Part shown: positions 1-64,000 of the stretch, in pieces
How the letters are laid out: each line of letters begins with the position of its first letter
Numbering within the stretch: the stretch's first letter is position 1
Origin: Candidatus Woesearchaeota archaeon CG10_big_fil_rev_8_21_14_0_10_44_13
GTDB lineage: Archaea; Nanobdellota; Nanobdellia; Woesearchaeales; UBA12501
NCBI GenBank assembly: GCA_002762985.1
Contig: PCXZ01000018.1
Location: 741 to 64,740, forward strand
Direction of reading: 5' to 3'
Length of the DNA stretch: 64,000 bases
Position numbers and translations under genes: made by a program
Notes under the pieces: model-generated
Seen by the model: only the letters and a program-made list of their open reading frames with translations
Database searches by the model: none
What the model was told of the DNA's origin: nothing

Positions 1-104
1 GACAGTCGAGACATCCAGATCGACGACCTGCGTCTCTGTGCAGCCGCTGATAAAAGCTACAATAAACGCTGCCAGTAGCATCACTGCAATGCCTGCTCTT
101 CTCA
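1..104 (-). CDS. Lipoprotein N-terminus, partial (gene continues off the window)
   Basis: Minus-strand ATG at 102-104 translates to MRRAGIAVMLLAAFIVAFISGCTETQ, a signal peptide followed by a lipobox-like Cys. Confidence 0.35.
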
Positions 105-119
105 TGTTTTTTCTTCCTC

Positions 120-524
120 TCATATTATCACTGCGAATATCATCCCGATGACGAATCCTATGACTGCGCCGAGTATGAAATCCGTCACGCCGCATGTAAG
201 GAAATCCTTTCCGCTTAGCTTGTTCTCCCTGCTCTTTGTCTCAAGGAAATCAACCCTTTTCCTTACGGCCGCAGATATCCTCTTCCTGTCCCTCATCTTA
301 TTTATGGTGTCTGCAAGCTCTGCATCGCCTATCGAATGCCTTATCCATGCCGCAAAGTCATTCTTGTTCGCATTCACATGGTGGTTGAATGCTGCTTCCG
401 CCATTATGTCAAGGGCTTCTGCAAGCTGTTTCAGACTGGCAATATTAGTGCCCATGTGCAGCTTGAAATGGCTGTTCTCCTTGACATCCTCAAGCAGGTC
501 TGCTGCTTTTTCCGGAGTTATCAT
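120..524 (-). CDS. Hypothetical protein with C-terminal TM helix; paralog of 577..951
   Basis: 134-aa ORF sharing the motif L..AL..M....FNHH.N..KNDF..WI with the neighbouring ORF. Confidence 0.5.
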   Translation of the reverse strand: MITPEKAADLLEDVKENSHFKLHMGTNIASLKQLAEALDIMAEAAFNHHVNANKNDFAAWIRHSIGDAELADTINKMRDRKRISAAVRKRVDFLETKSRENKLSGKDFLTCGVTDFILGAVIGFVIGMIFAVII

Positions 525-576
525 ATCACACCTCTTTTTTACCTTTTTTTATAAACTTTATTTACTATGCTTACGA

Positions 577-951
577 TCATAATGCGCTTTTGCCTGTCTT
601 CCTCTTCACATAGAACACTATGGTCTCTTTGGCCCCCATCCTGTTCTTGCCGAGTATATTATGCGCAAGATCATGGTGCTGCATTATATCCTTTATCCAG
701 TTGCTGAAATCGTTCTTTTCCCTGTTCGCGTGATGATTGAACACATCATCAGTCATCCTGTCCAGTGCTGCAACAAGCTCCTTGAGGTTCTTCAATACCT
801 TGCCGTCGCGCACATAGAAGACGAACTGGTCCGGCACATTCTCATCCCAGTACCTGAGCCTCGCTTTTCTGGCTGCTGCAGGCACTGCCGGCTTTCCCGG
901 GCTTTTGGCCTCGGCTTTAGCCTTTGGTCCTCCTTTACCCCTTTTTACCAC
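577..951 (-). CDS. Hypothetical protein with basic Lys/Ala-rich N-terminus; paralog of 120..524
   Basis: 124 aa; carries the same FNHH...KNDF..WI core as the 120..524 ORF. Confidence 0.5.
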   Translation of the reverse strand: MVKRGKGGPKAKAEAKSPGKPAVPAAARKARLRYWDENVPDQFVFYVRDGKVLKNLKELVAALDRMTDDVFNHHANREKNDFSNWIKDIMQHHDLAHNILGKNRMGAKETIVFYVKRKTGKSAL

Positions 952-1038
952 TTTTCCACCTCTTTTTCTTTTTTTATGCTTACCTGATATATATTTTTTG
1001 TTGTCTTGGCTGCCTTTGAACCCGCAATAAGCGGATCA

Positions 1039-2295
1039 TCATGACCTGAACACCTGCGAGGATGACTTGTTTCCAGCAGGAGCATCAAGGTAAAGGCTGC
1101 CGTTCCTCTGCTTAACCCTCAATACAAGGTCGTTCAAGGCGTTCATGAATGTGATGAAACCGTCATAAGGGGTGTCGTAAGGGTTGAAATACTTGTGCAC
1201 ATCACCATCTGAAAAATACTTCACGCACATGTAATAGAAATGGTCGCTTGTCTGCATCTTCCTCCATTCCTCAAGAAGCTCCTTGTCCCCGATCATCTTT
1301 ATCTCTTTCTCCAGCATGTACAGCTGCTTTATAGCAGATTGCTGCATCCTGTTGCCCAGCCAGGCGCTCAGGTCCCTCTCAACATCCGCCCACGACAGCG
1401 TGAAGGGTACGTTTATCTCCCCTACGGGCTCATGATCCTTGACGAGCTCTGAAGGCAGCTTGAAATTATTGTCAGGGTTCCTCAATACTTCCTCAGGCAG
1501 CCTTTTCATGAAATCGAATATGCCTGTGTCCCCCCATTGGTGCTCTCCGAAGGTCTCATAATCCATGAAAAGGTTTATGTTCGTGCCGTTGCCGTTCACT
1601 GAGTTGACCCACTGCATGTATTTTTCAGCCGTCAAAGGCCATTCATTCCATCCCCTGTTCGAGAACCTGAATGCGATATCATCGCTCAGCCTGTAATTCT
1701 TCAGCAGCAACCTTATCTTTTCGCAGCCCGCCGGCTTGTAGACGAAATTAGGGCTCCTCCATTCTAGGCATTTGTCCCATCCTTCAGCAAGTATCCCCTT
1801 ATAGCCCATATCCTCTATCACTTTCGCCATGTCGTTGTTGTATATGAGCTCCGTGTTCCTGAATATGGAGGGGGTCTGGCCGAAGAGCTTTTTTATCTTG
1901 TCCCTGTGCATCTCTATCTGCTGCCTGAACTCGTCCTTTGAATAGAGATATGAGAGGCTGTGGTAGTATGTCTCTGAGAGGAATTCCACTTTCTTCGTCT
2001 TTGCGAGCTCCTTGAATGTGTCAAGTACGTCAGGGAAATACTGTTCGAACTGCTCAAGCGCCGTGCCTGTGATAGAGAAAGACACCTTGAAATCCCTTTC
2101 TGCATCCTTGTACCTGTTTATCTGCTCGAGCAGCAGCCTGTTCATGGGAAGATAGCATTTCCTGCCTATCTTCAGCATGACTTCTATGTTCTTCTTATTG
2201 TCGAAGTAGCTGTGGTTCTTGCCGATGTCAAAAACCGAATATTTCCTCAGCCTGAAAGGCTGATGCACCTGAAAGTAAAAACAGATGCTTACCAT
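1039..2295 (-). CDS. Glycoside hydrolase family 57 (alpha-amylase / 4-alpha-glucanotransferase-like)
   Basis: N-terminal FYFQVHQPFR signature typical of GH57; 418 aa. Confidence 0.85.
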   Translation of the reverse strand: MVSICFYFQVHQPFRLRKYSVFDIGKNHSYFDNKKNIEVMLKIGRKCYLPMNRLLLEQINRYKDAERDFKVSFSITGTALEQFEQYFPDVLDTFKELAKTKKVEFLSETYYHSLSYLYSKDEFRQQIEMHRDKIKKLFGQTPSIFRNTELIYNNDMAKVIEDMGYKGILAEGWDKCLEWRSPNFVYKPAGCEKIRLLLKNYRLSDDIAFRFSNRGWNEWPLTAEKYMQWVNSVNGNGTNINLFMDYETFGEHQWGDTGIFDFMKRLPEEVLRNPDNNFKLPSELVKDHEPVGEINVPFTLSWADVERDLSAWLGNRMQQSAIKQLYMLEKEIKMIGDKELLEEWRKMQTSDHFYYMCVKYFSDGDVHKYFNPYDTPYDGFITFMNALNDLVLRVKQRNGSLYLDAPAGNKSSSQVFRS

Positions 2296-2343
2296 TTTTC
2301 CTCCTTTAGCTTTTCCTCTTTTGGCATTTTTTATCCTTTATTA

Positions 2344-3561
2344 TCATCTGATCAGGTTCTCATAAACATCCATGCATTTCCTTGCAGGCTCATCCCAGCT
2401 GAATCTCCTCACTTCTGTTGAGCCATGTGCAGTGAGCTCATCCTTCAGTTCATCATACCTCAGGATAGAGACGACCTTGTTCGTCATCTCATCTATGTCC
2501 CAGAAATCCACCTTAAAGGCGTTCCTGAGCACCTCTGAGACTCCGCTCTGTTTGGATATCACGACAGGCACATTGTTCTTCAATGCCTCGAGTGGCGTTA
2601 TGCCGAAAGGCTCGCTCACAGAAGGCATCACATAGACATCAGCCATCTGGTATGCCCTGTCAACATCAGCTCCCTTGAGGAACCCTGTGAACAGGACCTT
2701 GTCTGCTATCCCAAGATCAGCCGCTTTCTGGATTATGAAAGGGAGCATATCGCCTGTCCCGCTTATTATGAATTTCACATTAGGATACATGTCAGATATC
2801 CTCCTTGCAGCATAGATGAAATAATCGGGGCCTTTCTGCAGGGTCACCCTGCCGAGGAAAAGGACTGTCTTGAGGCCGTCATTTATCTTGGCATCAGGGA
2901 AATCGTTCTGCTCGAATTCAACTGCATTATGGACTACTGTTATCTTTTTCGGGTCAATGCCGTAATGCTTCACGACCATGTTCTTCGTGTAATTGCTCAC
3001 CGTGATCACCTTGTCTGCCTTCATCAATCCTTCTTTCTCAAGGTCATAGACATACTGGTTGATGCCATTGCCGCCTGTCCTGTCAAATTCAGTGGCATGC
3101 ATATGCACGACCAATGGCTTTCCGCTCACCTCTTTTGCATATATGCCTGCCTGATAGGTGAGCCAGTCATGGCAGTGTATGACATCATAATTCCCTTTCT
3201 CTTTCTCTGCTATTATTTTTGCCCTCCTTGAGAACAGGTAGACTGCCTGGAAAAGGTTCTTCCCGTATAAGCTTATCTTTTCAGCGGGCATTGTCGTCAG
3301 CTCTTTCAGGAATTCGTTCTCATTCATGTAAGGTGTCACCATCGATTCTACCTCTTTGAGTGTGATGTTGCTCATCGCCGAGATCAGCTTGGTGTTCGAA
3401 TTGTCGGATTTGGGCGTCTTAGGCGCCACGAAGATCACCTTTGTGCCGTTATTAGAGAGGCCTTTGACCAGGCCATGGCATGCTGTGCCTAATCCTCCTG
3501 AGCTGTACGGCGGGAACTCCCAGCCGAACATGAGCACCCTTGCGCGCCTATCTCCCTTCAT
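2344..3561 (-). CDS. GT4-family glycosyltransferase (glycogen/starch synthase-like)
   Basis: MFGWEFPPYSSGGLG N-terminus and EPFGITPLEA motif; 405 aa. Confidence 0.8.
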   Translation of the reverse strand: MKGDRRARVLMFGWEFPPYSSGGLGTACHGLVKGLSNNGTKVIFVAPKTPKSDNSNTKLISAMSNITLKEVESMVTPYMNENEFLKELTTMPAEKISLYGKNLFQAVYLFSRRAKIIAEKEKGNYDVIHCHDWLTYQAGIYAKEVSGKPLVVHMHATEFDRTGGNGINQYVYDLEKEGLMKADKVITVSNYTKNMVVKHYGIDPKKITVVHNAVEFEQNDFPDAKINDGLKTVLFLGRVTLQKGPDYFIYAARRISDMYPNVKFIISGTGDMLPFIIQKAADLGIADKVLFTGFLKGADVDRAYQMADVYVMPSVSEPFGITPLEALKNNVPVVISKQSGVSEVLRNAFKVDFWDIDEMTNKVVSILRYDELKDELTAHGSTEVRRFSWDEPARKCMDVYENLIR

Positions 3562-3890
3562 ATGATATTGACCTCTCCTTTCTTCTCAAATTTTTTAACA
3601 GGATTTGCTTGTGATGTTTTAGTGGCATTCTTATGCAAAGTCCCTGTCTTCTGGATACGGCCAGCCTGTTCGATCCCTTTCTCTGTAGCTTCGACTATCC
3701 TGACGTATCTGCTGCTGAAAACTTCCTTGGCAAGGCCCTTGCCTATGAGAAATGTCATGTGGTTGTCGACTGTCTTCCAGTTGATGCCTGTCTCTGATGC
3801 TATCTGGTTCAGTGTTTTCTGGCCGGACACGACATTCTCAAGAATAAGATTCCTCAGTTCTGTAAACAGCCTCTTTTTTTGCTGAACCAT
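3558..3890 (-). CDS. Small winged-helix transcriptional regulator
   Basis: 110 aa, HTH-like segment LNQIASETGINWKTVDNHMTFLIGKGL; start overlaps the GT4 gene by 4 nt (ATGA). Confidence 0.55.
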   Translation of the reverse strand: MVQQKKRLFTELRNLILENVVSGQKTLNQIASETGINWKTVDNHMTFLIGKGLAKEVFSSRYVRIVEATEKGIEQAGRIQKTGTLHKNATKTSQANPVKKFEKKGEVNII

Positions 3891-4152
3891 ATATATCTCC
3901 TATAGACTAGTATACGAAAGGCACTACTAGTTTATAAATTTTTTGCTTTTATAGACATAACTTAATATCATTTTAACTATATATACCAATTATAAAAATA
4001 CTAAGATATATTTATGATATACCTATGTTATGATTAAAAATATAAGATATAGAGAGAGGCATATTTGCAAAATGATTGAGTATTCAATAGTAATGTTAAA
4101 ATTATTTAAATCGAGCTACAGAAGCCTTATCAGGGGTAGAAGGTGAACTAAT

Positions 4153-5976
4153 ATGGAGATTAAAGCGGACTGTCTTTTCGAGGTTTCATGGGAGGTATGC
4201 AACAAGGTAGGAGGCATATACACTGTGATAATGTCGAAGGCTGCCCTCATAAACCAGAAGTATAAGAACTATTTTGTGATAGGCCCTTATTTCGAGAACC
4301 AGGCAAAAGAGATCTTTGTCGAGCAGGAAACCCCTTCTGAATTCAGGAGAGCCTTTGATGACCTCACGAAAGAAGGCATATTCTGCCATTATGGCATATG
4401 GCAGATAAAAGGCGAGCCGAAAGCGATACTCATAGATTTCCAGAATTTCATGGGCAGGAAGAATGACCTGAAGAAATTCTATTGGGACACGTTCAAGATC
4501 GATTCATTGTTTGCAGAATGGGATTTTGATGAGCCTATGCTATGGTCTACTGCTGCGGGCAAGCTGATCGGGAGATACTGCATCTACAACAACAAGAATA
4601 ATGGGCAGAAGATCGTAGGGCATTTCCATGAATGGATGTCAGGTTTCGGATTGCTTTACCTGAAGAATGCCAAGAAAGAGGAGGGCATTAAGATAGGGAC
4701 TATATTCACGACCCATGCAACAATGCTTGGCAGGAGCATAGCCGGAAGCGGCGAGCCATTGTATGAGATGCTGGATAGCATGGACCCGATGAAGGAAGCA
4801 TACAATCATGGCGTGCAGGCAAAATTCCTTGCTGAGAAGGCGTGTGCGCTGAATGCCGACATATTCACCACGGTGAGCGAGATAACTGCAATTGAAGCAG
4901 AGAAGATACTCGGGAGGAAGGCTGATGTCCTCCTGCTCAACGGCCTGGACATATCAAGATTCCCGACGTATGAGGAATGCGCCATCAAGCACAGGAAGAA
5001 CAGGGAGATAATAAGGGAGTTCGTCGCATATTATTTCTTCCCGCATTACAAGTTCGACCTTGAGCAGACGCTGCTTTTCTTCATAGTCGGAAGATATGAG
5101 TTCAAGAACAAGGGCATTGACATCTTCATAAAGGCGCTTACAAACCTAAATGAAATCATGAAGAAAGAGGACACAAAAAAAACAGTTGTCGCATTATTCT
5201 GCATACCGAGGGATGTGCATGGTGCGAAGCTCGAGCTCTCATTGAACAAGAACAGCTACTATCAGATAAAGGATTTTGTCGAGGAAAACCTAGAAGAATT
5301 CAAGGAAAAGATAATAAACAATATAATGACATGCGACGTGAATGCGTTCAATGATGTGAAGAAATTCCAGCAGGAAAAGATATTTGACCAGGATTTCCTG
5401 CTTGAAGCGAAGAAGATAAGGATCAATTTCATGAAAAAAGGCAATCCGCTCATCGTTACGCACAATATCTCTTATGAAGAGAATGATGACATAGTAAGGA
5501 ATCTCGTCAACACTGGTCTTGACAACAAGGAAGAGGATAAAGTCAAGGCCATATTCTACCCGGTCTACCTTTCAGGCATAGACGGCCTGATAGACCTGCC
5601 TTATTATGAGGCCATAACTGGCTGCCATCTCGGGCTGTTCCCCAGCTATTATGAGCCCTGGGGATACACGCCACTGGAGTCTGCTGCTCTCGGCGTACCT
5701 TCCCTCACTACGGACCTTGGCGGTTTCGGAAGGTTCCTGATGCAGAAAGGGGTCATCAATAACGGCGTTTTCATACTGCAGAGATTCCACAAGACAGAGG
5801 AGGAGACAGTGCAGCATTTCACAGAGATACTCCATAATTTCACAAAGCTTGATGACAAGGGAAGGGTCAGGCAGAAGATACTTGCGAAGGAAGCGTCAAA
5901 TCTGGCAGATTGGGGGGAATTGATAAATAATTATTATGAAGCCCATAATGGGGCAGTAAGAAAAGAATGGGGATAA
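4153..5976 (+). CDS. GT3-family (eukaryotic-type) glycogen synthase
   Basis: FEVSWEVCNKVGGIYTV N-terminal motif; 607 aa. Confidence 0.85.
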   Translation: MEIKADCLFEVSWEVCNKVGGIYTVIMSKAALINQKYKNYFVIGPYFENQAKEIFVEQETPSEFRRAFDDLTKEGIFCHYGIWQIKGEPKAILIDFQNFMGRKNDLKKFYWDTFKIDSLFAEWDFDEPMLWSTAAGKLIGRYCIYNNKNNGQKIVGHFHEWMSGFGLLYLKNAKKEEGIKIGTIFTTHATMLGRSIAGSGEPLYEMLDSMDPMKEAYNHGVQAKFLAEKACALNADIFTTVSEITAIEAEKILGRKADVLLLNGLDISRFPTYEECAIKHRKNREIIREFVAYYFFPHYKFDLEQTLLFFIVGRYEFKNKGIDIFIKALTNLNEIMKKEDTKKTVVALFCIPRDVHGAKLELSLNKNSYYQIKDFVEENLEEFKEKIINNIMTCDVNAFNDVKKFQQEKIFDQDFLLEAKKIRINFMKKGNPLIVTHNISYEENDDIVRNLVNTGLDNKEEDKVKAIFYPVYLSGIDGLIDLPYYEAITGCHLGLFPSYYEPWGYTPLESAALGVPSLTTDLGGFGRFLMQKGVINNGVFILQRFHKTEEETVQHFTEILHNFTKLDDKGRVRQKILAKEASNLADWGELINNYYEAHNGAVRKEWG

Positions 5977-5991
5977 GGCAAGAGGATAAAT

Positions 5992-6945
5992 ATGGGGGAG
6001 CTTAGAAAAGATTATTTCCTTGACAGATGGGTGATCATCGCGAGCGAAAGGGGCAAGAGGCCTCATGAGTTCGTGCAGGAACAGGTGAAACAGAAGGCTG
6101 GCAAATGCTATTTCTGCCCAGGCAGCGAGGATGAGACTCCCCCTGAGATATTCAGGATTGGCGCAAAGAACAGGTGGAAGATGAGGGTCTTCCCAAACAA
6201 GTTCGCCGCAGTGAGGCAGGAAGGCCAAGCTTCCATAAAGACCGACAACATATTCTATACCTTCTCTGCAAATTACGGCATGCATGAGGTGATCGTAGAG
6301 ACGAATGACCACAAGAAGCAGCTCTGGGACCTCGCTCCGAAAGACATAGTCGACCTGATCTCGCTTTATTCGATGAGGATAAAGGAACTGGGCAAGATGA
6401 ATGGGATAAAGTATGTCCAGGTCTTCAAGAATTCAGGAAAGGAAGGCGGTACATCGATATTGCACTCGCATTCCCAGGTGATCGCATACAATAAGGTGCC
6501 TGAACTGGTGGAACAGGAGGCAAAGGCGATAAAGGAATTCAAGGAGAAGATGAATATCTGCCCTTACTGCTGCATAATCAACAGCGAAAAGGATTCTTTC
6601 AGGAGATGCTTTGAGAACAGGAATTTTGTCGCTTTCGCGCCTTATGCCTCGAGATTCCCTTTCGAGATATGGGTGCTGGCAAAGCAGCATGTGAAAAGCA
6701 TAACTGATCTTGACAACGGCCAGGTAAAGGATCTTGCAGAGGTCATGAACAGCATACTAAAAAAACTGAAGAAGCTGAATGCGCCTTATAATTTCATGCT
6801 GCATAATTCCCCCGCAGGCGAGGATTTCCATTTCCATATCGAGATACTGCCGAGGCTCGCAACATGGGCAGGGTTTGAGTTCAACGGCACGATAATAAAC
6901 ACCCTGCCTCCTGAAGAGGCTGCGAAGTTCTATAGGGGGGAATGA
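5992..6945 (+). CDS. GalT-family nucleotidyltransferase (galactose-1-phosphate uridylyltransferase / nucleotide-sugar phosphorylase-like)
   Basis: N-terminal CYFCPG zinc-type motif, HSHSQV histidine-triad-like motif, duplicated HIT-like halves; 317 aa. Confidence 0.7.
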   Translation: MGELRKDYFLDRWVIIASERGKRPHEFVQEQVKQKAGKCYFCPGSEDETPPEIFRIGAKNRWKMRVFPNKFAAVRQEGQASIKTDNIFYTFSANYGMHEVIVETNDHKKQLWDLAPKDIVDLISLYSMRIKELGKMNGIKYVQVFKNSGKEGGTSILHSHSQVIAYNKVPELVEQEAKAIKEFKEKMNICPYCCIINSEKDSFRRCFENRNFVAFAPYASRFPFEIWVLAKQHVKSITDLDNGQVKDLAEVMNSILKKLKKLNAPYNFMLHNSPAGEDFHFHIEILPRLATWAGFEFNGTIINTLPPEEAAKFYRGE

Positions 6946-6989
6946 AGGTTTTGAGTTGATTGCTCTATCTTTAATGTGTTTTTCTAACA

Positions 6990-7150
6990 ATTTATGCATC
7001 AAAATCAACATTCCATTCGCCTCCAAGGATGAACTTCCTGATATGGCTCATGCCCTCTTCTTTGATTTGCTGAATTACCCCACTACAACCGCTCCCCAGC
7101 CCAGTACGTTGTAGGAGGGGGACGGGGGGGACCTTGGTCCCCCCGTAGAT
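6990..7150 (-). repeat. Intergenic repeat family, copy F (inverted orientation)
   Basis: Reverse complement matches core ...GAAGAGGGCATGAGCCATATCAGGAAGTT...GGAGGCGAATGGAATGTTGATTTTG and hairpin module TAGGAGGGGGACGGGGGGGACC..GGTCCCCCC. Confidence 0.7.
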
Positions 7151-7294
7151 ATTGTTGGTTTATTTCAAAAACATAAATTTTATGAACAAAAACCTAATAA
7201 AAAAACACAAAACCATCACCAATCCAAAAACTATATAAACAACTTCTTTTCATATACTAATAATAAATATCTAAGTGAAAAAAGAGGGGGCTAA

Positions 7295-9139
7295 ATGACT
7301 AAAGTCGTGCATACATTAGGCAATTCTACACTCCAGGGAGAAACACCTAACCCCCATTTCATCCTCACAAACAAGATAGGAGGTTATTTCTCGCTGAGCG
7401 ATTACCAGTCATCAAGGTATCAGGGGGCGTTCTTCTGCGACAATTTCGACATGTTCAAGGTCATAGAGAATATCCTCCCCTTGAATTCCGGGAAAGTCGT
7501 CAAGGTGACGAATAAATTCTACTGCATAGAGAGGGAGAGGGAGAACGGACTGAAAGAGACATTGTTCATGCCTTTGTTCCACAACTCAATAGGGTATCAG
7601 CTAAGCGCTGAAACAGACATACAGATCGATCTTGATGTGAGAAAAGCGTATGATGTCAGGGAATTCGGCAGGTATTACAGGATCTACAAGGAGAAGGACA
7701 AGATAATCATAGAGTTCACGAAAAAGACAGACAGCAAGGAGGACAAGACGCATGCGAAGCAGGAATTCACGGTCTATGTCGTGATAGACAACGGCAAGGA
7801 GTTCAGGAAAGCCAATGAATTCTACCAGGTCAGCTATCCTTTCGACAGGGAAAGGAACTCATGGCCATGGGAGAGGTATGTGTACAGGTCTATCATAATA
7901 AAAGCGGACAGATTGGTCATCTCGTTCTCCAAGAACAAGAACAAAGCCATACAGGAGAATGAGAAGCTGCTCAGCAACCTCAGGAATGTCAAGGAAAAAC
8001 AGCAGATGTATGTGAATATCACGAAGAAATTCGAGGACGAGAAGATGACGATGGCTTACAGGTCTGCATGCTCATCATTGGACCATCTTGCTAATGTGAT
8101 AAGCAACAAGAAAGGCATCTATGCAGGGTTGTGGTGGTTCTTCCAGTACTGGACAAGGGATGAGGCAGTATCCTTGAGGGCATTGATGATACAGGGGAAA
8201 TACGACCTTGTCAAGGACATACTGTTCAGGAAGCTGAAGGAGATAAAAGACGATGGAAGGATCCCTAACAGGTACCCTGCTTCTGATCTCGAGTCTGCAG
8301 ACGGGATAGGCTGGGTCATGAAGAGATGCTATGACCTGTTCGAGGAATTGTACAGGAAAAACCTCATCACGGAATATCTCTCAAAAGATGACCTCACATT
8401 CATGAAGAAAAAAGTGGAGGATTCCGTCTATATGCTGCTGAAGAGGTATACAGCCCAGGATTTTGCCATAAACAGCAAGCTTGAGACATGGATGGACACT
8501 GAATACAGGGGGGATAACAGGGAAGGTATAAGGATAGAGATTCAGGCATTGAGGCTCTGCACTTACAAGCTCATGAAGCTGCTGTGCAGGACAATGAAGG
8601 ATGATGTGGGCCATAATATGGCTGTCCATCTTGAGAACGACCTTGCGAAAAAAGTGAGGGAGAGGTTCTGGAACGGAAGGTATCTCAAGGACGGTGTCAA
8701 TGATGAGACGATAAGGCCTAATGTGTTCATAGCCCATTATGTATACCCTGAATTGCTGTCCAATTCGCAGTGGGAGAAATGCTTCAAGACGATAATGCCT
8801 AAGCTGTGGAACGGCTGGGGCGGCATCTCGACCATAGACAAGGAAAACCCATTGTTCTGCAACTATCATGCCGGCGAGAACAACCAGAGCTACCACAGGG
8901 GCGACTGCTGGTATTGGCTGAATAACCTTGCGGCAGTATGCATGAATAGGGTCAATAAGAGGAAATTCAAGGAGTATGCTGATAAGATCCTTGAAGCGAG
9001 CACCCATGAGATACTGTTCTCAGGTGCGATAGGCCATCATGCAGAGATAAGCTCTGCTGCCAACAGGGAGAGCAAAGGCTGCTTGATGCAGGCGTGGAGC
9101 GCAGCGATGTACATAGAGATGGTTGAGGAGATGTTCTAA
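7295..9139 (+). CDS. Glycogen debranching enzyme (amylo-alpha-1,6-glucosidase, GDE C-terminal domain family)
   Basis: GLWWFFQYWTRDEAVSLRAL motif; 614 aa. Confidence 0.8.
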   Translation: MTKVVHTLGNSTLQGETPNPHFILTNKIGGYFSLSDYQSSRYQGAFFCDNFDMFKVIENILPLNSGKVVKVTNKFYCIERERENGLKETLFMPLFHNSIGYQLSAETDIQIDLDVRKAYDVREFGRYYRIYKEKDKIIIEFTKKTDSKEDKTHAKQEFTVYVVIDNGKEFRKANEFYQVSYPFDRERNSWPWERYVYRSIIIKADRLVISFSKNKNKAIQENEKLLSNLRNVKEKQQMYVNITKKFEDEKMTMAYRSACSSLDHLANVISNKKGIYAGLWWFFQYWTRDEAVSLRALMIQGKYDLVKDILFRKLKEIKDDGRIPNRYPASDLESADGIGWVMKRCYDLFEELYRKNLITEYLSKDDLTFMKKKVEDSVYMLLKRYTAQDFAINSKLETWMDTEYRGDNREGIRIEIQALRLCTYKLMKLLCRTMKDDVGHNMAVHLENDLAKKVRERFWNGRYLKDGVNDETIRPNVFIAHYVYPELLSNSQWEKCFKTIMPKLWNGWGGISTIDKENPLFCNYHAGENNQSYHRGDCWYWLNNLAAVCMNRVNKRKFKEYADKILEASTHEILFSGAIGHHAEISSAANRESKGCLMQAWSAAMYIEMVEEMF

Positions 9140-9269
9140 GGAAAGGAGTTTTTTGTGGACACCAGACAATATTTTTTATAAGGGGCGCATTTCTTTCCTC
9201 TAAAATTAGCCACACCCAAAACCGCACAACCTCCAATCTATCCCACCCTATCACCTCAAGGTACTCGAT

Positions 9270-9420
9270 TCACAAAAGGGAGGTAGGGGGATTTAGTTGT
9301 GCGCAGTTGCGATTGTTGAATGGGTTTAAATTGTGCGGCCGTGAGCCATATCAGTGGATTGTGTAGTGGAGGCGAACGGGAGGATGAGGGTCGTCGTGAT
9401 GCAAAAAAGTAGGGATGAGC
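9270..9420 (+). repeat. Intergenic repeat family, copy E (diverged 5' module)
   Basis: GTGAGCCATATCAGTGGATTGTGTAGTGGAGGCGAACGG core followed by GTGATGCAAAAAAG tail. Confidence 0.6.
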
Positions 9421-9463
9421 ACAGCAGCTGCTGAACAATAGGGTGGTTTTAATAATACCCATA

Positions 9464-9880
9464 TCACTGTTTCAATTTAGAACTCTTGAACTTGTCCGGC
9501 TGGTATGCATTAAGCCTTCTCACTTCCGCCTTTATGTTCCTCTTCTTCAGCTCTGCCTCGAAATTCTCAGGAAGCTCCTGATCATAGCCCAAACAGATGA
9601 TGTCCGGCCTTGTCTTCTCTATTATGCTGATCTTGTCCTTCAGGTCTCCCATGAGGACATCATCAACTTCCTGGACTTTCTTCACCCTCAAAAGCCTTGT
9701 CGTCTCATTGTTGATAGGGAACAGGCCTTTCGCCTGCTTCACATTAAGGTCTCTGCCTATGACAACAACTAATTTTGAATCCAGACCTCCTGCCTTCTTG
9801 GCCTGGCTGAAGAAATTGAGATGGCCAGGATGCAGGATGTCGAATGTACCGAATACGATTACCTTTTTTGGCGGCGGCAT
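9464..9880 (-). CDS. ribL: Cytidylyltransferase-like nucleotidyltransferase, probable archaeal FAD synthase RibL
   Basis: GTFDILHPGH (GxFDxxHxGH) motif, 138 aa, adjacent to the riboflavin operon. Confidence 0.65.
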   Translation of the reverse strand: MPPPKKVIVFGTFDILHPGHLNFFSQAKKAGGLDSKLVVVIGRDLNVKQAKGLFPINNETTRLLRVKKVQEVDDVLMGDLKDKISIIEKTRPDIICLGYDQELPENFEAELKKRNIKAEVRRLNAYQPDKFKSSKLKQ

Positions 9881-9941
9881 GGATAGCAGTTAGGGGAGGA
9901 GGTTTTTAAAGTTTTTGAAGTTAATCTAAAAAAACAAAAAT

Positions 9942-10589
9942 TTAAAACTTTACTGAAGCAAACCCGCCCAATACATAGGTTGGTCTTTTTCCGCTTCCAA
10001 TGCCGGAGATGTCTGCTGCCGGGCCAATTGTGAATTTGCCTCTTCCAATGCCCAATCTCATCCTTGTCAGGTCATAGTTATAACTATTGTCAGTCATATT
10101 GACGACCTCTTCCATTCTTCCAGCCAGCTTCCATTTTCCGCCTATGCCTTTAGTATAACCTAAAACTCCTGTAAATTCGGTATTTGGGTTTTCGCTGAAA
10201 TTCCTTGTTATTAAAGCATATGCTGTAAGATTTTTCCCTGCTTCCCTGAAATATTGAATTCCCAGCCTTGCATCTAATTCTGAACCGGGGACATATTGTG
10301 TTTCTGCAACAGCATCAAATCCTTTACCCAATGCGTAGCTCAGGTCCACTGACGTAAATGAACCAACCATGCGGCTATCATCTAAAGTTGTCCTGTTCCT
10401 AAGAAAGAAGTTTGCTCTCTTGGCAATCTCCCCGCTAAGCTTTGTGTCTATTGTTGTAGAAACATTGCTGTTGGCATCTGCTCCTGAAACAATCTCCACA
10501 GTGGCGTCTGCTGCCTTTGCAGGGATTGCATTAATCAAAGCAATGTAAACTCCAATGGCCATCATTCCGATTTTCTTTATTGTTGACAT
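9942..10589 (-). CDS. Secreted beta-barrel OMP-like protein
   Basis: Signal peptide ending AKA/AD; Gly/Thr/Ser/Tyr-rich mature part with alternating pattern and a C-terminal ...ASVKF aromatic end. Confidence 0.45.
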   Translation of the reverse strand: MSTIKKIGMMAIGVYIALINAIPAKAADATVEIVSGADANSNVSTTIDTKLSGEIAKRANFFLRNRTTLDDSRMVGSFTSVDLSYALGKGFDAVAETQYVPGSELDARLGIQYFREAGKNLTAYALITRNFSENPNTEFTGVLGYTKGIGGKWKLAGRMEEVVNMTDNSYNYDLTRMRLGIGRGKFTIGPAADISGIGSGKRPTYVLGGFASVKF

Positions 10590-10611
10590 CTTATTTGCCT
10601 CATTTCATCTT

Positions 10612-11022
10612 TCATTTTATTTTATTTAGGGCATGATATTCCTCTAAAGAAATTTTCATTCTTTTTACCTCTTTTTGGAATATATAGGCCATATTCAAAA
10701 GAAGTGCGCCGCAATAAACGGATGTAATCGCAAATAGATTGGAATCCAATGAGGCATTTTCAGAACCTACCAATGAAATCAGTCCAGTGGCAGACATACC
10801 TGCACCCATATACCCTACTGCATTCCTTACTGCCTTCCCCGTTTTTAATCCTGTTTCTAATTGTTCTTCTTTAGACTGATCTTCTGAAGGAAGTTTTAGG
10901 GGATACAATGAGATTTCTAATATTTTATCTGTTATTTCCGATTTGCTGATTGGATAAGTTAATGCTTTGCCCACATAAGGCATCTTTCCGGCTGTTTCGT
11001 TCAGTTTTGTTCTTATTGACAT
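10612..11022 (-). CDS. Hypothetical protein
   Basis: 136-aa ORF with Gly-rich hydrophobic segment. Confidence 0.4.
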   Translation of the reverse strand: MSIRTKLNETAGKMPYVGKALTYPISKSEITDKILEISLYPLKLPSEDQSKEEQLETGLKTGKAVRNAVGYMGAGMSATGLISLVGSENASLDSNLFAITSVYCGALLLNMAYIFQKEVKRMKISLEEYHALNKIK

Positions 11023-11149
11023 TTTCTCAACCTCGATTATTTTTTATCCTAATGTAGTAACAACACCACCTATTATAAATATCTTACCACACCATAACTG
11101 GTATAGCAACCATAAGATTTATATATAAAACCCCCTCAAAACACCAGAT

Positions 11150-11917
11150 ATGGACATTTCAACACTCAAAGAAGCCGGCCTGACAGAAGGAGAGATCAAG
11201 GTATATCTTGCTTTGTTAGAATTAGGCTCCAGCACAACGGGCCCGATAGTTGAGAAATCCAGGATAGCCCGTTCTATTATTTATCAAATTCTAGAAAAGC
11301 TTATGCAGAAAGGCCTTGTCTCTGTCATAACAAAAGAGAAGACAAAATATTTCCAGGCTGCAGAGCCGAATAAGATATTGGATTACATTGATGAAAGGGA
11401 AGAAAGACTGCAGGAAAACAAGGAGATGATTGAAAAACTGCTGCCGGAGCTTGAACTCAAGCAGAAGATGGCTGTGAAGAGCGCGACAAACATGTATTTT
11501 GGTTACAAAGGCATCCGCACAGCACATGAACATCTGTATTTGAAGCTGAAAAAAGGCGAAAGCTATGATTATATGGGCGTCCCTGCTTTCCAGCCAGAAG
11601 AACAGCATCTTTACTGGAAAAGGGATCATGTCAGAAGAATAAAGGCAAAAATAAAAACAAGAATATTATTCAATATAGATGCTGATCAAAACACATTAAA
11701 AAACAGGAATTCATATTGGGGGGTTGATGCAAGATACATGCCTGAAGGGATAAGAACTCCTGCCTGTTTTGCCATCTTCAAGGATACAACAATAATCATC
11801 TTGCAGTCCCCTCATGCCCTCGCAGTAGAAATAATCAATCAGGACATCGCAGACTCATTCCAGGCCTATTTCGAGGAATTCTGGAAGAGGAGTGAGCCGT
11901 TTAAACCAAACCCCTAA
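11150..11917 (+). CDS. TrmB-family transcriptional regulator
   Basis: N-terminal LTEGEIKVYLALLELGSSTTGPIVEKS.IARS.IYQILEKL wHTH; paralog of the 63275.. ORF. Confidence 0.75.
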   Translation: MDISTLKEAGLTEGEIKVYLALLELGSSTTGPIVEKSRIARSIIYQILEKLMQKGLVSVITKEKTKYFQAAEPNKILDYIDEREERLQENKEMIEKLLPELELKQKMAVKSATNMYFGYKGIRTAHEHLYLKLKKGESYDYMGVPAFQPEEQHLYWKRDHVRRIKAKIKTRILFNIDADQNTLKNRNSYWGVDARYMPEGIRTPACFAIFKDTTIIILQSPHALAVEIINQDIADSFQAYFEEFWKRSEPFKPNP

Positions 11918-12483
11918 ATCTCATGCCCCATCTTCTCTCTTTTCGCATCAAGATACCTCTTGTTATGCCCGTTCGGCTGGACAACGATGGGTATCCTCTC
12001 AGAGACCTCTATGCTTCCGTTCAGCCCCTTTATCTTCTCAGGATTATTCGTGATCAGCCTTATCTTCTTCAGACCGAGATCCTTCAGGATTGCGACAGCA
12101 GCAGAATAATCCCTCTCATCGGCCCTGAAGCCCAGCTGGTGGTTGGCTTCGACTGTGTCCATGCCTTTGTCCTGCAATGAATATGCCTTCATCTTGTTCA
12201 GCAAACCTATGCCCCTGCCTTCCTGCCTGAGATAGATCAAAACACCGTTCCTGCCTTCAGCGATAATCTGCATTGATCTTTCAAGCTGCTCCCTGCAGTC
12301 GCATCTCAATGAGAAAAGAGCCTCTCCTGTCAGGCATTCGGAATGGATCCTTACAAGAGCGCCATCTTCAGGATTCCCTGCTACCAAGGCCATGTGGCAT
12401 TTCTCTCCTTCAGAATAGGGGATCAGCCTGAACTGCCCGAATTTTGTGGGAAACTTCACCTCATCCCCTTTATTTAGCCTCAT
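11914..12483 (-). CDS. ribA: GTP cyclohydrolase II
   Basis: RIHSECLTGEALFSLRCDCREQL zinc-binding motif. Confidence 0.85.
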   Translation of the reverse strand: MRLNKGDEVKFPTKFGQFRLIPYSEGEKCHMALVAGNPEDGALVRIHSECLTGEALFSLRCDCREQLERSMQIIAEGRNGVLIYLRQEGRGIGLLNKMKAYSLQDKGMDTVEANHQLGFRADERDYSAAVAILKDLGLKKIRLITNNPEKIKGLNGSIEVSERIPIVVQPNGHNKRYLDAKREKMGHEI

Positions 12484-13586
12484 ATATATCCCTCTATGAC
12501 GACATCATCGCCTATCTTCCTTATCTCGACATCCCTGAGGTTTATCGCCTGGTCCATGTTCCTTATGCCTTCTCCGCCGAGAGGCGTCTTTGCATCCCTG
12601 CCGCCGATGATCTTGGGGGAGATGAAATAGACGAATTTGTCGACTATGCCTTGTTTCAGCGCAGAGGCGCTTATCTCTGAGCCCCCTTCAATCATTATAT
12701 TTGTTATACCCCTTAGGACAAGCTCATACATCAGCTCTTTCAGGTCAACCTTATCTTCATCCTTCCCGACAATCACAACACCGATGCCTTTCTGCTCAAG
12801 CGCCACCTTTTTCTGCCTGTCGCATCTCTTTGTCGTTGCGATCAGCGCATTCTTGTCTGCCAATATCCTTGAATCCAATGGTATCCTCAATCTGCTGTCG
12901 AGTATTATCCTCAAAGGGTCCCTTCCGTTCTCCATCCTGCATGTAAGCCTAGGATTGTCGTGAAGGACGGTGTTTATGCCGACGATGACTGCATCAACCC
13001 GGTTCCTGAGTTCATGGACATATCTCCTGCTCGCCTCTGAGCTTATCCATTTCGACATCCCTGTAGTGGTTGCTATCTTCCCGTCCAGCGTCATGGCTGC
13101 CTTCAATATGACGAACGGCCTTTTTGTAGTGACATATTTTATGAATGCCTCGTTCAGCTTCCTTGTCTCCTTCTCCATTATGCCGTATTCAGTCTCTATC
13201 CCGTGTTTTTTCAGTTCCCGGAAGCCATTCCCGTTCACTTTCGGATTCGGGTCCTGGATAGAGGAGACGACCCTGCTTATGCCTGCCTCGATTATCGCTT
13301 TTGTGCATGGGCCTGTACGGCCATAGTGGCAGCAGGGTTCAAGAAGGGTGTACATGGTTGCGCCTTTCAGCATGCTCTTGTCGCTTACAGAATTCATCGC
13401 CTCGATCTCAGCATGAGGCATGCCAGCTTTCTTATGGTACCCATGGCCTATCACTGTGCAGTCTTTGACTATGACTGCCCCCACTATGGGATTCGGAGAA
13501 GTCCTTCCTTCAGCTTTCCTGGCCAGCTCAAACGCAAGCTGCATGAAATAGCTGTCCTCTTTTTTTCCTCGCCCTTCCATTTTCAT
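12480..13586 (-). CDS. ribD: Bifunctional riboflavin deaminase/reductase
   Basis: HAEIEAM ... PCCHYGRTGPC deaminase motif plus C-terminal reductase domain; 368 aa. Confidence 0.85.
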   Translation of the reverse strand: MKMEGRGKKEDSYFMQLAFELARKAEGRTSPNPIVGAVIVKDCTVIGHGYHKKAGMPHAEIEAMNSVSDKSMLKGATMYTLLEPCCHYGRTGPCTKAIIEAGISRVVSSIQDPNPKVNGNGFRELKKHGIETEYGIMEKETRKLNEAFIKYVTTKRPFVILKAAMTLDGKIATTTGMSKWISSEASRRYVHELRNRVDAVIVGINTVLHDNPRLTCRMENGRDPLRIILDSRLRIPLDSRILADKNALIATTKRCDRQKKVALEQKGIGVVIVGKDEDKVDLKELMYELVLRGITNIMIEGGSEISASALKQGIVDKFVYFISPKIIGGRDAKTPLGGEGIRNMDQAINLRDVEIRKIGDDVVIEGYI

Positions 13587-13603
13587 TCACAGATTATGAG
13601 CTT

Positions 13604-14029
13604 CTATTTAAGCCTTCTCAGCATCTTCAGGCATGACTCTACTGACCGTTTTGCATACTCATCGATCCTGTCAACGGCTCCTGCATGGGTTATCTTCGGC
13701 CCCGTAACTCCCAGTGCGACGGGCTTGTCGAACTGTACTGCCAGGTCTGCCATCTTCCTTGCCGCATTCTGCGCAACGATGTTGTCATGGTCAGTGTCCC
13801 CTTCGATGACGGCGCCCAAAGTCACAACTCCGTCTATATTCTTCATCTCAAGAAGCCTCTTTATAGCCAATGGCATGTCAAATGCTCCCGGCACCCTCAT
13901 GACCTTCTCCACCTTTGCGCCCATGAAGACTGCATGCTCTTCTGCCATCTTCGCCATGAGATGGGTGATGTCTGCGTTGAAATCCGACACAACAAACCCT
14001 ATCTTTTCATTCATTTTTATCCCCCGCAT
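13604..14029 (-). CDS. ribH: 6,7-dimethyl-8-ribityllumazine synthase
   Basis: 141 aa, lumazine synthase fold motifs (GAFDMP, TLGAVIEGDT). Confidence 0.8.
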   Translation of the reverse strand: MRGIKMNEKIGFVVSDFNADITHLMAKMAEEHAVFMGAKVEKVMRVPGAFDMPLAIKRLLEMKNIDGVVTLGAVIEGDTDHDNIVAQNAARKMADLAVQFDKPVALGVTGPKITHAGAVDRIDEYAKRSVESCLKMLRRLK

Positions 14030-14066
14030 TGTTTTTTATCATTAAATCACCATAAAACATAAGAGA

Positions 14067-14543
<477 letters not shown>

Positions 14544-14949
14544 TTAGATGCAATTTTGATAATAAACCATGGATTTTTTATTTAAGTTTTGCTACTTATT
14601 TTCGGGTAACTATGAAAAAACAGGAGACTGGAAGAGATGATGGATCGGATCTGCAGCAGCATACGGAAAAAAATCAGAAAAATATTTTTTTGGAAAAAAA
14701 ATCAGAAAATCCGGAAAAAATCAGAAACATTTATAAAGAAAAAAAATATACTCACTAATAGCAGACGAAATTCAAAATAATTTTCAAGAATAGTATTAAA
14801 AAACAACGAGGTGAAAACTTGGCAAAGAAGAAAGCAGCAAAGAAGAAATCAGGAAAAAAGAAGAAAAGAAGATAAATTCTGTTAAAGCCCCTTAGTGCAA
14901 AGCAATGAGGGGCGATTTTTTTTAAGTTGATTCGATTCTGGATTGAGAC

Positions 14950-16212
14950 TCAGAATTCCCCTAATGAAGTCTGTTTCTGCCTGATTTTCTGCGGATTCTC
15001 AGCTATCTTCCTGTCCTCATCGCTGAAGACAGGAATCCCATACTCGCCGTCAAATCCCGGCTTGACTTCTATCTTCCCTTCCCTGTTCCTGATTATCATC
15101 TCAGCTATCTTTGGGCTTGTGAACTTCATAAGCTCATTCTCGCTGGCGTTCAGGAGTATGTTGAACTCAGACTTGAAGTTCGCAATAAGGTTATTGTATT
15201 CTTTCCATACTGCCTGTGTTGCTATCTCCCTGTCCAGGAGCTTCGCAAGTATCTCTGAGAGAGGTATCAGTCTCCTGAATGGCTTCGCCCCTTTAGGCCT
15301 GAAACCCATCGGCCTGTCTGCCAATGCCTCCACCCTCTCAAGCACCCCAACAGTAAGTTTTTTCCCGCAATTAGGGCAGATATCCCCTAATTTCCTTGCC
15401 TGCTTCGGATCCAGGCAGATATTGCAGTTCCTATGGCCCGTGTAATGGTATTTACCATATCCAGGATCAACCTCTATCGTCCCCTGCAATCCTTCCCTTG
15501 TCCTGATCGCCTTTATCAGATTGTCATAAGTCAATCTTATGTCGAATAGAGTAGCTTCCCTTCCTATCCTCCATGGCCAGAAGCTATGCAGGTCAGAGGA
15601 TGACACCAAAGCGAAATCATCAAGCTGTGAAAGCCTCCAGTTCATCTCGGGATCAGAGCTCATACCAGTCTCAAGAGCATGGATATTCCTAGTCTGGTCC
15701 TGGAAGCAGTCCTTGACAGAATCAAATCCGCTATTTGAACCAAACATGCTGAACCACGGCGTCCATATATGCGCAGGTATCACTTCTATACCCCCGGCTA
15801 TCTTCATCATATCTTCAACAAACTCAGGGCACGGCATCCCGAAGATGGGCCTCCCGTCATAATCCACCCTTCCTTTTTTCTTAAGATATTCTGTTATCTG
15901 CCTCACGATATCGAAGTTTTTTGCAAGAACGACAAGATGGACCTTCCTTCCTTTCCCCTGGTGGGTGTAGATGAGCGAGAGCTCGGTCTGGAGGACGAAC
16001 GGGAATCCGTCTTTTGTCCTTAATATCCCTGTGTCATCCTCTGCGAGCTTCTGCTTCAGCTCTTCAATCCATTTCGGATGCGTGAAATCGCCTGTGCCGA
16101 GAAGATCGACGCCTTTTATCAGCGCATACTTCTGCAGGTTATCTATGTCAAGGGATGTGCTCGTACCTCTGCTGAACCTGCCGTGGATGTGAAGATCTGC
16201 TATTATTGCCAT
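14950..16212 (-). CDS. Endonuclease Q-like (PHP domain plus zinc ribbon)
   Basis: ADLHIHGRFS PHP motif and CNICLD...CPNCGKK zinc ribbon; 420 aa, as in archaeal EndoQ. Confidence 0.6.
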   Translation of the reverse strand: MAIIADLHIHGRFSRGTSTSLDIDNLQKYALIKGVDLLGTGDFTHPKWIEELKQKLAEDDTGILRTKDGFPFVLQTELSLIYTHQGKGRKVHLVVLAKNFDIVRQITEYLKKKGRVDYDGRPIFGMPCPEFVEDMMKIAGGIEVIPAHIWTPWFSMFGSNSGFDSVKDCFQDQTRNIHALETGMSSDPEMNWRLSQLDDFALVSSSDLHSFWPWRIGREATLFDIRLTYDNLIKAIRTREGLQGTIEVDPGYGKYHYTGHRNCNICLDPKQARKLGDICPNCGKKLTVGVLERVEALADRPMGFRPKGAKPFRRLIPLSEILAKLLDREIATQAVWKEYNNLIANFKSEFNILLNASENELMKFTSPKIAEMIIRNREGKIEVKPGFDGEYGIPVFSDEDRKIAENPQKIRQKQTSLGEF

Positions 16213-16345
16213 GTTACCCCCTTCAGCCTCGAATGCTTCCTGCCCTCTTTAAAGCATAGCGCAAAGCATATAAAAATATTGCGGGAAAAACTATGACAGC
16301 AAACTTTATTAATCGAATCAACCCTAACCCTTTATAAAAGAGCAT

Positions 16346-16918
16346 TTGGCCGATAAAACCAAAAGAGGTGGCATAATGAACATAAAAGAGAATATTCTCA
16401 GGATGAAAGATATGACCGAGCTCATGCTCGATCTGGCTTATTCTGCTGTTTTCCTGAAGGACAGGCAGATAGTCGACAAGGTCAAGGATATGCATAAGGA
16501 GATAGGTCTCCTTGAGGAGCAGACATTGAAGATGGTCTTCAAGATAAAAGAGTCTGATGAGGACAGGATGTTCATAGTCAACCTTACTGATTACATCAAG
16601 GACATATCGAATGCTGCACTGCAGATTGCAGAGCTTTCTTCCGGCAAAGGCACGCCGCCAATTGTGAGGGATATCCTCACAGAGAGCAGCAAGATGGTGA
16701 TAACGGCAAAGATACACCCCAAATCATCTTATGCTAACAAGATGATAGGGCAGAACCATATAAGGACGAACACAAAGGCGACGATAATAGGCGTGAAGAG
16801 GAGCGGGAGCTGGATATTCAGCATAGACAAGAACTTCAGGCTTATGCCTGATGATGAAGTGATTGCAATAGGGAGCTATGAAGCGGACAAACTTTTCAAG
16901 AAATACGCTTCTGACTGA
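16346..16918 (+). CDS. PhoU-like plus TrkA_C domain regulatory protein
   Basis: PhoU-like helical N-terminus; C-terminal TrkA_C-like segment IIGVKRSGSWIFSIDKNFRLMPDDEVIAIGS. Confidence 0.6.
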   Translation: MADKTKRGGIMNIKENILRMKDMTELMLDLAYSAVFLKDRQIVDKVKDMHKEIGLLEEQTLKMVFKIKESDEDRMFIVNLTDYIKDISNAALQIAELSSGKGTPPIVRDILTESSKMVITAKIHPKSSYANKMIGQNHIRTNTKATIIGVKRSGSWIFSIDKNFRLMPDDEVIAIGSYEADKLFKKYASD

Positions 16919-16931
16919 TCGCTAGCCTAAA

Positions 16932-17471
16932 ATGACATTCTCTGATTTCAAGGAGATATCCGCGGGGCAGTTCGTATCAATAACCGGAGGGCTGATTGCA
17001 GGCATAATCCTTGCCTCAATCAAGGATGATCTGCTGCTTGTTCCGGGTCTCCTGATATTGATCCCTGGGTTCCTTGAGATGAAAGGCAATGTCAATGGGT
17101 CTTTGGCCTCAAGACTCAGCTCTGCATTGCATATCGGCCGCATAAAACCGAAGATAGACAACTCACCCTTCATAAGAGAGAATCTCCTTGCATCACTCAT
17201 CCTTGTCCTTTTGGTCGGAACAGTGCTGGGTGTGGCTTCTTTGGCCGCAACATACATCTACTTCCATGTTTTTTACATAAAGATAGTGTATATAGCCATC
17301 CTGACCTCATTGATATCGGATATCCTTTCTATCCCTCTGACCACAGTAACCTGCTTTTGGCTTTTCAAGAAAGGCTATGACCCTGACAATATAATGGGAC
17401 CGTATGTGACGACAACAGGGGATATAATAAGCCTGATAGCCTTGTTTTTGGCTGCATGGGTGATAGTATGA
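16932..17471 (+). CDS. MgtE-type divalent cation transporter membrane domain (half-transporter)
   Basis: Multi-TM protein with LIPGFLEMKGNVNGSLASRLSS MgtE-like motif. Confidence 0.65.
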   Translation: MTFSDFKEISAGQFVSITGGLIAGIILASIKDDLLLVPGLLILIPGFLEMKGNVNGSLASRLSSALHIGRIKPKIDNSPFIRENLLASLILVLLVGTVLGVASLAATYIYFHVFYIKIVYIAILTSLISDILSIPLTTVTCFWLFKKGYDPDNIMGPYVTTTGDIISLIALFLAAWVIV

Positions 17472-18028
17472 AGATATTCTGGAAGATAATGAAGGAGAGC
17501 ATAAAGATACTCATACTTGCCTCCCTCATAAGCTCTCTCGGAGGCATAGGCCTTGAGAGCGTCAGTGCAAGGCTTGTCGCCCTCATCCCTCTCCTCATAC
17601 TGATGCCTGCGATGAATGATATGATAGGCGATTTCGGCGCGATAATCTCCTCAAAGATATCCACCATGCTATATCTCGGCAGGCTTAAAGAAAAAAGATG
17701 GTGGGGCTCGCATGAAGCAGGGGATGTTTTCCTGACAGTTGCTGTTGTTTCTATCCTTAGCGCAGTATATATCAGCCTTCTTTCCGGAGCAATAGCCTTG
17801 TTCAGGGGATTTGACCTGAAAGGCGTGTTCCTCCTGAAGCTTGTCATTGTCACGATAATGACGACGATAATACTCATCGTGTTCATGTTCTGGCTTTCTG
17901 CCACTGCAGGATTCTACACGTTCAAGAAGAATGAAGACCCGAGCAATTTCCTGATACCCCTCACGACATCAGTGGCGGATCTCGGCAGCATGCTCATAAT
18001 GACGAGCATGATAATGTGGTTCTTCTGA
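17456..18028 (+). CDS. MgtE-type divalent cation transporter membrane domain (second half)
   Basis: Paralogous to the preceding ORF (LILMPAMNDMIGDFGAIISSKIS); 16-nt overlap. Confidence 0.65.
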   Translation: MGDSMKIFWKIMKESIKILILASLISSLGGIGLESVSARLVALIPLLILMPAMNDMIGDFGAIISSKISTMLYLGRLKEKRWWGSHEAGDVFLTVAVVSILSAVYISLLSGAIALFRGFDLKGVFLLKLVIVTIMTTIILIVFMFWLSATAGFYTFKKNEDPSNFLIPLTTSVADLGSMLIMTSMIMWFF

Positions 18029-18097
18029 AAATGGCCCTGTGAAACAAAAGTTTTTTATATTAAGCCATGAAATACCCGGATATTCGAAAGTGATCGG

Positions 18098-18622
18098 ATG
18101 GAAATAAGAAAAGAGACGGATTTTCTGGAAAAGAGCAGGCAGTTCGCCGATTGGCGCAGGAAAAACAAGGATAATTACCTATCTTATATCCTTTTCATCA
18201 GCGGCGAAAAGGAAGACAAGCTTGAGATGGGCTATCATAACAAGAAGAATGACAAGGTCACTACTTTCTGCATAACTAACTGCGGGAAAAAGGAAAGGGG
18301 CATAGAGATCAGGCCTGAGGAGAATGTATTCAAGAAGCCGGACATGGATGTCAAAAAGCTTGAGATGGACACAGTGAAGATAGATGTGGGAGAGGCATTG
18401 GCAATAGCGCAGAAGCTCCAGAAAGAGAAATACCCTGCAGAGGCCCCGATAAAGATAGTCCTAATACTGCAGAACCTTGACCCTTACGGCCAGATATACA
18501 ACCTGACGTACGTCACAAAATGCTTCAAGACGCTCAATCTCAAGATAGATTCCGAGACAGGGGATGTGGTTGAAGAGGATCTTGTGTCTTTGATGCAGAT
18601 GGGCGGGAAAGAAGCCAAATAA
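18098..18622 (+). CDS. Hypothetical protein
   Basis: 174-aa ORF. Confidence 0.4.
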   Translation: MEIRKETDFLEKSRQFADWRRKNKDNYLSYILFISGEKEDKLEMGYHNKKNDKVTTFCITNCGKKERGIEIRPEENVFKKPDMDVKKLEMDTVKIDVGEALAIAQKLQKEKYPAEAPIKIVLILQNLDPYGQIYNLTYVTKCFKTLNLKIDSETGDVVEEDLVSLMQMGGKEAK

Positions 18623-18734
18623 GGGGATTTTTTAACAGGAATATATTTCTTATAATATTGAATGGTTTGTTTACATTTAATATCCAACATTATTTGCGGG
18701 ATAGATATGGTAATCTTTTATAGGACATACAACC

Positions 18735-18910
18735 TTATCTGAGGGGGAACGCGGTTCCCCCCGTCCCCCTCCTATAACGCAACTATGTTGGAGAGCAGTT
18801 GTTTGCGGGCAGTTGAGCGAGATAATGAAGAGAGCATGAGCCATATCCAGAAGTTCTGCGATGGAGGCGAATGGAAGGGGGATGATACAAAAAACTTAAA
18901 ATTGAAATAT
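18735..18910 (+). repeat. Intergenic repeat family, copy A
   Basis: TTATCTGAGGGGGAACGCGGTTCCCCCCGTCCCCCTCCT hairpin module, GAGCCATATCCAGAAGTTCTGCGATGGAGGCGAATGG core, GATGATACAAAAAACTTAAAAT tail. Confidence 0.7.
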
Positions 18911-19040
18911 GGGAGAATAACGAGTAGGTAACTCACCAGTAATCAAAATCCAAAAACATCTATTCTTTATAATACAACATCAAGAATATATTATTCATCG
19001 CAACATTATTTAAAAACAAAATGCCACAACACCTTTATGC

Positions 19041-19466
19041 ATGAAGCTGAAAGTCAAAAAACTCCAAGAAGATGCTATTCTTCCTCAGCATGCCAAAAAA
19101 GGCGATGCTGCCATCGACCTGAGTTCGTGCGAAGAGCTTGTTCTTAAGGCAGGAGAGAAGAGGCTTGTGAGGACAGGAATAAGCCTTGCGATACCAGAAG
19201 GCTTTGCCGGCTTTGTATGGGACCGTTCAGGCCTTGCAGCCAATCATTCTGTCCACAGCATAGCAGGAGTAGTCGATTCTGGGTACAGGGGTGAAGTGAA
19301 GGTCGTCCTGATAAACCTCAGCAAGGAGGATTTCAGGATCGAGAAAGGCATGAGGATAGCGCAGATGGCGATCCAGCCTGTTTCCTCAGTGGATGTCGAA
19401 GAAGTTAGGGAGCTGGATAATGATACTGAAAGGGGAAAAGGAGGATTTGGAAGCACTGGAAGATAG
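19041..19466 (+). CDS. dut: dUTP diphosphatase
   Basis: GDAAIDL ... RSGLA dUTPase motifs; 141 aa. Confidence 0.85.
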   Translation: MKLKVKKLQEDAILPQHAKKGDAAIDLSSCEELVLKAGEKRLVRTGISLAIPEGFAGFVWDRSGLAANHSVHSIAGVVDSGYRGEVKVVLINLSKEDFRIEKGMRIAQMAIQPVSSVDVEEVRELDNDTERGKGGFGSTGR

Positions 19467-19513
19467 TTAGCAAATATTAAATACTTGATAAGGATATAAA
19501 AAAGAGGTGTAAG

Positions 19514-19630
19514 ATGGCAGTGAGCTATAACGCAAAGAAGAATTGCAAGAAACTTGATTGTTTCTTCGATTGTGACGGGGAGAAACCTTCGGAAGCTGCA
19601 GAGGAAGAAGGATTGAAGGAAGCGATGTAG
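19514..19630 (+). CDS. Possible 38-aa Cys-containing small protein
   Basis: Strong SD AGAGGTG 7 nt upstream of the ATG; MAVSYNAKKNCKKLDCFFDCDGEKPSEAAEEEGLKEAM. Confidence 0.25.
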   Translation: MAVSYNAKKNCKKLDCFFDCDGEKPSEAAEEEGLKEAM

Positions 19631-19703
19631 CTGTTTTATTCTCTTTCTTGGAATATTGTTCTTGTGCGTTAGCTTTATTAATACATCACACAGAAGCATT
19701 CTG

Positions 19704-20153
19704 ATGCCAAAGATAAACTATACTGAAGAAGACCTTGAAGACCATAATGGCATGGGTGCGGTGATAAAAGATGATAAAGGCCAGATTCTTGTGCAGGAGC
19801 ATGTCAAATATGGCTTCTGGACCCTGCCGGTTGGGAAGGCAAAAAAAGACAGCGACGTGAAGGAAGGCCTAAAAAAGGAGCTTCTTGAGGAATGCGGGAT
19901 AAATGCAGTGAAATTCAGGGAGATAGCAAAGAGAGATTATTATTATACAAGGAATAAAAGAAAAGTTCTGGTTATGGTGCATCTTTTTGAGATAGAAAAG
20001 TATGAAGGGATTATTGAGAACAGAGAGCCTGAAAAGCACAGAAAACAGCTGTTTATGGGCCTTAAGGAGATAGTTAAGCTTCCTTATCTCTCTGACATAA
20101 CCTTGTTCTATCTTGAAACGCTCGGGATCAAGAGGAAAGCGAAACTGAAGTGA
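19704..20153 (+). CDS. Nudix hydrolase
   Basis: Nudix box GKAKKDSDVKEGLKKELLEECGI; start taken at the internal Met. Confidence 0.7.
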   Translation: MPKINYTEEDLEDHNGMGAVIKDDKGQILVQEHVKYGFWTLPVGKAKKDSDVKEGLKKELLEECGINAVKFREIAKRDYYYTRNKRKVLVMVHLFEIEKYEGIIENREPEKHRKQLFMGLKEIVKLPYLSDITLFYLETLGIKRKAKLK

Positions 20154-20157
20154 GCTG

Positions 20158-21606
20158 TTACCCTCCTTTTTTGTCCAATTTCAAATCATCATCCTGATTG
20201 TAGTGCAGATCGTATCTCAATGCCAATTCTGCCTTCTGGAGCTCTGAACCTATGTCCAAAGCATGGCTCATCTGAGAGATGACATGTTTCCTGTCAAGCA
20301 TCCTGAATATCTCTGCTGCGTTCCTGCCCCTGAACTCGTCCAGCTTCTTGCCTTCCTGGCTGTAATGCGAGATCACAATCTCTTTCTTCTCCTTATCCAC
20401 CTTTATCACAACATTGCCTCTTGGGTCCCATTCATGCTCCTTGCCCTTGTAATATATGTCAAGGATCTCCTGAACTTCTTTCATGCTCTCTTCATATATA
20501 TGGGCAGAAGCCGAGAATATTGTCATAGAGCCCATCTTTATCCCTGTCTCTTCAGAAACGTGCTTCTGGAGTTTCCTCAGCGCAAAGGCGTTCTGCGGCC
20601 ATCCCCTGTACATGTCATGGCTCCTGAAATATGCATTCATGAACAGCCTGTTGTCCTGCACGATGAAATTGACAAGGTCAAGGCATGGCGCATGCTCGTT
20701 ATACACATCCTTGCCAACATCCCATGTGACTGCTATGGCTCTCCTTGTGAAAGGCTCTTTCTTCAGCTTTTCTATGACTGACCTTATCTGGTCTACGCCT
20801 TCATGATCCATTAGCCTCTGGCCATAGGTGTAGTTTATGCCCTGGATTTTGTTGGCAGTCAGGACTTGGGGGTAATATGCCTCAAGCTCTTTTTTCGTGA
20901 AATTGAAGAAATCGTACCATCTCGGCTCTTCGGGGTCTTCGTCAGTTATTACAGCGACGATATTGAGCAGCTCTTTCTGCGTAGTGCTGTGGTGGCTTTT
21001 CTTTATGTGGCCGAACCTCATTATCTTGCTAAGGAGGATTATCCATGCCATCCCGACTGTCTTCGCCCTTATCTTGAATACAGAGCTGTCTGTAGGGAAT
21101 CTTTCAGGCAGCTCAAGCTTTGGCTCTGGGAAAAGCCTTGGCTTCCCAAAAGGCTTCCTGCCCTTGTCAATAGAACCTATCCTTTCTGCTATCTTCTTCG
21201 GATCGATCACTCCGATCATATTTATTATCTCAACATTCTTCCTGAATTCTGCAACCGCTTCATCAGGTATCTCTTTCTCTATGTGTGCGTTTTCAACTCC
21301 GAGAATGTTATGCCTGCTGTCTATGCCGTTTTTTGCCAGGCTTAAAAGCGCTTCACCGCTCCCTGACTTGTCTGTGCCGCAAAGGATTATGTATCTTATC
21401 GCAGGATTCGCGAATATGTTCCTTATTATGGCATTTATGCCTGCCTTCGAGTACAATTGGCCGATTGTAGAGAAAGAATTCCTGTCAAGGCCTTTCGCTA
21501 TCATCTCTTTCTCAGTCCACAAGGTGATTATGCTGATATTGCTGTCCTTATCACCGACTATAAGATTCTCAGAAAAATAAATAGGCCATCCCTCCTTCAT
21601 CTGCAT
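20158..21606 (-). CDS. thyA: Thymidylate synthase (ThyA family) with an ~170-aa N-terminal extension of unknown function
   Basis: C-terminal TS domain with RRAIAVTWD and HAPC nucleophile motifs; 482 aa in total. Confidence 0.75.
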   Translation of the reverse strand: MQMKEGWPIYFSENLIVGDKDSNISIITLWTEKEMIAKGLDRNSFSTIGQLYSKAGINAIIRNIFANPAIRYIILCGTDKSGSGEALLSLAKNGIDSRHNILGVENAHIEKEIPDEAVAEFRKNVEIINMIGVIDPKKIAERIGSIDKGRKPFGKPRLFPEPKLELPERFPTDSSVFKIRAKTVGMAWIILLSKIMRFGHIKKSHHSTTQKELLNIVAVITDEDPEEPRWYDFFNFTKKELEAYYPQVLTANKIQGINYTYGQRLMDHEGVDQIRSVIEKLKKEPFTRRAIAVTWDVGKDVYNEHAPCLDLVNFIVQDNRLFMNAYFRSHDMYRGWPQNAFALRKLQKHVSEETGIKMGSMTIFSASAHIYEESMKEVQEILDIYYKGKEHEWDPRGNVVIKVDKEKKEIVISHYSQEGKKLDEFRGRNAAEIFRMLDRKHVISQMSHALDIGSELQKAELALRYDLHYNQDDDLKLDKKGG

Positions 21607-21609
21607 TCC

Positions 21610-22308
21610 TCATCTGAATATATCCTTTGATTTTTCCCATACTATCCTTTGTATGTCCCCTATCTGCATTATCCTTCCTTCTTTTACGCATTCGATCATG
21701 ATCCATCGCTCTTTTTTTGCTATCTCCATGTAGGCCTGCTCTGTGTCCTTCAGGTGGGAAGTGTCTGCTTCGTGGATATCCTTCCTGTTGCCTCTTTTTG
21801 TTATCAATGTCTGGGCGATCTCAGCAGGGACATGCAGGAAAATAACCGCATCAGGCCTCGGTATCATGTTCTGGCTGTATTCAAGGTCATCTATCCATTC
21901 CATGAACCTCTTCCTTTCCCCTGGATCCTTTATCTTTGATGCCTGATGGCCTTTGTTCGATTGCTGGTACCTATTGGCGATTATGATATCGCCTTCTTCA
22001 AGCCATCTTTTCATCATGGGTGCTGCATCAACCCTGTCCTCTGCATAGAATCTTGCGGCATCATACGGGCTTACGTCCTCTACTTTGCCGAATTTCCCGG
22101 CAAGATAATCCTCTACTTTCTTTGCGCATGGCCTGCCGTACTGCGGGAAATCGATTGTTTTTACCTTGAAGCCTTCTTTCTCAAGCTTTTCCACAAGAAG
22201 CTTTGATTGGGTAGCCTTGCCAGAGCCGTCAGTGCCTTCGATTACGATAAGTTTTCCTTTATGCTCCGATTTTCCTCTTTTAGGCATGTGTACCCCCAAG
22301 CCAAGCAA
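21610..22308 (-). CDS. tmk: Thymidylate kinase
   Basis: LIVIEGTDGSGKATQ P-loop; likely start at the internal Met (MPKRGK, ~22287). Confidence 0.85.
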   Translation of the reverse strand: MLGLGVHMPKRGKSEHKGKLIVIEGTDGSGKATQSKLLVEKLEKEGFKVKTIDFPQYGRPCAKKVEDYLAGKFGKVEDVSPYDAARFYAEDRVDAAPMMKRWLEEGDIIIANRYQQSNKGHQASKIKDPGERKRFMEWIDDLEYSQNMIPRPDAVIFLHVPAEIAQTLITKRGNRKDIHEADTSHLKDTEQAYMEIAKKERWIMIECVKEGRIMQIGDIQRIVWEKSKDIFR

Positions 22309-22401
22309 ATTATCAGGTTTTTATATAGTTTGTGGTGGTAAAAGTTTAAGGTTGTTTTGTTTATAGTGCTATTATTGGCAGAAGGAATTTTTTTACATAG
22401 A

Positions 22402-22513
22402 ACGCCGCCATCACCGCGGCTCGACGATCTCCTCACGTCGTTCGGAGCCCTACTCGGCACCCCGGAGGGGCCGACCCCCGCCTCGCCGAGCGCAGTGGCG
22501 GCGTGCGCAGGAC
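22402..22513 (+). other. GC-rich structured island, candidate cis-regulatory or small RNA upstream of the ACS gene
   Basis: ~110 nt of >70% GC in a ~40% GC genome; 9-bp terminal helix (ACGCCGCCA / TGGCGGCGT) enclosing at least two internal hairpins. Confidence 0.3.
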
Positions 22514-22566
22514 AAAACAAAAAAATATATAAACCAACCAATAAAATAATGTTATCAGGGGGTTTT

Positions 22567-24564
22567 ATGGACGTCGTAAAGACTATATTCGAAGGAGCGA
22601 AAAAACTGCTTGCATTGGCAGAGAAAAGCCTTAAAGAAGGTGATGTGAAGCCTTTTTCTGATACTGAGTACAATCTTCCTGTAGTATATGCGCTGTTCGG
22701 CAGGGAGATAAAGGGAAAAGAGGATGCTGCTGAGATTCTCGATAAGATAAGGAAAAAGCTAGAGAAAGAGCAGACATTGGAGAATGCTCTAAAGGCAGGG
22801 GTTTATTCTTATGCCCTGCTGGAGCTTGTTGAAGCCGTAAAATATGCTAAAGAGAATAAGACCAATTTCATCCCTGACACTGTGATAAGGAGCCTGGGCC
22901 TGCCTCTGGTCAATGGGACGATCCCTGGCGTCGCTGTTGTTGTCGGAAAGGCAAAAGACGAAGAGGAGATGAAAAAAGTCCTTGAGGAAGCTGTCTCACA
23001 TGCGCTACTTGTCCTTGTTGTCGGAGAATGCTGCAATCAGTATGATAAGACAAAATTTACTCCTGAGAAAAATGTCATCCCTATAGGCGCAGAACCCACA
23101 AACCTTGCCCACGTCATGAATATTGTGTTTAGGATACCGATGATCTTCGCAAAGATACCTCCTGGAGAGAAAAAAGAGATAGAAGAGTATATAACGGAGA
23201 GGGTTCCTGCTTTTGTGGTGGTTCTCGGAGAGATTGATGAGGTTGTTTTAGCTTTGGGAGCCGGCTGTTTAAGGTTAGGATTTCCAATCACTACAACAAA
23301 TGAAGCTGGAAAAGCAGTGGAACAAATCTTTGTAGGCCCTGCAGAAAAACTTATTGATGAAGGTGTAAAAAGAAAGGGGATTAAATCGAAGAAACTGGAC
23401 ATAAGACTGCCTATGGGCTATGGGAACCTTTATGTCGGGGAAACGATAAGGAAAGAGGATATGGCCCTGGAATTCGGCGGGAAGAAGTCAAAGGCATTCG
23501 AGCTTGTCCAGAAAGATGATTCCATAGAAGACGGTAAAGTCGAGATCATCGGCAAGGACATTGATGGCCTTGCAGAGAATGCGAATGTGGGTTTGATAGT
23601 CAGTGTGGCAGGAGACTTTGAGAAGGATGCAGAGCCTGTGTTCGAGAGGATGATACATGAGCACCTCAATAAGATAGAGGGATTCATGCATCTCGCTTCA
23701 AGGGATATCATATGGTGCAGGTTCTCCAATGAGGCCAAGAAGAAAGGGCTGAAGCTGAAGAATCTGGGAGAAGTCCTTGTGAGATCGATGAAACAGGAAT
23801 TCCCATTGATAGAGAAGGCTTCAGCGACAATAATAACAGATGATGATGAGTTCAGCAAGCAGCTTGCGCATGCGAAACATGTCTACAAGGAGAGGGATGA
23901 CAGGATAAAAGGCCTTACAGAGGAGAATGTGGATATGTTCTATGGCTGCACTATGTGCCAGAGCTTCGCCCCTAATCATGTATGTGTCATAACACCCGAG
24001 AGGATTGCGCTGTGCGGCGCGATAACATGGCTGGATGCAAAGACTGCGATGAAGATAAATCCTTCTGGCATGAATTTTGAGATACCTAAGGGAAGCATCA
24101 TTGACAATGAGAAGGGGGAATATGAAGGTGTGAATAAGATCGTGAAGCAGAAATCCCACGGCAAGATCGACCGTTTCCATCTCCATTCGATATTCGGCTT
24201 CCCGCATACAAGCTGCGGCTGTTTTGAAGCGATCGCGTTCTATATCCCTGAAGTCGACGGCATAGGCATTGTGCACCGTGATTTCAAGGGAGAAACCCCT
24301 ATCGGGATGAAATTTTCCACTCTTGCAGGAATGACTGGAGGAGGGCTGCAGTCAGAAGGGCTGATCGGAGTGGGAACTGCTTATGTTGCATCTAAGAAAG
24401 CGTTCCTGGGCCAGGGCGGCAGGGGGAAGATAGTTTGGCTGCCGAAGGAGCTGAAAGAGAGGTATAAGGATGATATTCCTGCTGAGATTTTTGGGAAGAT
24501 TGCGAGTGAGGAGGATGTGAAGGATATAAATGAGCTGCAAAAATGGGTTGATGGAAAGAAATAG
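22567..24564 (+). CDS. acsB: Acetyl-CoA synthase catalytic subunit (AcsB/CdhC family), bacterial-length
   Basis: C-x2-C-x8-C-x9-C ... (+67) C-G-C spacing identical to the A-cluster ligands of Moorella AcsB; YVGETIRKEDMALEFGG middle-domain motif; alternative start at 22549. Confidence 0.8.
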   Translation: MDVVKTIFEGAKKLLALAEKSLKEGDVKPFSDTEYNLPVVYALFGREIKGKEDAAEILDKIRKKLEKEQTLENALKAGVYSYALLELVEAVKYAKENKTNFIPDTVIRSLGLPLVNGTIPGVAVVVGKAKDEEEMKKVLEEAVSHALLVLVVGECCNQYDKTKFTPEKNVIPIGAEPTNLAHVMNIVFRIPMIFAKIPPGEKKEIEEYITERVPAFVVVLGEIDEVVLALGAGCLRLGFPITTTNEAGKAVEQIFVGPAEKLIDEGVKRKGIKSKKLDIRLPMGYGNLYVGETIRKEDMALEFGGKKSKAFELVQKDDSIEDGKVEIIGKDIDGLAENANVGLIVSVAGDFEKDAEPVFERMIHEHLNKIEGFMHLASRDIIWCRFSNEAKKKGLKLKNLGEVLVRSMKQEFPLIEKASATIITDDDEFSKQLAHAKHVYKERDDRIKGLTEENVDMFYGCTMCQSFAPNHVCVITPERIALCGAITWLDAKTAMKINPSGMNFEIPKGSIIDNEKGEYEGVNKIVKQKSHGKIDRFHLHSIFGFPHTSCGCFEAIAFYIPEVDGIGIVHRDFKGETPIGMKFSTLAGMTGGGLQSEGLIGVGTAYVASKKAFLGQGGRGKIVWLPKELKERYKDDIPAEIFGKIASEEDVKDINELQKWVDGKK

Positions 24565-24600
24565 TTATGTAATTTTAACCTGACATTTCAAAAATATTTG

Positions 24601-24800
24601 TGGGGAAACTACGTTTCCCCTTACCCCCTTCCTACATTGTGCTGGGAAGGGGAGCAAAAGCAGGCATTCAGGTGAGTTGTTTAAGGCAAAGAAGAGGGCA
24701 TGAGGCATATAGGGAAGTTGTGTGATGGAGCCGAATGGAATGTTGTTTTTGAAAAAAACAACTAAGAAAACCGAAGGTTTTCTGTTGAGGAAAAAATAGT
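24601..24800 (+). repeat. Intergenic repeat family, copy C (between acsB and cooC)
   Basis: TGGGGAAACTACGTTTCCCCTTACCCCCTTCCT hairpin module; CATGAGGCATATAGGGAAGTTGTGTGATGGAGCCGAATGG core; second hairpin GTTGTTTTTGAAAAAAACAAC. Confidence 0.7.
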
Positions 24801-24823
24801 TTTATGGGGAAAAGATTATTAAA

Positions 24824-25564
24824 ATGATAGTAGCAATCTCAGGCAAAGGCGGCGTAGGCAAGACAGTCTTCTCAGCTTTGACCATAAAATACCTCACGTC
24901 AAAAGGGAAGAAAGTCCTTGCTGTCGATGCAGACCCTGATGCGAACCTTGCAGAGGCCCTCGGTGTTGAAGTCGAGAACAGCATCGGCGGGATAAGGGAG
25001 GAATTGCAGAAGATCCAGCACAAGATACCTGGCGGACTGACAAAAGAGGCTTTCCTGCAGAGGAAGATACAGGAGATAATAAGCGAACATAAGGGTTTCG
25101 ACCTTCTTGTTATGGGGCGTGCAGAAGGCCAGGGCTGCTATTGCTGGGTCAACAACATATTGAGAGAAAACATAGACAAATTATCTGCCAATTATGATTT
25201 CACAATAATCGACTGTGAAGCGGGGCTTGAGCATCTGTCAAGAAGGACGACAAAAGATGTTGATATTATGTTCGTAGTGCTTGACCAATCAAGGCTTTCC
25301 CTTAACACTGCATTAAGGATAAAAGAGCTGGCAAAAGAGGTTGATATAAATTTCAAGAAGCTTTTCATAGTGCAGAACAAGGGCCAGAACAAGAACTTTG
25401 AGAAAGAGGCAGGGAAGGAAGGAATCAAGGTCATTGGAGTCCTGCCTGAAGACAATGAGATCGTGAGGCTGTACAGCGAGGGGAAAGCCATAACTGGCAT
25501 AAGCGAGAAGGCAAATGCTTATTATTCTGTCAAACAGGTTTGGGAGAACCAAAATATTTATTAA
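24824..25564 (+). CDS. cooC: CooC/AcsF-type Ni-insertion ATPase (MinD/ParA family)
   Basis: Deviant Walker A SGKGGVGKT and GQGCYCW CxC nickel-binding motif; 246 aa. Confidence 0.8.
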   Translation: MIVAISGKGGVGKTVFSALTIKYLTSKGKKVLAVDADPDANLAEALGVEVENSIGGIREELQKIQHKIPGGLTKEAFLQRKIQEIISEHKGFDLLVMGRAEGQGCYCWVNNILRENIDKLSANYDFTIIDCEAGLEHLSRRTTKDVDIMFVVLDQSRLSLNTALRIKELAKEVDINFKKLFIVQNKGQNKNFEKEAGKEGIKVIGVLPEDNEIVRLYSEGKAITGISEKANAYYSVKQVWENQNIY

Positions 25565-25603
25565 CTCTCCCCGAATCCTCCCTCTCATGAAAGGGGGTTC
25601 AAT

Positions 25604-26212
25604 ATGAGGATTTCTGCAGTCATAGAAGCTGATACTATAGAGAGCGCCCACCCCAAGGTCCTGGAATTGATCCATAATGAGGGGGATGAGCACAGCGACG
25701 AGTATGGGGCCAAGACAAGGGAAGTCTTCAACCTAATGATAAAGGTGAAGAACCCGACAGAGAAGATGATTCCGCATGCTTTCCACATGACGAAGATGGA
25801 ATTGGAGGAGTATGCCCTCAAATATTACCTCAGCCCGAAAGTCGAAGGCGAAGTCTACACCTATGGGGAAAGGATGCTTGATTTCAAAGGGGATGGGGAA
25901 TACAACCAGATCCAGCATATCATCGACAAGCTCAAGAAGAATGCAAACTCAAGGAGAGCTGTTGTTGTCTTATGGGATCCCACAAGGGATGGGACAAAGA
26001 TTGAGCATCCTCCGTGCATGGACATGCTGGTGTATAACCTCAGGAACGGGAAGCTCCATTGCACTTCTGTTTTCAGGAGCAATGACATGCTGAGGGCATG
26101 GCCGGCCAATGCATTCGGGATAACAAGATTGCAGGAATTCATCGCAGGAGAGATAGGATGCGAAGTCGGCACATTGACGACAATGTCAATAAGCGCGCAT
26201 ATTTATCTGTGA
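25604..26212 (+). CDS. thyA: Thymidylate synthase, short archaeal type (ThyA family)
   Basis: SRRAVVVLWD and EHPPCMD nucleophile motifs; 202 aa; paralog of the 20158..21606 ORF. Confidence 0.75.
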   Translation: MRISAVIEADTIESAHPKVLELIHNEGDEHSDEYGAKTREVFNLMIKVKNPTEKMIPHAFHMTKMELEEYALKYYLSPKVEGEVYTYGERMLDFKGDGEYNQIQHIIDKLKKNANSRRAVVVLWDPTRDGTKIEHPPCMDMLVYNLRNGKLHCTSVFRSNDMLRAWPANAFGITRLQEFIAGEIGCEVGTLTTMSISAHIYL

Positions 26213-26220
26213 GGATATCC

Positions 26221-27231
26221 ATGAAAACTAAAACGATATTGATTTTGGCAATTCTATGCATCTTCATTGTTTCATGCAGCGAGCAGCCTGGACAGCCTGA
26301 AGAAACAGGAGCCAAAGACACTAAAGCAGTTCAAACAATCCAGGAGGAAGCCAAAGCGCCTGAAATAACAAGAGAAAGCAAAATCCCTTCAGATGCAGTT
26401 AAGGTTACTCCTCAGACAGACATCAATCCTCCAAAATCAAAATCAGACGAATACGATGACCCTATTCCTTTATCCTCGGCAATCAACAGCGCAGGAGCTG
26501 AAGATTCCCCATTCATGATGCCAGATGGAAACACATTATATCTCTTCTTCACGCCCGATGTAAGGGTCCCTGTTGAAAAACAGCTTCTTGACGGTGTCAC
26601 AGGAATTTGGGTTTCAAAAAAAGTGATTGGAGAATGGGGCAAACCTGAAAGAGTTGTGCTCCAGGACCCTAAAAAGCTTGCGCTGGACGGCTGCGAGTTC
26701 GTCCTCGGCAGCACGATGTGGTTCTGCTCTGCACGGGAAGGCTATGCAGGCATAAACTGGTTCACAGCAGAATTCAAGGATGGGAAATGGCAGGATTGGA
26801 AGAGTGCGGATTTTAACCCTGATCATAAAGTAGGAGAGCTGCATATCTCAAATGACGGCAATGAGCTTTATTATCATTCAGACAGGCCCGGCGGCAAAGG
26901 CGGCCTGGACATCTGGGTGTCAAAAAAGGTCAATGGGGAATGGCAGCAGCCGGAAAATGTTGAGGCAGTCAACTCAGAGAGGGATGATGGGTGGCCTGCA
27001 TTGAACCCTGAGGAGAATGAGCTTTGGATTTACAGGGATTACGGGCTGTTGAGGTCAAAGAAAATCAATGGAGAATGGCAGACGCCTGAACCGATGTTCT
27101 CGCCGCTTGCGGGCGAAGCGACACTGGACAATGAAGGGAATGTCTATTTTGTCCATCATTATTTCAAGGACGATAAGATGATAGAAGCGGATATTTACGT
27201 TGCGCATAAAAAAGCGGTAAAACGGCGGTAA
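26221..27231 (+). CDS. Lipoprotein with PD40/TolB-like beta-propeller repeats
   Basis: MKTKTILILAILCIFIVSCSEQ lipobox; repeated DGN.LYF/YHSDRPGGKGG.DIWVS units. Confidence 0.55.
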   Translation: MKTKTILILAILCIFIVSCSEQPGQPEETGAKDTKAVQTIQEEAKAPEITRESKIPSDAVKVTPQTDINPPKSKSDEYDDPIPLSSAINSAGAEDSPFMMPDGNTLYLFFTPDVRVPVEKQLLDGVTGIWVSKKVIGEWGKPERVVLQDPKKLALDGCEFVLGSTMWFCSAREGYAGINWFTAEFKDGKWQDWKSADFNPDHKVGELHISNDGNELYYHSDRPGGKGGLDIWVSKKVNGEWQQPENVEAVNSERDDGWPALNPEENELWIYRDYGLLRSKKINGEWQTPEPMFSPLAGEATLDNEGNVYFVHHYFKDDKMIEADIYVAHKKAVKRR

Positions 27232-27241
27232 GGTGAATAGG

Positions 27242-27712
27242 ATGAAAGCAAAAATCATGGTTTTGGCCTTTATTGTGATGTTCGCATTGAGCGGCTGCGG
27301 AAGCACAAAGTGGGATATCTTCAAGGACGGGAAATTCAGCATAAGCTATCCTGTGATGAATATGGGCAAAGACCTGAATGAGAACCTGATGCTGCAGACA
27401 GGCAATTCCAGATGCATGCTCCTGGTGAACAAGTACCCTGGGCAGTCAGACGTGAAGGGATTCGCAAACTACATAAAAGACCTGCTGACAAAAGAACCTG
27501 CAACGACAATCACAAGCGAGGACATCAATGACTCAGAAGCCAATTTTGAACTGAGGGTCATCTACAGCAACAAGCCGTACATCTCAAAAGTCAAGTTAGT
27601 GTCGTGCGAAGGTGCAATGTACAATATAATGATGAACTGCCAGGAAAACGGCTATGAAAAGAATGCCCAGGATGTGGAATCCACACTAAGCTCGGTAAAA
27701 TGCAGTGAATGA
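27242..27712 (+). CDS. Lipoprotein, function unknown
   Basis: MKAKIMVLAFIVMFALSGCGS lipobox. Confidence 0.5.
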   Translation: MKAKIMVLAFIVMFALSGCGSTKWDIFKDGKFSISYPVMNMGKDLNENLMLQTGNSRCMLLVNKYPGQSDVKGFANYIKDLLTKEPATTITSEDINDSEANFELRVIYSNKPYISKVKLVSCEGAMYNIMMNCQENGYEKNAQDVESTLSSVKCSE

Positions 27713-27716
27713 GTGA

Positions 27717-28484
27717 ATGATAAACAAGACAAGGATAGGCGATATCGAAATCGGAGGGGAATCGAGATTCTTCAGGTTCGAAGAGAAAGATGATTTCAGG
27801 ATGGCATTCGCCCTTGCATATGATGAGCATAACCCAAAAATCATCGAAGAGAATGATGTGGATGCTGTCGCTATAACTATAAGAAGTGATAATCCTGAGG
27901 AAGCGATAAAGCAGGTCGAGGATTTCAGGAGTAGATGCAAGAAGCCGTTGATAATCTACACCCAGGACAACCCTAACACCGACCATATAATCATAGATGC
28001 TATAGCAAGGAGATTCCCCGGCCAGCATTTCCTTTTCTGCTCAGCGACAGTCAAGAACAAGGCGGCAGATATAGCGAATTCCGCCCTCAAGTTCGGCCAC
28101 AATGTAAGCGCTTATACGACATTGGATCCTGGCGGAGCCATCTCCCTTAACAAAGACCTCTTGAAGACGGGCCTGAAGCCTAAGCAGATCGTCATCGACC
28201 CGCTGACATCATTCATAGGGTATGGCATTGAATACTCTATAAGCGCGATGGAGAGGATAAGGCTGGATGCATTAGCCACAGACGAGACATTGAGGATGCC
28301 TATTCTTGCAGACCTGTCCGCTGTAAACCAGCTGAGAGAGGCCGATACGAAGGAAAAACAGCTCCATTGGGAGACCATGACTGCAGTCGCATTGATCGCT
28401 GCAGGCGCTGACCTGTTCATATTCAGGCACATAGAATCGCTGAGGAAAGTGAAGGGATTCGCAGAAAAGATGAAGAAGAGATAA
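27717..28484 (+). CDS. acsD: Corrinoid iron-sulfur protein small subunit (AcsD/CdhD family)
   Basis: IVIDPLTSFIGYGIEYSISAMERIRLDAL and WETMTAVALIAAGADLFIFRH match AcsD motifs recalled from Moorella. Confidence 0.7.
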   Translation: MINKTRIGDIEIGGESRFFRFEEKDDFRMAFALAYDEHNPKIIEENDVDAVAITIRSDNPEEAIKQVEDFRSRCKKPLIIYTQDNPNTDHIIIDAIARRFPGQHFLFCSATVKNKAADIANSALKFGHNVSAYTTLDPGGAISLNKDLLKTGLKPKQIVIDPLTSFIGYGIEYSISAMERIRLDALATDETLRMPILADLSAVNQLREADTKEKQLHWETMTAVALIAAGADLFIFRHIESLRKVKGFAEKMKKR

Positions 28485-28521
28485 TGCACACATGAGATAA
28501 ACAGCCGAGGTAAAAAACAAT

Positions 28522-29649
28522 ATGAAACTGAGCCCATTCAACCTTTATCCGCATCTTCCGAAGAAGAACTGCAGGGAATGCGGGGAATCCACATGCCTGG
28601 CTTTCGCCGTGAAGCTGCTGAACAGGGAAGCAGAGCTTGAGAAATGCCCGCATGTCAATGATGAACAGAAATCAAAGCTTAAGGCCATGTTCGAGCCGCC
28701 TGTGAAAGAGATAAGATACAAAGGATATAAGATGGGGGGAGAAGAGGTGATTCACAGGCATGAGCTGACATTCCATAATCTTCCGCTAATTGCATCGAAA
28801 AACAGGCCGGATATATTTTTTGAGAGGGCTGGCAAGAGGATGTCTGTTGAGCTTAAAGAGGCTCAGGATGACATCGGCGGGATCATATGGTGCAAAGAGA
28901 AGGCAAGAGCAGATGAATCCATAGAGAAGGCAAAAAAGGATGATCTGCCCGTGATAATGAGGGTGAATTCGATAGAAGAGGCAAAATCATTCTCAACAAG
29001 ATATGACAAGATCATGGTTGAATTCCACGGCTCTCCTGCAGAGGTCTTCAGGAATCTCAAGGATTACAGGGAGAGGGCGATAAAGGGTGAGCAGGGATGC
29101 AATCTTCCGACGATGTTCCTGGCTGATGATGAGGCAGAAGCGGCTTATGCATTGATGAGGTATGCGAATATTGTCGTGATAAACAACGAGGAAAAGGAAT
29201 TCCTTGAGCCATTCATGTATCTGCGCCAGGCGATATTCTCTGACCCGAGGATCCCTGCAAAAGTGGATGCTATACTCTACAAGATAGGGACTCCTGATGA
29301 GAACAGCCCTATCTTCGTCGTAGGAAATTATGCCCTGACATATTACACTGTCTCAGGCGACATAAACTCCCAGAAGATAAACTCCTATCTCATCGCATTC
29401 GACACTGAGGGTTTGAGCGTCTGGACAGCAGTCGCTGCCAATAAGTTCCTCCCTTCAAAGATAAGAGAGGTAATTGAAAACTCAAGGCTTTCTGAGAGGG
29501 TGAAGAACAGGACTCTGGTCATCCCGGGCTTCGCAGCGCCCTTAAAGGGAGCGATTGCAGAGGAAACCGGATGGAAGGTGGTTGTAGGGCCTGAGGACAG
29601 CAGGGAGATAGGGAATTTTATAGAGGAGATGAAAAGAGAGAAGCAATGA
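28522..29649 (+). CDS. acsC: Corrinoid iron-sulfur protein large subunit (AcsC/CdhE family), shortened
   Basis: N-terminal C-x2-C-x4-C-x16-C [4Fe-4S] motif (CRECGESTC...C); 375 aa. Confidence 0.7.
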   Translation: MKLSPFNLYPHLPKKNCRECGESTCLAFAVKLLNREAELEKCPHVNDEQKSKLKAMFEPPVKEIRYKGYKMGGEEVIHRHELTFHNLPLIASKNRPDIFFERAGKRMSVELKEAQDDIGGIIWCKEKARADESIEKAKKDDLPVIMRVNSIEEAKSFSTRYDKIMVEFHGSPAEVFRNLKDYRERAIKGEQGCNLPTMFLADDEAEAAYALMRYANIVVINNEEKEFLEPFMYLRQAIFSDPRIPAKVDAILYKIGTPDENSPIFVVGNYALTYYTVSGDINSQKINSYLIAFDTEGLSVWTAVAANKFLPSKIREVIENSRLSERVKNRTLVIPGFAAPLKGAIAEETGWKVVVGPEDSREIGNFIEEMKREKQ

Positions 29650-29654
29650 TCATC

Positions 29655-30428
29655 TCAGTGCCTCAGCCAGAACAGGTCCATCATGATTATTTCTGTCAGG
29701 GATTTGACAAACTTATCAGGCTCAGCTTCTCCTGTGAAATCAAGGTCTCTTGTCCATTCGTCAGGGCAGGCTATGGTGAATCCTGCGCCTGCCCTTCTTG
29801 CCGAGATTATCCCTTTTGGGGAATCCTCTACAACGACACAGTCTTTTATGGGGACTTTTATGGCTTCTGCGCCTTTTAGATAGGGCTCAGGATGGGGCTT
29901 TGTATGTATCACATCTTCTTTGGCGATTATCAATGAGATATACCTCCTAAGGCCGGATATCTCCAAAGAGCTGCTGACACTTTGTCTGTAGCCTGTTGAG
30001 ACTGCTGCTGAGGGTATCAAAAGGGCAGCAAGATACTGGAGAAACTCGAGCGCCCCGTGCTTCCTATTGAGATTAGGAAGAAGATGGTTGATGAATATCT
30101 TCTCTCTTTCCCTCTTTGCGAACCCCAGGTCCAGCCTCTCGCCCAGGTCATCTCTTCCTTCAATCTTATTATCGTCCAGGATGCCCTGAGTCCCTTTTCC
30201 ATCCCCCTTAATCCAATAATCAATATGCGTCTGCTTGGTGATCGAAACGCCATATGCTGCGAAGAATATCTTGTTCTCTAGGTAATGCAGCGGTTCAGAA
30301 TCCACCAATGTGCCGTCTACATCAAGCAAAGCCCCTGCATATTCCCTTAAAGGGTTGAGCCTTTTTTCATGAGGCTCATGCTCTTCTGGCCCGGATTTTT
30401 TCAGTGGTACAGCATCTAATCCTATCAT
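29655..30428 (-). CDS. HAD-superfamily hydrolase (beta-phosphoglucomutase-like)
   Basis: LLDVDGTLVDSEP DxDGT motif. Confidence 0.7.
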   Translation of the reverse strand: MIGLDAVPLKKSGPEEHEPHEKRLNPLREYAGALLDVDGTLVDSEPLHYLENKIFFAAYGVSITKQTHIDYWIKGDGKGTQGILDDNKIEGRDDLGERLDLGFAKREREKIFINHLLPNLNRKHGALEFLQYLAALLIPSAAVSTGYRQSVSSSLEISGLRRYISLIIAKEDVIHTKPHPEPYLKGAEAIKVPIKDCVVVEDSPKGIISARRAGAGFTIACPDEWTRDLDFTGEAEPDKFVKSLTEIIMMDLFWLRH

Positions 30429-30541
30429 AAACTCGCCTGCATCCTGTTTACACGCTATTGTTTACACAATATTAATACAGTTTAGAACCTCTTTTAAAGC
30501 CATGAAAAGATAAGACTATAAAAATTTAACCTAATGCCTAT

Positions 30542-30865
30542 CTAATCCATCACCCTCAATATCTTCTCCTTGGACCTGAGCCCGTGCGCAATCCCTACTC
30601 TCTTCTTGAGAAGCCTCGAGAAGAATTTGATCACTTCCTTATTGGCCTTGTCCTTGTCAGCAGGAGCAGCTACATCCACTCTCAATGCGTTCCTTGCCTC
30701 ATCTATGCCGATTATCTTCGTCTCTTTTGCATTGGGCTTTACGATGATCCTGATCTGCTTCTCCTGGGAAAGTTTGCCTGCATCCATTTTATCGGTCTGA
30801 TGAAGGGATGTTGTCCAGCTATCGCTCAGCTGTAGTCCCTCCATGTATGCTTGCACTTCGTGCAC
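30542..30865 (-). CDS. DUF167 (YggU-like) protein
   Basis: IRIIVKPNAKETKI...LRVDVAAPADKDKANKEVIKF pattern; true start may be the internal Met near 30787. Confidence 0.55.
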   Translation of the reverse strand: MHEVQAYMEGLQLSDSWTTSLHQTDKMDAGKLSQEKQIRIIVKPNAKETKIIGIDEARNALRVDVAAPADKDKANKEVIKFFSRLLKKRVGIAHGLRSKEKILRVMD

Positions 30866-31149
30866 CTGAAGAATTTTGTCTCAGGCTCGTCGCTTGCGCG
30901 GGTCTGGACAAGCCAGAAGAACGCCTTTGTGTTGTGGCATTTGGGGCATTCTGCCTGCACTTCAGGCATTGACTCGAAATCTTCCCTGTCCACAACTTCG
31001 ACCTGCTTCTCTTTCGCGACGGTCTCCTTCAGCCTGGCCTGCGCAAGATCCTTGCTCTTGTAGCCGCAGGAGCATGCTAAAAGCTTCTTGTTATCTTCTC
31101 TTTTCGGCATCAATATTGCGCCGCATTTCGGACAAAACATTTTACGCAC
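30826..31149 (-). CDS. tfs: Transcription factor S / RNA polymerase subunit M
   Basis: N-terminal CPKCG..CSCG and C-terminal CPKCHN...RCTKCKHTW TFIIS-type zinc ribbons. Confidence 0.85.
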   Translation of the reverse strand: MRKMFCPKCGAILMPKREDNKKLLACSCGYKSKDLAQARLKETVAKEKQVEVVDREDFESMPEVQAECPKCHNTKAFFWLVQTRASDEPETKFFRCTKCKHTWRDYS

Positions 31150-31801
31150 CCCTCATACAGTGTATGAAACTATCCTTGCCTGTCACGCTGTTGATCAGGC
31201 ATACGAATGAGATCTTTATCCAACCGAGATAAGGCACCCTCAGGACGGCCTTGCCTACCACATCTTTCTGCGGTATCTTATACTCAAAAGGGAATGAGAT
31301 CGAATTATGGTCTCCTTTGGTCCTGTAGAAATAAAACCCGTCTTGGCTCTCAATGTACGTGACCCGGTGGATTATAGGCTCGGGCCTTATGTTGCTGTTG
31401 TAGACTATCACATCCCCTCTTCCCGCTGCGCCTGAAGTTATGCCTTTCAGGACCATTATATCCCCTTTGTTGAAACCATTCTTGAAATCATAAGTCAGGA
31501 ATTCCTCCTTGCTTATCCCTTCCATAGTGTACCATTCTGCCTGCGGACCCCACCACTCATTGAAATCGCCTTCATGCTCCATGCTGTTAGATATAACTGC
31601 GACAACAGGATGCGATGTGTTCAGCATCATCCCGAGCCCCGGGTAGATGACCCCTTTTATCAGTATAAAAGCGACAAGGATATTGATGACCCAGCTCAAG
31701 AAACTATCTTCCTCCCAGAAGAAATACCAGAACTTCCCCCAATACCTCTTTACCTTCTTTAAAAGGCTTTCAGGGCCTTTTGAGCCGTTTTTGTCAGCCA
31801 T
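31142..31801 (-). CDS. Signal peptidase I (archaeal Sec11-like)
   Basis: N-terminal TM and VISNSMEHEGD catalytic-Ser region. Confidence 0.55.
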   Translation of the reverse strand: MADKNGSKGPESLLKKVKRYWGKFWYFFWEEDSFLSWVINILVAFILIKGVIYPGLGMMLNTSHPVVAVISNSMEHEGDFNEWWGPQAEWYTMEGISKEEFLTYDFKNGFNKGDIMVLKGITSGAAGRGDVIVYNSNIRPEPIIHRVTYIESQDGFYFYRTKGDHNSISFPFEYKIPQKDVVGKAVLRVPYLGWIKISFVCLINSVTGKDSFIHCMRGA

Positions 31802-31894
31802 GAATGTTGCTGTAAATGGAGATATTATAAAGGTTGCGGTGAGGGGCCATAAAAAATCAAAAAGCTATATAAATACGCCCTATTTACTGCATTT

Positions 31895-32854
31895 ATGAAA
31901 TTCTGCCCAAAATGCGGAAGGAAGGGAATAGACGGTGTCTTGTGCAGGGACTGCTCTTCTGAGCAGAGCTCCATAAAGTTCAGGGAGATAAGGATAAAAT
32001 TCTGCATAGACTGCAAATCCTACCTGTTCAAGAACAAATGGGTGAAGGCGGATTCCATTGAAGAAGTGATCAAGAGGATTGCGAAGAAATCATTGAAGAG
32101 CAGGATAGCCGGCGAGATAATCCCTTTATTGCCCGAGATAGAATTCAAGCCGGGCATAAATTATGATTTCGAGGTGAAGATAAAAGTCTCGCCGAAAGAG
32201 AAATATTTCATCCCTGCACGGATAGAGATGACGACATGCCCTAAATGCAGCAAGAAAGGCACAAAATATTTTGAAGGTGTGCTCCAGCTGAGAAACCCGA
32301 ATGAAGAGGTGATAGGTTTCATAAGGAATGACATCAGGGGGCAGGCCGGGAAAGGAGTTTACATAACAAAAGAGGAAAGAGTGGAATACGGCAAGGGGGT
32401 TGATTTCTATATCACGTCGCAGAAATACCTGCAGACGCTCGGATTCAAGCTGCAGAAGAAATTCGGGGGGATAATGAAGGTGAACTCCAGGCTTTTCTCA
32501 AGGAACAAGCAGACGAGCAAGGATATATTCAGGGTGAATGTGCTTTTTGAGATGCTTGATTTCAAGGTGGGTGATGTCGTGCTTGTCGGGAACAAACCGA
32601 TCAAGGTGACAGACATAAGCAAGATAGCCACAGGGTATGACCTTGCCATGGAAAAAAAGACGAATTTTGAATACAAGAAGAAGGATTACAGGGTGCTTGA
32701 GAGGAAAAAGACGAGCGTGGTCAAGATATACCCTTCTGTGGAGGTCATGGATCCTGAGACCTACCAGAACCTGAAGACAGGCAACAGGAAAAATGTGAGC
32801 ATGGGGGATGAAGTCGAGGTTGTGATTGTCGAAGGGATTGCATATATGGTATGA
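31895..32854 (+). CDS. NMD3-family ribosome export/biogenesis protein
   Basis: CPKCG..C..C and C..C zinc clusters at the N-terminus; 319 aa. Confidence 0.75.
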   Translation: MKFCPKCGRKGIDGVLCRDCSSEQSSIKFREIRIKFCIDCKSYLFKNKWVKADSIEEVIKRIAKKSLKSRIAGEIIPLLPEIEFKPGINYDFEVKIKVSPKEKYFIPARIEMTTCPKCSKKGTKYFEGVLQLRNPNEEVIGFIRNDIRGQAGKGVYITKEERVEYGKGVDFYITSQKYLQTLGFKLQKKFGGIMKVNSRLFSRNKQTSKDIFRVNVLFEMLDFKVGDVVLVGNKPIKVTDISKIATGYDLAMEKKTNFEYKKKDYRVLERKKTSVVKIYPSVEVMDPETYQNLKTGNRKNVSMGDEVEVVIVEGIAYMV

Positions 32855-32985
32855 TTTTGGCATGATTATCTTTATTCTTATCCTTATTATGATTTATTGT
32901 CATCTATCCATACCCACATCATCAGCGGGATTAGGGGCATCAACAAAATATTTAAATACGCCTGGCATTTAACAGGATAAACGAG

Positions 32986-33936
32986 GTGAAATTCATGAGC
33001 AAAGTCGGTTCTATATTAGTAGTGGTTGTTTTAGCTGCGCTTTTGGTATTCATAGGATACAGGTACTCTGAGGATATAACAGGCGGCACTGTCAAGACGG
33101 CTGAAATAAAGTGTTTTGACACAGACAATGGCAAGGACCATTATCTCAAAGGGAATGTCACCCTGGGTTCTGATTTAAAAACCGATTTCTGCGCCGTAAG
33201 GCCTGGTGAAGTCGCCTCAAGGAATAACAAGGCAGGGGATCTGATGGAATATTATTGCAAGGATGACAAGACATATGATGTCCTGGCTTATGCATGCCCA
33301 AAAAGGTGCAAGGACGGCAAGTGCGTAATGCCTTTGTCAGATGAGTTTTTCATGCTTGACCCGATAGAGACTGCAGATAGGACATTAAAGCCGTGTGTTG
33401 ATTCTGACGGCGGGAAGGTGTATTCCAATAAGGGGGGATTGTCAGGCTCGACAATAGACCCAAAAACTGCAGAAGATGAATGCGTGCTGATGGGCGGGAA
33501 GAGCGTTGTTGCTGAGAGATACTGCTATTCGAAGGAGAGAGGCGCTTTTGAGTATTATGACTGCGCCAAGGAAGGGAAAGCGTGTGATAACGGCGCTTGC
33601 ATAGTTTTACAGCCGGTAATCGAATCAAGCAGCCTAAAATGGGCTTATGCTGTCCTGAATGACAATGTCATGACGAATGAGCCTGGCTGCACATACGGCG
33701 GAGAGGGCAATTTCCTTCCCACAACACAAGGTTATGTGAACATTGCGGCAGGACTGACACCGGCGCAGGACAGCTATAGAGGATATGTCGGCAAGACTAT
33801 CACAGAGTATTGCGACAAGGATGATATCACAATAAAATGGGAACTCTATTGTGACAGCCATGGCTATGCCCATATGGCCAAAGTAAAATGCGAAAATGTC
33901 TGCCAGCTCGGCGCATGTGATATGAGGGAGCGCTGA
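32986..33936 (+). CDS. Secreted Cys-rich protein with internal tandem duplication
   Basis: N-terminal TM/signal; two ~75-aa repeats each starting C.D(T/S)D.GK and holding 6 Cys. Confidence 0.5.
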   Translation: MKFMSKVGSILVVVVLAALLVFIGYRYSEDITGGTVKTAEIKCFDTDNGKDHYLKGNVTLGSDLKTDFCAVRPGEVASRNNKAGDLMEYYCKDDKTYDVLAYACPKRCKDGKCVMPLSDEFFMLDPIETADRTLKPCVDSDGGKVYSNKGGLSGSTIDPKTAEDECVLMGGKSVVAERYCYSKERGAFEYYDCAKEGKACDNGACIVLQPVIESSSLKWAYAVLNDNVMTNEPGCTYGGEGNFLPTTQGYVNIAAGLTPAQDSYRGYVGKTITEYCDKDDITIKWELYCDSHGYAHMAKVKCENVCQLGACDMRER

Positions 33937-33986
33937 ATTTTGTTTATTTTTATTATTCCTTTTTATTTTATATACAGGTGAGTTAT

Positions 33987-34154
33987 ATGTGGCCATTCAG
34001 GAGAAAGAAAATTAGTAAGGTTGATTACAGCAGGATTGCTGAAGAGGACAAGGAGCTTCTCACAGAGGATGACCTGGCGAAGTCTGATGCAGAATTCAGG
34101 GAGGAATCCGGGTTCATAATAACAAGATTATTGAATAGGTTCAAGAAATTGTAG
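33987..34154 (+). CDS. Possible 55-aa small protein
   Basis: GGTGA SD 7 nt upstream of the ATG; charged ORF. Confidence 0.3.
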   Translation: MWPFRRKKISKVDYSRIAEEDKELLTEDDLAKSDAEFREESGFIITRLLNRFKKL

Positions 34155-34237
34155 GGAGCTTTAATCAGGGGATAACCAGATTACTGTTTCTAAGGAACAT
34201 AAAAAAGAAAAAATATAAAAAAGAAAAAATAGATTAT

Positions 34238-35353
34238 TCAGTCAGACTCCTCTTCTGTCCGTGCAGTTATGCTGACAGCGCCGCCGACGTCGACATTCTC
34301 GTCATCCTCTTTATCGTCATCTTCCTGCTCGTCTTCCCTCTCTTCCTTGATTACGGGCTCCTGCGCATCTTCCTGTTCCTGCTCATCTTCGGCAGAGTCG
34401 TCGTCTTCCTCATTTTCAGAGGATTTCCTCTCTCTGGTCTCCTTGCCTTCCCTTACCTCAGCCTTGACCTGCGCCTTTATCTCTTTGCCCATCTCTGTCA
34501 CTTCTTCAGAGGATTTGCCTGTCTTTGCCTGTATGGCTATCTTGACCTTGTTCTTCTTCAGCTCGACTTTGACTTTTGCGTCACCGACTTCATTTCTTAG
34601 CTGATTGACGAGGGCAGCTATCTTCGCCTGCTGCTCTGCAGTCAACTGGAGCTTCTCTTCTGCTTTATCCTTTGCGTCTTCCATCTCCAATTCCTGCTCA
34701 TCAAGCTCATTCTCTATCTCAGTCTGCTCTTTGAGCTGCTCTTCAGGCGCATCGTCGCCGTCCATCTCCTCTACAGCCTGTTTGACATGACCGAGAGCTT
34801 TTCCATGCTCCTTTCTTGCTTTTTCGGCATCATCAAACTTCTTCTCAGCTATCATGGTCTTGACTTCCATAAGCCTTTCCCTTGCATTGGCCAGCCCTTT
34901 CTGGGCCTTTGCTGATTTGCCTAATGTCAATGCCAGGCTCACCCTTTCTATAGCCCTCTCAATCCCCCATAATACTGGCTGATCAGGTGTTATTCCTGCA
35001 TCTTCAACCTCTTCTGCTGTAACGACACCCGTCTCTACCGCATCAACTTCTACTATTTCGACTGTCTCTTCAGCAGGTGCTTCTGCAGGGGTTTCTGTTT
35101 CAGCTTCTGGCTGCTGCACAACAGTCACAGTTTCAACTGCTTCTGGACTATCAACTTCTGTTACGGCTGGCGCTTCAGTCGTTGCTGCATCTGTTGATAT
35201 CTCTGTCACTACAGGTGTGTCTGTTGCTGCAGAATCGTCAGCTAGTGCTGGATCTGCCGCAACTTGGCTTGTGTCTGCATCCTGTGCGAATGCCAGTGAG
35301 ACTACGCTCAATAGCATAAGCAAGGCCACAAAAAGACTTGCTATTTTTTTCAT
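34238..35353 (-). CDS. Secreted highly acidic protein with Thr/Ala/Glu/Pro-rich N-terminal region and poly-acidic C-terminal tail
   Basis: Signal peptide MKKIASLFVALLMLLSVVSLAFA; low-complexity acidic composition. Confidence 0.55.
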   Translation of the reverse strand: MKKIASLFVALLMLLSVVSLAFAQDADTSQVAADPALADDSAATDTPVVTEISTDAATTEAPAVTEVDSPEAVETVTVVQQPEAETETPAEAPAEETVEIVEVDAVETGVVTAEEVEDAGITPDQPVLWGIERAIERVSLALTLGKSAKAQKGLANARERLMEVKTMIAEKKFDDAEKARKEHGKALGHVKQAVEEMDGDDAPEEQLKEQTEIENELDEQELEMEDAKDKAEEKLQLTAEQQAKIAALVNQLRNEVGDAKVKVELKKNKVKIAIQAKTGKSSEEVTEMGKEIKAQVKAEVREGKETRERKSSENEEDDDSAEDEQEQEDAQEPVIKEEREDEQEDDDKEDDENVDVGGAVSITARTEEESD

Positions 35354-35501
35354 TTTTTCGCCTCCTTGGAATTTATACTTGTTTATGAACTTGTTTGTGA
35401 TTTGAACTTGTTCATGGTCATCTCAGCAATAGTCTATCTTAGCCATCGTTTTTTTGGTCCCTTCATTCCCAGTGGGTCCAGGGGGGGTTTTAATGTTAGT
35501 T

Positions 35502-35903
35502 TTACATGGTTTTATTAATATTGCTGTCATCTTTGCTGAGTCTGAGCTTATCTTCCAAAACAGCCATATCCTTTCTTAACAGATGTACGGAGTATTGCGC
35601 CAATGTCGAAGCGTCTATAGGTTCGCCGACTTCAGTCCGGAAGATAGTTTCGCTTGATATTCCCATTATGGGCAGCAATTGTGATCTGAGTATGCCATAA
35701 TGCTCTTTTAGGTCTAAAAGCATCAGAAGAGAGATGTCTTTCCTGCCTGCTGAGAGCAGTTCTCCTGCCATAGAAAGCTGGTTCATAGCATAACCCAGAT
35801 ATGAAAAATAATCCTTCTCGCCATTCAGCATTCCGCTTTGGTCCGGCATCCCCAGATATGCGAAAACAGATGTGAGGTTTTGTTCAGGTGTTTTTAGTTC
35901 CAT
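35502..35903 (-). CDS. Hypothetical protein
   Basis: 133-aa ORF. Confidence 0.4.
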   Translation of the reverse strand: MELKTPEQNLTSVFAYLGMPDQSGMLNGEKDYFSYLGYAMNQLSMAGELLSAGRKDISLLMLLDLKEHYGILRSQLLPIMGISSETIFRTEVGEPIDASTLAQYSVHLLRKDMAVLEDKLRLSKDDSNINKTM

Positions 35904-36226
35904 TTTAATCCATTGTTTTGGTTGTTTTTATTTGATTGTTTTTTATCAATGATTTTTTATTAATATTTTATCCCTGCTTTATCCTTGCTATGCCCTTGCT
36001 ATGCCTCTCCCTAAAATCAAAAAATGCTGGAGTGACAGTAATCGGACCCAGGCCACGGGTCATCATGATTTCCCAAAGGGGTTGGTTGTGTGGTGGCCAT
36101 CATCATAGCCTGAGCCCATCTTAAGTATCAGTTAGCGGCTAACTACTTATTTGTTATCTGAAGAACTCAGCCTTTATACGGTTTATCAAGGAAGAATAAG
36201 TGTTTTATAAGTTCAAATATGTTCAT

Positions 36227-37153
36227 TTACAGTTTTTTAAGGAAAACAAGGTTTTTCTTGCCTCTTTTCTCCTTATGGACGACATTTCGCTCTTCTAACT
36301 CCTTCAAAAGGCCGGAAAGCTTTGCTTTGGAAAATCCAGTTATAACCCTTAATGTGCCCTGTTCGCACTGGCCTTCCCTCTGCTTGAGTATATTGACAAC
36401 CTGCTCCTCATCCTCCTTAAGGTGTTTCTCAAGCATATCCTCCTTTTCGACGACTTTCTCGACAACCCTCTCCACGCTTGGCTTTCTCTTAAAAAGGAAT
36501 GCCACGAGAGCGATAAGAGCGATTATTATTATCCCTAGTGCCCAGATGAGGTAGCTGTTCCCTTTCTTCTCGATGAACCTGACAAAAAAGCTTTTCTCAT
36601 CGCCTTTGTTCAGGCCTGAATACCCCCATGCAAGATTGATCAAAAGGCCGTCTGTAGTGACTGCATCAGGCAGAGGATATGCCGGGCTTGTGCTGATGTC
36701 TGATTTAGGCAGTGGCTTCTCAAGCACGGAATTCTCCGGCAGCGTAAGCGTGACTTTAAGGTTATCCGCATCATAAGGCATCCTCATGCTCACTATGAAC
36801 TCCGACCTGTCGACAAATTCCCCAGTAACGTAGTTCAGCCTTATGCTCTTCGATGAATTGAGCCTTGCCCTTATCCTGCCATCTTCCACTTTTGATTCGA
36901 CAAATGCATTGTCGATGTAGAGTGAAGCTGTTTTTACATCGTCTGGCACATCCAGGAATATCTCGTTTGTTGCCTTCTCGCTGAAAAGCATCTCCTTGTC
37001 GACGACGACCTTGCCATAAGCCATATGGAAATTTATCGTATAGTTCTCAAGCGTCTCTGCTGATGAGAGCGATGGGGATAGAAGGACCAATGCAGATAAT
37101 ATGAATATGGCTGCAGCATCTGATATAGACGAGTGCGTATGAGATTTCCCCAT
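36227..37153 (-). CDS. Membrane-anchored protein with extracellular domain and cytoplasmic winged-helix domain
   Basis: Signal/TM, central TM LIWALGIIIIALIALVAFLF, C-terminal wHTH VVNILKQREGQCEQGTLRVITGFSKAKLSGLLKELEE. Confidence 0.5.
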   Translation of the reverse strand: MGKSHTHSSISDAAAIFILSALVLLSPSLSSAETLENYTINFHMAYGKVVVDKEMLFSEKATNEIFLDVPDDVKTASLYIDNAFVESKVEDGRIRARLNSSKSIRLNYVTGEFVDRSEFIVSMRMPYDADNLKVTLTLPENSVLEKPLPKSDISTSPAYPLPDAVTTDGLLINLAWGYSGLNKGDEKSFFVRFIEKKGNSYLIWALGIIIIALIALVAFLFKRKPSVERVVEKVVEKEDMLEKHLKEDEEQVVNILKQREGQCEQGTLRVITGFSKAKLSGLLKELEERNVVHKEKRGKKNLVFLKKL

Positions 37154-37227
37154 TTGAATGCATAAGCTAGCAAAATATTTAAATCTATCGGAAAGTGATA
37201 TGACAAAGAGAGGTTCATAGAGGTAAA

Positions 37228-38295
37228 ATGATAAGTATAGACGGCAATTATCTTGAAGGAGGGGGCCAGATCCTTAGGACGGCGCTGGCATTGTCCGCCA
37301 TAACGCAGAAACCTTTTGAGATATCTGACATAAGGAAGGGGAGATGCGAATCCGGGCTCAAGCACCAGCATATGTACTGCGTAAGGGCATTGAGTGAGCT
37401 GTGCGATGCAAAAGCCGATGGCGATGATGTAGGTTCTGAAACCCTGAAGTTCTTCCCGGGGAAGATAAAGCCGAAAACCATTGATATAGACATAGAGACG
37501 GCAGGCTCGATCACTCTTCTGCTGCAGTCCCTGCTTCTGCCATGTCTTTTTGCAGGAGGTAGGACAAGGCTCAGGATCACAGGCGGGACAGACGTAAGAT
37601 GGAGCATGCCCGTGGATTATTTCAGGAACGTGCTTCTTCCGCAGCTTCACAAATACGCAGAGATTGATTTTTCCCTTGCAAAAAGAGGGTATTACCCCAA
37701 AGGAAGCGGCAGAGTGGAGATTAACATAAAGCCGAAGTTCAATTTTGATGACAGGATGCAGGCAGATGACATCGTGCTGCTGGAACAGGGTGATATCATG
37801 CAGATCAAAGGGATAAGCCATGCCTCTTCTGACCTGCAGAAGGCAGAGGTGGCAGAAAGGCAGGCAATGTCTGCCCAGTCTATGCTTAAGCAGACAGGCT
37901 GCCCTGTTGACATAATCACTGAATATCATAACACGGCTTCGACAGGCTCGGGCATCGCCCTCTGGGCCATATTCTCAAAGAGCAAAGAAGGGGTTGATTT
38001 TGTCAATCCGATAAGGATAGGCGCGGATGCTTTGGGCGAGAGAGGCAAGAAGGCAGAAGAAGTGGGGAAGGAAGCTGCTGAGAGGCTGATCGGGGAGATA
38101 AGATCAAAGGCGCCTGTTGACGAGTATCTTGCGGATAATTTAATCCCTTTCATGGCGCTGTTCGGGCAGGACGGGATGTTCAAAGCAGCCAGGATAAGCA
38201 ATCACACGCTTACGAATATCTATGTTGTGGAAAAATTCCTTGATGTCAAGTTTGTAATCGATAAAGAGAACAATGTCATCTCAGTAAAAAAATAG
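37228..38295 (+). CDS. rtcA: RNA 3'-terminal phosphate cyclase
   Basis: LEGGGQILRTALALS hallmark motif; 355 aa. Confidence 0.85.
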   Translation: MISIDGNYLEGGGQILRTALALSAITQKPFEISDIRKGRCESGLKHQHMYCVRALSELCDAKADGDDVGSETLKFFPGKIKPKTIDIDIETAGSITLLLQSLLLPCLFAGGRTRLRITGGTDVRWSMPVDYFRNVLLPQLHKYAEIDFSLAKRGYYPKGSGRVEINIKPKFNFDDRMQADDIVLLEQGDIMQIKGISHASSDLQKAEVAERQAMSAQSMLKQTGCPVDIITEYHNTASTGSGIALWAIFSKSKEGVDFVNPIRIGADALGERGKKAEEVGKEAAERLIGEIRSKAPVDEYLADNLIPFMALFGQDGMFKAARISNHTLTNIYVVEKFLDVKFVIDKENNVISVKK

Positions 38296-38305
38296 ATCTA
38301 AGGAA

Positions 38306-40318
38306 TCAGCCAATTGTGCTGAGTTCAATATCCGTCTTAAGCTCCATTATCTCATAATAGATCTTCTTCTTGTCATCTATCGAAGGGAGCCTTGAATACA
38401 TCGGTTTGAGCCTGTTGTAGAGGTCCTTTGCCCTGTGTATGTCCTTTATCTCAAGAGCATTCCTTGCGGCCTCGATCATAGAATAGATGTCGAATGTCTC
38501 CTTTCTCCTTGTCTCCATCATGTCCTTCTCTACTTCCTCTTCTGCGGGCCTTTCAATCAGCTCCCTTGCTACATAAGCGCCGAATTTCTCCTTTTTCAGC
38601 TCTCCTTCCTCTTTTTCTATCCTGTGGTAAGCCTGCTTGACCCTCTTCTCTTTCTTGTTCAGTATGCTTGATCTTTCTGACAATGCTTTTTCCCTCCTCT
38701 CGATCTCCTCAAGATCCATGAGCCTAGTGGATTTCTTGTTTATCTCTGTATCAAGCTCCCTTATATCCTTCTCCATCTGCTGCTCTATCTTGTCGCGGGA
38801 TTTCTTCAGGGATTCCACATTGGCCCTTAACTCCTTGACCTTGCTTATCTTGTCAAGTTTCCTCTCGACGTCGTCAGTCTTCTGCTGGAGGTTCTTCTCT
38901 ATGTTGACTATGTTGTTCTCCCTCTGCCTGAGGTCTGCCTGCATCTCCTCAAGATCCCTCCTCTTCATGTCGAGCTTTGCAAGCTCTGCCCTCAGGCTGG
39001 TCTCCTTGCCGGAAAGCATGATCCTTGTCTTTTCCATCTCCTCTACGAGCCTCAATACCTCATCCTCTCTTGACTTGAGGAGGTCATTGCTCTTCTCGAG
39101 CTCTTCTACGCTCTTCAGCAGCTCGTCTTCTTTATCAGCAAGTATCCTCTCCTTCTCGTCAAGGTCCTTGACATATGTGGATTTCTCGTCCACTTCCTGC
39201 TGAAGCGTCCTCCTCTTGTCTGTAAGCGAAAGTATCTCCTTCTCTATGGTCTCTGATCTCTTGTTCATAGAACTCTCCTTCGATGATATCTCTTTTTCCT
39301 TGTCTATGGTGAACTTCTCCCTCTCATTGAGGTTCTTTTCCTTTATCAGAAGCTCGTTCTGCTTGGCTCTCAGGCCCTCGTCCAGCTTGTTCTGCTGCTG
39401 CTCTTTCTTTGCTATGCCCTCTTCCCTGTCAAGCAGCTCATCATGCTTCTGCCTGAGGTATTTCCTCTCTGTTTTTGTCAGCTTGATCGTCTCCTTGAGC
39501 TTCTCGTCAGCCTTCTTGTTCTCGATTTCGAGGGCTTCTTTCTGCTTTTTTATTAGGTCTGTCTCCCTCATGAGGGAATTCCTGCTCTTCTGGAGGGCCT
39601 CGATCTCTTTCTTCGCTACCTTGACCATCCTGTTGACCTGGCTTTCGCGCTCATCATGCTTCTTGTGGGATTCTGATATGGCCTTCTCTTTCTCTATCAG
39701 GGAAGACTCTTTCTGGTCGAGATCGAGTTTCCTCTGCGTGATCTTGTCTGAAAGCTTCAGGAGCAGGTCCTGTTTTTCCTTGAGGGTCTTGTCATGGACA
39801 GGCGCCTCCTTGCTCTTGAATTTCGCCTGCTGCTCAAGCTCTTTGAGCTCAGCCTCTTTCTGCTGGATGCCTTCAAGCAGGCTGTCATGGACGTCCTGCA
39901 GGTTCTTTATCTTCTTCTCAAGCTTGTCTTTTTTCAGCGGGATCTTGTCTTTCTCCTTCAGCTCTGCTTCCCACCTGTCAAGCTCTTCCTTCCTTTTTGT
40001 GAATATGACCTGTTCAGGGATCCTGGTTTCTGCCAGGGATTCTGCTTTCTGTTTCTTGCCTTTCTTTTCCTTCTTTTCGGGAATTGCCGCTTTTATATCG
40101 CCTATGTCGCCTTTGATCTCCTCTTTTGGGAATTCAGGTATCTCTTGAAGCGGAGGAAGCCCAGCAAACTCGTCTACCTTGCCCTCTTTGCCCTCTTCAG
40201 GAGATTTCTTCTTCTTGCCGAATAATTTAGAAAACAGCCCTTTCTTCTCTTTGGATCCTTCAGGCAAGGGAGGTGGCCCTAAAATCTCTTCCATCTTTTT
40301 TATGTCGTCATCAGCCAT
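38306..40318 (-). CDS. Large Lys/Glu-rich coiled-coil protein
   Basis: ~670 aa of heptad-like K/E-rich sequence; start chosen at MADDD. Confidence 0.55.
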   Translation of the reverse strand: MADDDIKKMEEILGPPPLPEGSKEKKGLFSKLFGKKKKSPEEGKEGKVDEFAGLPPLQEIPEFPKEEIKGDIGDIKAAIPEKKEKKGKKQKAESLAETRIPEQVIFTKRKEELDRWEAELKEKDKIPLKKDKLEKKIKNLQDVHDSLLEGIQQKEAELKELEQQAKFKSKEAPVHDKTLKEKQDLLLKLSDKITQRKLDLDQKESSLIEKEKAISESHKKHDERESQVNRMVKVAKKEIEALQKSRNSLMRETDLIKKQKEALEIENKKADEKLKETIKLTKTERKYLRQKHDELLDREEGIAKKEQQQNKLDEGLRAKQNELLIKEKNLNEREKFTIDKEKEISSKESSMNKRSETIEKEILSLTDKRRTLQQEVDEKSTYVKDLDEKERILADKEDELLKSVEELEKSNDLLKSREDEVLRLVEEMEKTRIMLSGKETSLRAELAKLDMKRRDLEEMQADLRQRENNIVNIEKNLQQKTDDVERKLDKISKVKELRANVESLKKSRDKIEQQMEKDIRELDTEINKKSTRLMDLEEIERREKALSERSSILNKKEKRVKQAYHRIEKEEGELKKEKFGAYVARELIERPAEEEVEKDMMETRRKETFDIYSMIEAARNALEIKDIHRAKDLYNRLKPMYSRLPSIDDKKKIYYEIMELKTDIELSTIG

Positions 40319-40450
40319 TCTAATCCCCCAAATCATCCCTCTGATATAGTTAACAATATATCTATTTATATATCTTTGTTGTAATTTTAGAATGAAAACA
40401 GGGCGTATTAAACAAAAAGATTTATAAATAAGGCCTAAAACAGCCAAAGT

Positions 40451-40630
40451 ATGGCAGAAACAGATAAACCGGTATGCAGCTCATGCAAGAGAAGGGTATC
40501 TAATCTGAACAATACTACGAGGTTCAAATGCCCTAAATGCGGCAAGTATGAGATTGTAAGATGCGGCCATTGCAGGGAGATCGTTGCAAAATACAGGTGC
40601 CCTGGCTGCAACTTTGAAGGTCCTAATTAA
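40451..40630 (+). CDS. Zn-ribbon protein (four CxxC pairs) of the type found upstream of aEF-1beta
   Basis: 59 aa: CSSC, CPKC, CGHC, CPGC. Confidence 0.6.
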   Translation: MAETDKPVCSSCKRRVSNLNNTTRFKCPKCGKYEIVRCGHCREIVAKYRCPGCNFEGPN

Positions 40631-40631
40631 A

Positions 40632-40907
40632 ATGGCACAGGTAGTCATAACATTCAGGATAATGCCTGAGGGCCCTGACACTAACCTTGAAGCGATAGAA
40701 AAAAAGGCTTCTAAGATCATTGCAGAGTTCGGTGGAGAGGTAGGCAAATCTGAAAAAGTGCCTGTCGCTTTCGGCATCAGCTCGCTGAACCTCATCTTCA
40801 TAATGGACGAAAGCATAGGCTCGACTGAGACGCTTGAAAAGGACATAAGCGGGATAGAAGGCGTTAATTCTGTTGAAGTAGTTGATGTGAGAAGGGCTGT
40901 GGGATAG
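40632..40907 (+). CDS. Elongation factor 1-beta
   Basis: MAQVVITFRIMPEGPDTNLEAIEKK ... VAFGISSLNL ... IEGVNSVEVVDVRRA. Confidence 0.8.
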   Translation: MAQVVITFRIMPEGPDTNLEAIEKKASKIIAEFGGEVGKSEKVPVAFGISSLNLIFIMDESIGSTETLEKDISGIEGVNSVEVVDVRRAVG

Positions 40908-40927
40908 AATAACCTTATATTGTTTGA

Positions 40928-41155
40928 TTATTTATTTTTGAAATGCCTTTCTTCAAGCCTCCCGATTATTCTATATTTACATGAGATGATGGATATAAAA
41001 CCTGCCAAGAAAATAACGAGCCATATGATAAAACTAATTAATTTGAATGAAATAAGGATCTCAGCAAGTATAATCAGCACAATTCCCATCCAGAAATAAG
41101 GCATTCTGACAAGCTCTTTAAAATACTCTTTCCTATAAGCCATAAACTTAAACAT
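40928..41155 (-). CDS. Small membrane protein
   Basis: 75 aa, two hydrophobic helices. Confidence 0.3.
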   Translation of the reverse strand: MFKFMAYRKEYFKELVRMPYFWMGIVLIILAEILISFKLISFIIWLVIFLAGFISIISCKYRIIGRLEERHFKNK

Positions 41156-41173
41156 TTTCTAAATAAAAGAATT

Positions 41174-41443
41174 TCACAGCAGATTCTTCACTTTCTCTAT
41201 GTTCTCTGCGACTTCTGAGCCCTTTTTCGTCAAAGTGAGCAGCTTCAGCCTTCCCTGCTTGTCAAAATTTATCAGTCCTGCCTTCTCCATCTGCTGGAGT
41301 ATCTTGACGACATGAGAATAAGTGCAGTCTATCTGTTTTGCGAGATTAGAGGCATAGACTTCCCCCTTGGCATTCTTCAGATTGACCAGCATCATAGCCG
41401 GTTTTTCCCTGAAAAAAACGCCGAAAATTGGTTTAGTCTTCAT
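41174..41443 (-). CDS. Small winged-helix DNA-binding protein
   Basis: VYASNLAKQIDCTYSHVVKILQQMEKAGLI HTH segment. Confidence 0.5.
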   Translation of the reverse strand: MKTKPIFGVFFREKPAMMLVNLKNAKGEVYASNLAKQIDCTYSHVVKILQQMEKAGLINFDKQGRLKLLTLTKKGSEVAENIEKVKNLL

Positions 41444-41704
41444 TTCCAACCCCCCGAACACATACCTCGAATGTAAAGGTTATTTAGTAAAGTATAGTTT
41501 TTAGTGCTTATTTATAAAGCTTTCTAATCCCGCAGGATTTCTGCATCGGTTTTCGTTTTCGTTCAGTGCCGAAGGATTCTCTGACAGGAAATTTTGATCT
41601 GAATACAGCAAAAATTATAAACGCAGGAAAAAATTTCAATGAAAAGGCGAAAAAACCAAGGGATCGATCGGTAAAAGAGAGATAAGGGGGCATGGACAGG
41701 ATAG

Positions 41705-43591
41705 ATGAGCAGCGAATTTCTATTTCCGCATGAAAAGATCAGGAAAATCCAGGATGATCTGGTTAAAGATATAGCTGATGCTGTAAAAAACAGGAAACAT
41801 ATGATAGCCCATGCGCCTACAGGGCTGGGGAAGACTGCCGCTGTGCTGGGGCCTTCATTGAAGCGCGCGATAGATGAGAATCTCTCTGTGCTCTTCCTCA
41901 CATCAAGGCACACGCAGCACATGATCGCTGTAGAGACGCTGAAGGAGATAAGGAACAGGCATAATATTGATTTCAATGCGGTCGACATCATAGGCAAGAA
42001 ATGGATGTGCGCAATGCCCGGCGTCGAGCTCCTTTATTCCTCAGATTTCTCTGAGTATTGCAAGGCTGTGAGAGAGGACGGCAAGTGCGAGTTCTACATA
42101 AATACAAAAAACAACAGCAAAGCCACTGTCCAGGCCAGGAAGATCCTGGATGACATAAAAAAAATGGGCTGCATGCACACTGAGAAGCTGATAGAGCTGG
42201 CTAAGCAGGAGAAAGTCTGCCCATATGAGGTCGCCTCGATGCTCGCTTCCGAATCTAAGGTGGTGATCGCGGATTATTCCTATGTCTTCAACCCGGGCAT
42301 AAGCGAGACCTTCTTCGCAAAGGCGAAAAAAGAGCTCGACAGGTGCATCGTGATAATAGATGAAGGCCACAATCTGCCGAACAGGATAAGGGATTCGGCA
42401 ACAGAGAAGCTTTCCAGCTTCACTATCAAGAAAGCCATGAAAGAGGCGAAAAAACACGGCTATGATGAGATTGTTTCAGCGCTCTCACAGATACAGGACA
42501 TACTCAATGATTATTCGAAGGGGATGAAGAGTTATTCTGAAAGGCTTGTGAATAAGGATGATTTCATGAAAAAGATCGCAGGGATAAAGGATTATGACGA
42601 GCTCATTGCAGACCTTGAATTCACAGGGGATGCGATAAGGGAAGAGCAGAAGAAATCATCTGTGGGGGCAGTATCGAGATTCCTTGACAAATGGAGAGGG
42701 TATGACGACGGATTCGCAAGGATATTCTCTGTCAGGGAATTCAAGATGCAGCCATTTCTCACGCTTTCCTACAGGTGCCTTGATCCTTCCGTGGTCTCGA
42801 AGGAGATAATCAGCGGGTCCTATTCCACAATACTCATGAGCGGAACATTGAACCCTACGGAGATGTACAGGGACCTGCTGGGATTCCCGAAGGATACTGT
42901 CGAAAGATCGTATGAGAGCCCTTTCAAGGAAGAGAACAAGCTTACCCTTGTGGTCCCTGAGACGACGACGAAATTCTCAATGAGGCATGATGAGCAGTTC
43001 ATGAGGATTGCGGAGATCTGCGCAGATATCGTGAACATGGTCCCGGGGAATTCTGCGATATTCTTCCCAAGCTATGCGATAAGGGACAGGGTGTATGCAT
43101 ATCTTGACAGCCGATGCAAGAAGACGACCATGCTAGAGCACCAGCGCCTTACGAAAGAAGAGAAGGCCGAGGTCCTTGAGAAATTCAAGAGCTATAGCAA
43201 GTCAGGGGCGGTATTGCTGGGCGTTGCGACCGGCTCTTTCGGCGAGGGGATAGACCTGCCGGGAGACCTGCTGAAATGCGTCGTTGTAGTGGGATTGCCT
43301 CTGCAGCAGCCTGACCTTGAGACAAAGGAGCTGATAACCTATTATGATAAGAAGTTCGGGAAAGGGTGGGATTATGGGTATATCTTCCCTGCTTTCAACA
43401 AATGCCTGCAGAATGCAGGAAGATGCATAAGGTCGGAGACAGACAGGGGCGTTGTCATCTTCCTTGACCAGAGGTATATCTGGCCGATGTACAAGAGATG
43501 TTTTCCTGAGGATTCTGACATCAAGGTCACGACGCATTACAAAGAGATGATCGACGAGTTCTTCGAGCCTATGCAGAGGAAGCTGGGTTGA
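41705..43591 (+). CDS. XPD/Rad3-family FeS DNA helicase
   Basis: HAPTGLGKT Walker A, DEGH box, four-Cys FeS domain between the helicase motifs. Confidence 0.75.
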   Translation: MSSEFLFPHEKIRKIQDDLVKDIADAVKNRKHMIAHAPTGLGKTAAVLGPSLKRAIDENLSVLFLTSRHTQHMIAVETLKEIRNRHNIDFNAVDIIGKKWMCAMPGVELLYSSDFSEYCKAVREDGKCEFYINTKNNSKATVQARKILDDIKKMGCMHTEKLIELAKQEKVCPYEVASMLASESKVVIADYSYVFNPGISETFFAKAKKELDRCIVIIDEGHNLPNRIRDSATEKLSSFTIKKAMKEAKKHGYDEIVSALSQIQDILNDYSKGMKSYSERLVNKDDFMKKIAGIKDYDELIADLEFTGDAIREEQKKSSVGAVSRFLDKWRGYDDGFARIFSVREFKMQPFLTLSYRCLDPSVVSKEIISGSYSTILMSGTLNPTEMYRDLLGFPKDTVERSYESPFKEENKLTLVVPETTTKFSMRHDEQFMRIAEICADIVNMVPGNSAIFFPSYAIRDRVYAYLDSRCKKTTMLEHQRLTKEEKAEVLEKFKSYSKSGAVLLGVATGSFGEGIDLPGDLLKCVVVVGLPLQQPDLETKELITYYDKKFGKGWDYGYIFPAFNKCLQNAGRCIRSETDRGVVIFLDQRYIWPMYKRCFPEDSDIKVTTHYKEMIDEFFEPMQRKLG

Positions 43592-43623
43592 AGATTATCA
43601 AAATAACCAGAAGAAAACCACAG

Positions 43624-44208
43624 TTAATATATGACTTGGGAGACTATGCACTTATGGGCATCAAAGCTGCCTTTAAGGGCCTTAAGCTCGTTTAAGACTG
43701 CTTCAACTTTTGATCCCAATTCGCATATCTGGGTCGGTTCTGCAACAACCCCTGTGAAATCCTGAATATTATATACACCACCCACATTTTTCTTTCTACT
43801 ATTAAACCTCATCCTACTGAGTAATCCAAGGCCTCCCTCTTTCATTCCTTCTTTTAAGCATAGATCCCTGTACTGAACGACAGCTTCTACAAACTCTTCA
43901 GGAGTAGGTTGATATATCAAAGGAAGTTCCCAACTTACCATTTCAGGGTCTATATGATTCAAACTTGGTTTAAAAGGATTCTTAAAATCAATTGAATTAA
44001 AAGGCCATTTCTCTCTTTCGAATCTTGACCAGATTACTGGTTTTATATCAGAACTCTCACAGTATCTTTTTATAGCAGAATCAACCTCATCAGCAACATG
44101 CTTCCTGAATTTGCTGACTTCCTTAAAGGATTTCCTATCATTTATTATTTCAGGGTTTGTTTCCATCAAGCCCATTGAGATAAGATATCTTCCCACCATG
44201 CAGGGCAT
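43624..44208 (-). CDS. Hypothetical protein
   Basis: 194-aa ORF. Confidence 0.4.
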   Translation of the reverse strand: MPCMVGRYLISMGLMETNPEIINDRKSFKEVSKFRKHVADEVDSAIKRYCESSDIKPVIWSRFEREKWPFNSIDFKNPFKPSLNHIDPEMVSWELPLIYQPTPEEFVEAVVQYRDLCLKEGMKEGGLGLLSRMRFNSRKKNVGGVYNIQDFTGVVAEPTQICELGSKVEAVLNELKALKGSFDAHKCIVSQVIY

Positions 44209-44779
44209 GATGATATTGCTACTATATAAATGTTTCGGAACAGCTATTACTCTTGAGTAACAACTGCCCTTAATCCGCAGAATTCTTGCTTTAAAGGCCT
44301 CAATTCGCTTTTTACCTTGCTTCCTGTTTGCGAACTCATCTTCCTGTGTCCTGGCTCAATCTGAGATTGCTCTTGATTGCGTTTTGATTTCAGGCAATCT
44401 TCAATCTGTGAAGCTCCACTGATATTTAAGCTCTTGCCTTATTTTGTGAGAATTTGAGCCAATATGGCCATGGTACCATTTTTAGGACTAAAAATAGGAC
44501 TAAAAGTTGTGTTATAGTCTTTATATACTTTGAAATCTTATAGAAGATTGTGCCAGATTTTGTGCAAGATTTTGTAACAATTCGTTGCAAAGGGGTTTTA
44601 TATACTTTGAAATCAATAAGCTTCCGTTGCTTCAACGTTGTTTTTGTTAAAGATGTTAAAATAGTCACTTCACTAGTAGTGTGCTTATAAAATGTATACC
44701 TAAAAAAATTGTACAATTTTCTGTACAAAAAGTTTAGTTAGGGTATTTATATAGTCCAAAAACAATCAGGAGGTTCAAG

Positions 44780-45289
44780 ATGATGCAGTACAAACGAGAG
44801 CCTTTAGAGGATTTTGAGATAGAAGCCCTGAAGAAGGCCTGCGAATCATTTGAAGATTCATTAGTCGTCAATGTCCTGTTAGAGACGGGCATGAGAGTAT
44901 CTGAACTTGCCAATCTGACAAAGGATCAAATCTCTTGGCAGAGAGACTGCATCGCAACAATAGGCAAGGGCGGAAAAAGAAGGGTAATCCCTATGAGCAA
45001 AGCCACGAGGTTTTACCTTACTGAACATTTTAAAGACCATTCAAAGATAGAGTTTGGCCAGAGATGGATTCAGAAGATTGTAAAAAGAATAGCTGAAAAA
45101 GCCAGTATAATGAAGAAGATAAGCCCTCATGTTCTCAGGCATACTTTTGCAGTCTGCTACATCCACAAAGGCGGAAACATAAGGGCTTTGCAGGGCATCT
45201 TAGGCCATTCCCACATACAGACCACCGATATGTACCTCAACTATTCGGGCATAAGGGTTCTGGAGGATTTCAAGCGTGTATGGGAATGA
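44780..45289 (+). CDS. Tyrosine recombinase, catalytic domain only (169 aa)
   Basis: R (ETGMRVSE), K, HVLRHTF, LGHSHIQTTDMYLNYS catalytic residues. Confidence 0.7.
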   Translation: MMQYKREPLEDFEIEALKKACESFEDSLVVNVLLETGMRVSELANLTKDQISWQRDCIATIGKGGKRRVIPMSKATRFYLTEHFKDHSKIEFGQRWIQKIVKRIAEKASIMKKISPHVLRHTFAVCYIHKGGNIRALQGILGHSHIQTTDMYLNYSGIRVLEDFKRVWE

Positions 45290-46350
45290 TGGAAACAAGA
45301 AATAATTCATTTGAGAATCTAATCCTACTCTGCGGAGTTATTATTGTCTTATACAAATGGTTTGAATCTTATCAGGAGGAGCTTTTAAGTCCTTTTCAGG
45401 AGATAAATTGGCTTCATGTTGGAATATACTTTGTCATCATCCTATCTTCTGTAATACTCTTAATCTTTGCCTACAAGAGAAGGAAACAACACTTAGAGAG
45501 GAAGAGAGCAGAAGAGGAAAAGCTGCAAAGACAAGAGAAACAGTTGAAAGGGCTTTTGGGTACAACCTTTGGCTATTATTCCTCAGATGAAACAAGAGAG
45601 AAATTGAGGGAGATAAAGAAAGCGATATCCTCAATTCCGGAAAAGATAACCTCAAAATATGACCTGAACGGATTCTACGAAAAAGTTGAGAATATAATCT
45701 CTGAAAAGATAGGGCAGGAGAATGAATTACGGGAAAGAGAAAAAGCAAGAATACGGACTGAACATGAAGAAGCAAAAAGAAGGGAACAGGAAAGAGAGCA
45801 GAAACTCAAAGAAAGCAAGATTGAAATAAAAAAGCCAATCATAGAACGGCATGGCAAAAAGCTGGAGAAATCATTCTATCGTGTCAAGGATTTAAGCGAG
45901 GATGAAAGATTAAGAGCAATATCGCAGGGCTTTAAGCATTACAGAGGAATTGAGCTTGACGGCCATCTGTGCATTGGCGGGTTTTACATAAAGAACAATA
46001 AGAAAGAAAGCTCTTATCATTTCACTGCAAAACATCTCTTTGCAGAGCTTCGCCCCAATTCAAAGATAGAGTACGGCTTGGGAGACAAGAGGGCTGATGT
46101 GGCTTATATCTGCAAGGATTACAAATTGGGGCTTGAGATTGAGACAGGAACCAATAAGATTGAGCAGTTAGCAGCAAAAATCCCATGGCTGGAAAGGAAC
46201 TTCAGCCAGTGGATTTTTGTCTGCTCAAGGAAGGTCATGGGTAAATATGTGCATTTGGTTGATGGCAAGAAAAGCTTCTGTCTATCTCCAAAAAGGGCAA
46301 AGGAGAAGGTCTTGGAGCTGACTGCACCCAAATGCACCGAAAGGATTTAG
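45280..46350 (+). CDS. Hypothetical membrane / coiled-coil protein
   Basis: N-terminal TM helices, RKRAEEEKLQRQEKQ coiled coil, conserved-looking C-terminal domain. Confidence 0.4.
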   Translation: MGMMETRNNSFENLILLCGVIIVLYKWFESYQEELLSPFQEINWLHVGIYFVIILSSVILLIFAYKRRKQHLERKRAEEEKLQRQEKQLKGLLGTTFGYYSSDETREKLREIKKAISSIPEKITSKYDLNGFYEKVENIISEKIGQENELREREKARIRTEHEEAKRREQEREQKLKESKIEIKKPIIERHGKKLEKSFYRVKDLSEDERLRAISQGFKHYRGIELDGHLCIGGFYIKNNKKESSYHFTAKHLFAELRPNSKIEYGLGDKRADVAYICKDYKLGLEIETGTNKIEQLAAKIPWLERNFSQWIFVCSRKVMGKYVHLVDGKKSFCLSPKRAKEKVLELTAPKCTERI

Positions 46351-46364
46351 GCGAGAAGCCGTTA

Positions 46365-46392
46365 AAACCTCGAAAACAGGCTTTTCGAGGTT
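46365..46392 (+). terminator. Perfect 11-bp stem hairpin after the 45280..46350 gene
   Basis: AACCTCGAAAA cagg c TTTTCGAGGTT. Confidence 0.35.
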
Positions 46393-46664
46393 CAAAATGG
46401 ACGGGTAATATAGGCCTGATTGGTGCGCTTAAGCCCCCATTTAATAGCAGGATAGGCAAGGCCACGTATCAGATGGAGCTTTATCTAAACAAGGAGAGGT
46501 TCAAGGAAAGGATAGGGGAGATAACTAGGAAGGGGGTCTTGCCTGTGCTGGTGTGGTTTTATAAGGAAGAGAGGTAATATGTTAAGAACAAAAATATTAA
46601 GACTTGGGAAAGAGAAAGTTCTTCTGAGTTAATTTTATATAGTGAGTTCTGCTTTCTTATATGT

Positions 46665-47150
46665 ATGGGCATCTTTAAGGCAGTCAAAGAGATGATCACA
46701 CTCATATCTGAAATGCCCAAAATATTGTTAGTAAGTATGGGTTTCTTATGGGTAGGAAGCATAGTTTGGTATTTAAAAGAACCAAGCGAAAATGGTCTTT
46801 TGGGGATGGGATTTATATTTGTTATTACTATCATAAATATTTATTATTATACAAGAGAGGGATTTAAGGATTGGATAAAAGGTGAGAAATTAAAAGTTCT
46901 TATAAGAAGATTATACTTAGATGGCGATAAACAATTATTGAAGGAGATAAAAGAGACTGATTTAGATAATCTGCCTTATGCAATTTGGGATGGTGCTGAA
47001 TATGCTGAGATATACAAAAAAGTATTAGGTTATTCAATAAAGGCAAGAAGGGGGGATAATTGTATGTATAGTCTTACGGATAGGATACTCGGTGGGGATA
47101 TTCATCTACGTAGTATTCACGAGACTATTAAGAATAAGAGATTAAAATAA
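46665..47150 (+). CDS. Hypothetical membrane protein
   Basis: 161-aa ORF with N-terminal TM helices. Confidence 0.35.
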   Translation: MGIFKAVKEMITLISEMPKILLVSMGFLWVGSIVWYLKEPSENGLLGMGFIFVITIINIYYYTREGFKDWIKGEKLKVLIRRLYLDGDKQLLKEIKETDLDNLPYAIWDGAEYAEIYKKVLGYSIKARRGDNCMYSLTDRILGGDIHLRSIHETIKNKRLK

Positions 47151-47258
47151 TAATCGGGCATACCCCTCGGCTTTCTTTTATAATTTTGTGTTAATTTGGT
47201 ATATAATGCCCTCAGTTTAATCCATTTATGGCCGGAAAGAATAAAATTATATAAATTC

Positions 47259-47909
47259 TTAATCTTTATAGATTTTCACTTCTTTTAATCTTTGCTTTAA
47301 TTTATCAAGATTTTCCTTTCTTCTGTGAAAATCTTTAACCTTATTTAGATGTTCAATATTACATTCAAGATAATATATAATTCTTTTTTTATCAAAATCA
47401 ATATTTAAAGTTTTAAGCATATTTTTCCATTCTGGCGTTCCAAAAACTATTATCTTATCTACAACTTCAGTTATGTTGGATATATTCGTCGTATCTTTAT
47501 GATCTTTATGAACTGCCCCTTGGAGATTAATTGTCCCCTTTTTTAAATTAATTTGAGTGACAGTAGATATGCTTTCGTGATATCCAGTATTACCTCCATA
47601 TAGTATTTCAACAAAATCATTTAGTTTTGGGTATCTATTAGTTCTTATAAATATATCCCCAGGAAAACAAAAGTCAGATATTATGAATCCGATAATTTCA
47701 ACTTCAACATATTGTGTGGTCCTCCTCGACTTTAAATAAGATTGAAAGCATTTTGTTAGTTTAACAGGTAATTCATTAAAAATATCAATCAAAAAAGCAA
47801 AGCGTTCTGGTTGTTTAAGAATTTCCTTTGCAAACCTTTTTGGATCTGCTCTTTCAATCGTCTCTTTAATCTCTTGTTTTTTATCAAAACGCACCATATA
47901 ACCACCCAA
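47259..47909 (-). CDS. Hypothetical protein
   Basis: 216-aa ORF. Confidence 0.4.
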   Translation of the reverse strand: MGGYMVRFDKKQEIKETIERADPKRFAKEILKQPERFAFLIDIFNELPVKLTKCFQSYLKSRRTTQYVEVEIIGFIISDFCFPGDIFIRTNRYPKLNDFVEILYGGNTGYHESISTVTQINLKKGTINLQGAVHKDHKDTTNISNITEVVDKIIVFGTPEWKNMLKTLNIDFDKKRIIYYLECNIEHLNKVKDFHRRKENLDKLKQRLKEVKIYKD

Positions 47910-48007
47910 TCCCCTATTTGGGATATCTTTATTTATAAATATTTGTCCATAAAAACCAAAAACTTTATATATAACCTAGTATTATACCATGTAATAGGGT
48001 GTTATAA

Positions 48008-48178
48008 ATGGTAAAAATACTAATTGACTTATCTGACGATGAAGATAAAATAGTTGAAGTGTACAAACTAATGAATAATCTCAAAACTAAACAAGAAGCA
48101 ATTAAACAGATTGTGCAGTACTTTAAGGTCGATATAAAACCGAAAAATGTCAAAGAAAAAGATTATTATTCAGTCTGA
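48008..48178 (+). CDS. Possible 56-aa ribbon-helix-helix-like small protein
   Basis: MVKILIDLSDDEDKIVEVYKLMNNLKTKQEAIKQIV pattern (strand then helix). Confidence 0.3.
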   Translation: MVKILIDLSDDEDKIVEVYKLMNNLKTKQEAIKQIVQYFKVDIKPKNVKEKDYYSV

Positions 48179-48189
48179 GGAGGTAAAAA

Positions 48190-48795
48190 ATGGAAATTTC
48201 AACAATAGTCTGGATCGGAGCATCAGTCTTTGTAGCAGTTATATTGTATATTTTAATTAAGAATTGGGTTGTTATATACAACAAATTTGTATACTGGAGA
48301 ACCAGGGCAGAGAGAAAATTCGCAGATATTGATGTTGTGATGCAACAAAGGATTGATATGCTCCCTGCACTTGCTCAGATTGTTAAGAAATATGATATTC
48401 ATGAATATAAAGCGCTTAAAGAGGTAATTGAAGCAAGAAGTCGCTGGACAAAAGATGCTTCTCTGAATGAGAAAGTTCAGACAGTTCAAGAGATTGATAA
48501 CAGCTTTTTAAGGATTCAGGCAGTTTTTGAAAAATATCCTCAATTAAAAGCAGATGCTTTACATCAGAGCATCCTAGGGCATGGCAATGTTTCAAGGATG
48601 GAATCAAGATTAAGAGAGTTTAGATTAGGATATAATAGGGTGGCTCAGGACTATAATGAGAGAGTACAAAAATTTCCTAGAAATGTAGTAGCAAAGGTTC
48701 ATGGGTTTAAGTTGTTAGACTATCTAACTATGGGCAACCAGGTAAATCAAGGGCCACAGCAATCCTATAAACCAAAAGAATTATTTGAAGAATAA
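48190..48795 (+). CDS. LemA-family membrane protein
   Basis: N-terminal TM helix then the LemA-like region YWRTRAERKFADIDVVMQQRIDMLPAL. Confidence 0.65.
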   Translation: MEISTIVWIGASVFVAVILYILIKNWVVIYNKFVYWRTRAERKFADIDVVMQQRIDMLPALAQIVKKYDIHEYKALKEVIEARSRWTKDASLNEKVQTVQEIDNSFLRIQAVFEKYPQLKADALHQSILGHGNVSRMESRLREFRLGYNRVAQDYNERVQKFPRNVVAKVHGFKLLDYLTMGNQVNQGPQQSYKPKELFEE

Positions 48796-48803
48796 TTATC
48801 AAA

Positions 48804-49301
48804 ATGAGAATTTTTCAGAGATGGTTTTGGGAAAGATATTGGCTTCTTTTTGTTGTCTTAGTTATACTAATTTCTGTAATTAGTGCTTTCTCGGTGAAAA
48901 CAATTTTGTTATCTTTATTATTAACCTGGGGATGGTCAAGAATAAAAACTATCCTCAGAAAACACAAAAAGAATGTATATAGAACAATACCTCAAAGAAG
49001 AAAGTTTATAAGAAGATTTAGAAGATCTGGGTCTCAAAAGAGATTTAAAGGAATAAATCCAGATTATCTACCCACTCGAATAGAGACACAAGCACATAAA
49101 GACTTCCATAGAAGATTATCTCAATGGAAAATGAATCATCCAGGTAAAGAACCTAATAAAAACCAAATGTATAGGTTGGCGATAAACTCAAGTCATGATA
49201 CTTTGAGAACAAGAGGAGCAAAGGGTCATTGGGGGCGCCAGAAGATAAGGAAGAAAATTCTTGAAGGTAAAAATGTCGTAAAGAAATACGAGATGAAATG
49301 A
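48804..49301 (+). CDS. Hypothetical basic protein with N-terminal TM
   Basis: 165-aa ORF. Confidence 0.4.
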   Translation: MRIFQRWFWERYWLLFVVLVILISVISAFSVKTILLSLLLTWGWSRIKTILRKHKKNVYRTIPQRRKFIRRFRRSGSQKRFKGINPDYLPTRIETQAHKDFHRRLSQWKMNHPGKEPNKNQMYRLAINSSHDTLRTRGAKGHWGRQKIRKKILEGKNVVKKYEMK

Positions 49302-49302
49302 T

Positions 49303-49869
49303 ATGTTTAATCAACAAAAGAAAGTAAAACCAATTATAATAGGGGTATGTGGTAGAAGTTGTTCAGGCAAGTCTACTGTCGTTAAAGCGCTAGAAGAGAA
49401 GTATAAAGGCGAATTTCTGAATATAAATCAAGATAAATTCTTCAAGGTAAAAGCAGATAATTGGGAAAGTCCTGAATCTTTAAGAATAGATAGATTGATT
49501 TATTCTATCAAAAAACTAAGAAATGGAGAATCAACACATATACCTAGTCACAGATGGACAGAAGTTTTTGATAGGGAAGTAATACCCCCTAAAGTCATTA
49601 TTGTTGAAGGTTACCTTCTTTTTGCTGATGAAGAACTATCTAAACTATTTGACAAGAAGATATGGGTTGATGTTTCTGATGCCAATATCATATATAGAAG
49701 AACAAAAAGAGACGGCACAAGTAAACATATAGATTATACCATGAATAAGGTGATACCTGAATCTAAGAGATATGAAGAGATACAGAGAAAGAGGGCAGAT
49801 ATAATTATTGATGGAAATAAAACAAAAGAAGAAATAATACAAGAATTTGAGAGGTATATCAAAAAATGA
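49303..49869 (+). CDS. P-loop nucleoside/polynucleotide kinase-like protein (uridine kinase / PRK family-like)
   Basis: IIIGVCGRSCSGKSTV Walker A; 188 aa. Confidence 0.55.
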   Translation: MFNQQKKVKPIIIGVCGRSCSGKSTVVKALEEKYKGEFLNINQDKFFKVKADNWESPESLRIDRLIYSIKKLRNGESTHIPSHRWTEVFDREVIPPKVIIVEGYLLFADEELSKLFDKKIWVDVSDANIIYRRTKRDGTSKHIDYTMNKVIPESKRYEEIQRKRADIIIDGNKTKEEIIQEFERYIKK

Positions 49870-50060
49870 CAAAAATAACCTATTCTTTAATAAACACAAT
49901 TAGAAGAATATTCCGCAAACATAAACATCATGCAGTATATGATAAGAAGTGGTGTCACTGGTATTGTAGTAAATGTAACCGTGAACTATATTATAATGAT
50001 CTGCCACCCAAAGTCTGGAAGCATTTAATGCAAAAATCAAGGAGGGTAAAAAGACATTAA
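49866..50060 (+). CDS. Small basic His/Cys-containing protein
   Basis: 64-aa ORF with HKHH...C.W.CSKC. Confidence 0.3.
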   Translation: MTKITYSLINTIRRIFRKHKHHAVYDKKWCHWYCSKCNRELYYNDLPPKVWKHLMQKSRRVKRH

Positions 50061-50061
50061 A

Positions 50062-50769
50062 ATGGGCAACTATTTAATAGAATTTAGATTTCAATCTAAG
50101 CGAATAAGAACTTATCTTAAAGGTATGATTTATGAGATAAACAGGAGGTTTGGAGTTGGAAAAAGAAAACATATCCCCCATATAACTCTGGTTGGCCCCA
50201 TTATTACAAATAATGAGGGAAGACTCATATCTGATTTTGCAAGAGTATGTTCCCAAACAAAAGTTATGAAATTTAAAGGTGAAGGGTTTGGAACATTTGA
50301 CAATAATAGGGTTGTGTTTGTGGATATTGGAGCTACTGATAAACTCAACGAGTTTAGGATAAATCTTGTAGAAGCTTTAAGACCTTATTGCAAACTTCAA
50401 TCCCAAGACAAGAAAAAAGAGAAGGATAGATTTAAGTACCATTCTACATTAGCCATGAAATTAAATCAAAGTGAGTTTGATTCTATCAAAACTTATATCA
50501 GAAATAAGCCTGCTCCGGAATTTAAACAGATTGTTATGAGGATTACTTTACTCAAAGGAGGAAAGATTTTAAGAGAATATGATTTCATGCAAAAAAGATT
50601 ACTAAAAAGAAGACAAGCACTAAATAAAATGATTTTAAGAAATAGTAAAGAACTTCTACGTAGATTTATAGAAGGTAAATATGACCCCAATGAGAGGCTA
50701 AAACAGGCAATTGAATATAAACAGCCTACTTTATGGGATAAGATTAAAAGCTTTTTTGGAATAAGATAA
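50062..50769 (+). CDS. 2H phosphoesterase superfamily protein (LigT / cyclic phosphodiesterase-like)
   Basis: Two H-x-T/S-x motifs: HITLVGP and YHSTLAM. Confidence 0.6.
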   Translation: MGNYLIEFRFQSKRIRTYLKGMIYEINRRFGVGKRKHIPHITLVGPIITNNEGRLISDFARVCSQTKVMKFKGEGFGTFDNNRVVFVDIGATDKLNEFRINLVEALRPYCKLQSQDKKKEKDRFKYHSTLAMKLNQSEFDSIKTYIRNKPAPEFKQIVMRITLLKGGKILREYDFMQKRLLKRRQALNKMILRNSKELLRRFIEGKYDPNERLKQAIEYKQPTLWDKIKSFFGIR

Positions 50770-50774
50770 ATAAA

Positions 50775-51182
50775 ATGACCCCAAAAGAGATAACTCAAGG
50801 GATGGTAGACAAACAGTTTAAAAGATTAGAGATAAATCTAAAAAAAGCAGCAGATAAGTCCCCAAATAAATTAAAAACAATTCTTAAAAAAATGGCAAGT
50901 GAGGCTCCCGAGGCGACTGTTAGTATATTAAGAAAAATGGTTATTAGATTAATAGATGAAGTAGAAGAATCAAAAAAACAAATAAAGACAACAAAAAAAC
51001 ACGAAGAAAAGATAAGAAAACTGAAAGAATATCGTATGTTTTTTTTAGAGATTCTTGTTAAACTCCAAGGCTACAAAGACGTTAAAGATTATCAGAAAAA
51101 GAATATACGCATATTTAGTAAGGAAGTAAGAGATCATCTTGAACAGAATGATTATGAGATTAAAATAGATAGGAGTAAATAA
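50775..51182 (+). CDS. Hypothetical protein
   Basis: 135-aa ORF, Lys-rich. Confidence 0.4.
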   Translation: MTPKEITQGMVDKQFKRLEINLKKAADKSPNKLKTILKKMASEAPEATVSILRKMVIRLIDEVEESKKQIKTTKKHEEKIRKLKEYRMFFLEILVKLQGYKDVKDYQKKNIRIFSKEVRDHLEQNDYEIKIDRSK

Positions 51183-51188
51183 ATGGTA

Positions 51189-51599
51189 TTAACATATAAT
51201 CTGCAATATTAGGGATATAATGCCCACCAAGATAGTTGTGATTGTTAATACTATAACCCATTTTGTTAATCTTTCATTATTCCACATGCTTATTAAACTC
51301 AAACCAGTTGGCCCAAGTTTTATCATGTTACCATCTTTTGATTTTACTAATACTCCCTGCTTAACAAAAGTGTCTATATCCTCTTCGGAAAGAATTTGTT
51401 TTGTCCATGCTATACCTTCCACAAAATCACTAGGATAATATTTATAGTAGCGATATAAAAGCTTTTTAATATCCTTCTTGCAGGCTTCATGCTCTTCCAA
51501 TGATTTTATCATAGCTTTAAGTAACCCTTTCTTTATAGTGGGATTAGTTATTTGTCTTGGGCCTTCTCTTTTTCTAATTTTGATATCCATATTATACAC
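51189..51599 (-). CDS. Hypothetical protein with C-terminal TM helix
   Basis: 136-aa ORF. Confidence 0.4.
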   Translation of the reverse strand: MYNMDIKIRKREGPRQITNPTIKKGLLKAMIKSLEEHEACKKDIKKLLYRYYKYYPSDFVEGIAWTKQILSEEDIDTFVKQGVLVKSKDGNMIKLGPTGLSLISMWNNERLTKWVIVLTITTILVGIISLILQIIC

Positions 51600-51669
51600 T
51601 TAGTAGACCCCCTATATATTTATTATGGTCAGAAATGGATGTTTATTGAATATCTTTAGCTCCTTGCCT

Positions 51670-52404
51670 TCAATATACCCTTTCTAACACTTCCATCTTA
51701 TCCTTATACTCTTCCAGCGAGATGTCCCCATTTGCATACTTCAGCTGCAACAGCTGGATAGGATCATTCACCAGATGGAAGCTTTCCTTCTTCTTGTGGC
51801 CAAAAGCAGTATTGATCTTGTTCTGCAAATCCTTGTTGCTTATATGGGCATATATCTGCGTTGTGTGGATGTCAGAATGGCCTAATGCCCTCTGCACATA
51901 ATACAGATCAACACCTTTCTCCAAGAGAAAGGTGGCAAAAGTATGCCTCAAAGTATGGAAGCTGTAAGCGTGCCTCTGCTGTCCACAAACAGTTTTTTCT
52001 GTCTCAATCAGCAGGCCTGCTTCTTCCAGGCATTTCCTGAACTTGTTTGATAACTGCCCTTCTGCCATCCATCCTTTAAACACAGCAGGGATTACATACT
52101 CAGAACCATTGATCCTGAACCATTTCTCCAGTATTGGCTTTAGCTTCTCTGGAAGCATCACATATCTGTCCTTGCTTCCCTTGCCTTGCACAATCTTAAT
52201 CCTCTCGCTCTCAAAGTCAATGTCCTGCTTTTTCAGGCTGCAAGCCTCACTTATCCTCAAGCCGCAGCATAATGCCAATAAACAAGCGATGAATATATCT
52301 GTTTCCTTAATGCAATTGAACAGCTCCAATAGCTGTTTCTTGTTCAGCACATTCGGCAGTTTCCTGCCTTTTTCTTTTATCTTCCTTATATTGACCATTT
52401 TCAC
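51670..52404 (-). CDS. Tyrosine recombinase / integrase, catalytic domain
   Basis: GLRISEA (R), HTLRHTFA (HxxR), LGHSDIHTTQIYAHIS (Y). Confidence 0.8.
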   Translation of the reverse strand: MKMVNIRKIKEKGRKLPNVLNKKQLLELFNCIKETDIFIACLLALCCGLRISEACSLKKQDIDFESERIKIVQGKGSKDRYVMLPEKLKPILEKWFRINGSEYVIPAVFKGWMAEGQLSNKFRKCLEEAGLLIETEKTVCGQQRHAYSFHTLRHTFATFLLEKGVDLYYVQRALGHSDIHTTQIYAHISNKDLQNKINTAFGHKKKESFHLVNDPIQLLQLKYANGDISLEEYKDKMEVLERVY

Positions 52405-52787
52405 ATCTCCTTAATCAGCCTTAAGCCAAGCTGTTTTATGTCAATCTGAAGGCCTGTCTCTGTCTCATGCCTTCTCTCAAAGAACAGCTTGATGGCCTTC
52501 TTCTGGCTCAGGTAATGGTTTCTGAGCTGAAACTTTATCTCTTCAGGAACTCTCTCTAATAAAGCCCAGCGATAGACAGTAAACGGATTGTAGGAATTCT
52601 CTATCAGGGCATTGTATAGCTCTCTTTCTTTTCCAACAATCATCCCCTTTCTTTTGTTGTAGTGGTATGTTGCCAGTCTGCTCAGCAAAGGACACATTTC
52701 CTGAACACTCAGATCAGGGAAGTGCATCTTTACCAGCCCTCTGACCTTTTCCAGCTCTTCAAAAACACTTTTGCGAATTCCTGCCAT
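52401..52787 (-). CDS. Integrase N-terminal SAM-like domain as a separate ORF (split or frameshifted integrase)
   Basis: 128-aa ORF overlapping the integrase start by ATGA. Confidence 0.45.
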   Translation of the reverse strand: MAGIRKSVFEELEKVRGLVKMHFPDLSVQEMCPLLSRLATYHYNKRKGMIVGKERELYNALIENSYNPFTVYRWALLERVPEEIKFQLRNHYLSQKKAIKLFFERRHETETGLQIDIKQLGLRLIKEM

Positions 52788-52996
52788 TCTTTACGACCTC
52801 CCGTTTAGCAACTCTCTCAGATGCCAGAATTCGCAGGAATCAGCCCGTCAGCGCAAGAATTCGCAGATTTTAAATCTTTCTATTTTCATCTCTTTTTAGT
52901 AGTAACTAAAATCCCTTTTATGATTAGTATACACATCCCTATACTAATCCTCATAATAGTAACATTTATATACTAGTCTATCATTATACCGGTATT

Positions 52997-53404
52997 ATGG
53001 TCGTACTCTTCGATCAATACAATCTGCCGGAAAATGTCTATGAAGTAGTATTCGCCACAGAGCAGCAGGCAGTCGTCGGAAAGCTCCTCATCGATGAGCT
53101 GAAATCCCACGGCGGAGAGATGGGCAAGACAGAGATGTCATTGTTCGCGAATAACCTCCATGAGGGGACTATCATCGAGGTCGATGAGCCGGGCCCGATG
53201 GGCAGGATCACGAGGAAAAAGCTGAAGATCTCATACAACAAGAGGCAGTTTTACGACAGGATACTCACGCCGATGAAGGCCATGGGCATGATCGATTATG
53301 ATCTTTACCAGAAGAGATACAAGATATCGGACAAATTCAACAGGGCTCTCACGAAGATAGGCATCATGTGGAGCCAGGAGGTCCATAAGAAGCCCAGGAT
53401 ATAG
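52997..53404 (+). CDS. Hypothetical protein
   Basis: 135-aa ORF. Confidence 0.4.
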   Translation: MVVLFDQYNLPENVYEVVFATEQQAVVGKLLIDELKSHGGEMGKTEMSLFANNLHEGTIIEVDEPGPMGRITRKKLKISYNKRQFYDRILTPMKAMGMIDYDLYQKRYKISDKFNRALTKIGIMWSQEVHKKPRI

Positions 53405-53606
53405 CAGGACTATGGGGCATCACATTCAAAGGCTCCCTATATGGTTCTGTTTTCTCAACCACCCCCAACGAAACCCTTTTCATAATAGGGAGCCTTTCAT
53501 ATTCATTCTGGGACATTTGATGTTACTTATTGCATTCTTTTCGCTCAGCAACAACAATATTGGCGCCTAGATATGCTGATTACTAAAAACAATTAACAAC
53601 AATATC

Positions 53607-53700
53607 GGTGGGGAAACTACGTTTCCCCCTGCCCCTTCCTGCAACGGGCCGGAGAAGAGGGAGCATTTGGTGGTTATTGCCTTATCTTGTTTGGGATATC
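53607..53700 (+). repeat. Intergenic repeat family, copy D (truncated)
   Basis: GGTGGGGAAACTACGTTTCCCCCTGCCCCTTCCT hairpin module and GAAGAGGGAGCAT core fragment. Confidence 0.55.
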
Positions 53701-53873
53701 AACATACTCCAAACCTCTTATAACCCCAGTTTTCTGTGGTTTTAAGCTGAGCCATTATAGCTACTGATTAGTAGTTAAAAAAAGGAAAGATTTATATATT
53801 AGTTGTCCCATATATTGCTTACCGAGCAAAAGAGATGGTTTGGAAAGGGTGAAAAAAGAAAAAGGGTTGGAAT

Positions 53874-55052
53874 ATGGCGGAAATTATCAAAAAAGCAATT
53901 GAGTACTTCATTAAATCTTTTGAAGGGATATCTGATAAAGATAGGGACTCCCTTGCCAAAATGTCTGAGATGGACAAGGAGATATTGAGATATATCAAGA
54001 CTAAGAATATTTCTAATTTACACGCCCATTACCAAAACAGGAGGGAGCAGATAAACCCTTTGATTGAGCGTATAGGGTTGTTCGGTCTGATGATCGACAG
54101 GAACCATCTAAGGCTCAGCAAGAAGAAAGAAGATGATTTGATTGCCGAGACATATTCCCTGGATAAGATGATAGAAATGCAGGATGCTCTAGAAAATCCA
54201 AGAAGGCTTATCACAAAGATAGATGAGTACAAGAACATAATCAGCGCATTGAAAAATGAAGAGAATAGATTAAGCAAGATAAGGGATGAGCTGGCAGACA
54301 AAGTTGACAAGCTCATAACAATAGACGACTTAACAAAGTTGTATCGCAAGGAATTCTTTAAAAAAAGGGCGATAGAGGAGATTGCAAGGGCAATGAGGAC
54401 AGGGGAAGGATTTCTTATATTAATGTCGGACATAGATCATTTTGGCGAGTATAATGATACTTTCGGCCATATCCCCGCAGGTGACGAGGCATTAAAGACT
54501 GTTGCAAGGGTATTAAGCAGATCAGTAAGGGAAGGGGACATTGGTGAAAGGCATGGAAATGATAATTATGAGAATGAAGGCGGCAGGCAGGGCGGCGAAG
54601 AGTTCGTATACCTTATACATGGGGTGCCAAAAGAAAAAGCGCACAGCATAGTTGACAGGGTAAGAAAAAATGTCGAATCTACAGTATTCGATGAATACAA
54701 TCCCCTCAACCCGGAAAAGAACGGATATGGCATGATGACCTCGCCTGACTGCATCCAGCCAGGATATGACAGCAAGAAAATCACCACAAGCATAGGTTAT
54801 TTAACATTCGATCCTAATGAATTCAAAGACCCTTCTGCATTCAGATATTCCACTGATTTTGAAAGGATTTCCAATGCAAAGGAGATACGCCCGAATGATA
54901 TATTCATGGAGATGATGAGGCGCATAGATGCAGCGTTATATGTGGCCAAAGGTTCAGGCAGGAATAATGTAAAAAGGTATGATCCTAGCATGGAGATTGG
55001 CAACAATGCAAAAGTACATGAACTTAGCATGGAGAATTGCAAACATGAATAG
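53874..55052 (+). CDS. GGDEF-domain diguanylate cyclase with N-terminal coiled-coil region
   Basis: DIDHFGEYNDTFGH..GDEAL, RQGGEEF, TTSIGYL, IDAALYVAKGSGRNNV motifs. Confidence 0.7.
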   Translation: MAEIIKKAIEYFIKSFEGISDKDRDSLAKMSEMDKEILRYIKTKNISNLHAHYQNRREQINPLIERIGLFGLMIDRNHLRLSKKKEDDLIAETYSLDKMIEMQDALENPRRLITKIDEYKNIISALKNEENRLSKIRDELADKVDKLITIDDLTKLYRKEFFKKRAIEEIARAMRTGEGFLILMSDIDHFGEYNDTFGHIPAGDEALKTVARVLSRSVREGDIGERHGNDNYENEGGRQGGEEFVYLIHGVPKEKAHSIVDRVRKNVESTVFDEYNPLNPEKNGYGMMTSPDCIQPGYDSKKITTSIGYLTFDPNEFKDPSAFRYSTDFERISNAKEIRPNDIFMEMMRRIDAALYVAKGSGRNNVKRYDPSMEIGNNAKVHELSMENCKHE

Positions 55053-55719
55053 AATGCATCTTAAGCTCGAACAGGTGAAACTCGCAGGGAAAGTCATCAC
55101 GACTGACTCTTTTGAGGAGATCAGCCTCATAGGTGGCTGCGACCAGGCTTATACAAATGATGGCAAGATAGTATCGACGATAGTCGTGCTTGACAAGAAC
55201 CTCAAGGTTGTTGATTCTGCGAATGCTGTTGCTGAATGCAGGATGCCGTACATCCCGGGATACCTCTTCTACAGGGAAGCCCATGTCATAATAGAGGCTT
55301 TCAACAAGCTGAAACAAAGGCCGGAGATACTCGTTGTCGACGGCAACGGCATACTCCATCCGAGAAGGATAGGCATGGCCTCGCAATTAGGCATAGTCCT
55401 TGACATCCCTACGATAGGCGTTGCAAAAACGCTCATGATGGGGCAATCAATGGACGGCAGGATCGAAGTTGACAAGGAGATAAGGGCGATAGAGGTGAGA
55501 ACAAGGGAATTCGCAAAGCCTCTGTATGTGTCTCCTGGCCACAGGATCAGCCTGAAGACTGCTGTCGAGATGATACAGAAGATGATCGTCCAGCCGCACA
55601 AGCTGCCTGAGCCATTGCACCTGGCACACAGGTTTGCGGACAAAAAGAGAGACAGGTTGGCCAATGGGCCGAAGTTCGGACAGGAACCATTGAAGACTGC
55701 ACAAGAGATAGATGTCTGA
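55045..55719 (+). CDS. nfi: Endonuclease V
   Basis: GGCDQAY ... VVLD ... YIPGYLFYRE ... VDGNGILHPRRIG ... IPTIGVAKT. Confidence 0.8.
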   Translation: MNRMHLKLEQVKLAGKVITTDSFEEISLIGGCDQAYTNDGKIVSTIVVLDKNLKVVDSANAVAECRMPYIPGYLFYREAHVIIEAFNKLKQRPEILVVDGNGILHPRRIGMASQLGIVLDIPTIGVAKTLMMGQSMDGRIEVDKEIRAIEVRTREFAKPLYVSPGHRISLKTAVEMIQKMIVQPHKLPEPLHLAHRFADKKRDRLANGPKFGQEPLKTAQEIDV

Positions 55720-55769
55720 TTATTTTCTAATTCTTTTCCAAATTTTTTTATAATAAAAACTCGCGCTCG

Positions 55770-56105
55770 GAGCTACTGAAAATCTGCGGATTTTCATACT
55801 CAAAAACTTTGTTTTTGACTACGGAAAATTGCGATTTTCATAGTCACGCCCGCTTCGCTCGGTGACTATCTCCTGCCTTTAGGCCGGAGTATTACGCTCC
55901 TCGCATTGATAGCGAGTTTTTAGTCTTGAAAACGCTCAGAAATCAAAGATTTCTGGCGTGCCAAAAATGCTTTGCATTTTTGATCATGGCGCAATCGCAC
56001 TGAAGTGTGAGGTATTACTTGCGAACTTGTTCGCAAGTCTGAAAATCTCGACTTTAGTCGGGATTTTCTTTAAACCGCCAGAAAATGGCTTACGCCATTT
56101 TCAAT
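55770..56105. repeat. Array of at least eight distinct perfect hairpins in a convergent intergenic region
   Basis: GAAAATCtgcgGATTTTC, CAAAAACtttGTTTTTG, GAAAATtgcgATTTTC, CAAAAATGCtttGCATTTTTG, CTTGCGAACttgGTTCGCAAG, GAAAATC..GATTTTC, GAAAATGGCttacGCCATTTTC. Confidence 0.6.
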
Positions 56106-56138
56106 AAGAATATAGTTATTGGTAAGGCCAGCAGCAGT

Positions 56139-56843
56139 TCAAATCCAGCCCATCAGCATGGCTATCCCCATCAGCAGGAGCAATATGCTTGCGATCAGAT
56201 GCAGGCCCCTTATATGCTTGTCTTTCCATCCTGAAACCCTATCCACAGTAGAATAGCCCACATAGACGATTATCGTTATCGCTATCATGGGTGCTACAAA
56301 TATGAGGTTGTAATACAGCAGCCAGGGTATTGTCTTGAAGAGATCAAGGTAAGACAATATTCCTGAAGCGATTATATAAGGGCCTATCGTGCATGGAAGT
56401 AGGAATACTGTGACAAAGATCCCGGCGATGAAAGCCCCCCAAGGCGAAGTCGCATGTGATATCATCCTTTTTACCTTGGGCCTCATGAACAGCGGCATCT
56501 CAGTGCCTACGCTTCCTGGCTTGTAGCTTATGAAATCCTTAAGATTGAGCAGCCCCAGCACTATCGCGACAACAGCAAGCGCCTGCGAGAAATAGACCCT
56601 TATTGATGCTATGTTATGCACGAATGTCTTGAAGGCCCCGATGAAAACAAAACCATATCCCAGATATAGCAGATAGACTGCAAACGTGAATGAGAATCCG
56701 CCGAGCAGGATCCTGTATCTCTTCTTCGGGTCTGACGCGAGCATCGCTATGAGTATCAGAGTGAGCACGGCTATTGCGCATGGATTGACAGCATCGGCTG
56801 CAGCCAATGCGGTTATCTTCCCTATTGTAAGGTCAGCTGCCAT
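56139..56843 (-). CDS. ccdA: CcdA/DsbD-family thiol-disulfide transporter membrane protein
   Basis: AADAVNPCAIAVL motif, multi-TM, 234 aa. Confidence 0.7.
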   Translation of the reverse strand: MAADLTIGKITALAAADAVNPCAIAVLTLILIAMLASDPKKRYRILLGGFSFTFAVYLLYLGYGFVFIGAFKTFVHNIASIRVYFSQALAVVAIVLGLLNLKDFISYKPGSVGTEMPLFMRPKVKRMISHATSPWGAFIAGIFVTVFLLPCTIGPYIIASGILSYLDLFKTIPWLLYYNLIFVAPMIAITIIVYVGYSTVDRVSGWKDKHIRGLHLIASILLLLMGIAMLMGWI

Positions 56844-56912
56844 TTTCCACTTTTTTTGATATGATTTATTCTTTTGATATGAAGTTTATTTATGTAATTT
56901 AATTCTTTTTCC

Positions 56913-57284
56913 TTAAGAACAACCTGTCAGGCTCAATAAAACATCTATCTCCTGGACCCCGATATGCCTTTCCCCGTTGATGAACCATGTCGGGACGCTT
57001 GTCACATTCTGCTGCGAGCATTTCTGGCCTTCGATAAGGCAGTCCACTATATTAAGGAACATGAAATTCTTTCCGAACAACTTCTCCTGGGCAGCGCACG
57101 CATGGCATCCTGTAGAGATGTAGATTGTTGATTTTGATGCTATGCATTTCACTGTCTCCCTGCTCGGCCCTGAATCAGGAGCCGTATTGAAGAACCTGAA
57201 ATAGATCAACAGGAAGACCACTGCGATTATCAGCAACAGAGCCCATACATCTATCTTTACATTTTCACCCAGCTTTATTTTCAT
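56913..57284 (-). CDS. Membrane-anchored thioredoxin-like protein
   Basis: N-terminal TM plus STGCHAC CxxC motif. Confidence 0.6.
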   Translation of the reverse strand: MKIKLGENVKIDVWALLLIIAVVFLLIYFRFFNTAPDSGPSRETVKCIASKSTIYISTGCHACAAQEKLFGKNFMFLNIVDCLIEGQKCSQQNVTSVPTWFINGERHIGVQEIDVLLSLTGCS

Positions 57285-57382
57285 TCATTAGCCGGATTGG
57301 GGGGGGCTGTTTTTATAGTTTTCTGTTTGAATGGGTGTTTTATTGAAAAATTTTATATAGCCCTTAGTAAGCCCATAAGGAT

Positions 57383-58093
57383 ATGATATCAATAGTCCTT
57401 ATAAGCCCGATAACGCCCGGCAATATAGGCGCAATAGCAAGGGCGATGAAGAATTTTGACTTCAAAGAGCTCATACTTGTCAATCCGAGATGCGATCACA
57501 TTTCAAAAGAGGCGATGGACAGGGCTTCGCATGCGAAGGATATCCTGAAAAAAGCGAAGAAGATGGCATTCAATGAGGTTTTGGAAAGGTTTGATTATAT
57601 TGTCGGGACAACATCGAAGATAAGCACGGATTACAATATCCCCAGATGCCCGATCTCGCCGGAACAGTTCGCAGAAAAGCTTGATGAGATCAAAGGAAAG
57701 ACGAAATTCGCATTATTGTTCGGCAATGAATCATTCGGGCTTACCAATAAGGAGATAGATGGATGTGATTTCATGATCACTGTGCCTTCTTCAAAGGATT
57801 ATCCTGCTTTGAACCTGAGCCATTCTGCTGCGATAATACTCTATGAGATCTATGCGAGGAAGGGCAGGAAGAAGGTGACAAAGGAGATATGGCCTATAAC
57901 AAACAAGGAGAAGAAGCAGATTGCGAAGATGGTGGACAATGTGCTTGACAGCATGATCTTCGAGACAAAAGAGAGGAAGGACACCCAGAGGAAGGTCTGG
58001 AAGAAGATGGTCGGTAAGAGCTTCATGACAAGGAGAGAAGCTTATGCATTGATGGGATTCCTGAAGAAGATATTGCAGAGGAAGTTTAGATAG
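57383..58093 (+). CDS. SPOUT-class RNA 2'-O-methyltransferase (TrmJ/TrmH-like)
   Basis: LISPITPGNIGAIARAMKNF and LLFGNESFGL motifs. Confidence 0.7.
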   Translation: MISIVLISPITPGNIGAIARAMKNFDFKELILVNPRCDHISKEAMDRASHAKDILKKAKKMAFNEVLERFDYIVGTTSKISTDYNIPRCPISPEQFAEKLDEIKGKTKFALLFGNESFGLTNKEIDGCDFMITVPSSKDYPALNLSHSAAIILYEIYARKGRKKVTKEIWPITNKEKKQIAKMVDNVLDSMIFETKERKDTQRKVWKKMVGKSFMTRREAYALMGFLKKILQRKFR

Positions 58094-58115
58094 ATTGATT
58101 ATTTTTTGATTATTC

Positions 58116-58379
58116 CTATTTCAGCCCCAAAAACTCAAAAATCTCCTTCATCTTTTCGGGATTAAGCGAAACGTGAATTTCACCTGTTGATCTTTTTGAG
58201 AGCAAAAAGCCAAGTTTATGCAGTTCCTTTATGGCTTCTTTTGTAACCTTCGCCCCGGCAAGATGAGATGGCAGTCCTCTAGCAAGATTCCTTTCCTCTG
58301 TGTGCGAATTGCCCCACTTAGGTGGCTTCATTGCCATGAGCTTTCTCAGTATCTTTTCCTGGATTGCCCTTTTTTCCAT
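58116..58379 (-). CDS. Hypothetical small protein
   Basis: 87-aa ORF. Confidence 0.35.
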   Translation of the reverse strand: MEKRAIQEKILRKLMAMKPPKWGNSHTEERNLARGLPSHLAGAKVTKEAIKELHKLGFLLSKRSTGEIHVSLNPEKMKEIFEFLGLK

Positions 58380-58515
58380 GAATAATTTGAAATCAAGATT
58401 CTTAATAAGCCTTTCTGAGCTTTTTCTGGAGATTTTCCGGATATTTCGGAAGATTTACAAAAATTAACTTTTTGGTATAATATCATACCAAAATAGAAAG
58501 TTTTATATACTTGCT

Positions 58516-58860
58516 GTGATTACCTTCTTGCTTATGGAAGAAACAACAATATTCAGAGAGGCATTTGGAGACTCACCAGTCATAAGGGTGCTTGATTTCC
58601 TGATAGAAGGCAGAAACTTAGATTATAGCCTTACAGACATAGCAGAAAACTCGGGTATTGGTTGGACAACGCTGCACCGAATCTGGGGCAATCTTGAAAA
58701 ACTGAAGATAGTGAAGCATACAAGGATCATAGGAAAGGCAAAGCTTTACAGATTGAACATGGAAAATGATGCTGTCAGAAAGCTGATAAAGGTGTATGAT
58801 GCGCTGCTTGTGCAGGAGACAGAGAAGGCACCGAAGAAAAAGATCATTGTTTCTCATTAA
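58516..58860 (+). CDS. Winged-helix transcriptional regulator
   Basis: YSLTDIAENSGIGWTTLHRIWGNLEKLKIV HTH. Confidence 0.5.
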   Translation: MITFLLMEETTIFREAFGDSPVIRVLDFLIEGRNLDYSLTDIAENSGIGWTTLHRIWGNLEKLKIVKHTRIIGKAKLYRLNMENDAVRKLIKVYDALLVQETEKAPKKKIIVSH

Positions 58861-58887
58861 TTGTAATATCATTATAATAAATCAGAT

Positions 58888-59361
58888 TTATCTCACATTC
58901 AGCAGCACAGGCCAAAGGTACATGTACATCAGGACGCCGACAGCAGCGAACAGCAATATGCCTCCGATAATCTCAAGGATTATGACAAGGATGTGCTTCT
59001 TCTTCCCTTTCTCAGGGAAGAATTTCTGCTCTATCTTCTCCTGGGCCTTGAACTCTATCTCAGGTATGGGCTCGAATTTCTGGAGTTTTGCCTGTTCTGA
59101 CATCTCAGGAATCTGTTCGAATGAAGGCAAGGAAGGCATTTCAAGAAGTTTTTCCGGTTTTTTTTTCTTATCGCTCTTCTTCTGTTTTATCTCCTCTTTC
59201 TTCTCTTCGTGGTCCCTCATCTCCCTGCTGACGACCCACAGGGCCTCGTCAATATCCCTCTGGCTATAGCTGTATCTTTTAAGCAGTTTAGTTATATCTT
59301 CTATAGAAAACCCTTTCTGGAATGCATTCCTGACATAGTCTAGCAGTTTCTCTTCAACCAT
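58888..59361 (-). CDS. Hypothetical protein with C-terminal TM anchor
   Basis: 157-aa ORF. Confidence 0.4.
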   Translation of the reverse strand: MVEEKLLDYVRNAFQKGFSIEDITKLLKRYSYSQRDIDEALWVVSREMRDHEEKKEEIKQKKSDKKKKPEKLLEMPSLPSFEQIPEMSEQAKLQKFEPIPEIEFKAQEKIEQKFFPEKGKKKHILVIILEIIGGILLFAAVGVLMYMYLWPVLLNVR

Positions 59362-59459
59362 TCCCTCTACCTCTTTTTTTACCGCACTTTCCTGTTTTAT
59401 TACCGGTTGTATTCAGCCTGAGTATTTAAAATTTACCAAATAAGCGATACCCGATATGG

Positions 59460-59804
59460 TCATTTCTTCATATTGTCAAGGTATTCCTTGACATTCTTGT
59501 CTATGCTCGGCTTTGCGCTCGGACCAAGCCCATAATATGTCTTCTCTGCCTCAGGGCCCCAGCTGTAATCGCCTTTCACCTTCTCTATCTTGTCGACCTT
59601 GAACTCATTTGTCTGTATGCCTTTCTTCAGGTGATAATAGATCGACCTTAATGTGACTTTAGGATAGATTGCCCGGTATATCTTGTATAGGTCGTAGCCA
59701 GAAGACGGGCCCAGAAAGTAAATTATCTCGACTATGTTCTGTCTTATCTGAGATTTAACAGGTCTTCCTCTAACCATCCGCCCACCTATTGCATAGTTAA
59801 GCAA
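59460..59804 (-). CDS. Hypothetical small DNA-binding-like protein
   Basis: 114-aa ORF, basic, wHTH-like YDLYKIYRAIYPKVTLRSIYYHLKKG. Confidence 0.4.
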   Translation of the reverse strand: MLNYAIGGRMVRGRPVKSQIRQNIVEIIYFLGPSSGYDLYKIYRAIYPKVTLRSIYYHLKKGIQTNEFKVDKIEKVKGDYSWGPEAEKTYYGLGPSAKPSIDKNVKEYLDNMKK

Positions 59805-59899
59805 AGGTTATTTATATAGTTTGCTATATTGAAAAGAAATAAATTAATGATGATTATAGGATTAAATGTAGGATAATATAAGCGGATGAAGAGGATTAT

Positions 59900-60532
59900 T
59901 CACCTGAACCTCAATATCCTCACTGCCTTCTCAAGGTCATTCTCATCTATCACAAACAAAGTGTCAGTCCATGTGCTCATGGTCTCGAAGATGTTTATGC
60001 TGTGGTCTCCGAACAGGGAGTAGAGATATGACAGGACTCCTGGCGTCCTCTCTATCGCATTCGATGTCTTTATGGTTATCTCAGCTAGGCCCTTGTTCTC
60101 CCTTATCAGATCATTCTTGAATAGCCCCCTAAGCTCTTCTGAGAAATCATTTGTAGTGATGATGGTTATTGTGCCGGTGCCCTCTATCACCTGGAAAACC
60201 TGCTTCTGCTTCTTGACCTTCTTCTCTATGTCCAGCAGATAGTCGAAATACGTCCCTTTCTCTATTATGAAGACCACAATCCCTGTCTTTATCTCAAGCT
60301 TGCTGTTGCTCAGGATCTCCTCGATCTTCCTCTCAGTGGATATGTCCGCCTTGAGCTTCCTCTCGAGCCTCCTGCACGCAATCAGCACAGCGTCGAAGTC
60401 TTTCTTCTTCAGGCCGATCTCCTTTATCAGTCTCCTCGAGAGCGAAGAGTAGTTTATTATGCCCTGCTTCAGGCCGGCCCTCACTGTCCTGTTCTGCATT
60501 ATATAATTCTCCACTTCCTTTGTTATGCTCAT
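59900..60532 (-). CDS. Hypothetical protein with possible C-terminal ACT-like domain
   Basis: 210-aa ORF. Confidence 0.35.
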   Translation of the reverse strand: MSITKEVENYIMQNRTVRAGLKQGIINYSSLSRRLIKEIGLKKKDFDAVLIACRRLERKLKADISTERKIEEILSNSKLEIKTGIVVFIIEKGTYFDYLLDIEKKVKKQKQVFQVIEGTGTITIITTNDFSEELRGLFKNDLIRENKGLAEITIKTSNAIERTPGVLSYLYSLFGDHSINIFETMSTWTDTLFVIDENDLEKAVRILRFR

Positions 60533-60619
60533 CCGCTGAGTCTGCGGCTTCCATTATAAAAATGTTTTGTTTCAGACATTTTTGTTTATTTTGTTCAGTA
60601 TGGGGCATCGGATTTATAT

Positions 60620-61261
60620 ATGAAACCGGAATCTGTTCTTCCTTGTTTTGGAGGATGGAGATTAATGGAGATTGTCGTTGCAAAATCATTGGATGATATC
60701 AATCAGATAGCATTGAAAGAGCTGATTGAGAGGGGGTTTGGGAAGAGGCTTGTTGAAGGATATTTCAACAATATAGACCCTGTCGCCTTCTTTGTTGCCG
60801 TGAATCAAAAAGAGGACATCAAGGAAGGGCCGTATAAAGGCGCAATTGTCATCGTTGACCCGCATAACCCTTATTCGCCGGGATTGAATTATGCAGACAA
60901 GATGATTGTCGCTGAGGAACACAGGGGGAATGGCGTTTTCTCTACTTTATGGGATGAGGTCAAGAATTATAATCCTAAGCTATTCTGGAGAGCCAAGAAG
61001 ACGAACCCTGCAAATGAGCTTTACAAAAGCATTGCAGGAGAACCTCAAATCACCCTCCCGTGGAATGTATATAGCATAGGATTAAAGAGGTTTGAGAGGA
61101 ATTGGGCTAGGAATTATGCAATCGCACTGCCTGAGTCTCTTGTGATGACAGATGAAGATGGCATTGATGAAAAAGTAACAACTTCACCCATAATAATCCC
61201 GGGAAAAATGCCGCAAGTCCCCTTATCAGAAAGAGTTTCTGGATCTTCTCCCTCTTTTTAG
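60620..61261 (+). CDS. GNAT-like acetyltransferase (tentative)
   Basis: IVAEEHRGNGVFSTLWDEV resembles GNAT motif A. Confidence 0.4.
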   Translation: MKPESVLPCFGGWRLMEIVVAKSLDDINQIALKELIERGFGKRLVEGYFNNIDPVAFFVAVNQKEDIKEGPYKGAIVIVDPHNPYSPGLNYADKMIVAEEHRGNGVFSTLWDEVKNYNPKLFWRAKKTNPANELYKSIAGEPQITLPWNVYSIGLKRFERNWARNYAIALPESLVMTDEDGIDEKVTTSPIIIPGKMPQVPLSERVSGSSPSF

Positions 61262-61442
61262 TCTTCTTTTAGTTTTCTACACCAGAGCCAAAACGATTGC
61301 GAGTATGACAAGCCCGATTATGAGCATCTTAAGGCCGTTGTCATCATTCGCGCCATGTTCCTTTGGCTCCATGCCGAATCTCCTGTCATATCCCTTCATA
61401 AGATCACTGCAATACTTTTTTCAGAAGAACAAGAAGTATTAT

Positions 61443-62435
61443 TTAAAGCTTTGTCTTCTTCGCCTTAGGGCACTTCTTCATCTCCCTCATCGCTTCATTC
61501 CATCTCAGGAGTATGTTCTTTGCGCCGTAATGCTGTATGACTGATTCGGCATTCGTAAGCCCCAGCTCCATCGCAAACCCCAAGTCATATCCTTTTGCCA
61601 ACCCTGCGACAAAGCTTGATGCGAAAGCGTCGCCAGCCCCTGTTGTCTCGACGACCTTGACTTTCCGCGGGAGGATCGTGTACAGGTCTATGCCGTCAGA
61701 GCAATAAGCGCCTTTCGGGCCGTCTGTTATCACTACAATCTTCGGGCCCAGCTGCCTGACGCCTTCCATGAGCTTATCTATCCTTTCTGCCCCGCTTTTT
61801 CCGAGCAATATGGCTGCCTCTTCCCTGTTGAATACGAGAAGATCGACCCTGTCGAGCAATGGCTTAAGCTTCGCTTTCCCGTCCTTCACCTGGTATGTGC
61901 TCGGGTTGAATGCGACTTTTATGCCGTTCTTCTGCGCAAAATCCATGAGCCTCACTGCAGCATCAAAAGATTTTCCGGTCATCGATGAGAAATAATACCA
62001 TTTCGCCCTGAGTTTTGCCTTATTGAGCCTCTTGAAATCGAGATTTTCGCTCGCATCCCTGTAAACAAGTATTGTGCGGTCATGGCCTATGCTGTCAAGG
62101 ACGACAGAATAGTTTGTCTTTTCCCTGCCTATCGTGCCTATAAAATCAGCTTTCTCCTTCTTTAATTCCCCGATTATCCTCTTCCCGTTAGCATCATCTC
62201 CGATGTTCCCGAGATAAGCTGTCTTCAGCCCGAGCCTTGCGAAGCTCACCGCAGTGTTGGTGCCTCCGCCGCCTGTCATGAACTGCAGGTCTTTGATGAG
62301 GATCTTAGAACCGAGAGGGTAGCAGGTGAAGATCTCCTCTGATCTCTTGGTCTTTATGTCTATGAGATCATCGCCTGATGTCTTGACAAACACATCTACT
62401 GTCGCAGAACCTATTGTTATGACATCATATGGCAT
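61443..62435 (-). CDS. PfkB-family carbohydrate kinase (ribokinase-like)
   Basis: GGGGTNTAV and ETTGAGDAF motifs. Confidence 0.8.
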   Translation of the reverse strand: MPYDVITIGSATVDVFVKTSGDDLIDIKTKRSEEIFTCYPLGSKILIKDLQFMTGGGGTNTAVSFARLGLKTAYLGNIGDDANGKRIIGELKKEKADFIGTIGREKTNYSVVLDSIGHDRTILVYRDASENLDFKRLNKAKLRAKWYYFSSMTGKSFDAAVRLMDFAQKNGIKVAFNPSTYQVKDGKAKLKPLLDRVDLLVFNREEAAILLGKSGAERIDKLMEGVRQLGPKIVVITDGPKGAYCSDGIDLYTILPRKVKVVETTGAGDAFASSFVAGLAKGYDLGFAMELGLTNAESVIQHYGAKNILLRWNEAMREMKKCPKAKKTKL

Positions 62436-62517
62436 TTTTGGCCTCTTTTGCATAGGGAAGTAAAGGAGGGGTGTTTAAAAATATTGTGATGTTGTTAGGT
62501 ATGAAACAAATCATCAT

Positions 62518-62746
62518 TATCTGAGGAGGAACGCGGTTCCCCCCGTCCCCCTCCTGCATTTGACTGGGCGACTGCGCGGTTGTTTTTGGGAAGTTGAGCA
62601 AGGGTAAATTTGTGCCTCAGTGAGCCATATCCGGAAGTTGTATGATTTATGGCGAACGGAATGTTGATTTTGGAACAAAATCAACTAATAAAATTCGCAG
62701 ATTTTCTGTTGAGGGAGATGATGCAAAAAACTTAAAATAAAAATAT
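62518..62746 (+). repeat. Intergenic repeat family, copy B (full length)
   Basis: TTATCTGAGGAGGAACGCGGTTCCCCCCGTCCCCCTCCT; GAGCCATATCCGGAAGTT core; GTTGATTTTGGAACAAAATCAAC hairpin; GATGATGCAAAAAACTTAAAATAAAAATAT tail. Confidence 0.7.
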
Positions 62747-62812
62747 AGAAACTAAAAAAATCAGTTTTGTTTAAAATAATAATAAAAACATAAAAAAAGA
62801 ATTAAAATAAAT

Positions 62813-63181
62813 TCATTCCTCCTCAGCGAGCTTTATTATCGCCTTTATTGCAACGATCAATGCTGCTGGTGCGACAAAAACAGCGATGAAAGAGAGCGTC
62901 GACTGCATCAATGTCCCAAGCCCCGTTATATACATGTCTATCACTACCAATGATTGGGAGATAGACGCCATCACTATCAAAGCGATCGCTGCAACAAGGA
63001 ACTCTGTGACCTCTTTCGCCGTTATGTTCAGGAATCCCACCAAAACTCCCAGGATAACCAAACCCAGCATCATTATGGAAGTCACATCGCTGTTGAGTGC
63101 CGTCGAAAACAACGCCAGGACCAAGGCCAGCAGAAGCCCGACCAAAAATGAATAATGGCCCACTTTTCTCATCATTGCCAT
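62813..63181 (-). CDS. Hypothetical integral membrane protein
   Basis: 122 aa, 3-4 TM helices. Confidence 0.45.
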   Translation of the reverse strand: MAMMRKVGHYSFLVGLLLALVLALFSTALNSDVTSIMMLGLVILGVLVGFLNITAKEVTEFLVAAIALIVMASISQSLVVIDMYITGLGTLMQSTLSFIAVFVAPAALIVAIKAIIKLAEEE

Positions 63182-63274
63182 TGAACCACCTCTTGTTTTT
63201 TTGATATGCCTTTTTGGATATATATTGTTTAGATTAAATAAATAAAATGCTCAAGAAGTATATAAATTTTTTGC

Positions 63275-64000
63275 CTATGGCTTTGCGATTTTCCAGAGCC
63301 CCTCAAAATAGAGCTTGAATTTGTCTGCCATATCTTTTGAGTGGATGAGGAAAGCGACTGGCTTTGTCGACCATGATATGAACATGACCCTATCCTTCAC
63401 AATATCTACATTAGCAGGGAGAGGCGTGTTCAGATATCTTATCTGCGCAAATTTTTCCAGTGTCTTCGCTGTTTTAGAATCTTTTTTGTAATCGGGCTGG
63501 CTTATTCCCCTAATCCTATGGCCCATCTTCCTGTACAAGGGCTCAAGCTTAAGGAAAAAAGTGTCTGTGACTTCAGTAAGGCCATGGGTTTCAGGCTCGT
63601 GATTGTACAGCCACAGATATTCATCATCGGCCCCCCAATAAGCGGCCATCTTTGAAAATGCAGAAAATGCCCCTTTCATCCCTACAAAAACCTCTGCTTC
63701 AAGTTTTTCTCCTGTCTCTTCAGATAATCTTTTGAGGCCAGGCAGTATTTTCTTGAGCTCTGCCTTCTCTTCCTCTATCTTCTTCTGCTGCTTTTCAACA
63801 TATTCCATCAATTTTTCAGGATCATAAGCCTGATAGTACTTGGTTTTTTGCTTTGTCACGTAGCTTACAATCCCTTTTTCTGCCAGCCTTTGCAGGACTT
63901 CATAGATATTGGAATAGGCAATCCCTGATGTTTTCACTATAGGACCTACAGTTGATGGGCCGTGCTCAAGCAAAGCAAGGTAAACCTTTGTCTCTCCGTC
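63275..64000 (-). CDS. TrmB-family transcriptional regulator, 5' end beyond the window
   Basis: Reading frame continues past 64000 (..DGETKVYLALLEHGPSTVGPIV); paralog of 11150..11917. Confidence 0.7.
   Translation of the reverse strand, partial: DGETKVYLALLEHGPSTVGPIVKTSGIAYSNIYEVLQRLAEKGIVSYVTKQKTKYYQAYDPEKLMEYVEKQQKKIEEEKAELKKILPGLKRLSEETGEKLEAEVFVGMKGAFSAFSKMAAYWGADDEYLWLYNHEPETHGLTEVTDTFFLKLEPLYRKMGHRIRGISQPDYKKDSKTAKTLEKFAQIRYLNTPLPANVDIVKDRVMFISWSTKPVAFLIHSKDMADKFKLYFEGLWKIAKP

Follow-up and report, generated by a model that had tools for sequence, protein, structure and literature searches.

Introduction

Several described systems offer points of comparison for short repeated elements of microbial genomes. 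Repeats of the BOX type (BOX of Streptococcus pneumoniae, ERIC, RUP and Correia/NEMIS) are intergenic, multicopy and modular, contain no ORF, are predicted to form stable RNA structures and have no mobilising enzyme next to them. BOX itself is built as boxA-boxB(n)-boxC, and Correia and RUP carry terminal inverted repeats. MITEs, exemplified by SM1-SM4 of Sulfolobus, are small, non-coding, multicopy, patchily distributed and present or absent at orthologous sites. The relatives of IS200/IS605, namely PATEs, REP/REPIN and the TnpB omega-RNAs, have neither inverted repeats nor target duplications and display a hairpin near one end, seamless empty sites and, possibly, a strand bias, in addition to a structured RNA. 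Finally, the sRNAs of the RsaE/RoxS type are single-copy bacterial molecules (Firmicutes) of about 100 nt, ending with a terminator, in which a C-rich tract, adjacent to a hairpin and either unpaired or semi-paired itself, is complementary to G-rich ribosome-binding sites.

The repeat family described here was detected in a window of 64 kb (the whole stretch of DNA that was analysed) belonging to a Crystal Geyser Woesearchaeote, a DPANN archaeon, and it shares features with each of these systems. Like the BOX-type repeats it is intergenic, multicopy, modular, devoid of ORF, predicted to be structured as RNA and not accompanied by a mobilising enzyme, and its succession of 5' module, core, AU hairpin (0 to 3) and 3' module is comparable to that of the three BOX modules. 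It differs from them by its archaeal host, by the lack of any sequence similarity, by a TATA-like box in front of each unit and by an internal core whose conservation extends to distant genomes and includes compensatory changes; unlike Correia and RUP, it has no terminal inverted repeats. The traits of MITEs that it displays are a short, non-coding and multicopy nature, patchiness and empty orthologous sites, whereas terminal inverted repeats and target-site duplications were not found and no parent IS is known. It has in common with the IS200/IS605 derivatives all the features listed above, including a structured RNA of similar size. In contrast to PATE and REP elements, however, its GC-rich hairpin (P1) is present on the 5' side only and its 3' hairpins are AU-rich and unrelated to P1; no REPIN doublet symmetry is apparent. 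The RsaE/RoxS type provides a functional lead only, as our family comprises many copies of larger size and different architecture. No account of the family was found in literature searches. The explanation that we favor, with a probability of roughly 0.48, is a promoter-carrying structured-RNA element that spreads in the manner of a non-autonomous mobile element.

Results and discussion

Copies in the window

The family is real and was not previously catalogued. It consists of dispersed, structured, non-coding units of about 170-260 nt. A sequence-only reading of the window had announced six copies, all of which were recovered at about the expected places by sequence reading, pattern scan, repeat search and nhmmer, the envelopes of the latter making the units somewhat longer than initially proposed. 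Copies 1 to 6 measure about 225, 250, 215, 243, 105 and 265 nt, respectively, and together occupy about 2% of the window. The core pattern TGAGSCATATN{18,21}GSCGAAYGG yielded 5 matches in the window, at 7013-7050 on the minus strand and at 9342-9379, 18837-18874, 24701-24738 and 62621-62659, versus 0 expected from 100 shuffles. The repeat search of the window recovered the 5' hairpin family (D1), the core (D4), the A-rich tail (D6) and the inverted copy (I1-I4). The modules of the sequence-only reading (5' hairpin, core and A-rich tail) were thus retrieved both by reading and by repeat search, with the restriction that not all of them occur in every copy. The six copies are all intergenic, as had been claimed, and five of them share one strand, copy 1 being inverted.

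Copy 3 (type 1, plus strand) extends over 18701..18913 with an nhmmer envelope reaching 18930 (E=4e-59), and scores 75.2 bits with CM R1, the covariance model derived from 12 aligned core sequences. Its TATA-like box (CTTTTATAGG, about 18714-18723) precedes the P1 hairpin (18743..18761), GGGGGAAC-GCG-GUUCCCCC, which forms 8 perfect base pairs in the inverted-repeat scan. The C-rich tract CGUCCCCCUCCU follows at 18762..18774 and can pair with a G-rich tract at 18875-18884. The conserved core (18823..18882), defined by the covariation count and CM R1, opens with AAUGAAG. Its outer helix joins C18835-U18837 to A18871-G18873 and is separated by a tandem of G.A pairs (18838-39 with 18869-70) from an inner helix GCC/GGC (18840-42 with 18866-68), itself followed by a GGA bulge (18863-65) and by AU/AU; the loop contains AUAUC and GUUcUGCG. 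The 3' module (18875..18896) is composed of the G-rich strand, AUGAUAC and an A6 tract. All these features lie on the plus strand.

Copy 1 (type 1, 6960..7185, minus strand; nhmmer E=2e-62; CM R1 72.6 bits) has its P1 hairpin at 7144-7125 and its core at 7064-7005, and the segment between two UGUUGA motifs is deleted from its 3' part. The mechanical ORF that overlaps it (6757-7026, minus strand) is without support. Copy 2 (type 2, 9190..9440, plus strand; nhmmer E=2.5e-41; CM R1 69.3 bits; core 9328-9387) begins near 9195 and ends with GUGAUGC-AAAAAAG. This copy, placed earlier at 9270-9420, lacks the 5' hairpin and has a different 5' domain, TTTCCTCTAAAATTAGCCACACCC...AUCCCACCCUAUCACCUC. Copy 4 (type 1, 24561..24803, plus strand) is situated between acsB (stop 24564) and cooC (start 24824), with P1 at 24602-24620, the core at 24687-24746 and AU-rich hairpins at about 24742-24762 and 24766-24782. 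Copy 5 (53568..53672, plus strand; nhmmer E=6e-11; P1 53610-53628) is degraded and recognisable only over its 5' 100 nt or so. This copy had been placed at 53607-53700; the core pattern has no match there and only the 5' module is shared. What may be left of a core, GCUGAGCCAUUAUAGC, is found near 53747-53762. Copy 6 (type 1, 62483..62746, nhmmer envelope to 62725, plus strand), identified by nhmmer and the covariance model, displays P1 at 62525-62543 with one A.C mismatch, a core devoid of the GGA bulge (62607-62667), AU-rich hairpins at 62663-62685 and about 62690-62705, and a 3' end GAGGGAGAUGAUGC-A6. For copies 3 and 6, identity over 36 nt had been described at the 5' end (from 18735 and 62517); one mismatch separates them there (GAGGGGG versus GAGGAGG), and they agree without interruption over at most 28 nt. 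Decay is visible in copies 1 and 5.

Misassembly had been named as a possible source of the similarity. The copies are however reproduced exactly in independent assemblies originating from other samples and are therefore not an artefact: Logan assembly L014 is identical at 100% to positions 12357-34564 of the window and JGI contig L049 at 100% to positions 1-12295, these two sequences jointly covering four copies. A link to the integrase island at 44-52.8 kb was rejected, as no member of the family was found inside it or at its borders.

Modular anatomy and subfamilies

The units are modular and follow a constant order: TATA-like box, 5' domain, C-rich motif GUCCCnCCC, variable region, purine linker, core, AU hairpins and 3' end. 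Common to all copies are the purine linker (AAAGAAG, with UUGUG in some copies), the core, GGAAUG(U/A)UGA, a G-rich stretch and the 3' end. The core consensus is 5'-CCRU GA GCCAU [AUC N6 GUUGUGCG] AU (GGA) GGC GA AYGG-3', and the 3' end runs from the G-rich strand to (R)UGAUGC and A6. The AU-rich hairpins, inserted between GGAAUGUUGA and UGUUGAGGG, are absent from copies 1, 2 and 3, number two in copies 4 and 6 and are more numerous in L024a, the number of such modules ranging from 0 to 3 per unit.

Subfamilies are set by the 5' domain. Type 1 (copies 1, 3, 4, 5, 6, L029 and L017) is characterized by a GC hairpin of 8 bp and, after it, CGUCCCCCUCCU. Type 2 (copy 2, L032, L030 and L024b) starts with TTTTTATTTsCCTCwAAAAyTA..CCCAsCC, to which (A/G)UCCCRCCC is added. 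GC hairpins of other kinds are found in L024a, L039 and L003. The GUCCCnCCC motif is shared by nearly all members, across subfamilies. The P1 hairpin itself exists in three versions, each of which is self-complementary: GGGGGAAC/GUUCCCCC, GGGGAAAC/GUUUCCCC (copies 4, 5 and L017) and GGGGGGAC/GUCCCCCC (copy 1 and L029).

Covariation in the core and folding of the units

The core possesses a conserved secondary structure with compensatory changes. In the 12-sequence alignment its helix comprises 9 pairs, with 93.5% of the cells paired, and both sides are changed in 4 of these 9 pairs. Pair 15-53 is A-U in 7 copies and G-C in 5, with zero mispairs; pair 16-52 is U-A or C-G, pair 20-48 C-G or G-C, and pair 21-47 C-G or G-U. 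None of 500 shuffles equalled the covariation score, a figure to be read in the light of the roughly 14 distinct sequences known, which are related and mosaic and inflate shuffle-based covariation. When the partner strand was slid by 1-3 columns as a control, pairing in the core fell to 23-44%. The two helix halves are separated by an invariant 5'-GA/5'-GA tandem, in a Y-GA-R context in every copy; a pyrimidine-GA-purine context favors sheared G.A pairs. CM R1 scores the known copies at 63-84 bits and control loci at background level only. It also retrieved L030b, which is outside the training set (E=1.4e-7), despite the insertion of two hairpins of about 60 nt in the loop. A point against the structural reading is that, in an antisense frame (CAY, CCR), the best covarying pair also occupies third positions of codons.

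Folding of entire units is less uniform. The C-rich tract of copy 3 pairs with the 3' G-rich tract in the predicted fold, RNAalifold applied to type 1 copies favors another long-range helix, and neither RNAalifold nor a helix search returned a consistent closing helix, the partners differing between copies. The well-supported structure is limited to the core hairpin and P1. The minimum free energy of copy 3 is -56.1 kcal/mol (z=-3.3) on the plus strand versus -45.2 kcal/mol (z=-1.5) on the minus strand, and the mean z of whole units over 12 copies is modest and does not separate the strands (-1.2 on plus versus -1.6 on minus). The core alignment contains five G.U cells and zero A.C cells, and reading the opposite strand would turn the G.A tandem into C.U/U.C. 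The plus strand is therefore the probable RNA strand of the units, as judged from the few G.U pairs and the G.A tandem; the T/A-rich boxes on the antisense side, the lack of an oligo-T terminator and the single A.C in P1 of copy 6 speak against this assignment.

Coding capacity and comparison with known RNAs

A small protein gene, sense or antisense, or the remnant of one was considered as well. The sense strand resembles SD-ATG-MSHI..., with an ATG or GTG preceded by a GAGG-like site and a peptide MSHI.K.CDGGEWN, and the antisense frame, free of stops in most copies, reads IPFAS.AQLPDMAHGRFF with the covarying R and Y on third codon positions, where they are synonymous. Sense coding was nevertheless rejected: L024b has GCG in place of a start codon, the variation of the loop between 19 and 20 nt puts copy 6, L029 and L024b out of frame, and L030b carries a 60-nt insertion. 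Antisense coding fails as well, since ORFs starting from ATG span 3-55 aa with unrelated tails and the frame is broken in the same three copies. The variation displays no codon periodicity (0.51/0.51/0.50 and 0.62/0.49/0.43 bits at positions 1/2/3), and a profile of four antisense peptides of the window obtained 0 matches among 1.84 billion representative proteins. Protein coding by the family is effectively refuted and the idea of a gene or gene remnant is scarcely credible.

The window, the single copies and six loci carrying copies gave no match to Rfam 15 at gathering thresholds, and in E-value mode only chance matches of snoRNA type appeared (E >= 0.14). ARAGORN gave no tRNA match. The suspicion that the repeats might be fragments of rRNA or tRNA is not borne out by these searches. 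Two likenesses to rRNA were considered and rejected: a mimicry of 5S loop C (CCGGAAGUU, in two copies) and a mimicry of the 16S 3' end (GGGGAAC..GCGGUU..CCUCCU). The 6-nt loop segment varies from copy to copy and no rRNA model scores; we regard both likenesses as coincidences or, at most, functional mimicry. A K-turn, a C/D box and a hammerhead core were dismissed upon reading of the alignment: the G.A tandem does not adjoin the 3-nt bulge, the neighbouring R-Y pair covaries as Watson-Crick, and CUGA (5') and UGAUG (3') stand in the reverse of the required order.

Size (about 150-250 nt), a structured and conserved scaffold and the multiplicity of orphan copies, together with the seamless empty site described below and the absence of both inverted repeats and duplications, would also suit a guide-RNA scaffold of the omega-RNA kind, carried by non-autonomous elements and serving a TnpB/IscB-type or other RNA-guided protein encoded elsewhere. 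No such protein was however seen in any locus examined and the Rfam families IS605-orfB and HEARO gave no match. Furthermore, the conserved 3' end leads into the conserved A6 and not directly into variable flank, and this proposal is accordingly held to be highly improbable.

Promoter-like boxes and gene context

A/T-rich TATA-like boxes are present in 7 of 7 type 1 copies, 21-30 nt before the first G of P1 (for example CTTTTATAGG, TAATTTTAA, AAAATTTATG and GTTATATGG). In the host genome, TTTATA(T/A)A boxes occur 23-26 nt before the ATG of leaderless genes, and the spacing of the boxes before P1 matches this distance from TATA to start. In type 2 copies a common T-rich box, TTTTTATTT, is situated about 24 nt ahead of the conserved part of the RNA. 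T/A-rich boxes are also found upstream in the antisense direction, and no oligo-T run that could act as terminator was found downstream of the units on the plus strand.

The genes neighbouring the copies are unrelated (dut, cooC, a GGDEF protein, a tRNA). In 9 of 13 copies the A6 end lies 23-70 nt past the stop codon of a convergent gene; the other 4 are in tandem, with a co-oriented gene or tRNA downstream. This split does not depart significantly from chance. A riboswitch or cis-regulatory leader was rejected, as a co-oriented gene is located downstream of only 3 of the 6 window copies and 4 of the 13 overall. Another cis-acting role can be envisioned, in which the repeats are REP/BIME- or BOX-like intergenic elements of mRNA (stabiliser, processing site or terminator-insulator) co-transcribed with their neighbours. 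The invariably intergenic position, the BOX-like modular build, the presence of copy 4 within the acs operon and the nine A6 ends past convergent stop codons, which read as T6 on the opposite strand, are in line with this role. It is made very unlikely by the non-uniform orientation relative to neighbours (9 convergent, 4 tandem) and by the 60-nt conserved and covarying core, which a terminator does not need; moreover, the antisense T6 comes first and would leave most of the unit untranscribed from the neighbour.

The C-rich tract, which reads CCCCCUCC or, in copy 2 and L032, AUCACCUC, shows complementarity to Shine-Dalgarno-like sites, and GAGGUG, GGAGG or GGGGG precedes the start codon of most genes in the host. 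We take the AUCACCUC of type 2 copies to match the conserved 16S 3' end. The tract may act as an anti-Shine-Dalgarno seed, a low-confidence lead for function suggested by base complementarity. The same lead underlies the proposal of a vertically inherited, non-mobile family of paralogous trans-acting sRNAs, whose C-rich tract would anneal to G-rich ribosome-binding sites, with a target range that varies from copy to copy. The core covariation and the TATA-like box before each unit are expected of such sRNAs, as are a C-rich motif found in all subfamilies (with AUCACCUC shared by copy 2 and L032), widespread Shine-Dalgarno-like sites, subfamilies shared between distant genomes and a conserved orthologue. 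In copy 3, however, the predicted fold engages the C-rich tract in pairing inside its own RNA, and vertical inheritance agrees poorly with a family that is missing from most related genomes, syntenic ones included, and with its most similar copies never being syntenic. One copy is also found inside an operon junction, some are degraded or truncated and the number of AU hairpins varies. We consider this proposal unlikely.

Distribution

The family is lineage-restricted and was found in a few DPANN archaeal genomes of the Woesearchaeota type. Archaeal genes are found in the window (NMD3, a TFIIS-type zinc ribbon, MtrA-like, MJ0043_C). An exact-pattern scan of 185,579 species genomes returned 13 loci, 12 of which are chance matches in unrelated coding DNA; the only true relative is L003, a "Candidatus Nanoarchaeia" MAG. 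Among the 27 loci returned by a metagenome scan, the relatives are five Ga0210057 contigs and two contigs identical to L003. The Ga0210057 contigs (L024, L029, L030, L032 and L039; GC 0.45) come from one sample and hold seven copies in 49.5 kb. No core match was present in IMG/VR, and the 57 loci collected in two looser viral scans gave three nhmmer matches only (E 0.3-0.9), results that rule against a viral or plasmid origin.

Related genomes were searched as well, with nhmmer and, as the sequence-only reading had advised, with a covariance model derived from the copies. The similarity reaches other genomes and is not confined to one contig. Three related Woesearchaeota (L045-L048, 72 kb), in which XPD is 58-69% identical and one of which is syntenic with the window, contain no copy by either method. 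The distribution is patchy: from the genome, metagenome and relative searches, the family is abundant where present and absent from most relatives.

Gain, loss and conservation of copies

The copies display presence/absence polymorphism. The gap between acsB and cooC amounts to 259 nt in the window and is filled by copy 4. In the relative L015, whose AcsB and CooC are 84% and 86% identical, the two genes are one base apart (TAA-A-ATG), a junction that reads as a seamless empty site without copy 4. Two other ORFs separate acsB and cooC in L016. In L017 (AcsB 81%), the same element as copy 4 follows acsB up to the contig end. Copy 4 and this orthologue are identical at 54 of 57 positions (95%), versus 75% for the last 300 nt of acsB and 79% for its last 1500 nt between the same sequences. 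The orthologue thus appears to be kept far above its coding flank, which would be evidence of selection. In L045, the intergenic region syntenic with that of copy 5 has kept its downstream promoter but contains no copy, and in L052 no counterpart of copy 2 follows the GDE gene. A part of the empty sites could be due to loss and not to gain.

Similarity between copies does not follow genome boundaries. Pairs of copies within the window are 68-83% identical and cross-genome pairs are equally similar, the closest being copy 2 with L032 (84% over 200 nt) and copy 6 with L024a (83%). These two closest pairs are non-syntenic and their flanks are unrelated. Taken with the empty acsB|cooC junction and the absence from syntenic relatives, the non-syntenic position of the closest copies accounts for what we call mobile-like behaviour: copies appear to be gained and lost like a small non-autonomous mobile element, a mode of spread that we infer from these comparisons.

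The marks of a strict MITE are lacking. Flanking direct repeats do not exceed those of shuffled sequences (copies 1, 4, 6 and L029), and in copy 3 the flanking repeat is a second copy of the 5' motif and not a duplication of the flank. A TATG target site was rejected, as TAGATATG is part of the unit itself in copies 3 and 5 and is better explained as a TATA-like box. The inverted-repeat scan of copies 2, 3 and 6 with their flanks showed no terminal inverted repeats, only internal hairpins and short AT-rich chance pairs. Neither a transposase nor a reverse transcriptase is encoded in the 64-kb window, and the Y1 transposase (TnpA), RAYT and TnpB are found neither in the window nor in the fetched loci. 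The earlier statement that the copies have neither transposase nor terminal inverted repeats agrees with these results. That reading had hesitated between a MITE-like element and a multicopy structured small RNA: the structure is upheld by the core covariation and CM R1, and the mobile-like behaviour by the data above, whereas a strict MITE is not, since terminal inverted repeats, significant target-site duplications and a transposase are all missing.

Mobility could also belong to DNA alone. The units would then be non-autonomous transposons derived from IS200/IS605 (PATE-like), moved as ssDNA by a transposase encoded elsewhere; RNA would play no role, and it is the recognition of folded ssDNA that would explain both the hairpins and the covariation. 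Hairpins of DNA, too, tolerate G.T and G.A pairs. This reading accommodates the lack of terminal inverted repeats and target duplications, the seamless acsB|cooC junction of L015, the GC hairpin that lies close to the left end behind a conserved 5' flank, the common strand of five of the six window copies, the patchy distribution and the decaying copies. This explanation is however fairly unlikely in view of the right end, where no hairpin resembles the left one, of the apparent left-flank TATG, which in copies 3 and 5 belongs to the unit, and of the absence of TnpA and TnpB from the 64 kb and from any fetched locus. In addition, the internal core and not the ends is most strongly conserved, and the orthologous copy is maintained far above its coding flank.

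Proposed mode of action

In the favored explanation of a promoter-carrying structured-RNA element, each unit would be transcribed from the plus strand. The RNA would fold with the core hairpin as its invariant element, probably recognised by a protein acting in trans, and the C-rich 5' and G-rich 3' tracts may close the molecule in a global fold. New copies would arise by a duplicative or transpositional process, and copies would be gained, lost and left to decay.

A related but quite improbable alternative would make the family a selfish element centred on RNA, such as has not been described in archaea, and it could take two forms. In the SINE-like form, a unit endowed with its own promoter and A-tract would be copied via an RNA intermediate. 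In the other, the units would act as orphan RNAs, either scaffolds or guides, for a DPANN protein, RNA-guided or RNA-binding, that has so far escaped recognition; this improbability applies to the two forms jointly. In both, the core hairpin, with its sheared G.A tandem and AUAUC...GUUGUGCG loop, would be a protein handle and the variable 5' domains would lead to specificity.

Conclusions

The genomes of DPANN archaea are small and streamlined, and about 2% of this 64-kb stretch is devoted to one non-coding family that lies outside Rfam. Such a family can mislead gene callers and binning, and one of its copies is located within the acs (CODH/ACS) operon. It may also prove useful as a strain-tracking marker. 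If the units are transcribed, they would represent a new class of archaeal structured RNA with a testable core of protein-binding type; if they are mobile, they would constitute a new type of non-autonomous element in a clade whose transposable elements are poorly charted.

Variants of the repeat family and another RNA candidate

The 5' motif CAACAWTATTKG of the repeat family is present twice in copy 3 and in the degraded copy 5, the extra occurrence (window 18685-18700 and 53552-53566, respectively) being located exactly 45 nt upstream. This extra motif is followed by CGGG/CGCC, then by TAGATATG, and a near-identical version of CAACAWTATTKG is found in the dut promoter region (19001-19012). 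Either duplication of a promoter box or a nested or truncated copy, now reduced to a remnant, could explain the second motif. Another type of variation is displayed by a family member of the metagenome contig L030 (3086-3250, minus strand), whose core loop carries two additional hairpins (~60 nt). A tRNA-Arg (3074-2999) lies in the same orientation ~45 nt downstream of this member.

At L051, a locus of a relative (78% identity in GDE), NMD3 and the GDE gene are separated by ~310 nt of GC-rich intergenic sequence (1250-1560). The stretch is without similarity to the repeat family and was not matched in Rfam, even at E<=10. It may represent a further structured RNA; a divergent SRP or RNase P RNA is one possibility.

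Low-GC island

The window segment 44000-52800 forms an island with a GC content of 0.32-0.38, versus ~0.45 for the rest of the window. It is missing in the syntenic relative L045, where the spacing between XPD and a 135-aa ORF is ~1.1 kb, as compared with ~9.4 kb in the window. The island encodes two tyrosine recombinases (44780-45289, plus strand; 51670-52404, minus strand) together with LemA, a uridine-kinase-like protein and a 2'-5' RNA-ligase-like protein. It probably stems from the integration of a mobile element or provirus. Copies of the repeat family are absent from the island and from its borders.

Other protein-coding genes

The segment 22357-29649 of this Woesearchaeote encodes a bacterial-type fused CODH/ACS alpha/beta (AcsB) together with CooC, CdhD-like and FeS subunits. 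Three metagenomic relatives are 81-84% identical; otherwise the closest named homologue is that of Methanocaldococcus infernus (47%). The TTG start at 22357 probably lies too far upstream, because the family alignment starts only at residue 72.

Short direct repeats of families D2 and D3 occur at 38306-41310 (minus strand), in and around a 713-aa ORF (38306-40447) devoid of Pfam hits; they suggest that its product is internally repetitive, perhaps a coiled-coil. An archaeal GGDEF (diguanylate cyclase) domain protein is encoded at 53874-55052, and the gene and its promoter are conserved in L045, a related Woesearchaeote (14107-15159). A 480-aa protein (20158-21606, minus strand), whose gene adjoins that of a thymidylate kinase, is an unusual fusion, with Pfam hits of three kinds: MtrA-like, thymidylate-synthase and pterin-binding (DUF4346).

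Follow-up and report, generated by a model that had tools for sequence, protein, structure and literature searches.

We found that the reverse-strand gene at 20158..21600 of the window (the whole stretch of 64,000 nucleotides that was analysed) encodes a three-domain protein, in which a short archaeal-type thymidylate synthase (TS) domain is enclosed between an MtrA-like alpha/beta domain and a C-terminal DUF4346 domain. The interpretation that we consider probable is that ThyA was inserted between the halves of an older MtrA-like + DUF4346 module, yielding a dTMP synthase equipped with a ligand- or cofactor-handling module. As judged from its sequence, the protein most likely makes dTMP from dUMP.

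The gene and its three domains

The open frame starting at ATG 21606 comprises 482 aa (20158..21606, reverse strand), and residue numbering throughout starts from this codon. The real start is probably ATG 21600 (Met3), giving 480 aa, because the sequence GAGGA (21611-21607) sits 6 nt 5' of it; GAGGA overlaps the stop codon of tmk (21612-21610), and 9 nt separate that stop from ATG 21600. The limits of the coding sequence given above rest on the open frame, GAGGA and an identical 480-aa gene call, the same protein (P0001) being present on contigs that come from JGI, ENA and Logan, where gene callers gave 480 aa. NCBI annotates PIN86851.1, a member of the same 90% cluster as the three-domain protein, as 'thymidylate synthase'.

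The ORF is one genuine gene. The idea that two adjoining genes were joined by a sequencing or assembly error, a frameshift or the loss of a stop codon, raised in the earlier note, has next to no chance of being correct: it arises solely from the unusual length, no support for it was found, and it is contradicted by the identical protein in four independent assemblies, by the N-TS-C order in all 80 best loci that were inspected, from matches in at least 595 GTDB genomes, by the same architecture in 94 of the 150 top representative proteins, by conserved linker residues and by a single-chain AF2 model with a pLDDT of 93.7. The layout shared by those 80 loci also provides the comparison with orthologs that had been proposed and, along with the linker residues and the independent assemblies, rules out an internal start near residue 165. 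The mean pairwise identity is 0.44, 0.49 and 0.44 for the three domains, all of which appear to be under similar constraint. Rfam and tRNA scans of the 64-kb window yielded no matches.

The TS domain (aa 176-385; 20452..21081, reverse strand) scores above the curated equivalog cutoff of TIGR03283 (191 bits versus 174.55) and the cutoff of Pfam PF00303 (79.7 bits versus 24.3). With the model of the whole protein, Foldseek matched TS structures at E 1e-14 and also dCMP hydroxylase and CMP hydroxymethylase, with E-values near those for TS. The motifs RRAIAVTWD, HAPC and SASAHIYE, by which the domain had been recognized in the earlier note, are indeed located in the 482-aa frame, at aa 288-296, 305-308 and 365-372. 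Cys308 of HAPC (codon 20683..20685, reverse strand), the predicted catalytic nucleophile, aligns with Cys146 of E. coli ThyA; both this residue and Pro307 of the Pro-Cys motif are invariant in 69 of 69 sequences, as are R288, R328, S329, D331, N339, H369 and Y371, and the position of R289 is occupied by Arg in 60 of the 69. Residues R288, R289 and R328, with S329 and D331, correspond to the dUMP phosphate-binding R126', R127' and R166, with S167 and D169, of the E. coli enzyme, and N339, H369 and Y371 align with Asn177, His207 and Tyr209 of E. coli ThyA. The Asn that accounts for specificity towards uracil rather than cytosine (N339) is kept, and the Asp of the dCMP hydroxymethylase/dCMP hydroxylase branch is absent. 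In the alignment to E. coli ThyA, neither the W80/W83 segment (the folate pABA pocket) nor the C-terminal lid was found; both TS copies in the window are without this segment and without the last ~55 residues. The W80/W83 segment and the lid are features of classical ThyA and not of the methanogen type. The domain thus spans about 200 aa instead of the roughly 300 aa that had been assigned to it, the last ~90 aa of the protein being a separate domain.

This third domain, DUF4346 ('PterinBD-DUF4346', aa 392-476; 20179..20433, reverse strand), had escaped the two-part reading of the protein as an N-terminal domain followed by TS. It matches PF14251 over aa 394-472 with an E-value of 1.3e-17 (64.7 bits versus a cutoff of 29.6), conserves the DUF4346 signature (DPRGN, H448, ELQKAE and YxQD) and is modelled as three strands and two helices (pLDDT of the domain model, 86.5). 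It corresponds to positions 288-369 of NF002128 and to the C-terminus of TIGR00284, an archaeal dihydropteroate-synthase-like protein that also ends in DUF4346. The search for solved relatives of this domain produced no match below E 0.19 with PDB profiles and none below E 0.35 with Foldseek run on the domain model.

The N-terminal ~170 aa had been described as unrecognizable and devoid of DHFR or dCMP-deaminase motifs. The latter observation agrees with the lack of any such match in Pfam and NCBIfam, but the region is recognizable: aa 3-148 (21163..21600, reverse strand) match Pfam MtrA (PF04208; E 3.9e-20, 72.6 bits versus a cutoff of 25) and, among solved structures, the MtrA entries 5LAA (142 residues aligned, E 8e-21), 8Q3V and 5L8X. 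The MtrA equivalog level is missed (TIGR01111, 72.8 bits versus 249), and other MtrA-type profiles likewise score below cutoff (NF002128, 116.5 versus 568; NF002126, 95-98 versus 161). There is no membrane anchor, and the domain runs into TS through a Pro-rich linker (aa 149-175; 21082..21162, reverse strand) that has conserved F159, P160 and P171 and, at pLDDT 79-85, is modelled with lower confidence than the rest. No mtrB-H genes are located nearby, the neighbours being tmk, Nudix, dut and ACS.

In MtrA, the cobalt is ligated by His84, which is hydrogen-bonded to Glu54 (PMC4915002). In phmmer and MAFFT alignments, the position of His84 falls on Ser83 (codon 21358..21360, reverse strand), within the loop that carries the ligand in MtrA, or on a 2-aa gap, and the position of Glu54 falls on Ser53. 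Across the 69 family sequences, the His84 column holds Ser in 60, Cys in 4, Thr in 2 and His in none, and the column counts of the same sequences identified no conserved His or Cys in this 'Ser-type' domain that could serve as a substitute ligand. The meander consensus GAIPF/Y-x-EN is lost, reading ENAHIEKEIP with a 2-residue deletion and only Glu and Pro kept, and all three corrin-carrying loops are shortened. Residues G56 and N63 of the nucleotide-tail pocket and the hydrophobic pair L15/I60 are retained, and W30, Y52 and R62 are Ser-type-specific gains that are invariant or nearly so. Binding of cobalamin in the His-on mode, rejected here on account of the missing MtrA ligand residues, appears unlikely for this domain.

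Distribution of the family and of the module without TS

The two flanking domains appear to constitute an autonomous module that predates the insertion of TS. The NF002128 profile has its MtrA-like part (107-268) directly next to DUF4346 with no TS between them, and actual two-domain proteins of this kind are represented by P0133 (from Woesearchaeota), P0165, P0255 and one Chloroflexota family, with P0279 as an example of a Chloroflexota protein; the Ser-type loop is found as well in TS-less two-domain proteins of Woesearchaeota and Chloroflexota. Other variants contain a degenerate remnant of TS from which RR, PC and RSxD are all missing. Seven contigs carry the TS-less module immediately upstream of tmk, and one form with a dead TS adjoins dCMP deaminase and tmk. 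A purely lid-like role of the flanking domains fails to account for this survival of the module without the TS domain. In the His-type relatives P0308, P0309 and P0317, both E54 and H84 are retained, as is the meander motif, and the actinomycete protein P0314 is devoid of the His and has MtrA-like loops, not the Ser-type loop.

At least 595 GTDB species genomes, from DPANN archaea and CPR bacteria, and three viral contigs encode the three-domain architecture, which appears, from the sequences collected, to be a common thymidylate synthase in two radiations of ultra-small, host-dependent organisms. Two other candidates from the viral scan do not belong to the family, L099 being a classical ThyA and L109 a short match by chance. 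As a rule, the fused gene is found next to tmk, dCMP deaminase or dut/dcd. Neighbours were counted within 2.5 kb for the 80 best loci of the at least 595 genomes: tmk is near the fused gene in 25 of these (plus fusions with Tmk), dCMP deaminase in 25, DCD in 25 and dUTPase in 14.

In the window, the dut-Nudix-thyA-tmk cluster beside ACS is as the earlier note had outlined it. The tmk gene (dTMP kinase, 225 aa; 21610..22287, reverse strand; Pfam and NCBIfam) is directly upstream of the three-domain TS gene and is predicted to be co-transcribed with it in the same operon. A Nudix hydrolase gene (19662..20153, forward strand; PF00293 and gene call) is convergent with the TS gene, dut (19041..19466, forward strand; TIGR00576, 161.6 bits) encodes a dUTPase that could be the source of dUMP, and the ACS alpha/beta gene begins at 22357. 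The second TS gene that had been reported is also present, as a stand-alone short thyA of 202 aa at 25604..26212 on the forward strand (tblastn; TIGR03283, 200 bits); it lies within the ACS gene cluster, and its product shares 36% identity with the TS domain of the three-domain protein. A second TS gene nearby is likewise found in 6 of the 80 relatives, which suggests that the fused enzyme may not merely duplicate ThyA; at L037 and L076, the operon of the fused TS also includes a folA::glyA fusion and a classical thyA.

Proposed function and competing interpretations

Under the interpretation that we prefer, dut would supply dUMP to the ThyA domain, and dCMP deaminase or dCTP deaminase would do so in relatives. 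Cys308 would attack C6 of dUMP, with C5 then being methylated from a one-carbon donor that we infer to be a reduced pterin, and dTMP would be handed to the adjoining dTMP kinase, which is fused in some relatives. The flanking module would descend from corrinoid-binding MtrA+DUF4346 proteins and would now be a derived Ser-type form in which the cobalt-ligand His, the Glu that pairs with it and part of the meander have disappeared, the nucleotide-tail pocket has been kept and the three residues specific to this type have been acquired. The truncated TS has an open active site, and such a module could serve it by handling a cofactor or ligand, which is the role that we favour. In the literature, it is not settled which one-carbon donor short archaeal ThyA enzymes use, and there has been little work on their cofactors (PMC9012536, PMC9931769).

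A more far-reaching version, possible but unlikely in our assessment, holds that the Ser-type MtrA-like+DUF4346 pair is an unrecognised autonomous cofactor module that alters the working of the short ThyA inserted into it. Its task might be the delivery of one-carbon units or reducing equivalents by means of a cofactor other than folate, such as a His-off cobamide, or else the regeneration of tetrahydropterin. If so, DPANN, CPR and some viruses would possess a FolA-independent and mechanistically third route to dTMP, and the finding could bear on the cofactor of short archaeal ThyA enzymes in general. To our knowledge, only two types of thymidylate-forming enzymes exist, ThyA and ThyX.

One specific mechanism, which we deem quite unlikely, is that of a cobamide-dependent TS. 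The corrinoid would be bound base-off/His-off as in the corrinoid iron-sulfur protein, methyl-Co(III) would methylate C5 of the Cys-activated dUMP, and Co(I) would be re-methylated by a methyl-pterin on DUF4346, with no dihydrofolate formed and no DHFR needed. A change of cofactor within the TS fold, from folate to flavin, has a precedent (PDB 9IQU/9IQC; PMC13326640), and the active site of the short TS is open. The N-terminal domain is a true MtrA homologue with a retained nucleotide-tail pocket, the His-type MtrA+DUF4346 relatives retain all the cobalt-ligation motifs, the Ser-type two-domain genes of Chloroflexota sit between cobT and two cobS genes, and the gene of the His-less P0314 overlaps the end of that of a B12-binding radical SAM methylase. 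However, His84, Glu54 and the GAIPYxEN meander are all gone, a conserved His or Cys that could take the place of the ligand is missing, the loops that carry the corrin are shortened, and cobamide uptake or synthesis genes are not enriched among the frequent neighbour clusters of the 80 fused loci. Furthermore, a domain of 90 aa offers little room for a methyl-pterin-activating site, and one-carbon metabolism is generally limited in CPR and DPANN genomes.

Comparable doubt attaches to a regulatory or scaffolding module, in which the old nucleotide-tail pocket would bind an effector, for instance a pyrimidine nucleotide such as dUMP, dTMP or dTTP, such that the module gates TS or couples it to dTMP kinase while taking no part in the chemistry. 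The conserved residues are those of the MtrA ribonucleotide-phosphate pocket together with W30, Y52 and R62, and a connection to the kinase is apparent both in the seven contigs with the TS-less module upstream of tmk and in the N-TS-C-Tmk fusions (P0117, P0119, L026, L042 and L070). Nevertheless, we know of no classical allosteric regulation of TS enzymes, and this scheme leaves unexplained the links of DUF4346 to pterin enzymes and of the Chloroflexota genes to cobT, cobS and folP.

More doubtful still is a self-contained thymidylate cycle, in which the module fused to TS would act as a dihydropterin (dihydrofolate) reductase other than FolA, by analogy with DHFR-TS, the Rossmann-like domain holding the reductant and DUF4346 the pterin. 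Persistence of the module after the loss of TS is what would be expected of an independent enzyme, and DUF4346 also terminates the dihydropteroate-synthase-like TIGR00284. Moreover, no FolA-like sequence was detected in the 64-kb window, a cobT-folP-folC cluster in which no folA was seen runs divergently from the two-domain gene of Chloroflexota, and a FolA gene is near the fused TS in only 4 of the 80 loci, each time beside a second TS gene (a classical ThyA in L020, L037 and L076, and a 276-aa TS-like ORF in L019). Against these points, the first beta-alpha turn of the MtrA-like domain contains no dinucleotide-binding glycine motif, searches of Pfam, NCBIfam, PDB and Foldseek revealed no similarity to any known reductase, and some CPR genomes carry a functional folA (PMC11974145).

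Finally, it is highly improbable that the product is something other than dTMP, i.e. that this is a TS-fold enzyme for some other pyrimidine nucleotide modified at C5, 5-hydroxymethyl-dUMP for instance. A different product would explain the coexistence with a second TS, in the window and in the 6 of 80 loci, sometimes a classical thyA in one operon, and would fit the Foldseek matches to dCMP hydroxylase and CMP hydroxymethylase, on par with those to TS, as well as the distant homologues on viral contigs. These observations are outweighed by the score above the TIGR03283 equivalog cutoff, the invariant uracil-specifying Asn339 and a housekeeping-like occurrence in at least 595 cellular genomes, with linkage or fusion to dTMP kinase.

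Thymidylate synthesis is essential. The presence of TS inside a B12-derived module that has lost the cobalt ligand and that outlives TS suggests a missing piece of thymidylate or one-carbon metabolism, candidates for which in DPANN and CPR are cofactor capture, recycling or a new donor. Should the module be merely structural, the outcome would be a refined annotation, namely a three-domain TS whose MtrA-like domain should not be taken as a sign of methanogenesis-type methyl transfer.

Comparison with known systems

Our literature search found no publication on the MtrA-like/TS/DUF4346 architecture, nothing on DUF4346, PterinBD or MJ0301, and nothing relevant for MtrA plus thymidylate synthase. 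The catalytic domain is closest in kind to the methanogen-type short TS (TIGR03283, the M. jannaschii MJ0757 type), which also comprises about 200 aa and has neither the W80/W83 segment nor the lid, and all the dUMP-binding and catalytic residues are present in the domain studied here; the difference is that the methanogen-type enzyme stands alone whereas this one is embedded between MtrA-like and DUF4346 domains. The flavin-dependent dCMP hydroxylase (9IQU/9IQC; phage 5hodCMP synthase) has the same short TS fold, with ~217-234 aa, and is among the top structural matches (target-normalised TM-score 0.72-0.80, Foldseek). Unlike the window protein, which keeps the uracil-specific Asn and displays no sign of flavin binding, that enzyme acts on dCMP with FMN/FAD and O2.

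With MtrA and its cytoplasmic homologues (5LAA, 5L8X and 8Q3V), the protein shares the homologous alpha/beta domain and the nucleotide-tail pocket, but not His84, Glu54, the full GAIPF/YxEN, corrin loops of full length, the membrane anchor or the mtr genes. The NF002128-type two-domain proteins ('DUF4346 domain-containing protein' of Chloroflexota, Woesearchaeota and others) have the same flanking domains but no TS between the halves, and some of them (P0308, P0309 and P0317) keep the His. In its overall design, the three-domain protein resembles the DHFR-TS of protozoa and plants: in both cases, TS is fused to a second module in one chain of ~480-520 aa, the TS halves align in Foldseek, and the partner module also occurs alone. 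However, DHFR is not the partner in this protein, for which the Pfam and NCBIfam searches gave no PF00186 match, and instead of being confined to the N-terminus as in DHFR-TS, the partner is split around the TS domain.

Domain structure and gene neighbourhood

The minus-strand ORF at 20158..21606 (482 aa) is exactly as the earlier note had it, and all the TS motifs quoted there are present. Its division into two parts requires revision. The N-terminal domain, described as uncharacterised, is a recognisable homologue of MtrA, the corrinoid-binding subunit of methanogen methyltransferase, and the supposed 300-aa TS consists of a short TS of ~200 aa and a separate 90-aa domain. The protein has three domains rather than two, each with a profile match: MtrA-like (N; Pfam MtrA, PF04208, aa 3-145, E 4e-20), thymidylate synthase in the middle (TS; Thymidylat_synt, PF00303) and DUF4346 (C; PterinBD-DUF4346, PF14251, aa 394-472, E 1e-17). 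The NCBIfam profile for the short methanogen-type TS (TIGR03283) matches aa 179-377 with 191 bits, against a curated cutoff of 174.55. In a confident AlphaFold2 model built with 69 homologues (pLDDT 93.7, pTM 0.76), the TS part matches solved TS structures (E 1e-14). By sequence, the N domain aligns to the solved MtrA structures 5LAA, 8Q3V and 5L8X over 142 residues (E 8e-21 to 2e-12). Mean pairwise identity is 0.44 in N, 0.49 in TS and 0.44 in C; with much the same constraint on each domain, the flanking ones are not decaying passengers.

An artefact or a merging of genes is ruled out: the N-TS-C layout is not rare and recurs across relatives. A word-indexed search returned 564 relatives, and nearly all of the best 120 of these carry the same three Pfam domains. 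When a single genome was scanned for each GTDB species, relatives turned up in at least 595 genomes, and all three domains lie in a single ORF in 80 of the 80 best loci. The record titles include DPANN archaea (Woesearchaeota, Nanoarchaeota, Aenigmarchaeota, Micrarchaeota and Pacearchaeota) and CPR bacteria (Kerfeldbacteria, Wolfebacteria, Nealsonbacteria, Buchananbacteria, Paceibacterota and others). Archaeal members share a mean identity of 0.39 with bacterial ones, nearly the value found inside either domain of life (0.43 and 0.40), which points to horizontal spread. Public databases name the family 'thymidylate synthase', 'hypothetical' or 'DUF4346 protein', and no publication on the three-domain architecture or on DUF4346 was found in the literature searched.

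The neighbourhood is likewise as previously described, with tmk, the TS gene, convergent Nudix and dut genes, and an ACS alpha/beta gene beyond tmk. The stop codon of tmk, which lies upstream of the fused TS gene, is a TGA (21612-21610) embedded in GAGGA, and the fused TS gene is translationally coupled to tmk. Because this GAGGA sits 6 nt ahead of the second ATG (21600), translation probably begins at Met3, for a product of 480 aa. A protein 100% identical to the window protein was called as 480 aa on contigs from three independent sources, and a member of the same 90% cluster (PIN86851.1) is titled 'thymidylate synthase [Candidatus Woesearchaeota archaeon ...]' at NCBI. The closest relative (72%) comes from a Woesearchaeota MAG that is syntenic over about 15.0 to 22.3 kb, with no ACS adjoining the syntenic stretch. 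The window ACS gene (22357-24564) is of the fused alpha/beta type (CODH_A_N, CdhC and ACS_CODH_B_C); its listed TTG probably lies ~70 codons ahead of the true start, because family matches begin only at residue 72-75.

Elsewhere in the window, a probable integrated element of low GC content (44780-52404; 0.32-0.38, compared to about 0.45 in the remainder) is bounded by phage-integrase-family ORFs (44780..45289, short, 169 aa; 51670..52404, minus strand) and encodes LemA, a uridine-kinase-like protein and a 2'-5' RNA ligase family protein. A riboflavin cluster (11914-14534) with ribA (GTP cyclohydrolase II), a bacterial-type ribD and a ribH-like gene stands in an otherwise archaeal context (NMD3, TrmB, RTC, XPD helicase). 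The 64-kb window (1-64000) contains no tRNA genes and no Rfam matches at gathering threshold.

The catalytic domain and coexisting thymidylate synthases

Catalytic residues were scored in an alignment of 69 family sequences. Cys308 (E. coli C146), Arg288, Arg328-Ser329-Asp331, the uracil-specifying Asn339, His369 and Tyr371 are invariant (69/69), and position 289 is Arg in 60 of the 69. Within 2.5 kb of the fused gene in 80 relatives, we found tmk, dCMP deaminase and dCTP deaminase in 25 loci each and dUTPase in 14, and in several fused-TS proteins Tmk is additionally joined to the C-terminus. This gene context is a coherent route from dUMP through dTMP to dTDP. Taken together, the invariant residues and the deoxypyrimidine context suggest that the catalytic domain is a working dTMP synthase.

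In ThyA, the pABA pocket and the lid over folate are formed by two segments, in E. coli the Trp80/Trp83 segment and the C-terminal ~55 residues; both TS copies of the window lack both. The biochemistry and cofactor choice of archaeal ThyA are largely unstudied (PMC9012536, PMC9931769). Flavin-dependent dCMP hydroxylases, a precedent for a cofactor switch on the TS fold (PMC13326640), are among the best structural matches to the window protein.

The second thyA of the window was confirmed (25604..26212, 202 aa; TIGR03283, 200 bits). It shares 36% identity with the fused TS domain and is located inside the ACS cluster, between a cooC-like ATPase gene (24824..25564) and cdhD/cdhE (27717..28484, 28522..29649), followed by two ORFs of no clear family (about 26220..27231, with a weak PD40 repeat, and 27233..27712, with no hit); a thyA gene within an acetyl-CoA synthase operon is unusual. 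A second TS also lies near the fused gene in 6 of the 80 loci. In two Woesearchaeota loci, L037 (3253-8102) and L076 (2049-7011), the operon of the fused TS and tmk also includes a classical thyA (TIGR03284, about 300 bits) and a folA::glyA fusion, whose DHFR::SHMT product (573-605 aa), an unusual bifunctional enzyme, covers the remaining two reactions of the thymidylate cycle. The coexistence of the fused TS with another TS argues against simple redundancy. The two may differ in cofactor or in product, but a product other than dTMP is unlikely, given the invariant Asn339 and the Tmk fusions.

The MtrA-like and DUF4346 module

The cobalt ligand of MtrA is His84, which forms a hydrogen bond with Glu54; a conserved meander carries the motif GAIPF/Y-x-EN, and the nucleotide tail is held by Asp17-N, Lys52-N, Thr53, Gly57-O and Asn64, with the base sandwiched by Tyr18 and Val61 (Wagner et al., PMC4915002). 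In the window protein, His84 is replaced by Ser83 or falls inside a 2-residue deletion; the column holds Ser in 60 of the 69 family sequences and His in none. Glu54 is replaced by Ser53 (59/69), and the meander is two residues shorter in the window protein and the family, both of which lack the ligand residues for MtrA-style His-on cobalamin binding. No conserved His or Cys able to stand in for the ligand was found in the 69-sequence alignment. The tail pocket is retained in part (Gly56, Asn63 and the hydrophobic pair Leu15/Ile60), and His-off corrinoid binding is still conceivable. Near-invariant residues particular to the fused family are W30, Q50, Y52, R62, D79, E112 and R122. The window protein has Asn129/Ile131 (21220-21216, 21214-21212) where the family has Asp (67/69) and Arg (66/69), which may reflect a salt bridge lost in this lineage; Ile131 is shared by P0133, a relative without TS.

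The flanking domains also occur together without TS. Searched exhaustively with HMMER, 1.84 billion representative proteins gave only 789 hits to the N domain at E <= 1e-3, including 277 at E <= 1e-10. When the top 150 were classified with our own N, TS and C profiles and checked with Pfam, 94 showed the N-TS-C layout, P0133, P0165 and P0255 were genuine two-domain proteins with no TS, and three proteins of 394-415 aa had in the middle a decayed TS remnant devoid of the Arg-Arg, Pro-Cys and Arg-Ser-x-Asp motifs. The Ser-type loop (Ser in place of His84) and the N and C signature residues are kept in all these forms. On seven contigs from different samples, the Woesearchaeota TS-less form lies directly upstream of tmk, with no TS gene found within 8-11 kb, and one dead-TS form adjoins tmk and a kinase::dCMP-deaminase gene. 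Full-length three-domain homologues with about 30% identity, which retain the Ser-type loop, are present on three IMG/VR viral contigs (L084, L085 and L086); on L086 (3923-7174), the adjacent gene encodes a ribonucleotide reductase related to PDB 7URG.

A Ser-type two-domain family of Chloroflexota (42 hits, annotated 'MtrA' or 'DUF4346 protein') is flanked on 16 contigs by a divergent cobT-folP-folC cluster on one side and two cobS genes on the other; in GCA_035653335.1 (L124, 1-8705), cobT is of archaeal type, folP has a 110-aa N-terminal extension and cobS is in tandem. In an Actinophytocola MAG (L128, 6175-9041), P0314 has a carrier-protein-like tail at the C-terminus of its MtrA-like and DUF4346 pair, and its gene overlaps the stop codon of a gene for a B12-binding radical SAM methylase; the same cluster contains four alkaline-phosphatase-family genes and a PP-binding protein. 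Other two-domain relatives (P0308, P0309 and P0317) retain Glu54, His84 and the meander motif. The two parts adjoin in the NCBIfam profile named MtrA as well (NF002128; MtrA-like part at 107-268 and DUF4346 at 288-369), and DUF4346 is C-terminal in TIGR00284, an archaeal dihydropteroate-synthase-like family.

These architectures show the flanking domains to be an autonomous module, with TS as an insert. Under the simplest history, a corrinoid-binding MtrA and DUF4346 pair would have come first, a Ser-type derivative would then have lost cobalt ligation, a short ThyA would have been inserted between the module halves in DPANN and CPR lineages, and the insert would later have decayed or vanished in a few lineages.

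Possible roles and relation to known systems

We favor a role for the module in handling a ligand or cofactor for the truncated TS, whose active site is open, because DUF4346 is linked to pterin enzymes (the DHPS-like fusion and the folP-folC neighbourhood) and occupies the place of the classical lid, and because the old ligand pocket gained aromatic and basic residues. The module persists without TS, still beside tmk, and therefore also serves a function independent of TS. The cobT/cobS and B12-radical-SAM contexts would fit a His-off cobamide carrier donating a methyl group to Cys-activated dUMP, but with every element of cobalt ligation lost and the corrin-contacting loops shortened, this is unlikely; a nucleotide sensor or Tmk-coupling unit appears similarly improbable. 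Slightly less probable still is a non-FolA dihydropterin reductase that would make the whole a self-contained DHFR-TS-like enzyme, which accords with the autonomy of the module, the folP-folC context and the adjoining of FolA to the fused gene in just 4 of 80 loci, each with another TS gene alongside (a classical ThyA in three loci and, in L019, a TS-like ORF), but lacks any reductase signature.

The fused TS gene itself encodes an ordinary housekeeping enzyme. The widespread, B12-protein-derived module around TS is a concrete and cheap experimental target, with a bearing on thymidylate synthesis in DPANN and CPR organisms and perhaps in archaea with a short ThyA. Compared with known systems, the catalytic domain belongs to the methanogen-type ThyA family and has every sequence feature for which we looked. 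The N domain is homologous to MtrA without being a functional member: it lacks His84, Glu54, the meander motif, the membrane anchor and the mtr gene context. In concept, the window protein resembles DHFR-TS, in which TS is likewise fused to an autonomous partner, although it is not a DHFR-TS.

Follow-up and report, generated by a model that had tools for sequence, protein, structure and literature searches.

The window, by which we mean the whole 64-kb stretch of DNA analysed here (64,000 nt), carries on its minus strand a tmk gene, the product of which was recognised as a thymidylate kinase by Pfam (PF02223, E=1.4e-24), and, divergent from it on the plus strand, an open reading frame encoding a bacterial-type AcsB, with cooC-like and cdhD/E-like genes lying 3′ of acsB. 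The host is a Candidatus Woesearchaeota of the CG10 series, whose deposited XPD helicase is 100% identical to that encoded here. Between tmk and acsB is an island of high GC content (0.74 at 22400-22499 against a window mean of 0.434), and an 80-nt sliding scan returned 22402-22504 as the sole stretch above 70% GC in the 64 kb, with no other reaching 0.70. The preliminary description of this DNA had noted the GC-rich island in its divergent setting, which held, and had placed it at 22402-22513. The start was correct, whereas the end was too far downstream: the unit stops at 22504, and 22505-22509 is the stub of a lost partner copy that is discussed below.

A public automatic gene call (P0001, 735 aa) begins at a TTG at 22357 and reads in an open frame across the island into acsB. 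However, the three closest AcsB relatives (81-84% identity) are 665-671 aa long, and their first residues, MDV(V/I)KT, correspond to the ATG at 22567 of the window. Because these relatives begin at the matching ATG, the island is noncoding, as the preliminary description had expected when it preferred a start at 22567, and P0001 represents a repeat mistakenly translated as the N-terminus of AcsB. The relatives were found by exact-protein look-ups, and the four AcsB proteins compared (from the window and from loci L001, L002 and L003) share 78-84% mutual identity; searching by peptide pattern gave no acsB relatives in reference genomes or JGI metagenomes.

Alignment of the acsB upstream regions of these four loci revealed a common arrangement, AAAAAA(A/C)TATATAAA followed after ~25-30 nt by GGGGG and then ATG, and from its conservation and its agreement with the archaeal consensus we infer that this block is a BRE/TATA box with a Shine-Dalgarno sequence. 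In the window, the putative acsB core promoter occupies 22512-22533 (plus strand), where TATATAAA at 22526-22533 is preceded by an A-rich stretch that we interpret as the TFB recognition element (BRE). Downstream of it, the GGGGG Shine-Dalgarno-like motif (22558-22562) and the acsB start codon (22567-22569) form a segment, 22558-22569 on the plus strand, that is kept in all four loci. On the minus strand, a putative tmk TATA box, again TATATAAA (22320-22327), is followed by GGGGG (22297-22293) and ATG (22287-22285), and the tmk side of L003 has the same TATA-GGGGG-ATG order. The position of the acsB TATA/Shine-Dalgarno block at 22512-22569 puts the island upstream of the acsB TATA box, and indeed in the stretch that separates the core promoters of the divergent genes tmk and acsB, with each predicted TATA box downstream of it.

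The orthologous sites differ in this region. In L003, tmk and acsB are divergent as in the window, but the spacer between them is 91 nt rather than 279 nt and holds no GC-rich element; the two TATA boxes are ~30 nt apart there, compared with ~200 nt in the window. The extra DNA between the boxes in the window consists of the island and a 64-nt AT-rich spacer that separates it from the tmk TATA box (22338-22401, assigned to neither strand), for which the alignment gave no counterpart in L003. L001 has a different upstream neighbour and also lacks the element, whereas in L002 GC-rich sequence extends upstream of acsB as far as the contig end and proved to be a doublet of the element, at the same site as the island, with the plus-strand copy cut off by the contig end. 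Presence of the element thus varies between orthologous sites (two of the four related loci, the window and L002), and the island is not a regular companion of acsB elsewhere.

Fold of the island and of its family

The helices given in the preliminary description are all present in the sequence. The ends of the island form the 9-bp outer helix P1, ACGCCGCCA at 22402-22410 paired with TGGCGGCGT at 22496-22504, exactly as described, and inside it are found CGACG (22422-22426) with CGTCG (22436-22440), CTCGGC (22453-22458) with GCCGAG (22485-22490), and a hairpin of CCCC (22460-22463), GGA and GGGG (22467-22470). The predicted folding energy is only mildly unusual, a suggestive but modest sign: the minimum free energy (MFE) of the plus strand of 22395-22520 was −53.4 kcal/mol (z=−2.30), with 5 of 200 shuffled sequences equally stable, and the minus strand of the same region gave z=−1.1.

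A motif common to the window and L002, CACCCCGRAGGGGCCRACCCC, comes after CTA and the 6-nt strand of a stem. With the looser pattern CTANNNNNNASCCCGNAGGGSSCNACCCC, a search of one genome for each species hit at least 117 loci; two further pattern matches on viral contigs came from phage of 67-72% GC and look like chance. A family covariance model (R1), seeded with 36 copies from other genomes, gave 138 matches in 120 loci. In the window it found a single copy, a full-length match at 22412-22498 on the plus strand (60.8 bits, E=1.7e-11), with a runner-up of 12.7 bits. Since the window sequence had been excluded from the seed, a match at this E value means that the structure of the island is not due to chance.

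The layout that emerged from the 36 aligned copies, which we term type A, begins and ends in a closing helix Z, 5′-GGC-G-NNNGA with UCNNN-GCC-3′, which contains a conserved bulged G. It continues with a junction C, a hairpin X, a junction UA and a lobe Y that joins Z without a linker. Hairpin X, which covaries, is between 13 and 55 nt long in different members of the family, and lobe Y is made up of a 6-bp stem, an unpaired A, a hairpin (C/G)CCC-GNA-GGG(G/C) and an unpaired strand (G/C)CNA-CCCC-(C/A), the invariants of the junctions and loops being C, UA, A, GNA and (G/C)CNA-CCCC. In many copies the core is enclosed by the outer helix P1, the sequence of which varies from copy to copy with its complementarity kept, and the type-A unit as a whole measures 85-130 nt. 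Many type-A copies also have a run of A residues 5′ of the arms and a run of T residues 3′ of them.

All parts of this layout can be placed on the plus strand of the window. The whole type-A unit including P1, as read from the sequence, spans 22402-22504, with a P1 arm of the GCACGCCRCC subfamily that is also seen in L008, L056, L091 and others, and the three-way-junction core Z-X-Y coincides with the R1 match at 22412-22498. According to the model alignment, the 5′ strand of Z (CACCGC-G-GCU-C-GA, 22412-22424) pairs with its 3′ strand at 22486-22497; the bulged G that the family conserves is G22418, and 34 of 92 copies share the variant seen here, in which A22424 stands opposite C22486. Next come C22425, the conserved junction base, and the variable hairpin X (22426-22450), in which CUCC (22429-22432) pairs with GGAG (22444-22447), and X is separated from Y by the junction dinucleotide UA (22451-22452), invariant in 36/36 seed copies. 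The conserved lobe Y (22453-22485) has a stem of CUCGGC (22453-22458) with GCCUCG (22480-22485), and inside it A22459, the CCCC-GGA-GGGG hairpin (22460-22470) and the conserved unpaired strand CCGACCCCC (22471-22479). Two pyrimidine mismatches in the Y stem of the window are common to ~40% of copies (39-40 of 92), and the CCCC/GGGG hairpin shows covariation at its outer pair, which is C-G in 66 copies and G-C in 25. The three-way-junction layout of the preliminary description was therefore borne out by the R1 core and its covariation, but two of the inner helices were not: CGACG/CGTCG and CTCGGC/GCCGAG are not pairings that the family keeps, as its fold assigns GCCGAG to Z and forms X and Y from the strands given above.

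Covariation among the homologues, for which the preliminary description had suggested a check, was extensive. In the seed alignment 93.1% of the pair cells were standard pairs, compared with 35-47% in slid controls, and 22 of 28 pairs showed compensatory changes, although five Z pairs had served to choose the seed sequences. For the 93 R1 matches with E<=1e-7, an alignment that was fitted to the R1 model, 89.9% of the cells were paired and 24 of 27 pairs were compensatory. Wobble pairs were rare: G-U and U-G together made up 20 of 2456 pair cells (0.8%) and did not exceed A-C and C-A (69 cells, 2.8%), about half of which are probably accounted for by 34 non-standard cells at the single pair that closes Z. 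Transcribed structures that are selected on one strand normally tolerate G-U.

The 60.8 bits of the copy in the window fall below most family copies (70-93 bits), and the family fold, at −33.5 kcal/mol, is less stable for this sequence than an MFE fold like that of the preliminary description (−53.0 kcal/mol); the low score together with the less stable family fold fits a decaying unit.

Distribution, orientation and permuted relatives

Nearly all of the matches listed came from assemblies labelled Woesearchaeota, Nanoarchaeota, Nanoarchaeia or Pacearchaeota, the others listed carrying the deposited label 'uncultured Methanosarcinales' or, in a few cases, bacterial labels. Copy numbers per assembly can be considerable, with at least 13 loci in JAZDID01, at least 10 in JBLKOQ01, at least seven in CAZFPU01 and at least six in JANQNH01; several assemblies of roughly the 1-Mb class thus hold at least 6-13 copies each, and the copies are intergenic. 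Mean identity of the core was 75% within genomes and 70% between them, with a few near-identical pairs, and most copies are old. Pairing is nevertheless kept in these old copies through compensatory changes, and some 20 unpaired nucleotides are invariant across phyla, a combination that speaks for selection acting on the fold and that a purely neutral relic would lack.

Many copies occur as tail-to-tail inverted pairs with an overlap of 2-3 nt (loci L009, L035, L040, L041, L046, L062, L085, L091, L108, L110, L120 and L002). These doublets are interleaved, the P1 3′ arm of the first copy serving also as the Z strand of the second and vice versa, and GGCGGCGTGCGA in them is followed at once by the partner's Y lobe in reversed orientation. 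The plus-strand copy in the window is a singleton with a 13-nt stub: TGGCGGCGTGCGCA (22496-22509, plus strand) is at once the P1 3′ arm and the sequence with which an inverted partner would begin (its first ~13 nt), and the remainder of the partner is absent.

No preferred orientation was seen among the type-A singletons. Those between tandem genes were sense in 16 cases and antisense in 18, a further 12 lay between divergent and nine between convergent genes, and this mix equals the background of intergenic types in the same loci, with gene calls that were crude (longest ORFs). The neighbours of family copies are ordinary, unrelated genes (an HD-domain protein, MetE and others). The lack of strand bias, the rarity of wobble pairs and the unrelated neighbours together argue against a cis-regulatory RNA, whereas the age of copies that have retained their pairing indicates that something selects for the folded form. 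A Pfam scan of ten ORFs flanking copies found no transposase or RAYT-like gene. We also considered an autonomous parent flanked by two copies, but in L016, L036 and L051 the paired copies enclose ORFs of ordinary genes.

A second form, type B, was found in ~25 loci, and has the same Y lobe, together with the UA junction, GACGG and a Z stem of 5 bp with A-U as its closing pair. The two forms are related by circular permutation: in type B a loop closes off Z and the ends are in the stem of X, whereas type A has its ends in Z, and the linker from Z to X is 7-9 nt in type B compared with 1 nt in type A. The ends of type B are inverted repeats, for example GGCTCTGTTGCAAAT (L077) or GGCTCTGTAGAAAAT, with a GG tip and cTGTt and caaa motifs, and copies are flanked by direct repeats of 7-10 bp, such as GCCTATTTAG in L077, CTATGCTCT in L014 and TTAAAAAG in L061. 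GG tips, cTGTt and caaa motifs are terminal features of the IS6 family (PMC7986276). With IS6-type terminal repeats and direct repeats, type-B elements are genuine MITEs. In 14/20 type-B copies a TATA-like box adjoins the 5′ end on the outside, compared with 2/20 at the other end, a bias that may reflect target choice or selection and that hints at a link with transcription for type B; the genes adjoining type-B copies are unrelated.

By contrast with type B, the ends of the unit in the window, ACGCCGCCA and TGGCGGCGT, carry no IS6-type terminal repeats. Its flanks (...TACATAGA and GCGCAGGAC...) contain no direct repeat that would mark a target-site duplication, and no consistent target duplication was found in 75 type-A singletons, in which bulges in the outer helix blur the ends. 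Type A likewise has no terminal inverted repeat of conserved sequence, and no cognate transposase was present among the flanking ORFs scanned.

The family is itself a target of insertion. Five copies break off after GGGGGCAACCCC and continue as T(C/G)A(T/C)C(C/T)TT(G/A)CCCACAT..., in two other copies the reverse complement of this foreign end leads into GGGGCAACCCCC and the rest of the unit, and the contigs of the interrupted copies end ~130 nt beyond the junction. This pattern fits an insertion sequence with inverted ends that enters the GGGG-GCAA-CCCC hairpin of the Y loop, in at least five independent copies. Pieced together across different contigs, the sequences suggest that an 11-bp duplication accompanies the insertion.

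Known classes of element and candidate roles

The search for a known RNA class was negative. No Rfam 15 family, riboswitch and cis-regulatory classes included, was found in the 64-kb window at the gathering score, and relaxing the threshold to E<=10 over 22250-22650 gave one chance-level match (veev_FSE, E=6.4) and nothing for NiCo, cobalamin or THF, the models singled out in the preliminary description. At the same threshold a top-scoring type-A copy and a type-B copy gave chance-level matches only. ARAGORN detected no tRNA or tmRNA in the window, and tRNA, tRNA-Sec, intron-containing tRNA and 5S RNA could be set aside from the ARAGORN and Rfam results, in agreement with the earlier opinion that the island is neither tRNA nor 5S. 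The defining motifs of H/ACA or C/D box sRNAs, the K-turn, the bulge-helix-bulge intron and the integron attC site were absent or unconserved when inspected by eye. A bidirectional terminator was also rejected, as the window copy has the reversed arrangement of A-run and T-run and convergent gene pairs are not enriched. A full-text literature search found no description of this repeat family, which appears to be undescribed so far; a census places a Woesearchaea genome among the archaea densest in MITEs (PMC11602168).

The closest parallels are with the REP, REPIN and BIME elements of bacteria, which are likewise GC-rich and extragenic, occur in many copies per genome, keep their structure by compensatory change in old copies, form inverted pairs of units and serve as targets for specific insertion sequences. 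Even the tetranucleotides that flank the REP hairpin have a counterpart here, in GACG and CTA(C/T) around X, the complements of which, CGTC and (G/A)TAG, are REP tags in PMC3733652. However, REPs are simple bacterial hairpins of 20-40 nt, whereas the archaeal unit is a three-way junction of 85-130 nt with an asymmetric conserved lobe; its doublets are interleaved, one copy's arm being the other's stem strand; and REPs are mobilised by RAYT, whereas the archaeal family has no RAYT-like gene among the ten flanking ORFs.

Other small elements resemble the family in part. MITEs of the IS6/IS26 type share with type B, but not with the type-A unit of the window, the terminal repeats and the direct target repeats of 7-10 bp, and the outer arms of type A vary yet stay complementary, unlike a terminal repeat that is bound by a transposase. 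We know of no IS6 MITE with a conserved three-way-junction body. Correia elements of Neisseria, RPE of Rickettsia and ERIC are also small, non-autonomous and strongly structured, lie near promoters or gene ends, and sometimes alter expression or RNA processing (see also PMC3184786), but they belong to other phyla, are unrelated in sequence and have their own defined terminal repeats and target duplications. The hammerhead and twister ribozymes offer a likeness of another kind, with their multi-helix junctions, invariant unpaired bases, natural permutations, association with mobile DNA and many copies; the archaeal family differs from them in lacking an Rfam ribozyme match (E<=10), G-U tolerance, strand bias and a recognisable catalytic core.

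Overall, we consider it probable that the island is not a riboswitch of acsB but a single, isolated unit of a repeat dispersed in archaea, situated between divergent core promoters. It would be a somewhat decayed copy of a REP- or MITE-like structured repeat of Woesearchaeota and other DPANN archaea, the REP/REPIN- or MITE-like character of the family being suggested by its many intergenic copies in either orientation, its inverted interleaved doublets and its variable presence. The copy in the window may have landed, or been retained, in the one place between the core promoters of tmk and acsB that would tolerate it, and would since have lost its doublet partner and gained several mismatches. 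At most, it might space or insulate the tmk and acsB promoters. The island most likely lies outside the acsB mRNA and senses neither metal nor cofactor. Type A is presumed to be mobile, and the copy in the window to have no regulatory effect on acsB. The preliminary description was right in holding that the island is a structured element unlike promoter DNA, but its interpretation as an acsB riboswitch or leader RNA is not upheld by the Rfam results or by the distribution, position and strand of the element.

One alternative, which we regard as unlikely, is that mobile DNA carries, in the conserved core, a functional RNA module, which could be a self-cleaving ribozyme or a signal for protein binding or processing; the copy in the window could then be active when transcribed. 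Strong covariation, unpaired bases that are invariant across distant genomes and the retention of structure in old, diverged copies would all be expected of such a module, as would the orientation of type B towards a TATA-like box (14/20 against 2/20). The natural circular permutation between types A and B also speaks for it, hammerhead and twister ribozymes being naturally permuted in the same way; with no Rfam family to its name, the module would be new. However, G-U pairs at 0.8% show no excess over A-C, type-A copies have no strand bias, and inverted doublets set the complement beside the sense copy, while the window copy itself is upstream of both predicted promoters and mismatched.

It is also improbable, though the Watson-Crick-only covariation would suit a structure formed by both strands, that the family acts at the DNA level, for instance as a folded single strand or cruciform recognised by an enzyme, of the HUH type or another, as a target for recombination or insertion, or as an insulator of promoters. 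Such an element could well occur in both orientations and in interleaved inverted doublets, and keep its structure in old copies. The C-GNA-G triloop of the family hairpin is a classic motif of very stable DNA mini-hairpins, and the insertion sequence enters the GGGG-GCAA-CCCC hairpin precisely in at least five independent copies. REPs are recognised by RAYT transposases, but no RAYT-like or dedicated enzyme gene lies beside any copy examined here, and to our knowledge the conserved junction and loop bases of the plus strand have no DNA-binding partner, which also counts against a role of this kind. A DNA-level role overlaps with the repeat reading that we favour, because it could be the mechanism of mobilisation.

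The proposal of a metal- or cofactor-sensing leader, in which the island would be a riboswitch or other cis-regulatory leader of acsB responding to nickel, cobalt, corrinoid or folate, is very unlikely and has been largely refuted by distribution and position. The island does lie on the acsB strand, 62 nt before the start codon, L002 also has a sense copy upstream of acsB, and a weak TATA-like sequence (TTTATAG, 22360-22366) could in principle, from sequence, drive a long leader. But no Rfam riboswitch was found even at E<=10, the element is missing from two of the three relatives (L003 and L001) and lies 5′ of the conserved acsB TATA box, and other copies lie beside unrelated genes as often sense as antisense. 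Neither a terminator nor a helix sequestering the Shine-Dalgarno sequence is linked to the element, and that sequence and the ATG are 50-60 nt further on, with the promoter in between. Finally, it is scarcely credible that the island encodes additional N-terminal residues of AcsB, as the 735-aa call with its open frame from TTG 22357 would have it, given relatives of 665-671 aa that begin at the equivalent of 22567, the absence of the stretch from L001 and L003, and its identity as a noncoding repeat copy of a kind that occurs in both orientations.

Returning to the repeat itself, a speculative possibility, to which we give limited credence, is that the invariant core of the family (GA-C-GG, UA, A-CCCC-GNA-GGGG-(G/C)CNA-CCCC) is a new nucleic-acid module of DPANN archaea, either a ribozyme or processing signal or the single-stranded DNA site of an unknown recombinase. 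A function of the core would, if real, explain the survival of the permutation, the compensatory evolution of old copies and the targeting by an insertion sequence, and in its recombinase-site version the module would be the archaeal counterpart of the REP-RAYT system.

For the Woesearchaeal acsB operon, the analysis leaves a metal- or cofactor-sensing leader without evidence and removes a tempting false lead. In its place stands a structured repeat family abundant in DPANN archaea, with a compensated three-way junction, permuted forms, interleaved doublets and a dedicated insertion sequence. Dozens of such elements in archaea with small genomes raise the same question of maintenance as the bacterial REPs and, as the sequence and structure of the family are now defined, that question can be tested.

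AcsB start codon and gene neighbourhood

In the automatic public gene call P0001, the AcsB open reading frame occupies positions 22357-24564 (735 aa, TTG start at 22357), and its N-terminus is the repeat read as protein, rich in Pro and Ala. The preliminary description had thought it unlikely that the GC-rich island is N-terminal coding sequence of acsB, pointing to a good SD/ATG at 22567; this was borne out, as the sequences of relatives place the true start of AcsB (665 aa) at the ATG at 22567. The divergent genes tmk and acsB have in common a compact order of TATATAAA, ∼25-30 nt, GGGGG, 4-5 nt and ATG (window 22285-22335 and 22512-22569). This layout is also found at L003 (1679-1795), the acsB locus of a relative, where a mere ∼30 nt lie between the TATA boxes of the two divergent genes. 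At L001 (1-90), the acsB locus of another relative, the upstream neighbour of acsB is a fragment beginning MYKLTFEKRVWIVKQRLNGVPTNKIALAQK and not tmk, which means that more than one rearrangement has affected the acsB upstream region in this lineage.

As a separate observation, window 20158-29649 holds a CODH/ACS-type cluster on this Woesearchaeota (DPANN) contig. Its members include a bacterial-type AcsB, for which the best named relative is Methanocaldococcus infernus (47% identity), two genes of the CdhD family and one for a CooC-like ATPase. Genes resembling thymidylate synthase are interspersed among these, and one such gene is a fusion with an MtrA-like and a pterin-binding domain.

Permuted copies and insertions in the Y loop

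In type B copies the element is circularly permuted, with IS6-type inverted repeats at its bounds and target duplications of 7-10 bp. Such copies were found in one Woesearchaeota genome, JBLKOQ01 (loci L007, L017, L024, L027, L037, L077, L079, L114 and L115), and at further loci (L014, L026, L060, L061, L064, L068, L070, L083, L094, L118 and L119). A TATA-like box lies ∼17-25 nt beyond the same (5') end in 14/20 type B copies, and outside this end in all 10 of those in JBLKOQ01. The genes beside these boxes are unrelated, and several of them look leaderless.

Several element copies carry an insertion sequence exactly within the GGGG-GCAA-CCCC loop of the conserved Y lobe. Its ends read TGACCTTTACCCACAT... 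or, alternatively, TCATCCTTGCCCACAT...; left junctions were found at L036 (3355-3495), L096, L084, L109 and L043, right junctions at L023 (∼226) and L048, and contig breaks fall inside it. A conserved C-terminal protein sequence (...GNPGWQS(L/I)WEGWKFF...KKCG) is directed toward the junction at both L036 and L043.

In the Y-lobe columns of two alignments of element copies (A3 and A4), the pair at the outer end of the CCCC/GGGG hairpin tends to track the base after the downstream CCCC run: C-G occurs with C and G-C with A, with one exception (L041). This association could represent a base triple, or merely common ancestry.

Extent of the element family

The second-highest GC spot of the window (0.65; 7069-7149, between two plus-strand ORFs) contains two hairpins, CCCCACTACAAC...GTTGTAGGAGGGG and GGGGGGGACC-TTGG-TCCCCCC. 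Against R1, the covariance model built from copies in other genomes that share the form of the acsB-upstream copy (type A), it scored merely 9.7 bits, which places it outside the family of the acsB-upstream element. Good R1 matches were obtained at L095 (1872-1957, 64.8 bits), L113 (1061-1150, 68.4 bits) and L028 (1990-2072, 91 bits), and a weaker one at L050 (35.5 bits). The contigs of these four loci were deposited under the labels Planctomycetales, Gammaproteobacteria and Thioploca, and many more element-bearing contigs are labelled 'uncultured Methanosarcinales'. These non-DPANN labels could reflect mis-binning, labelling or a true spread of the element past DPANN.
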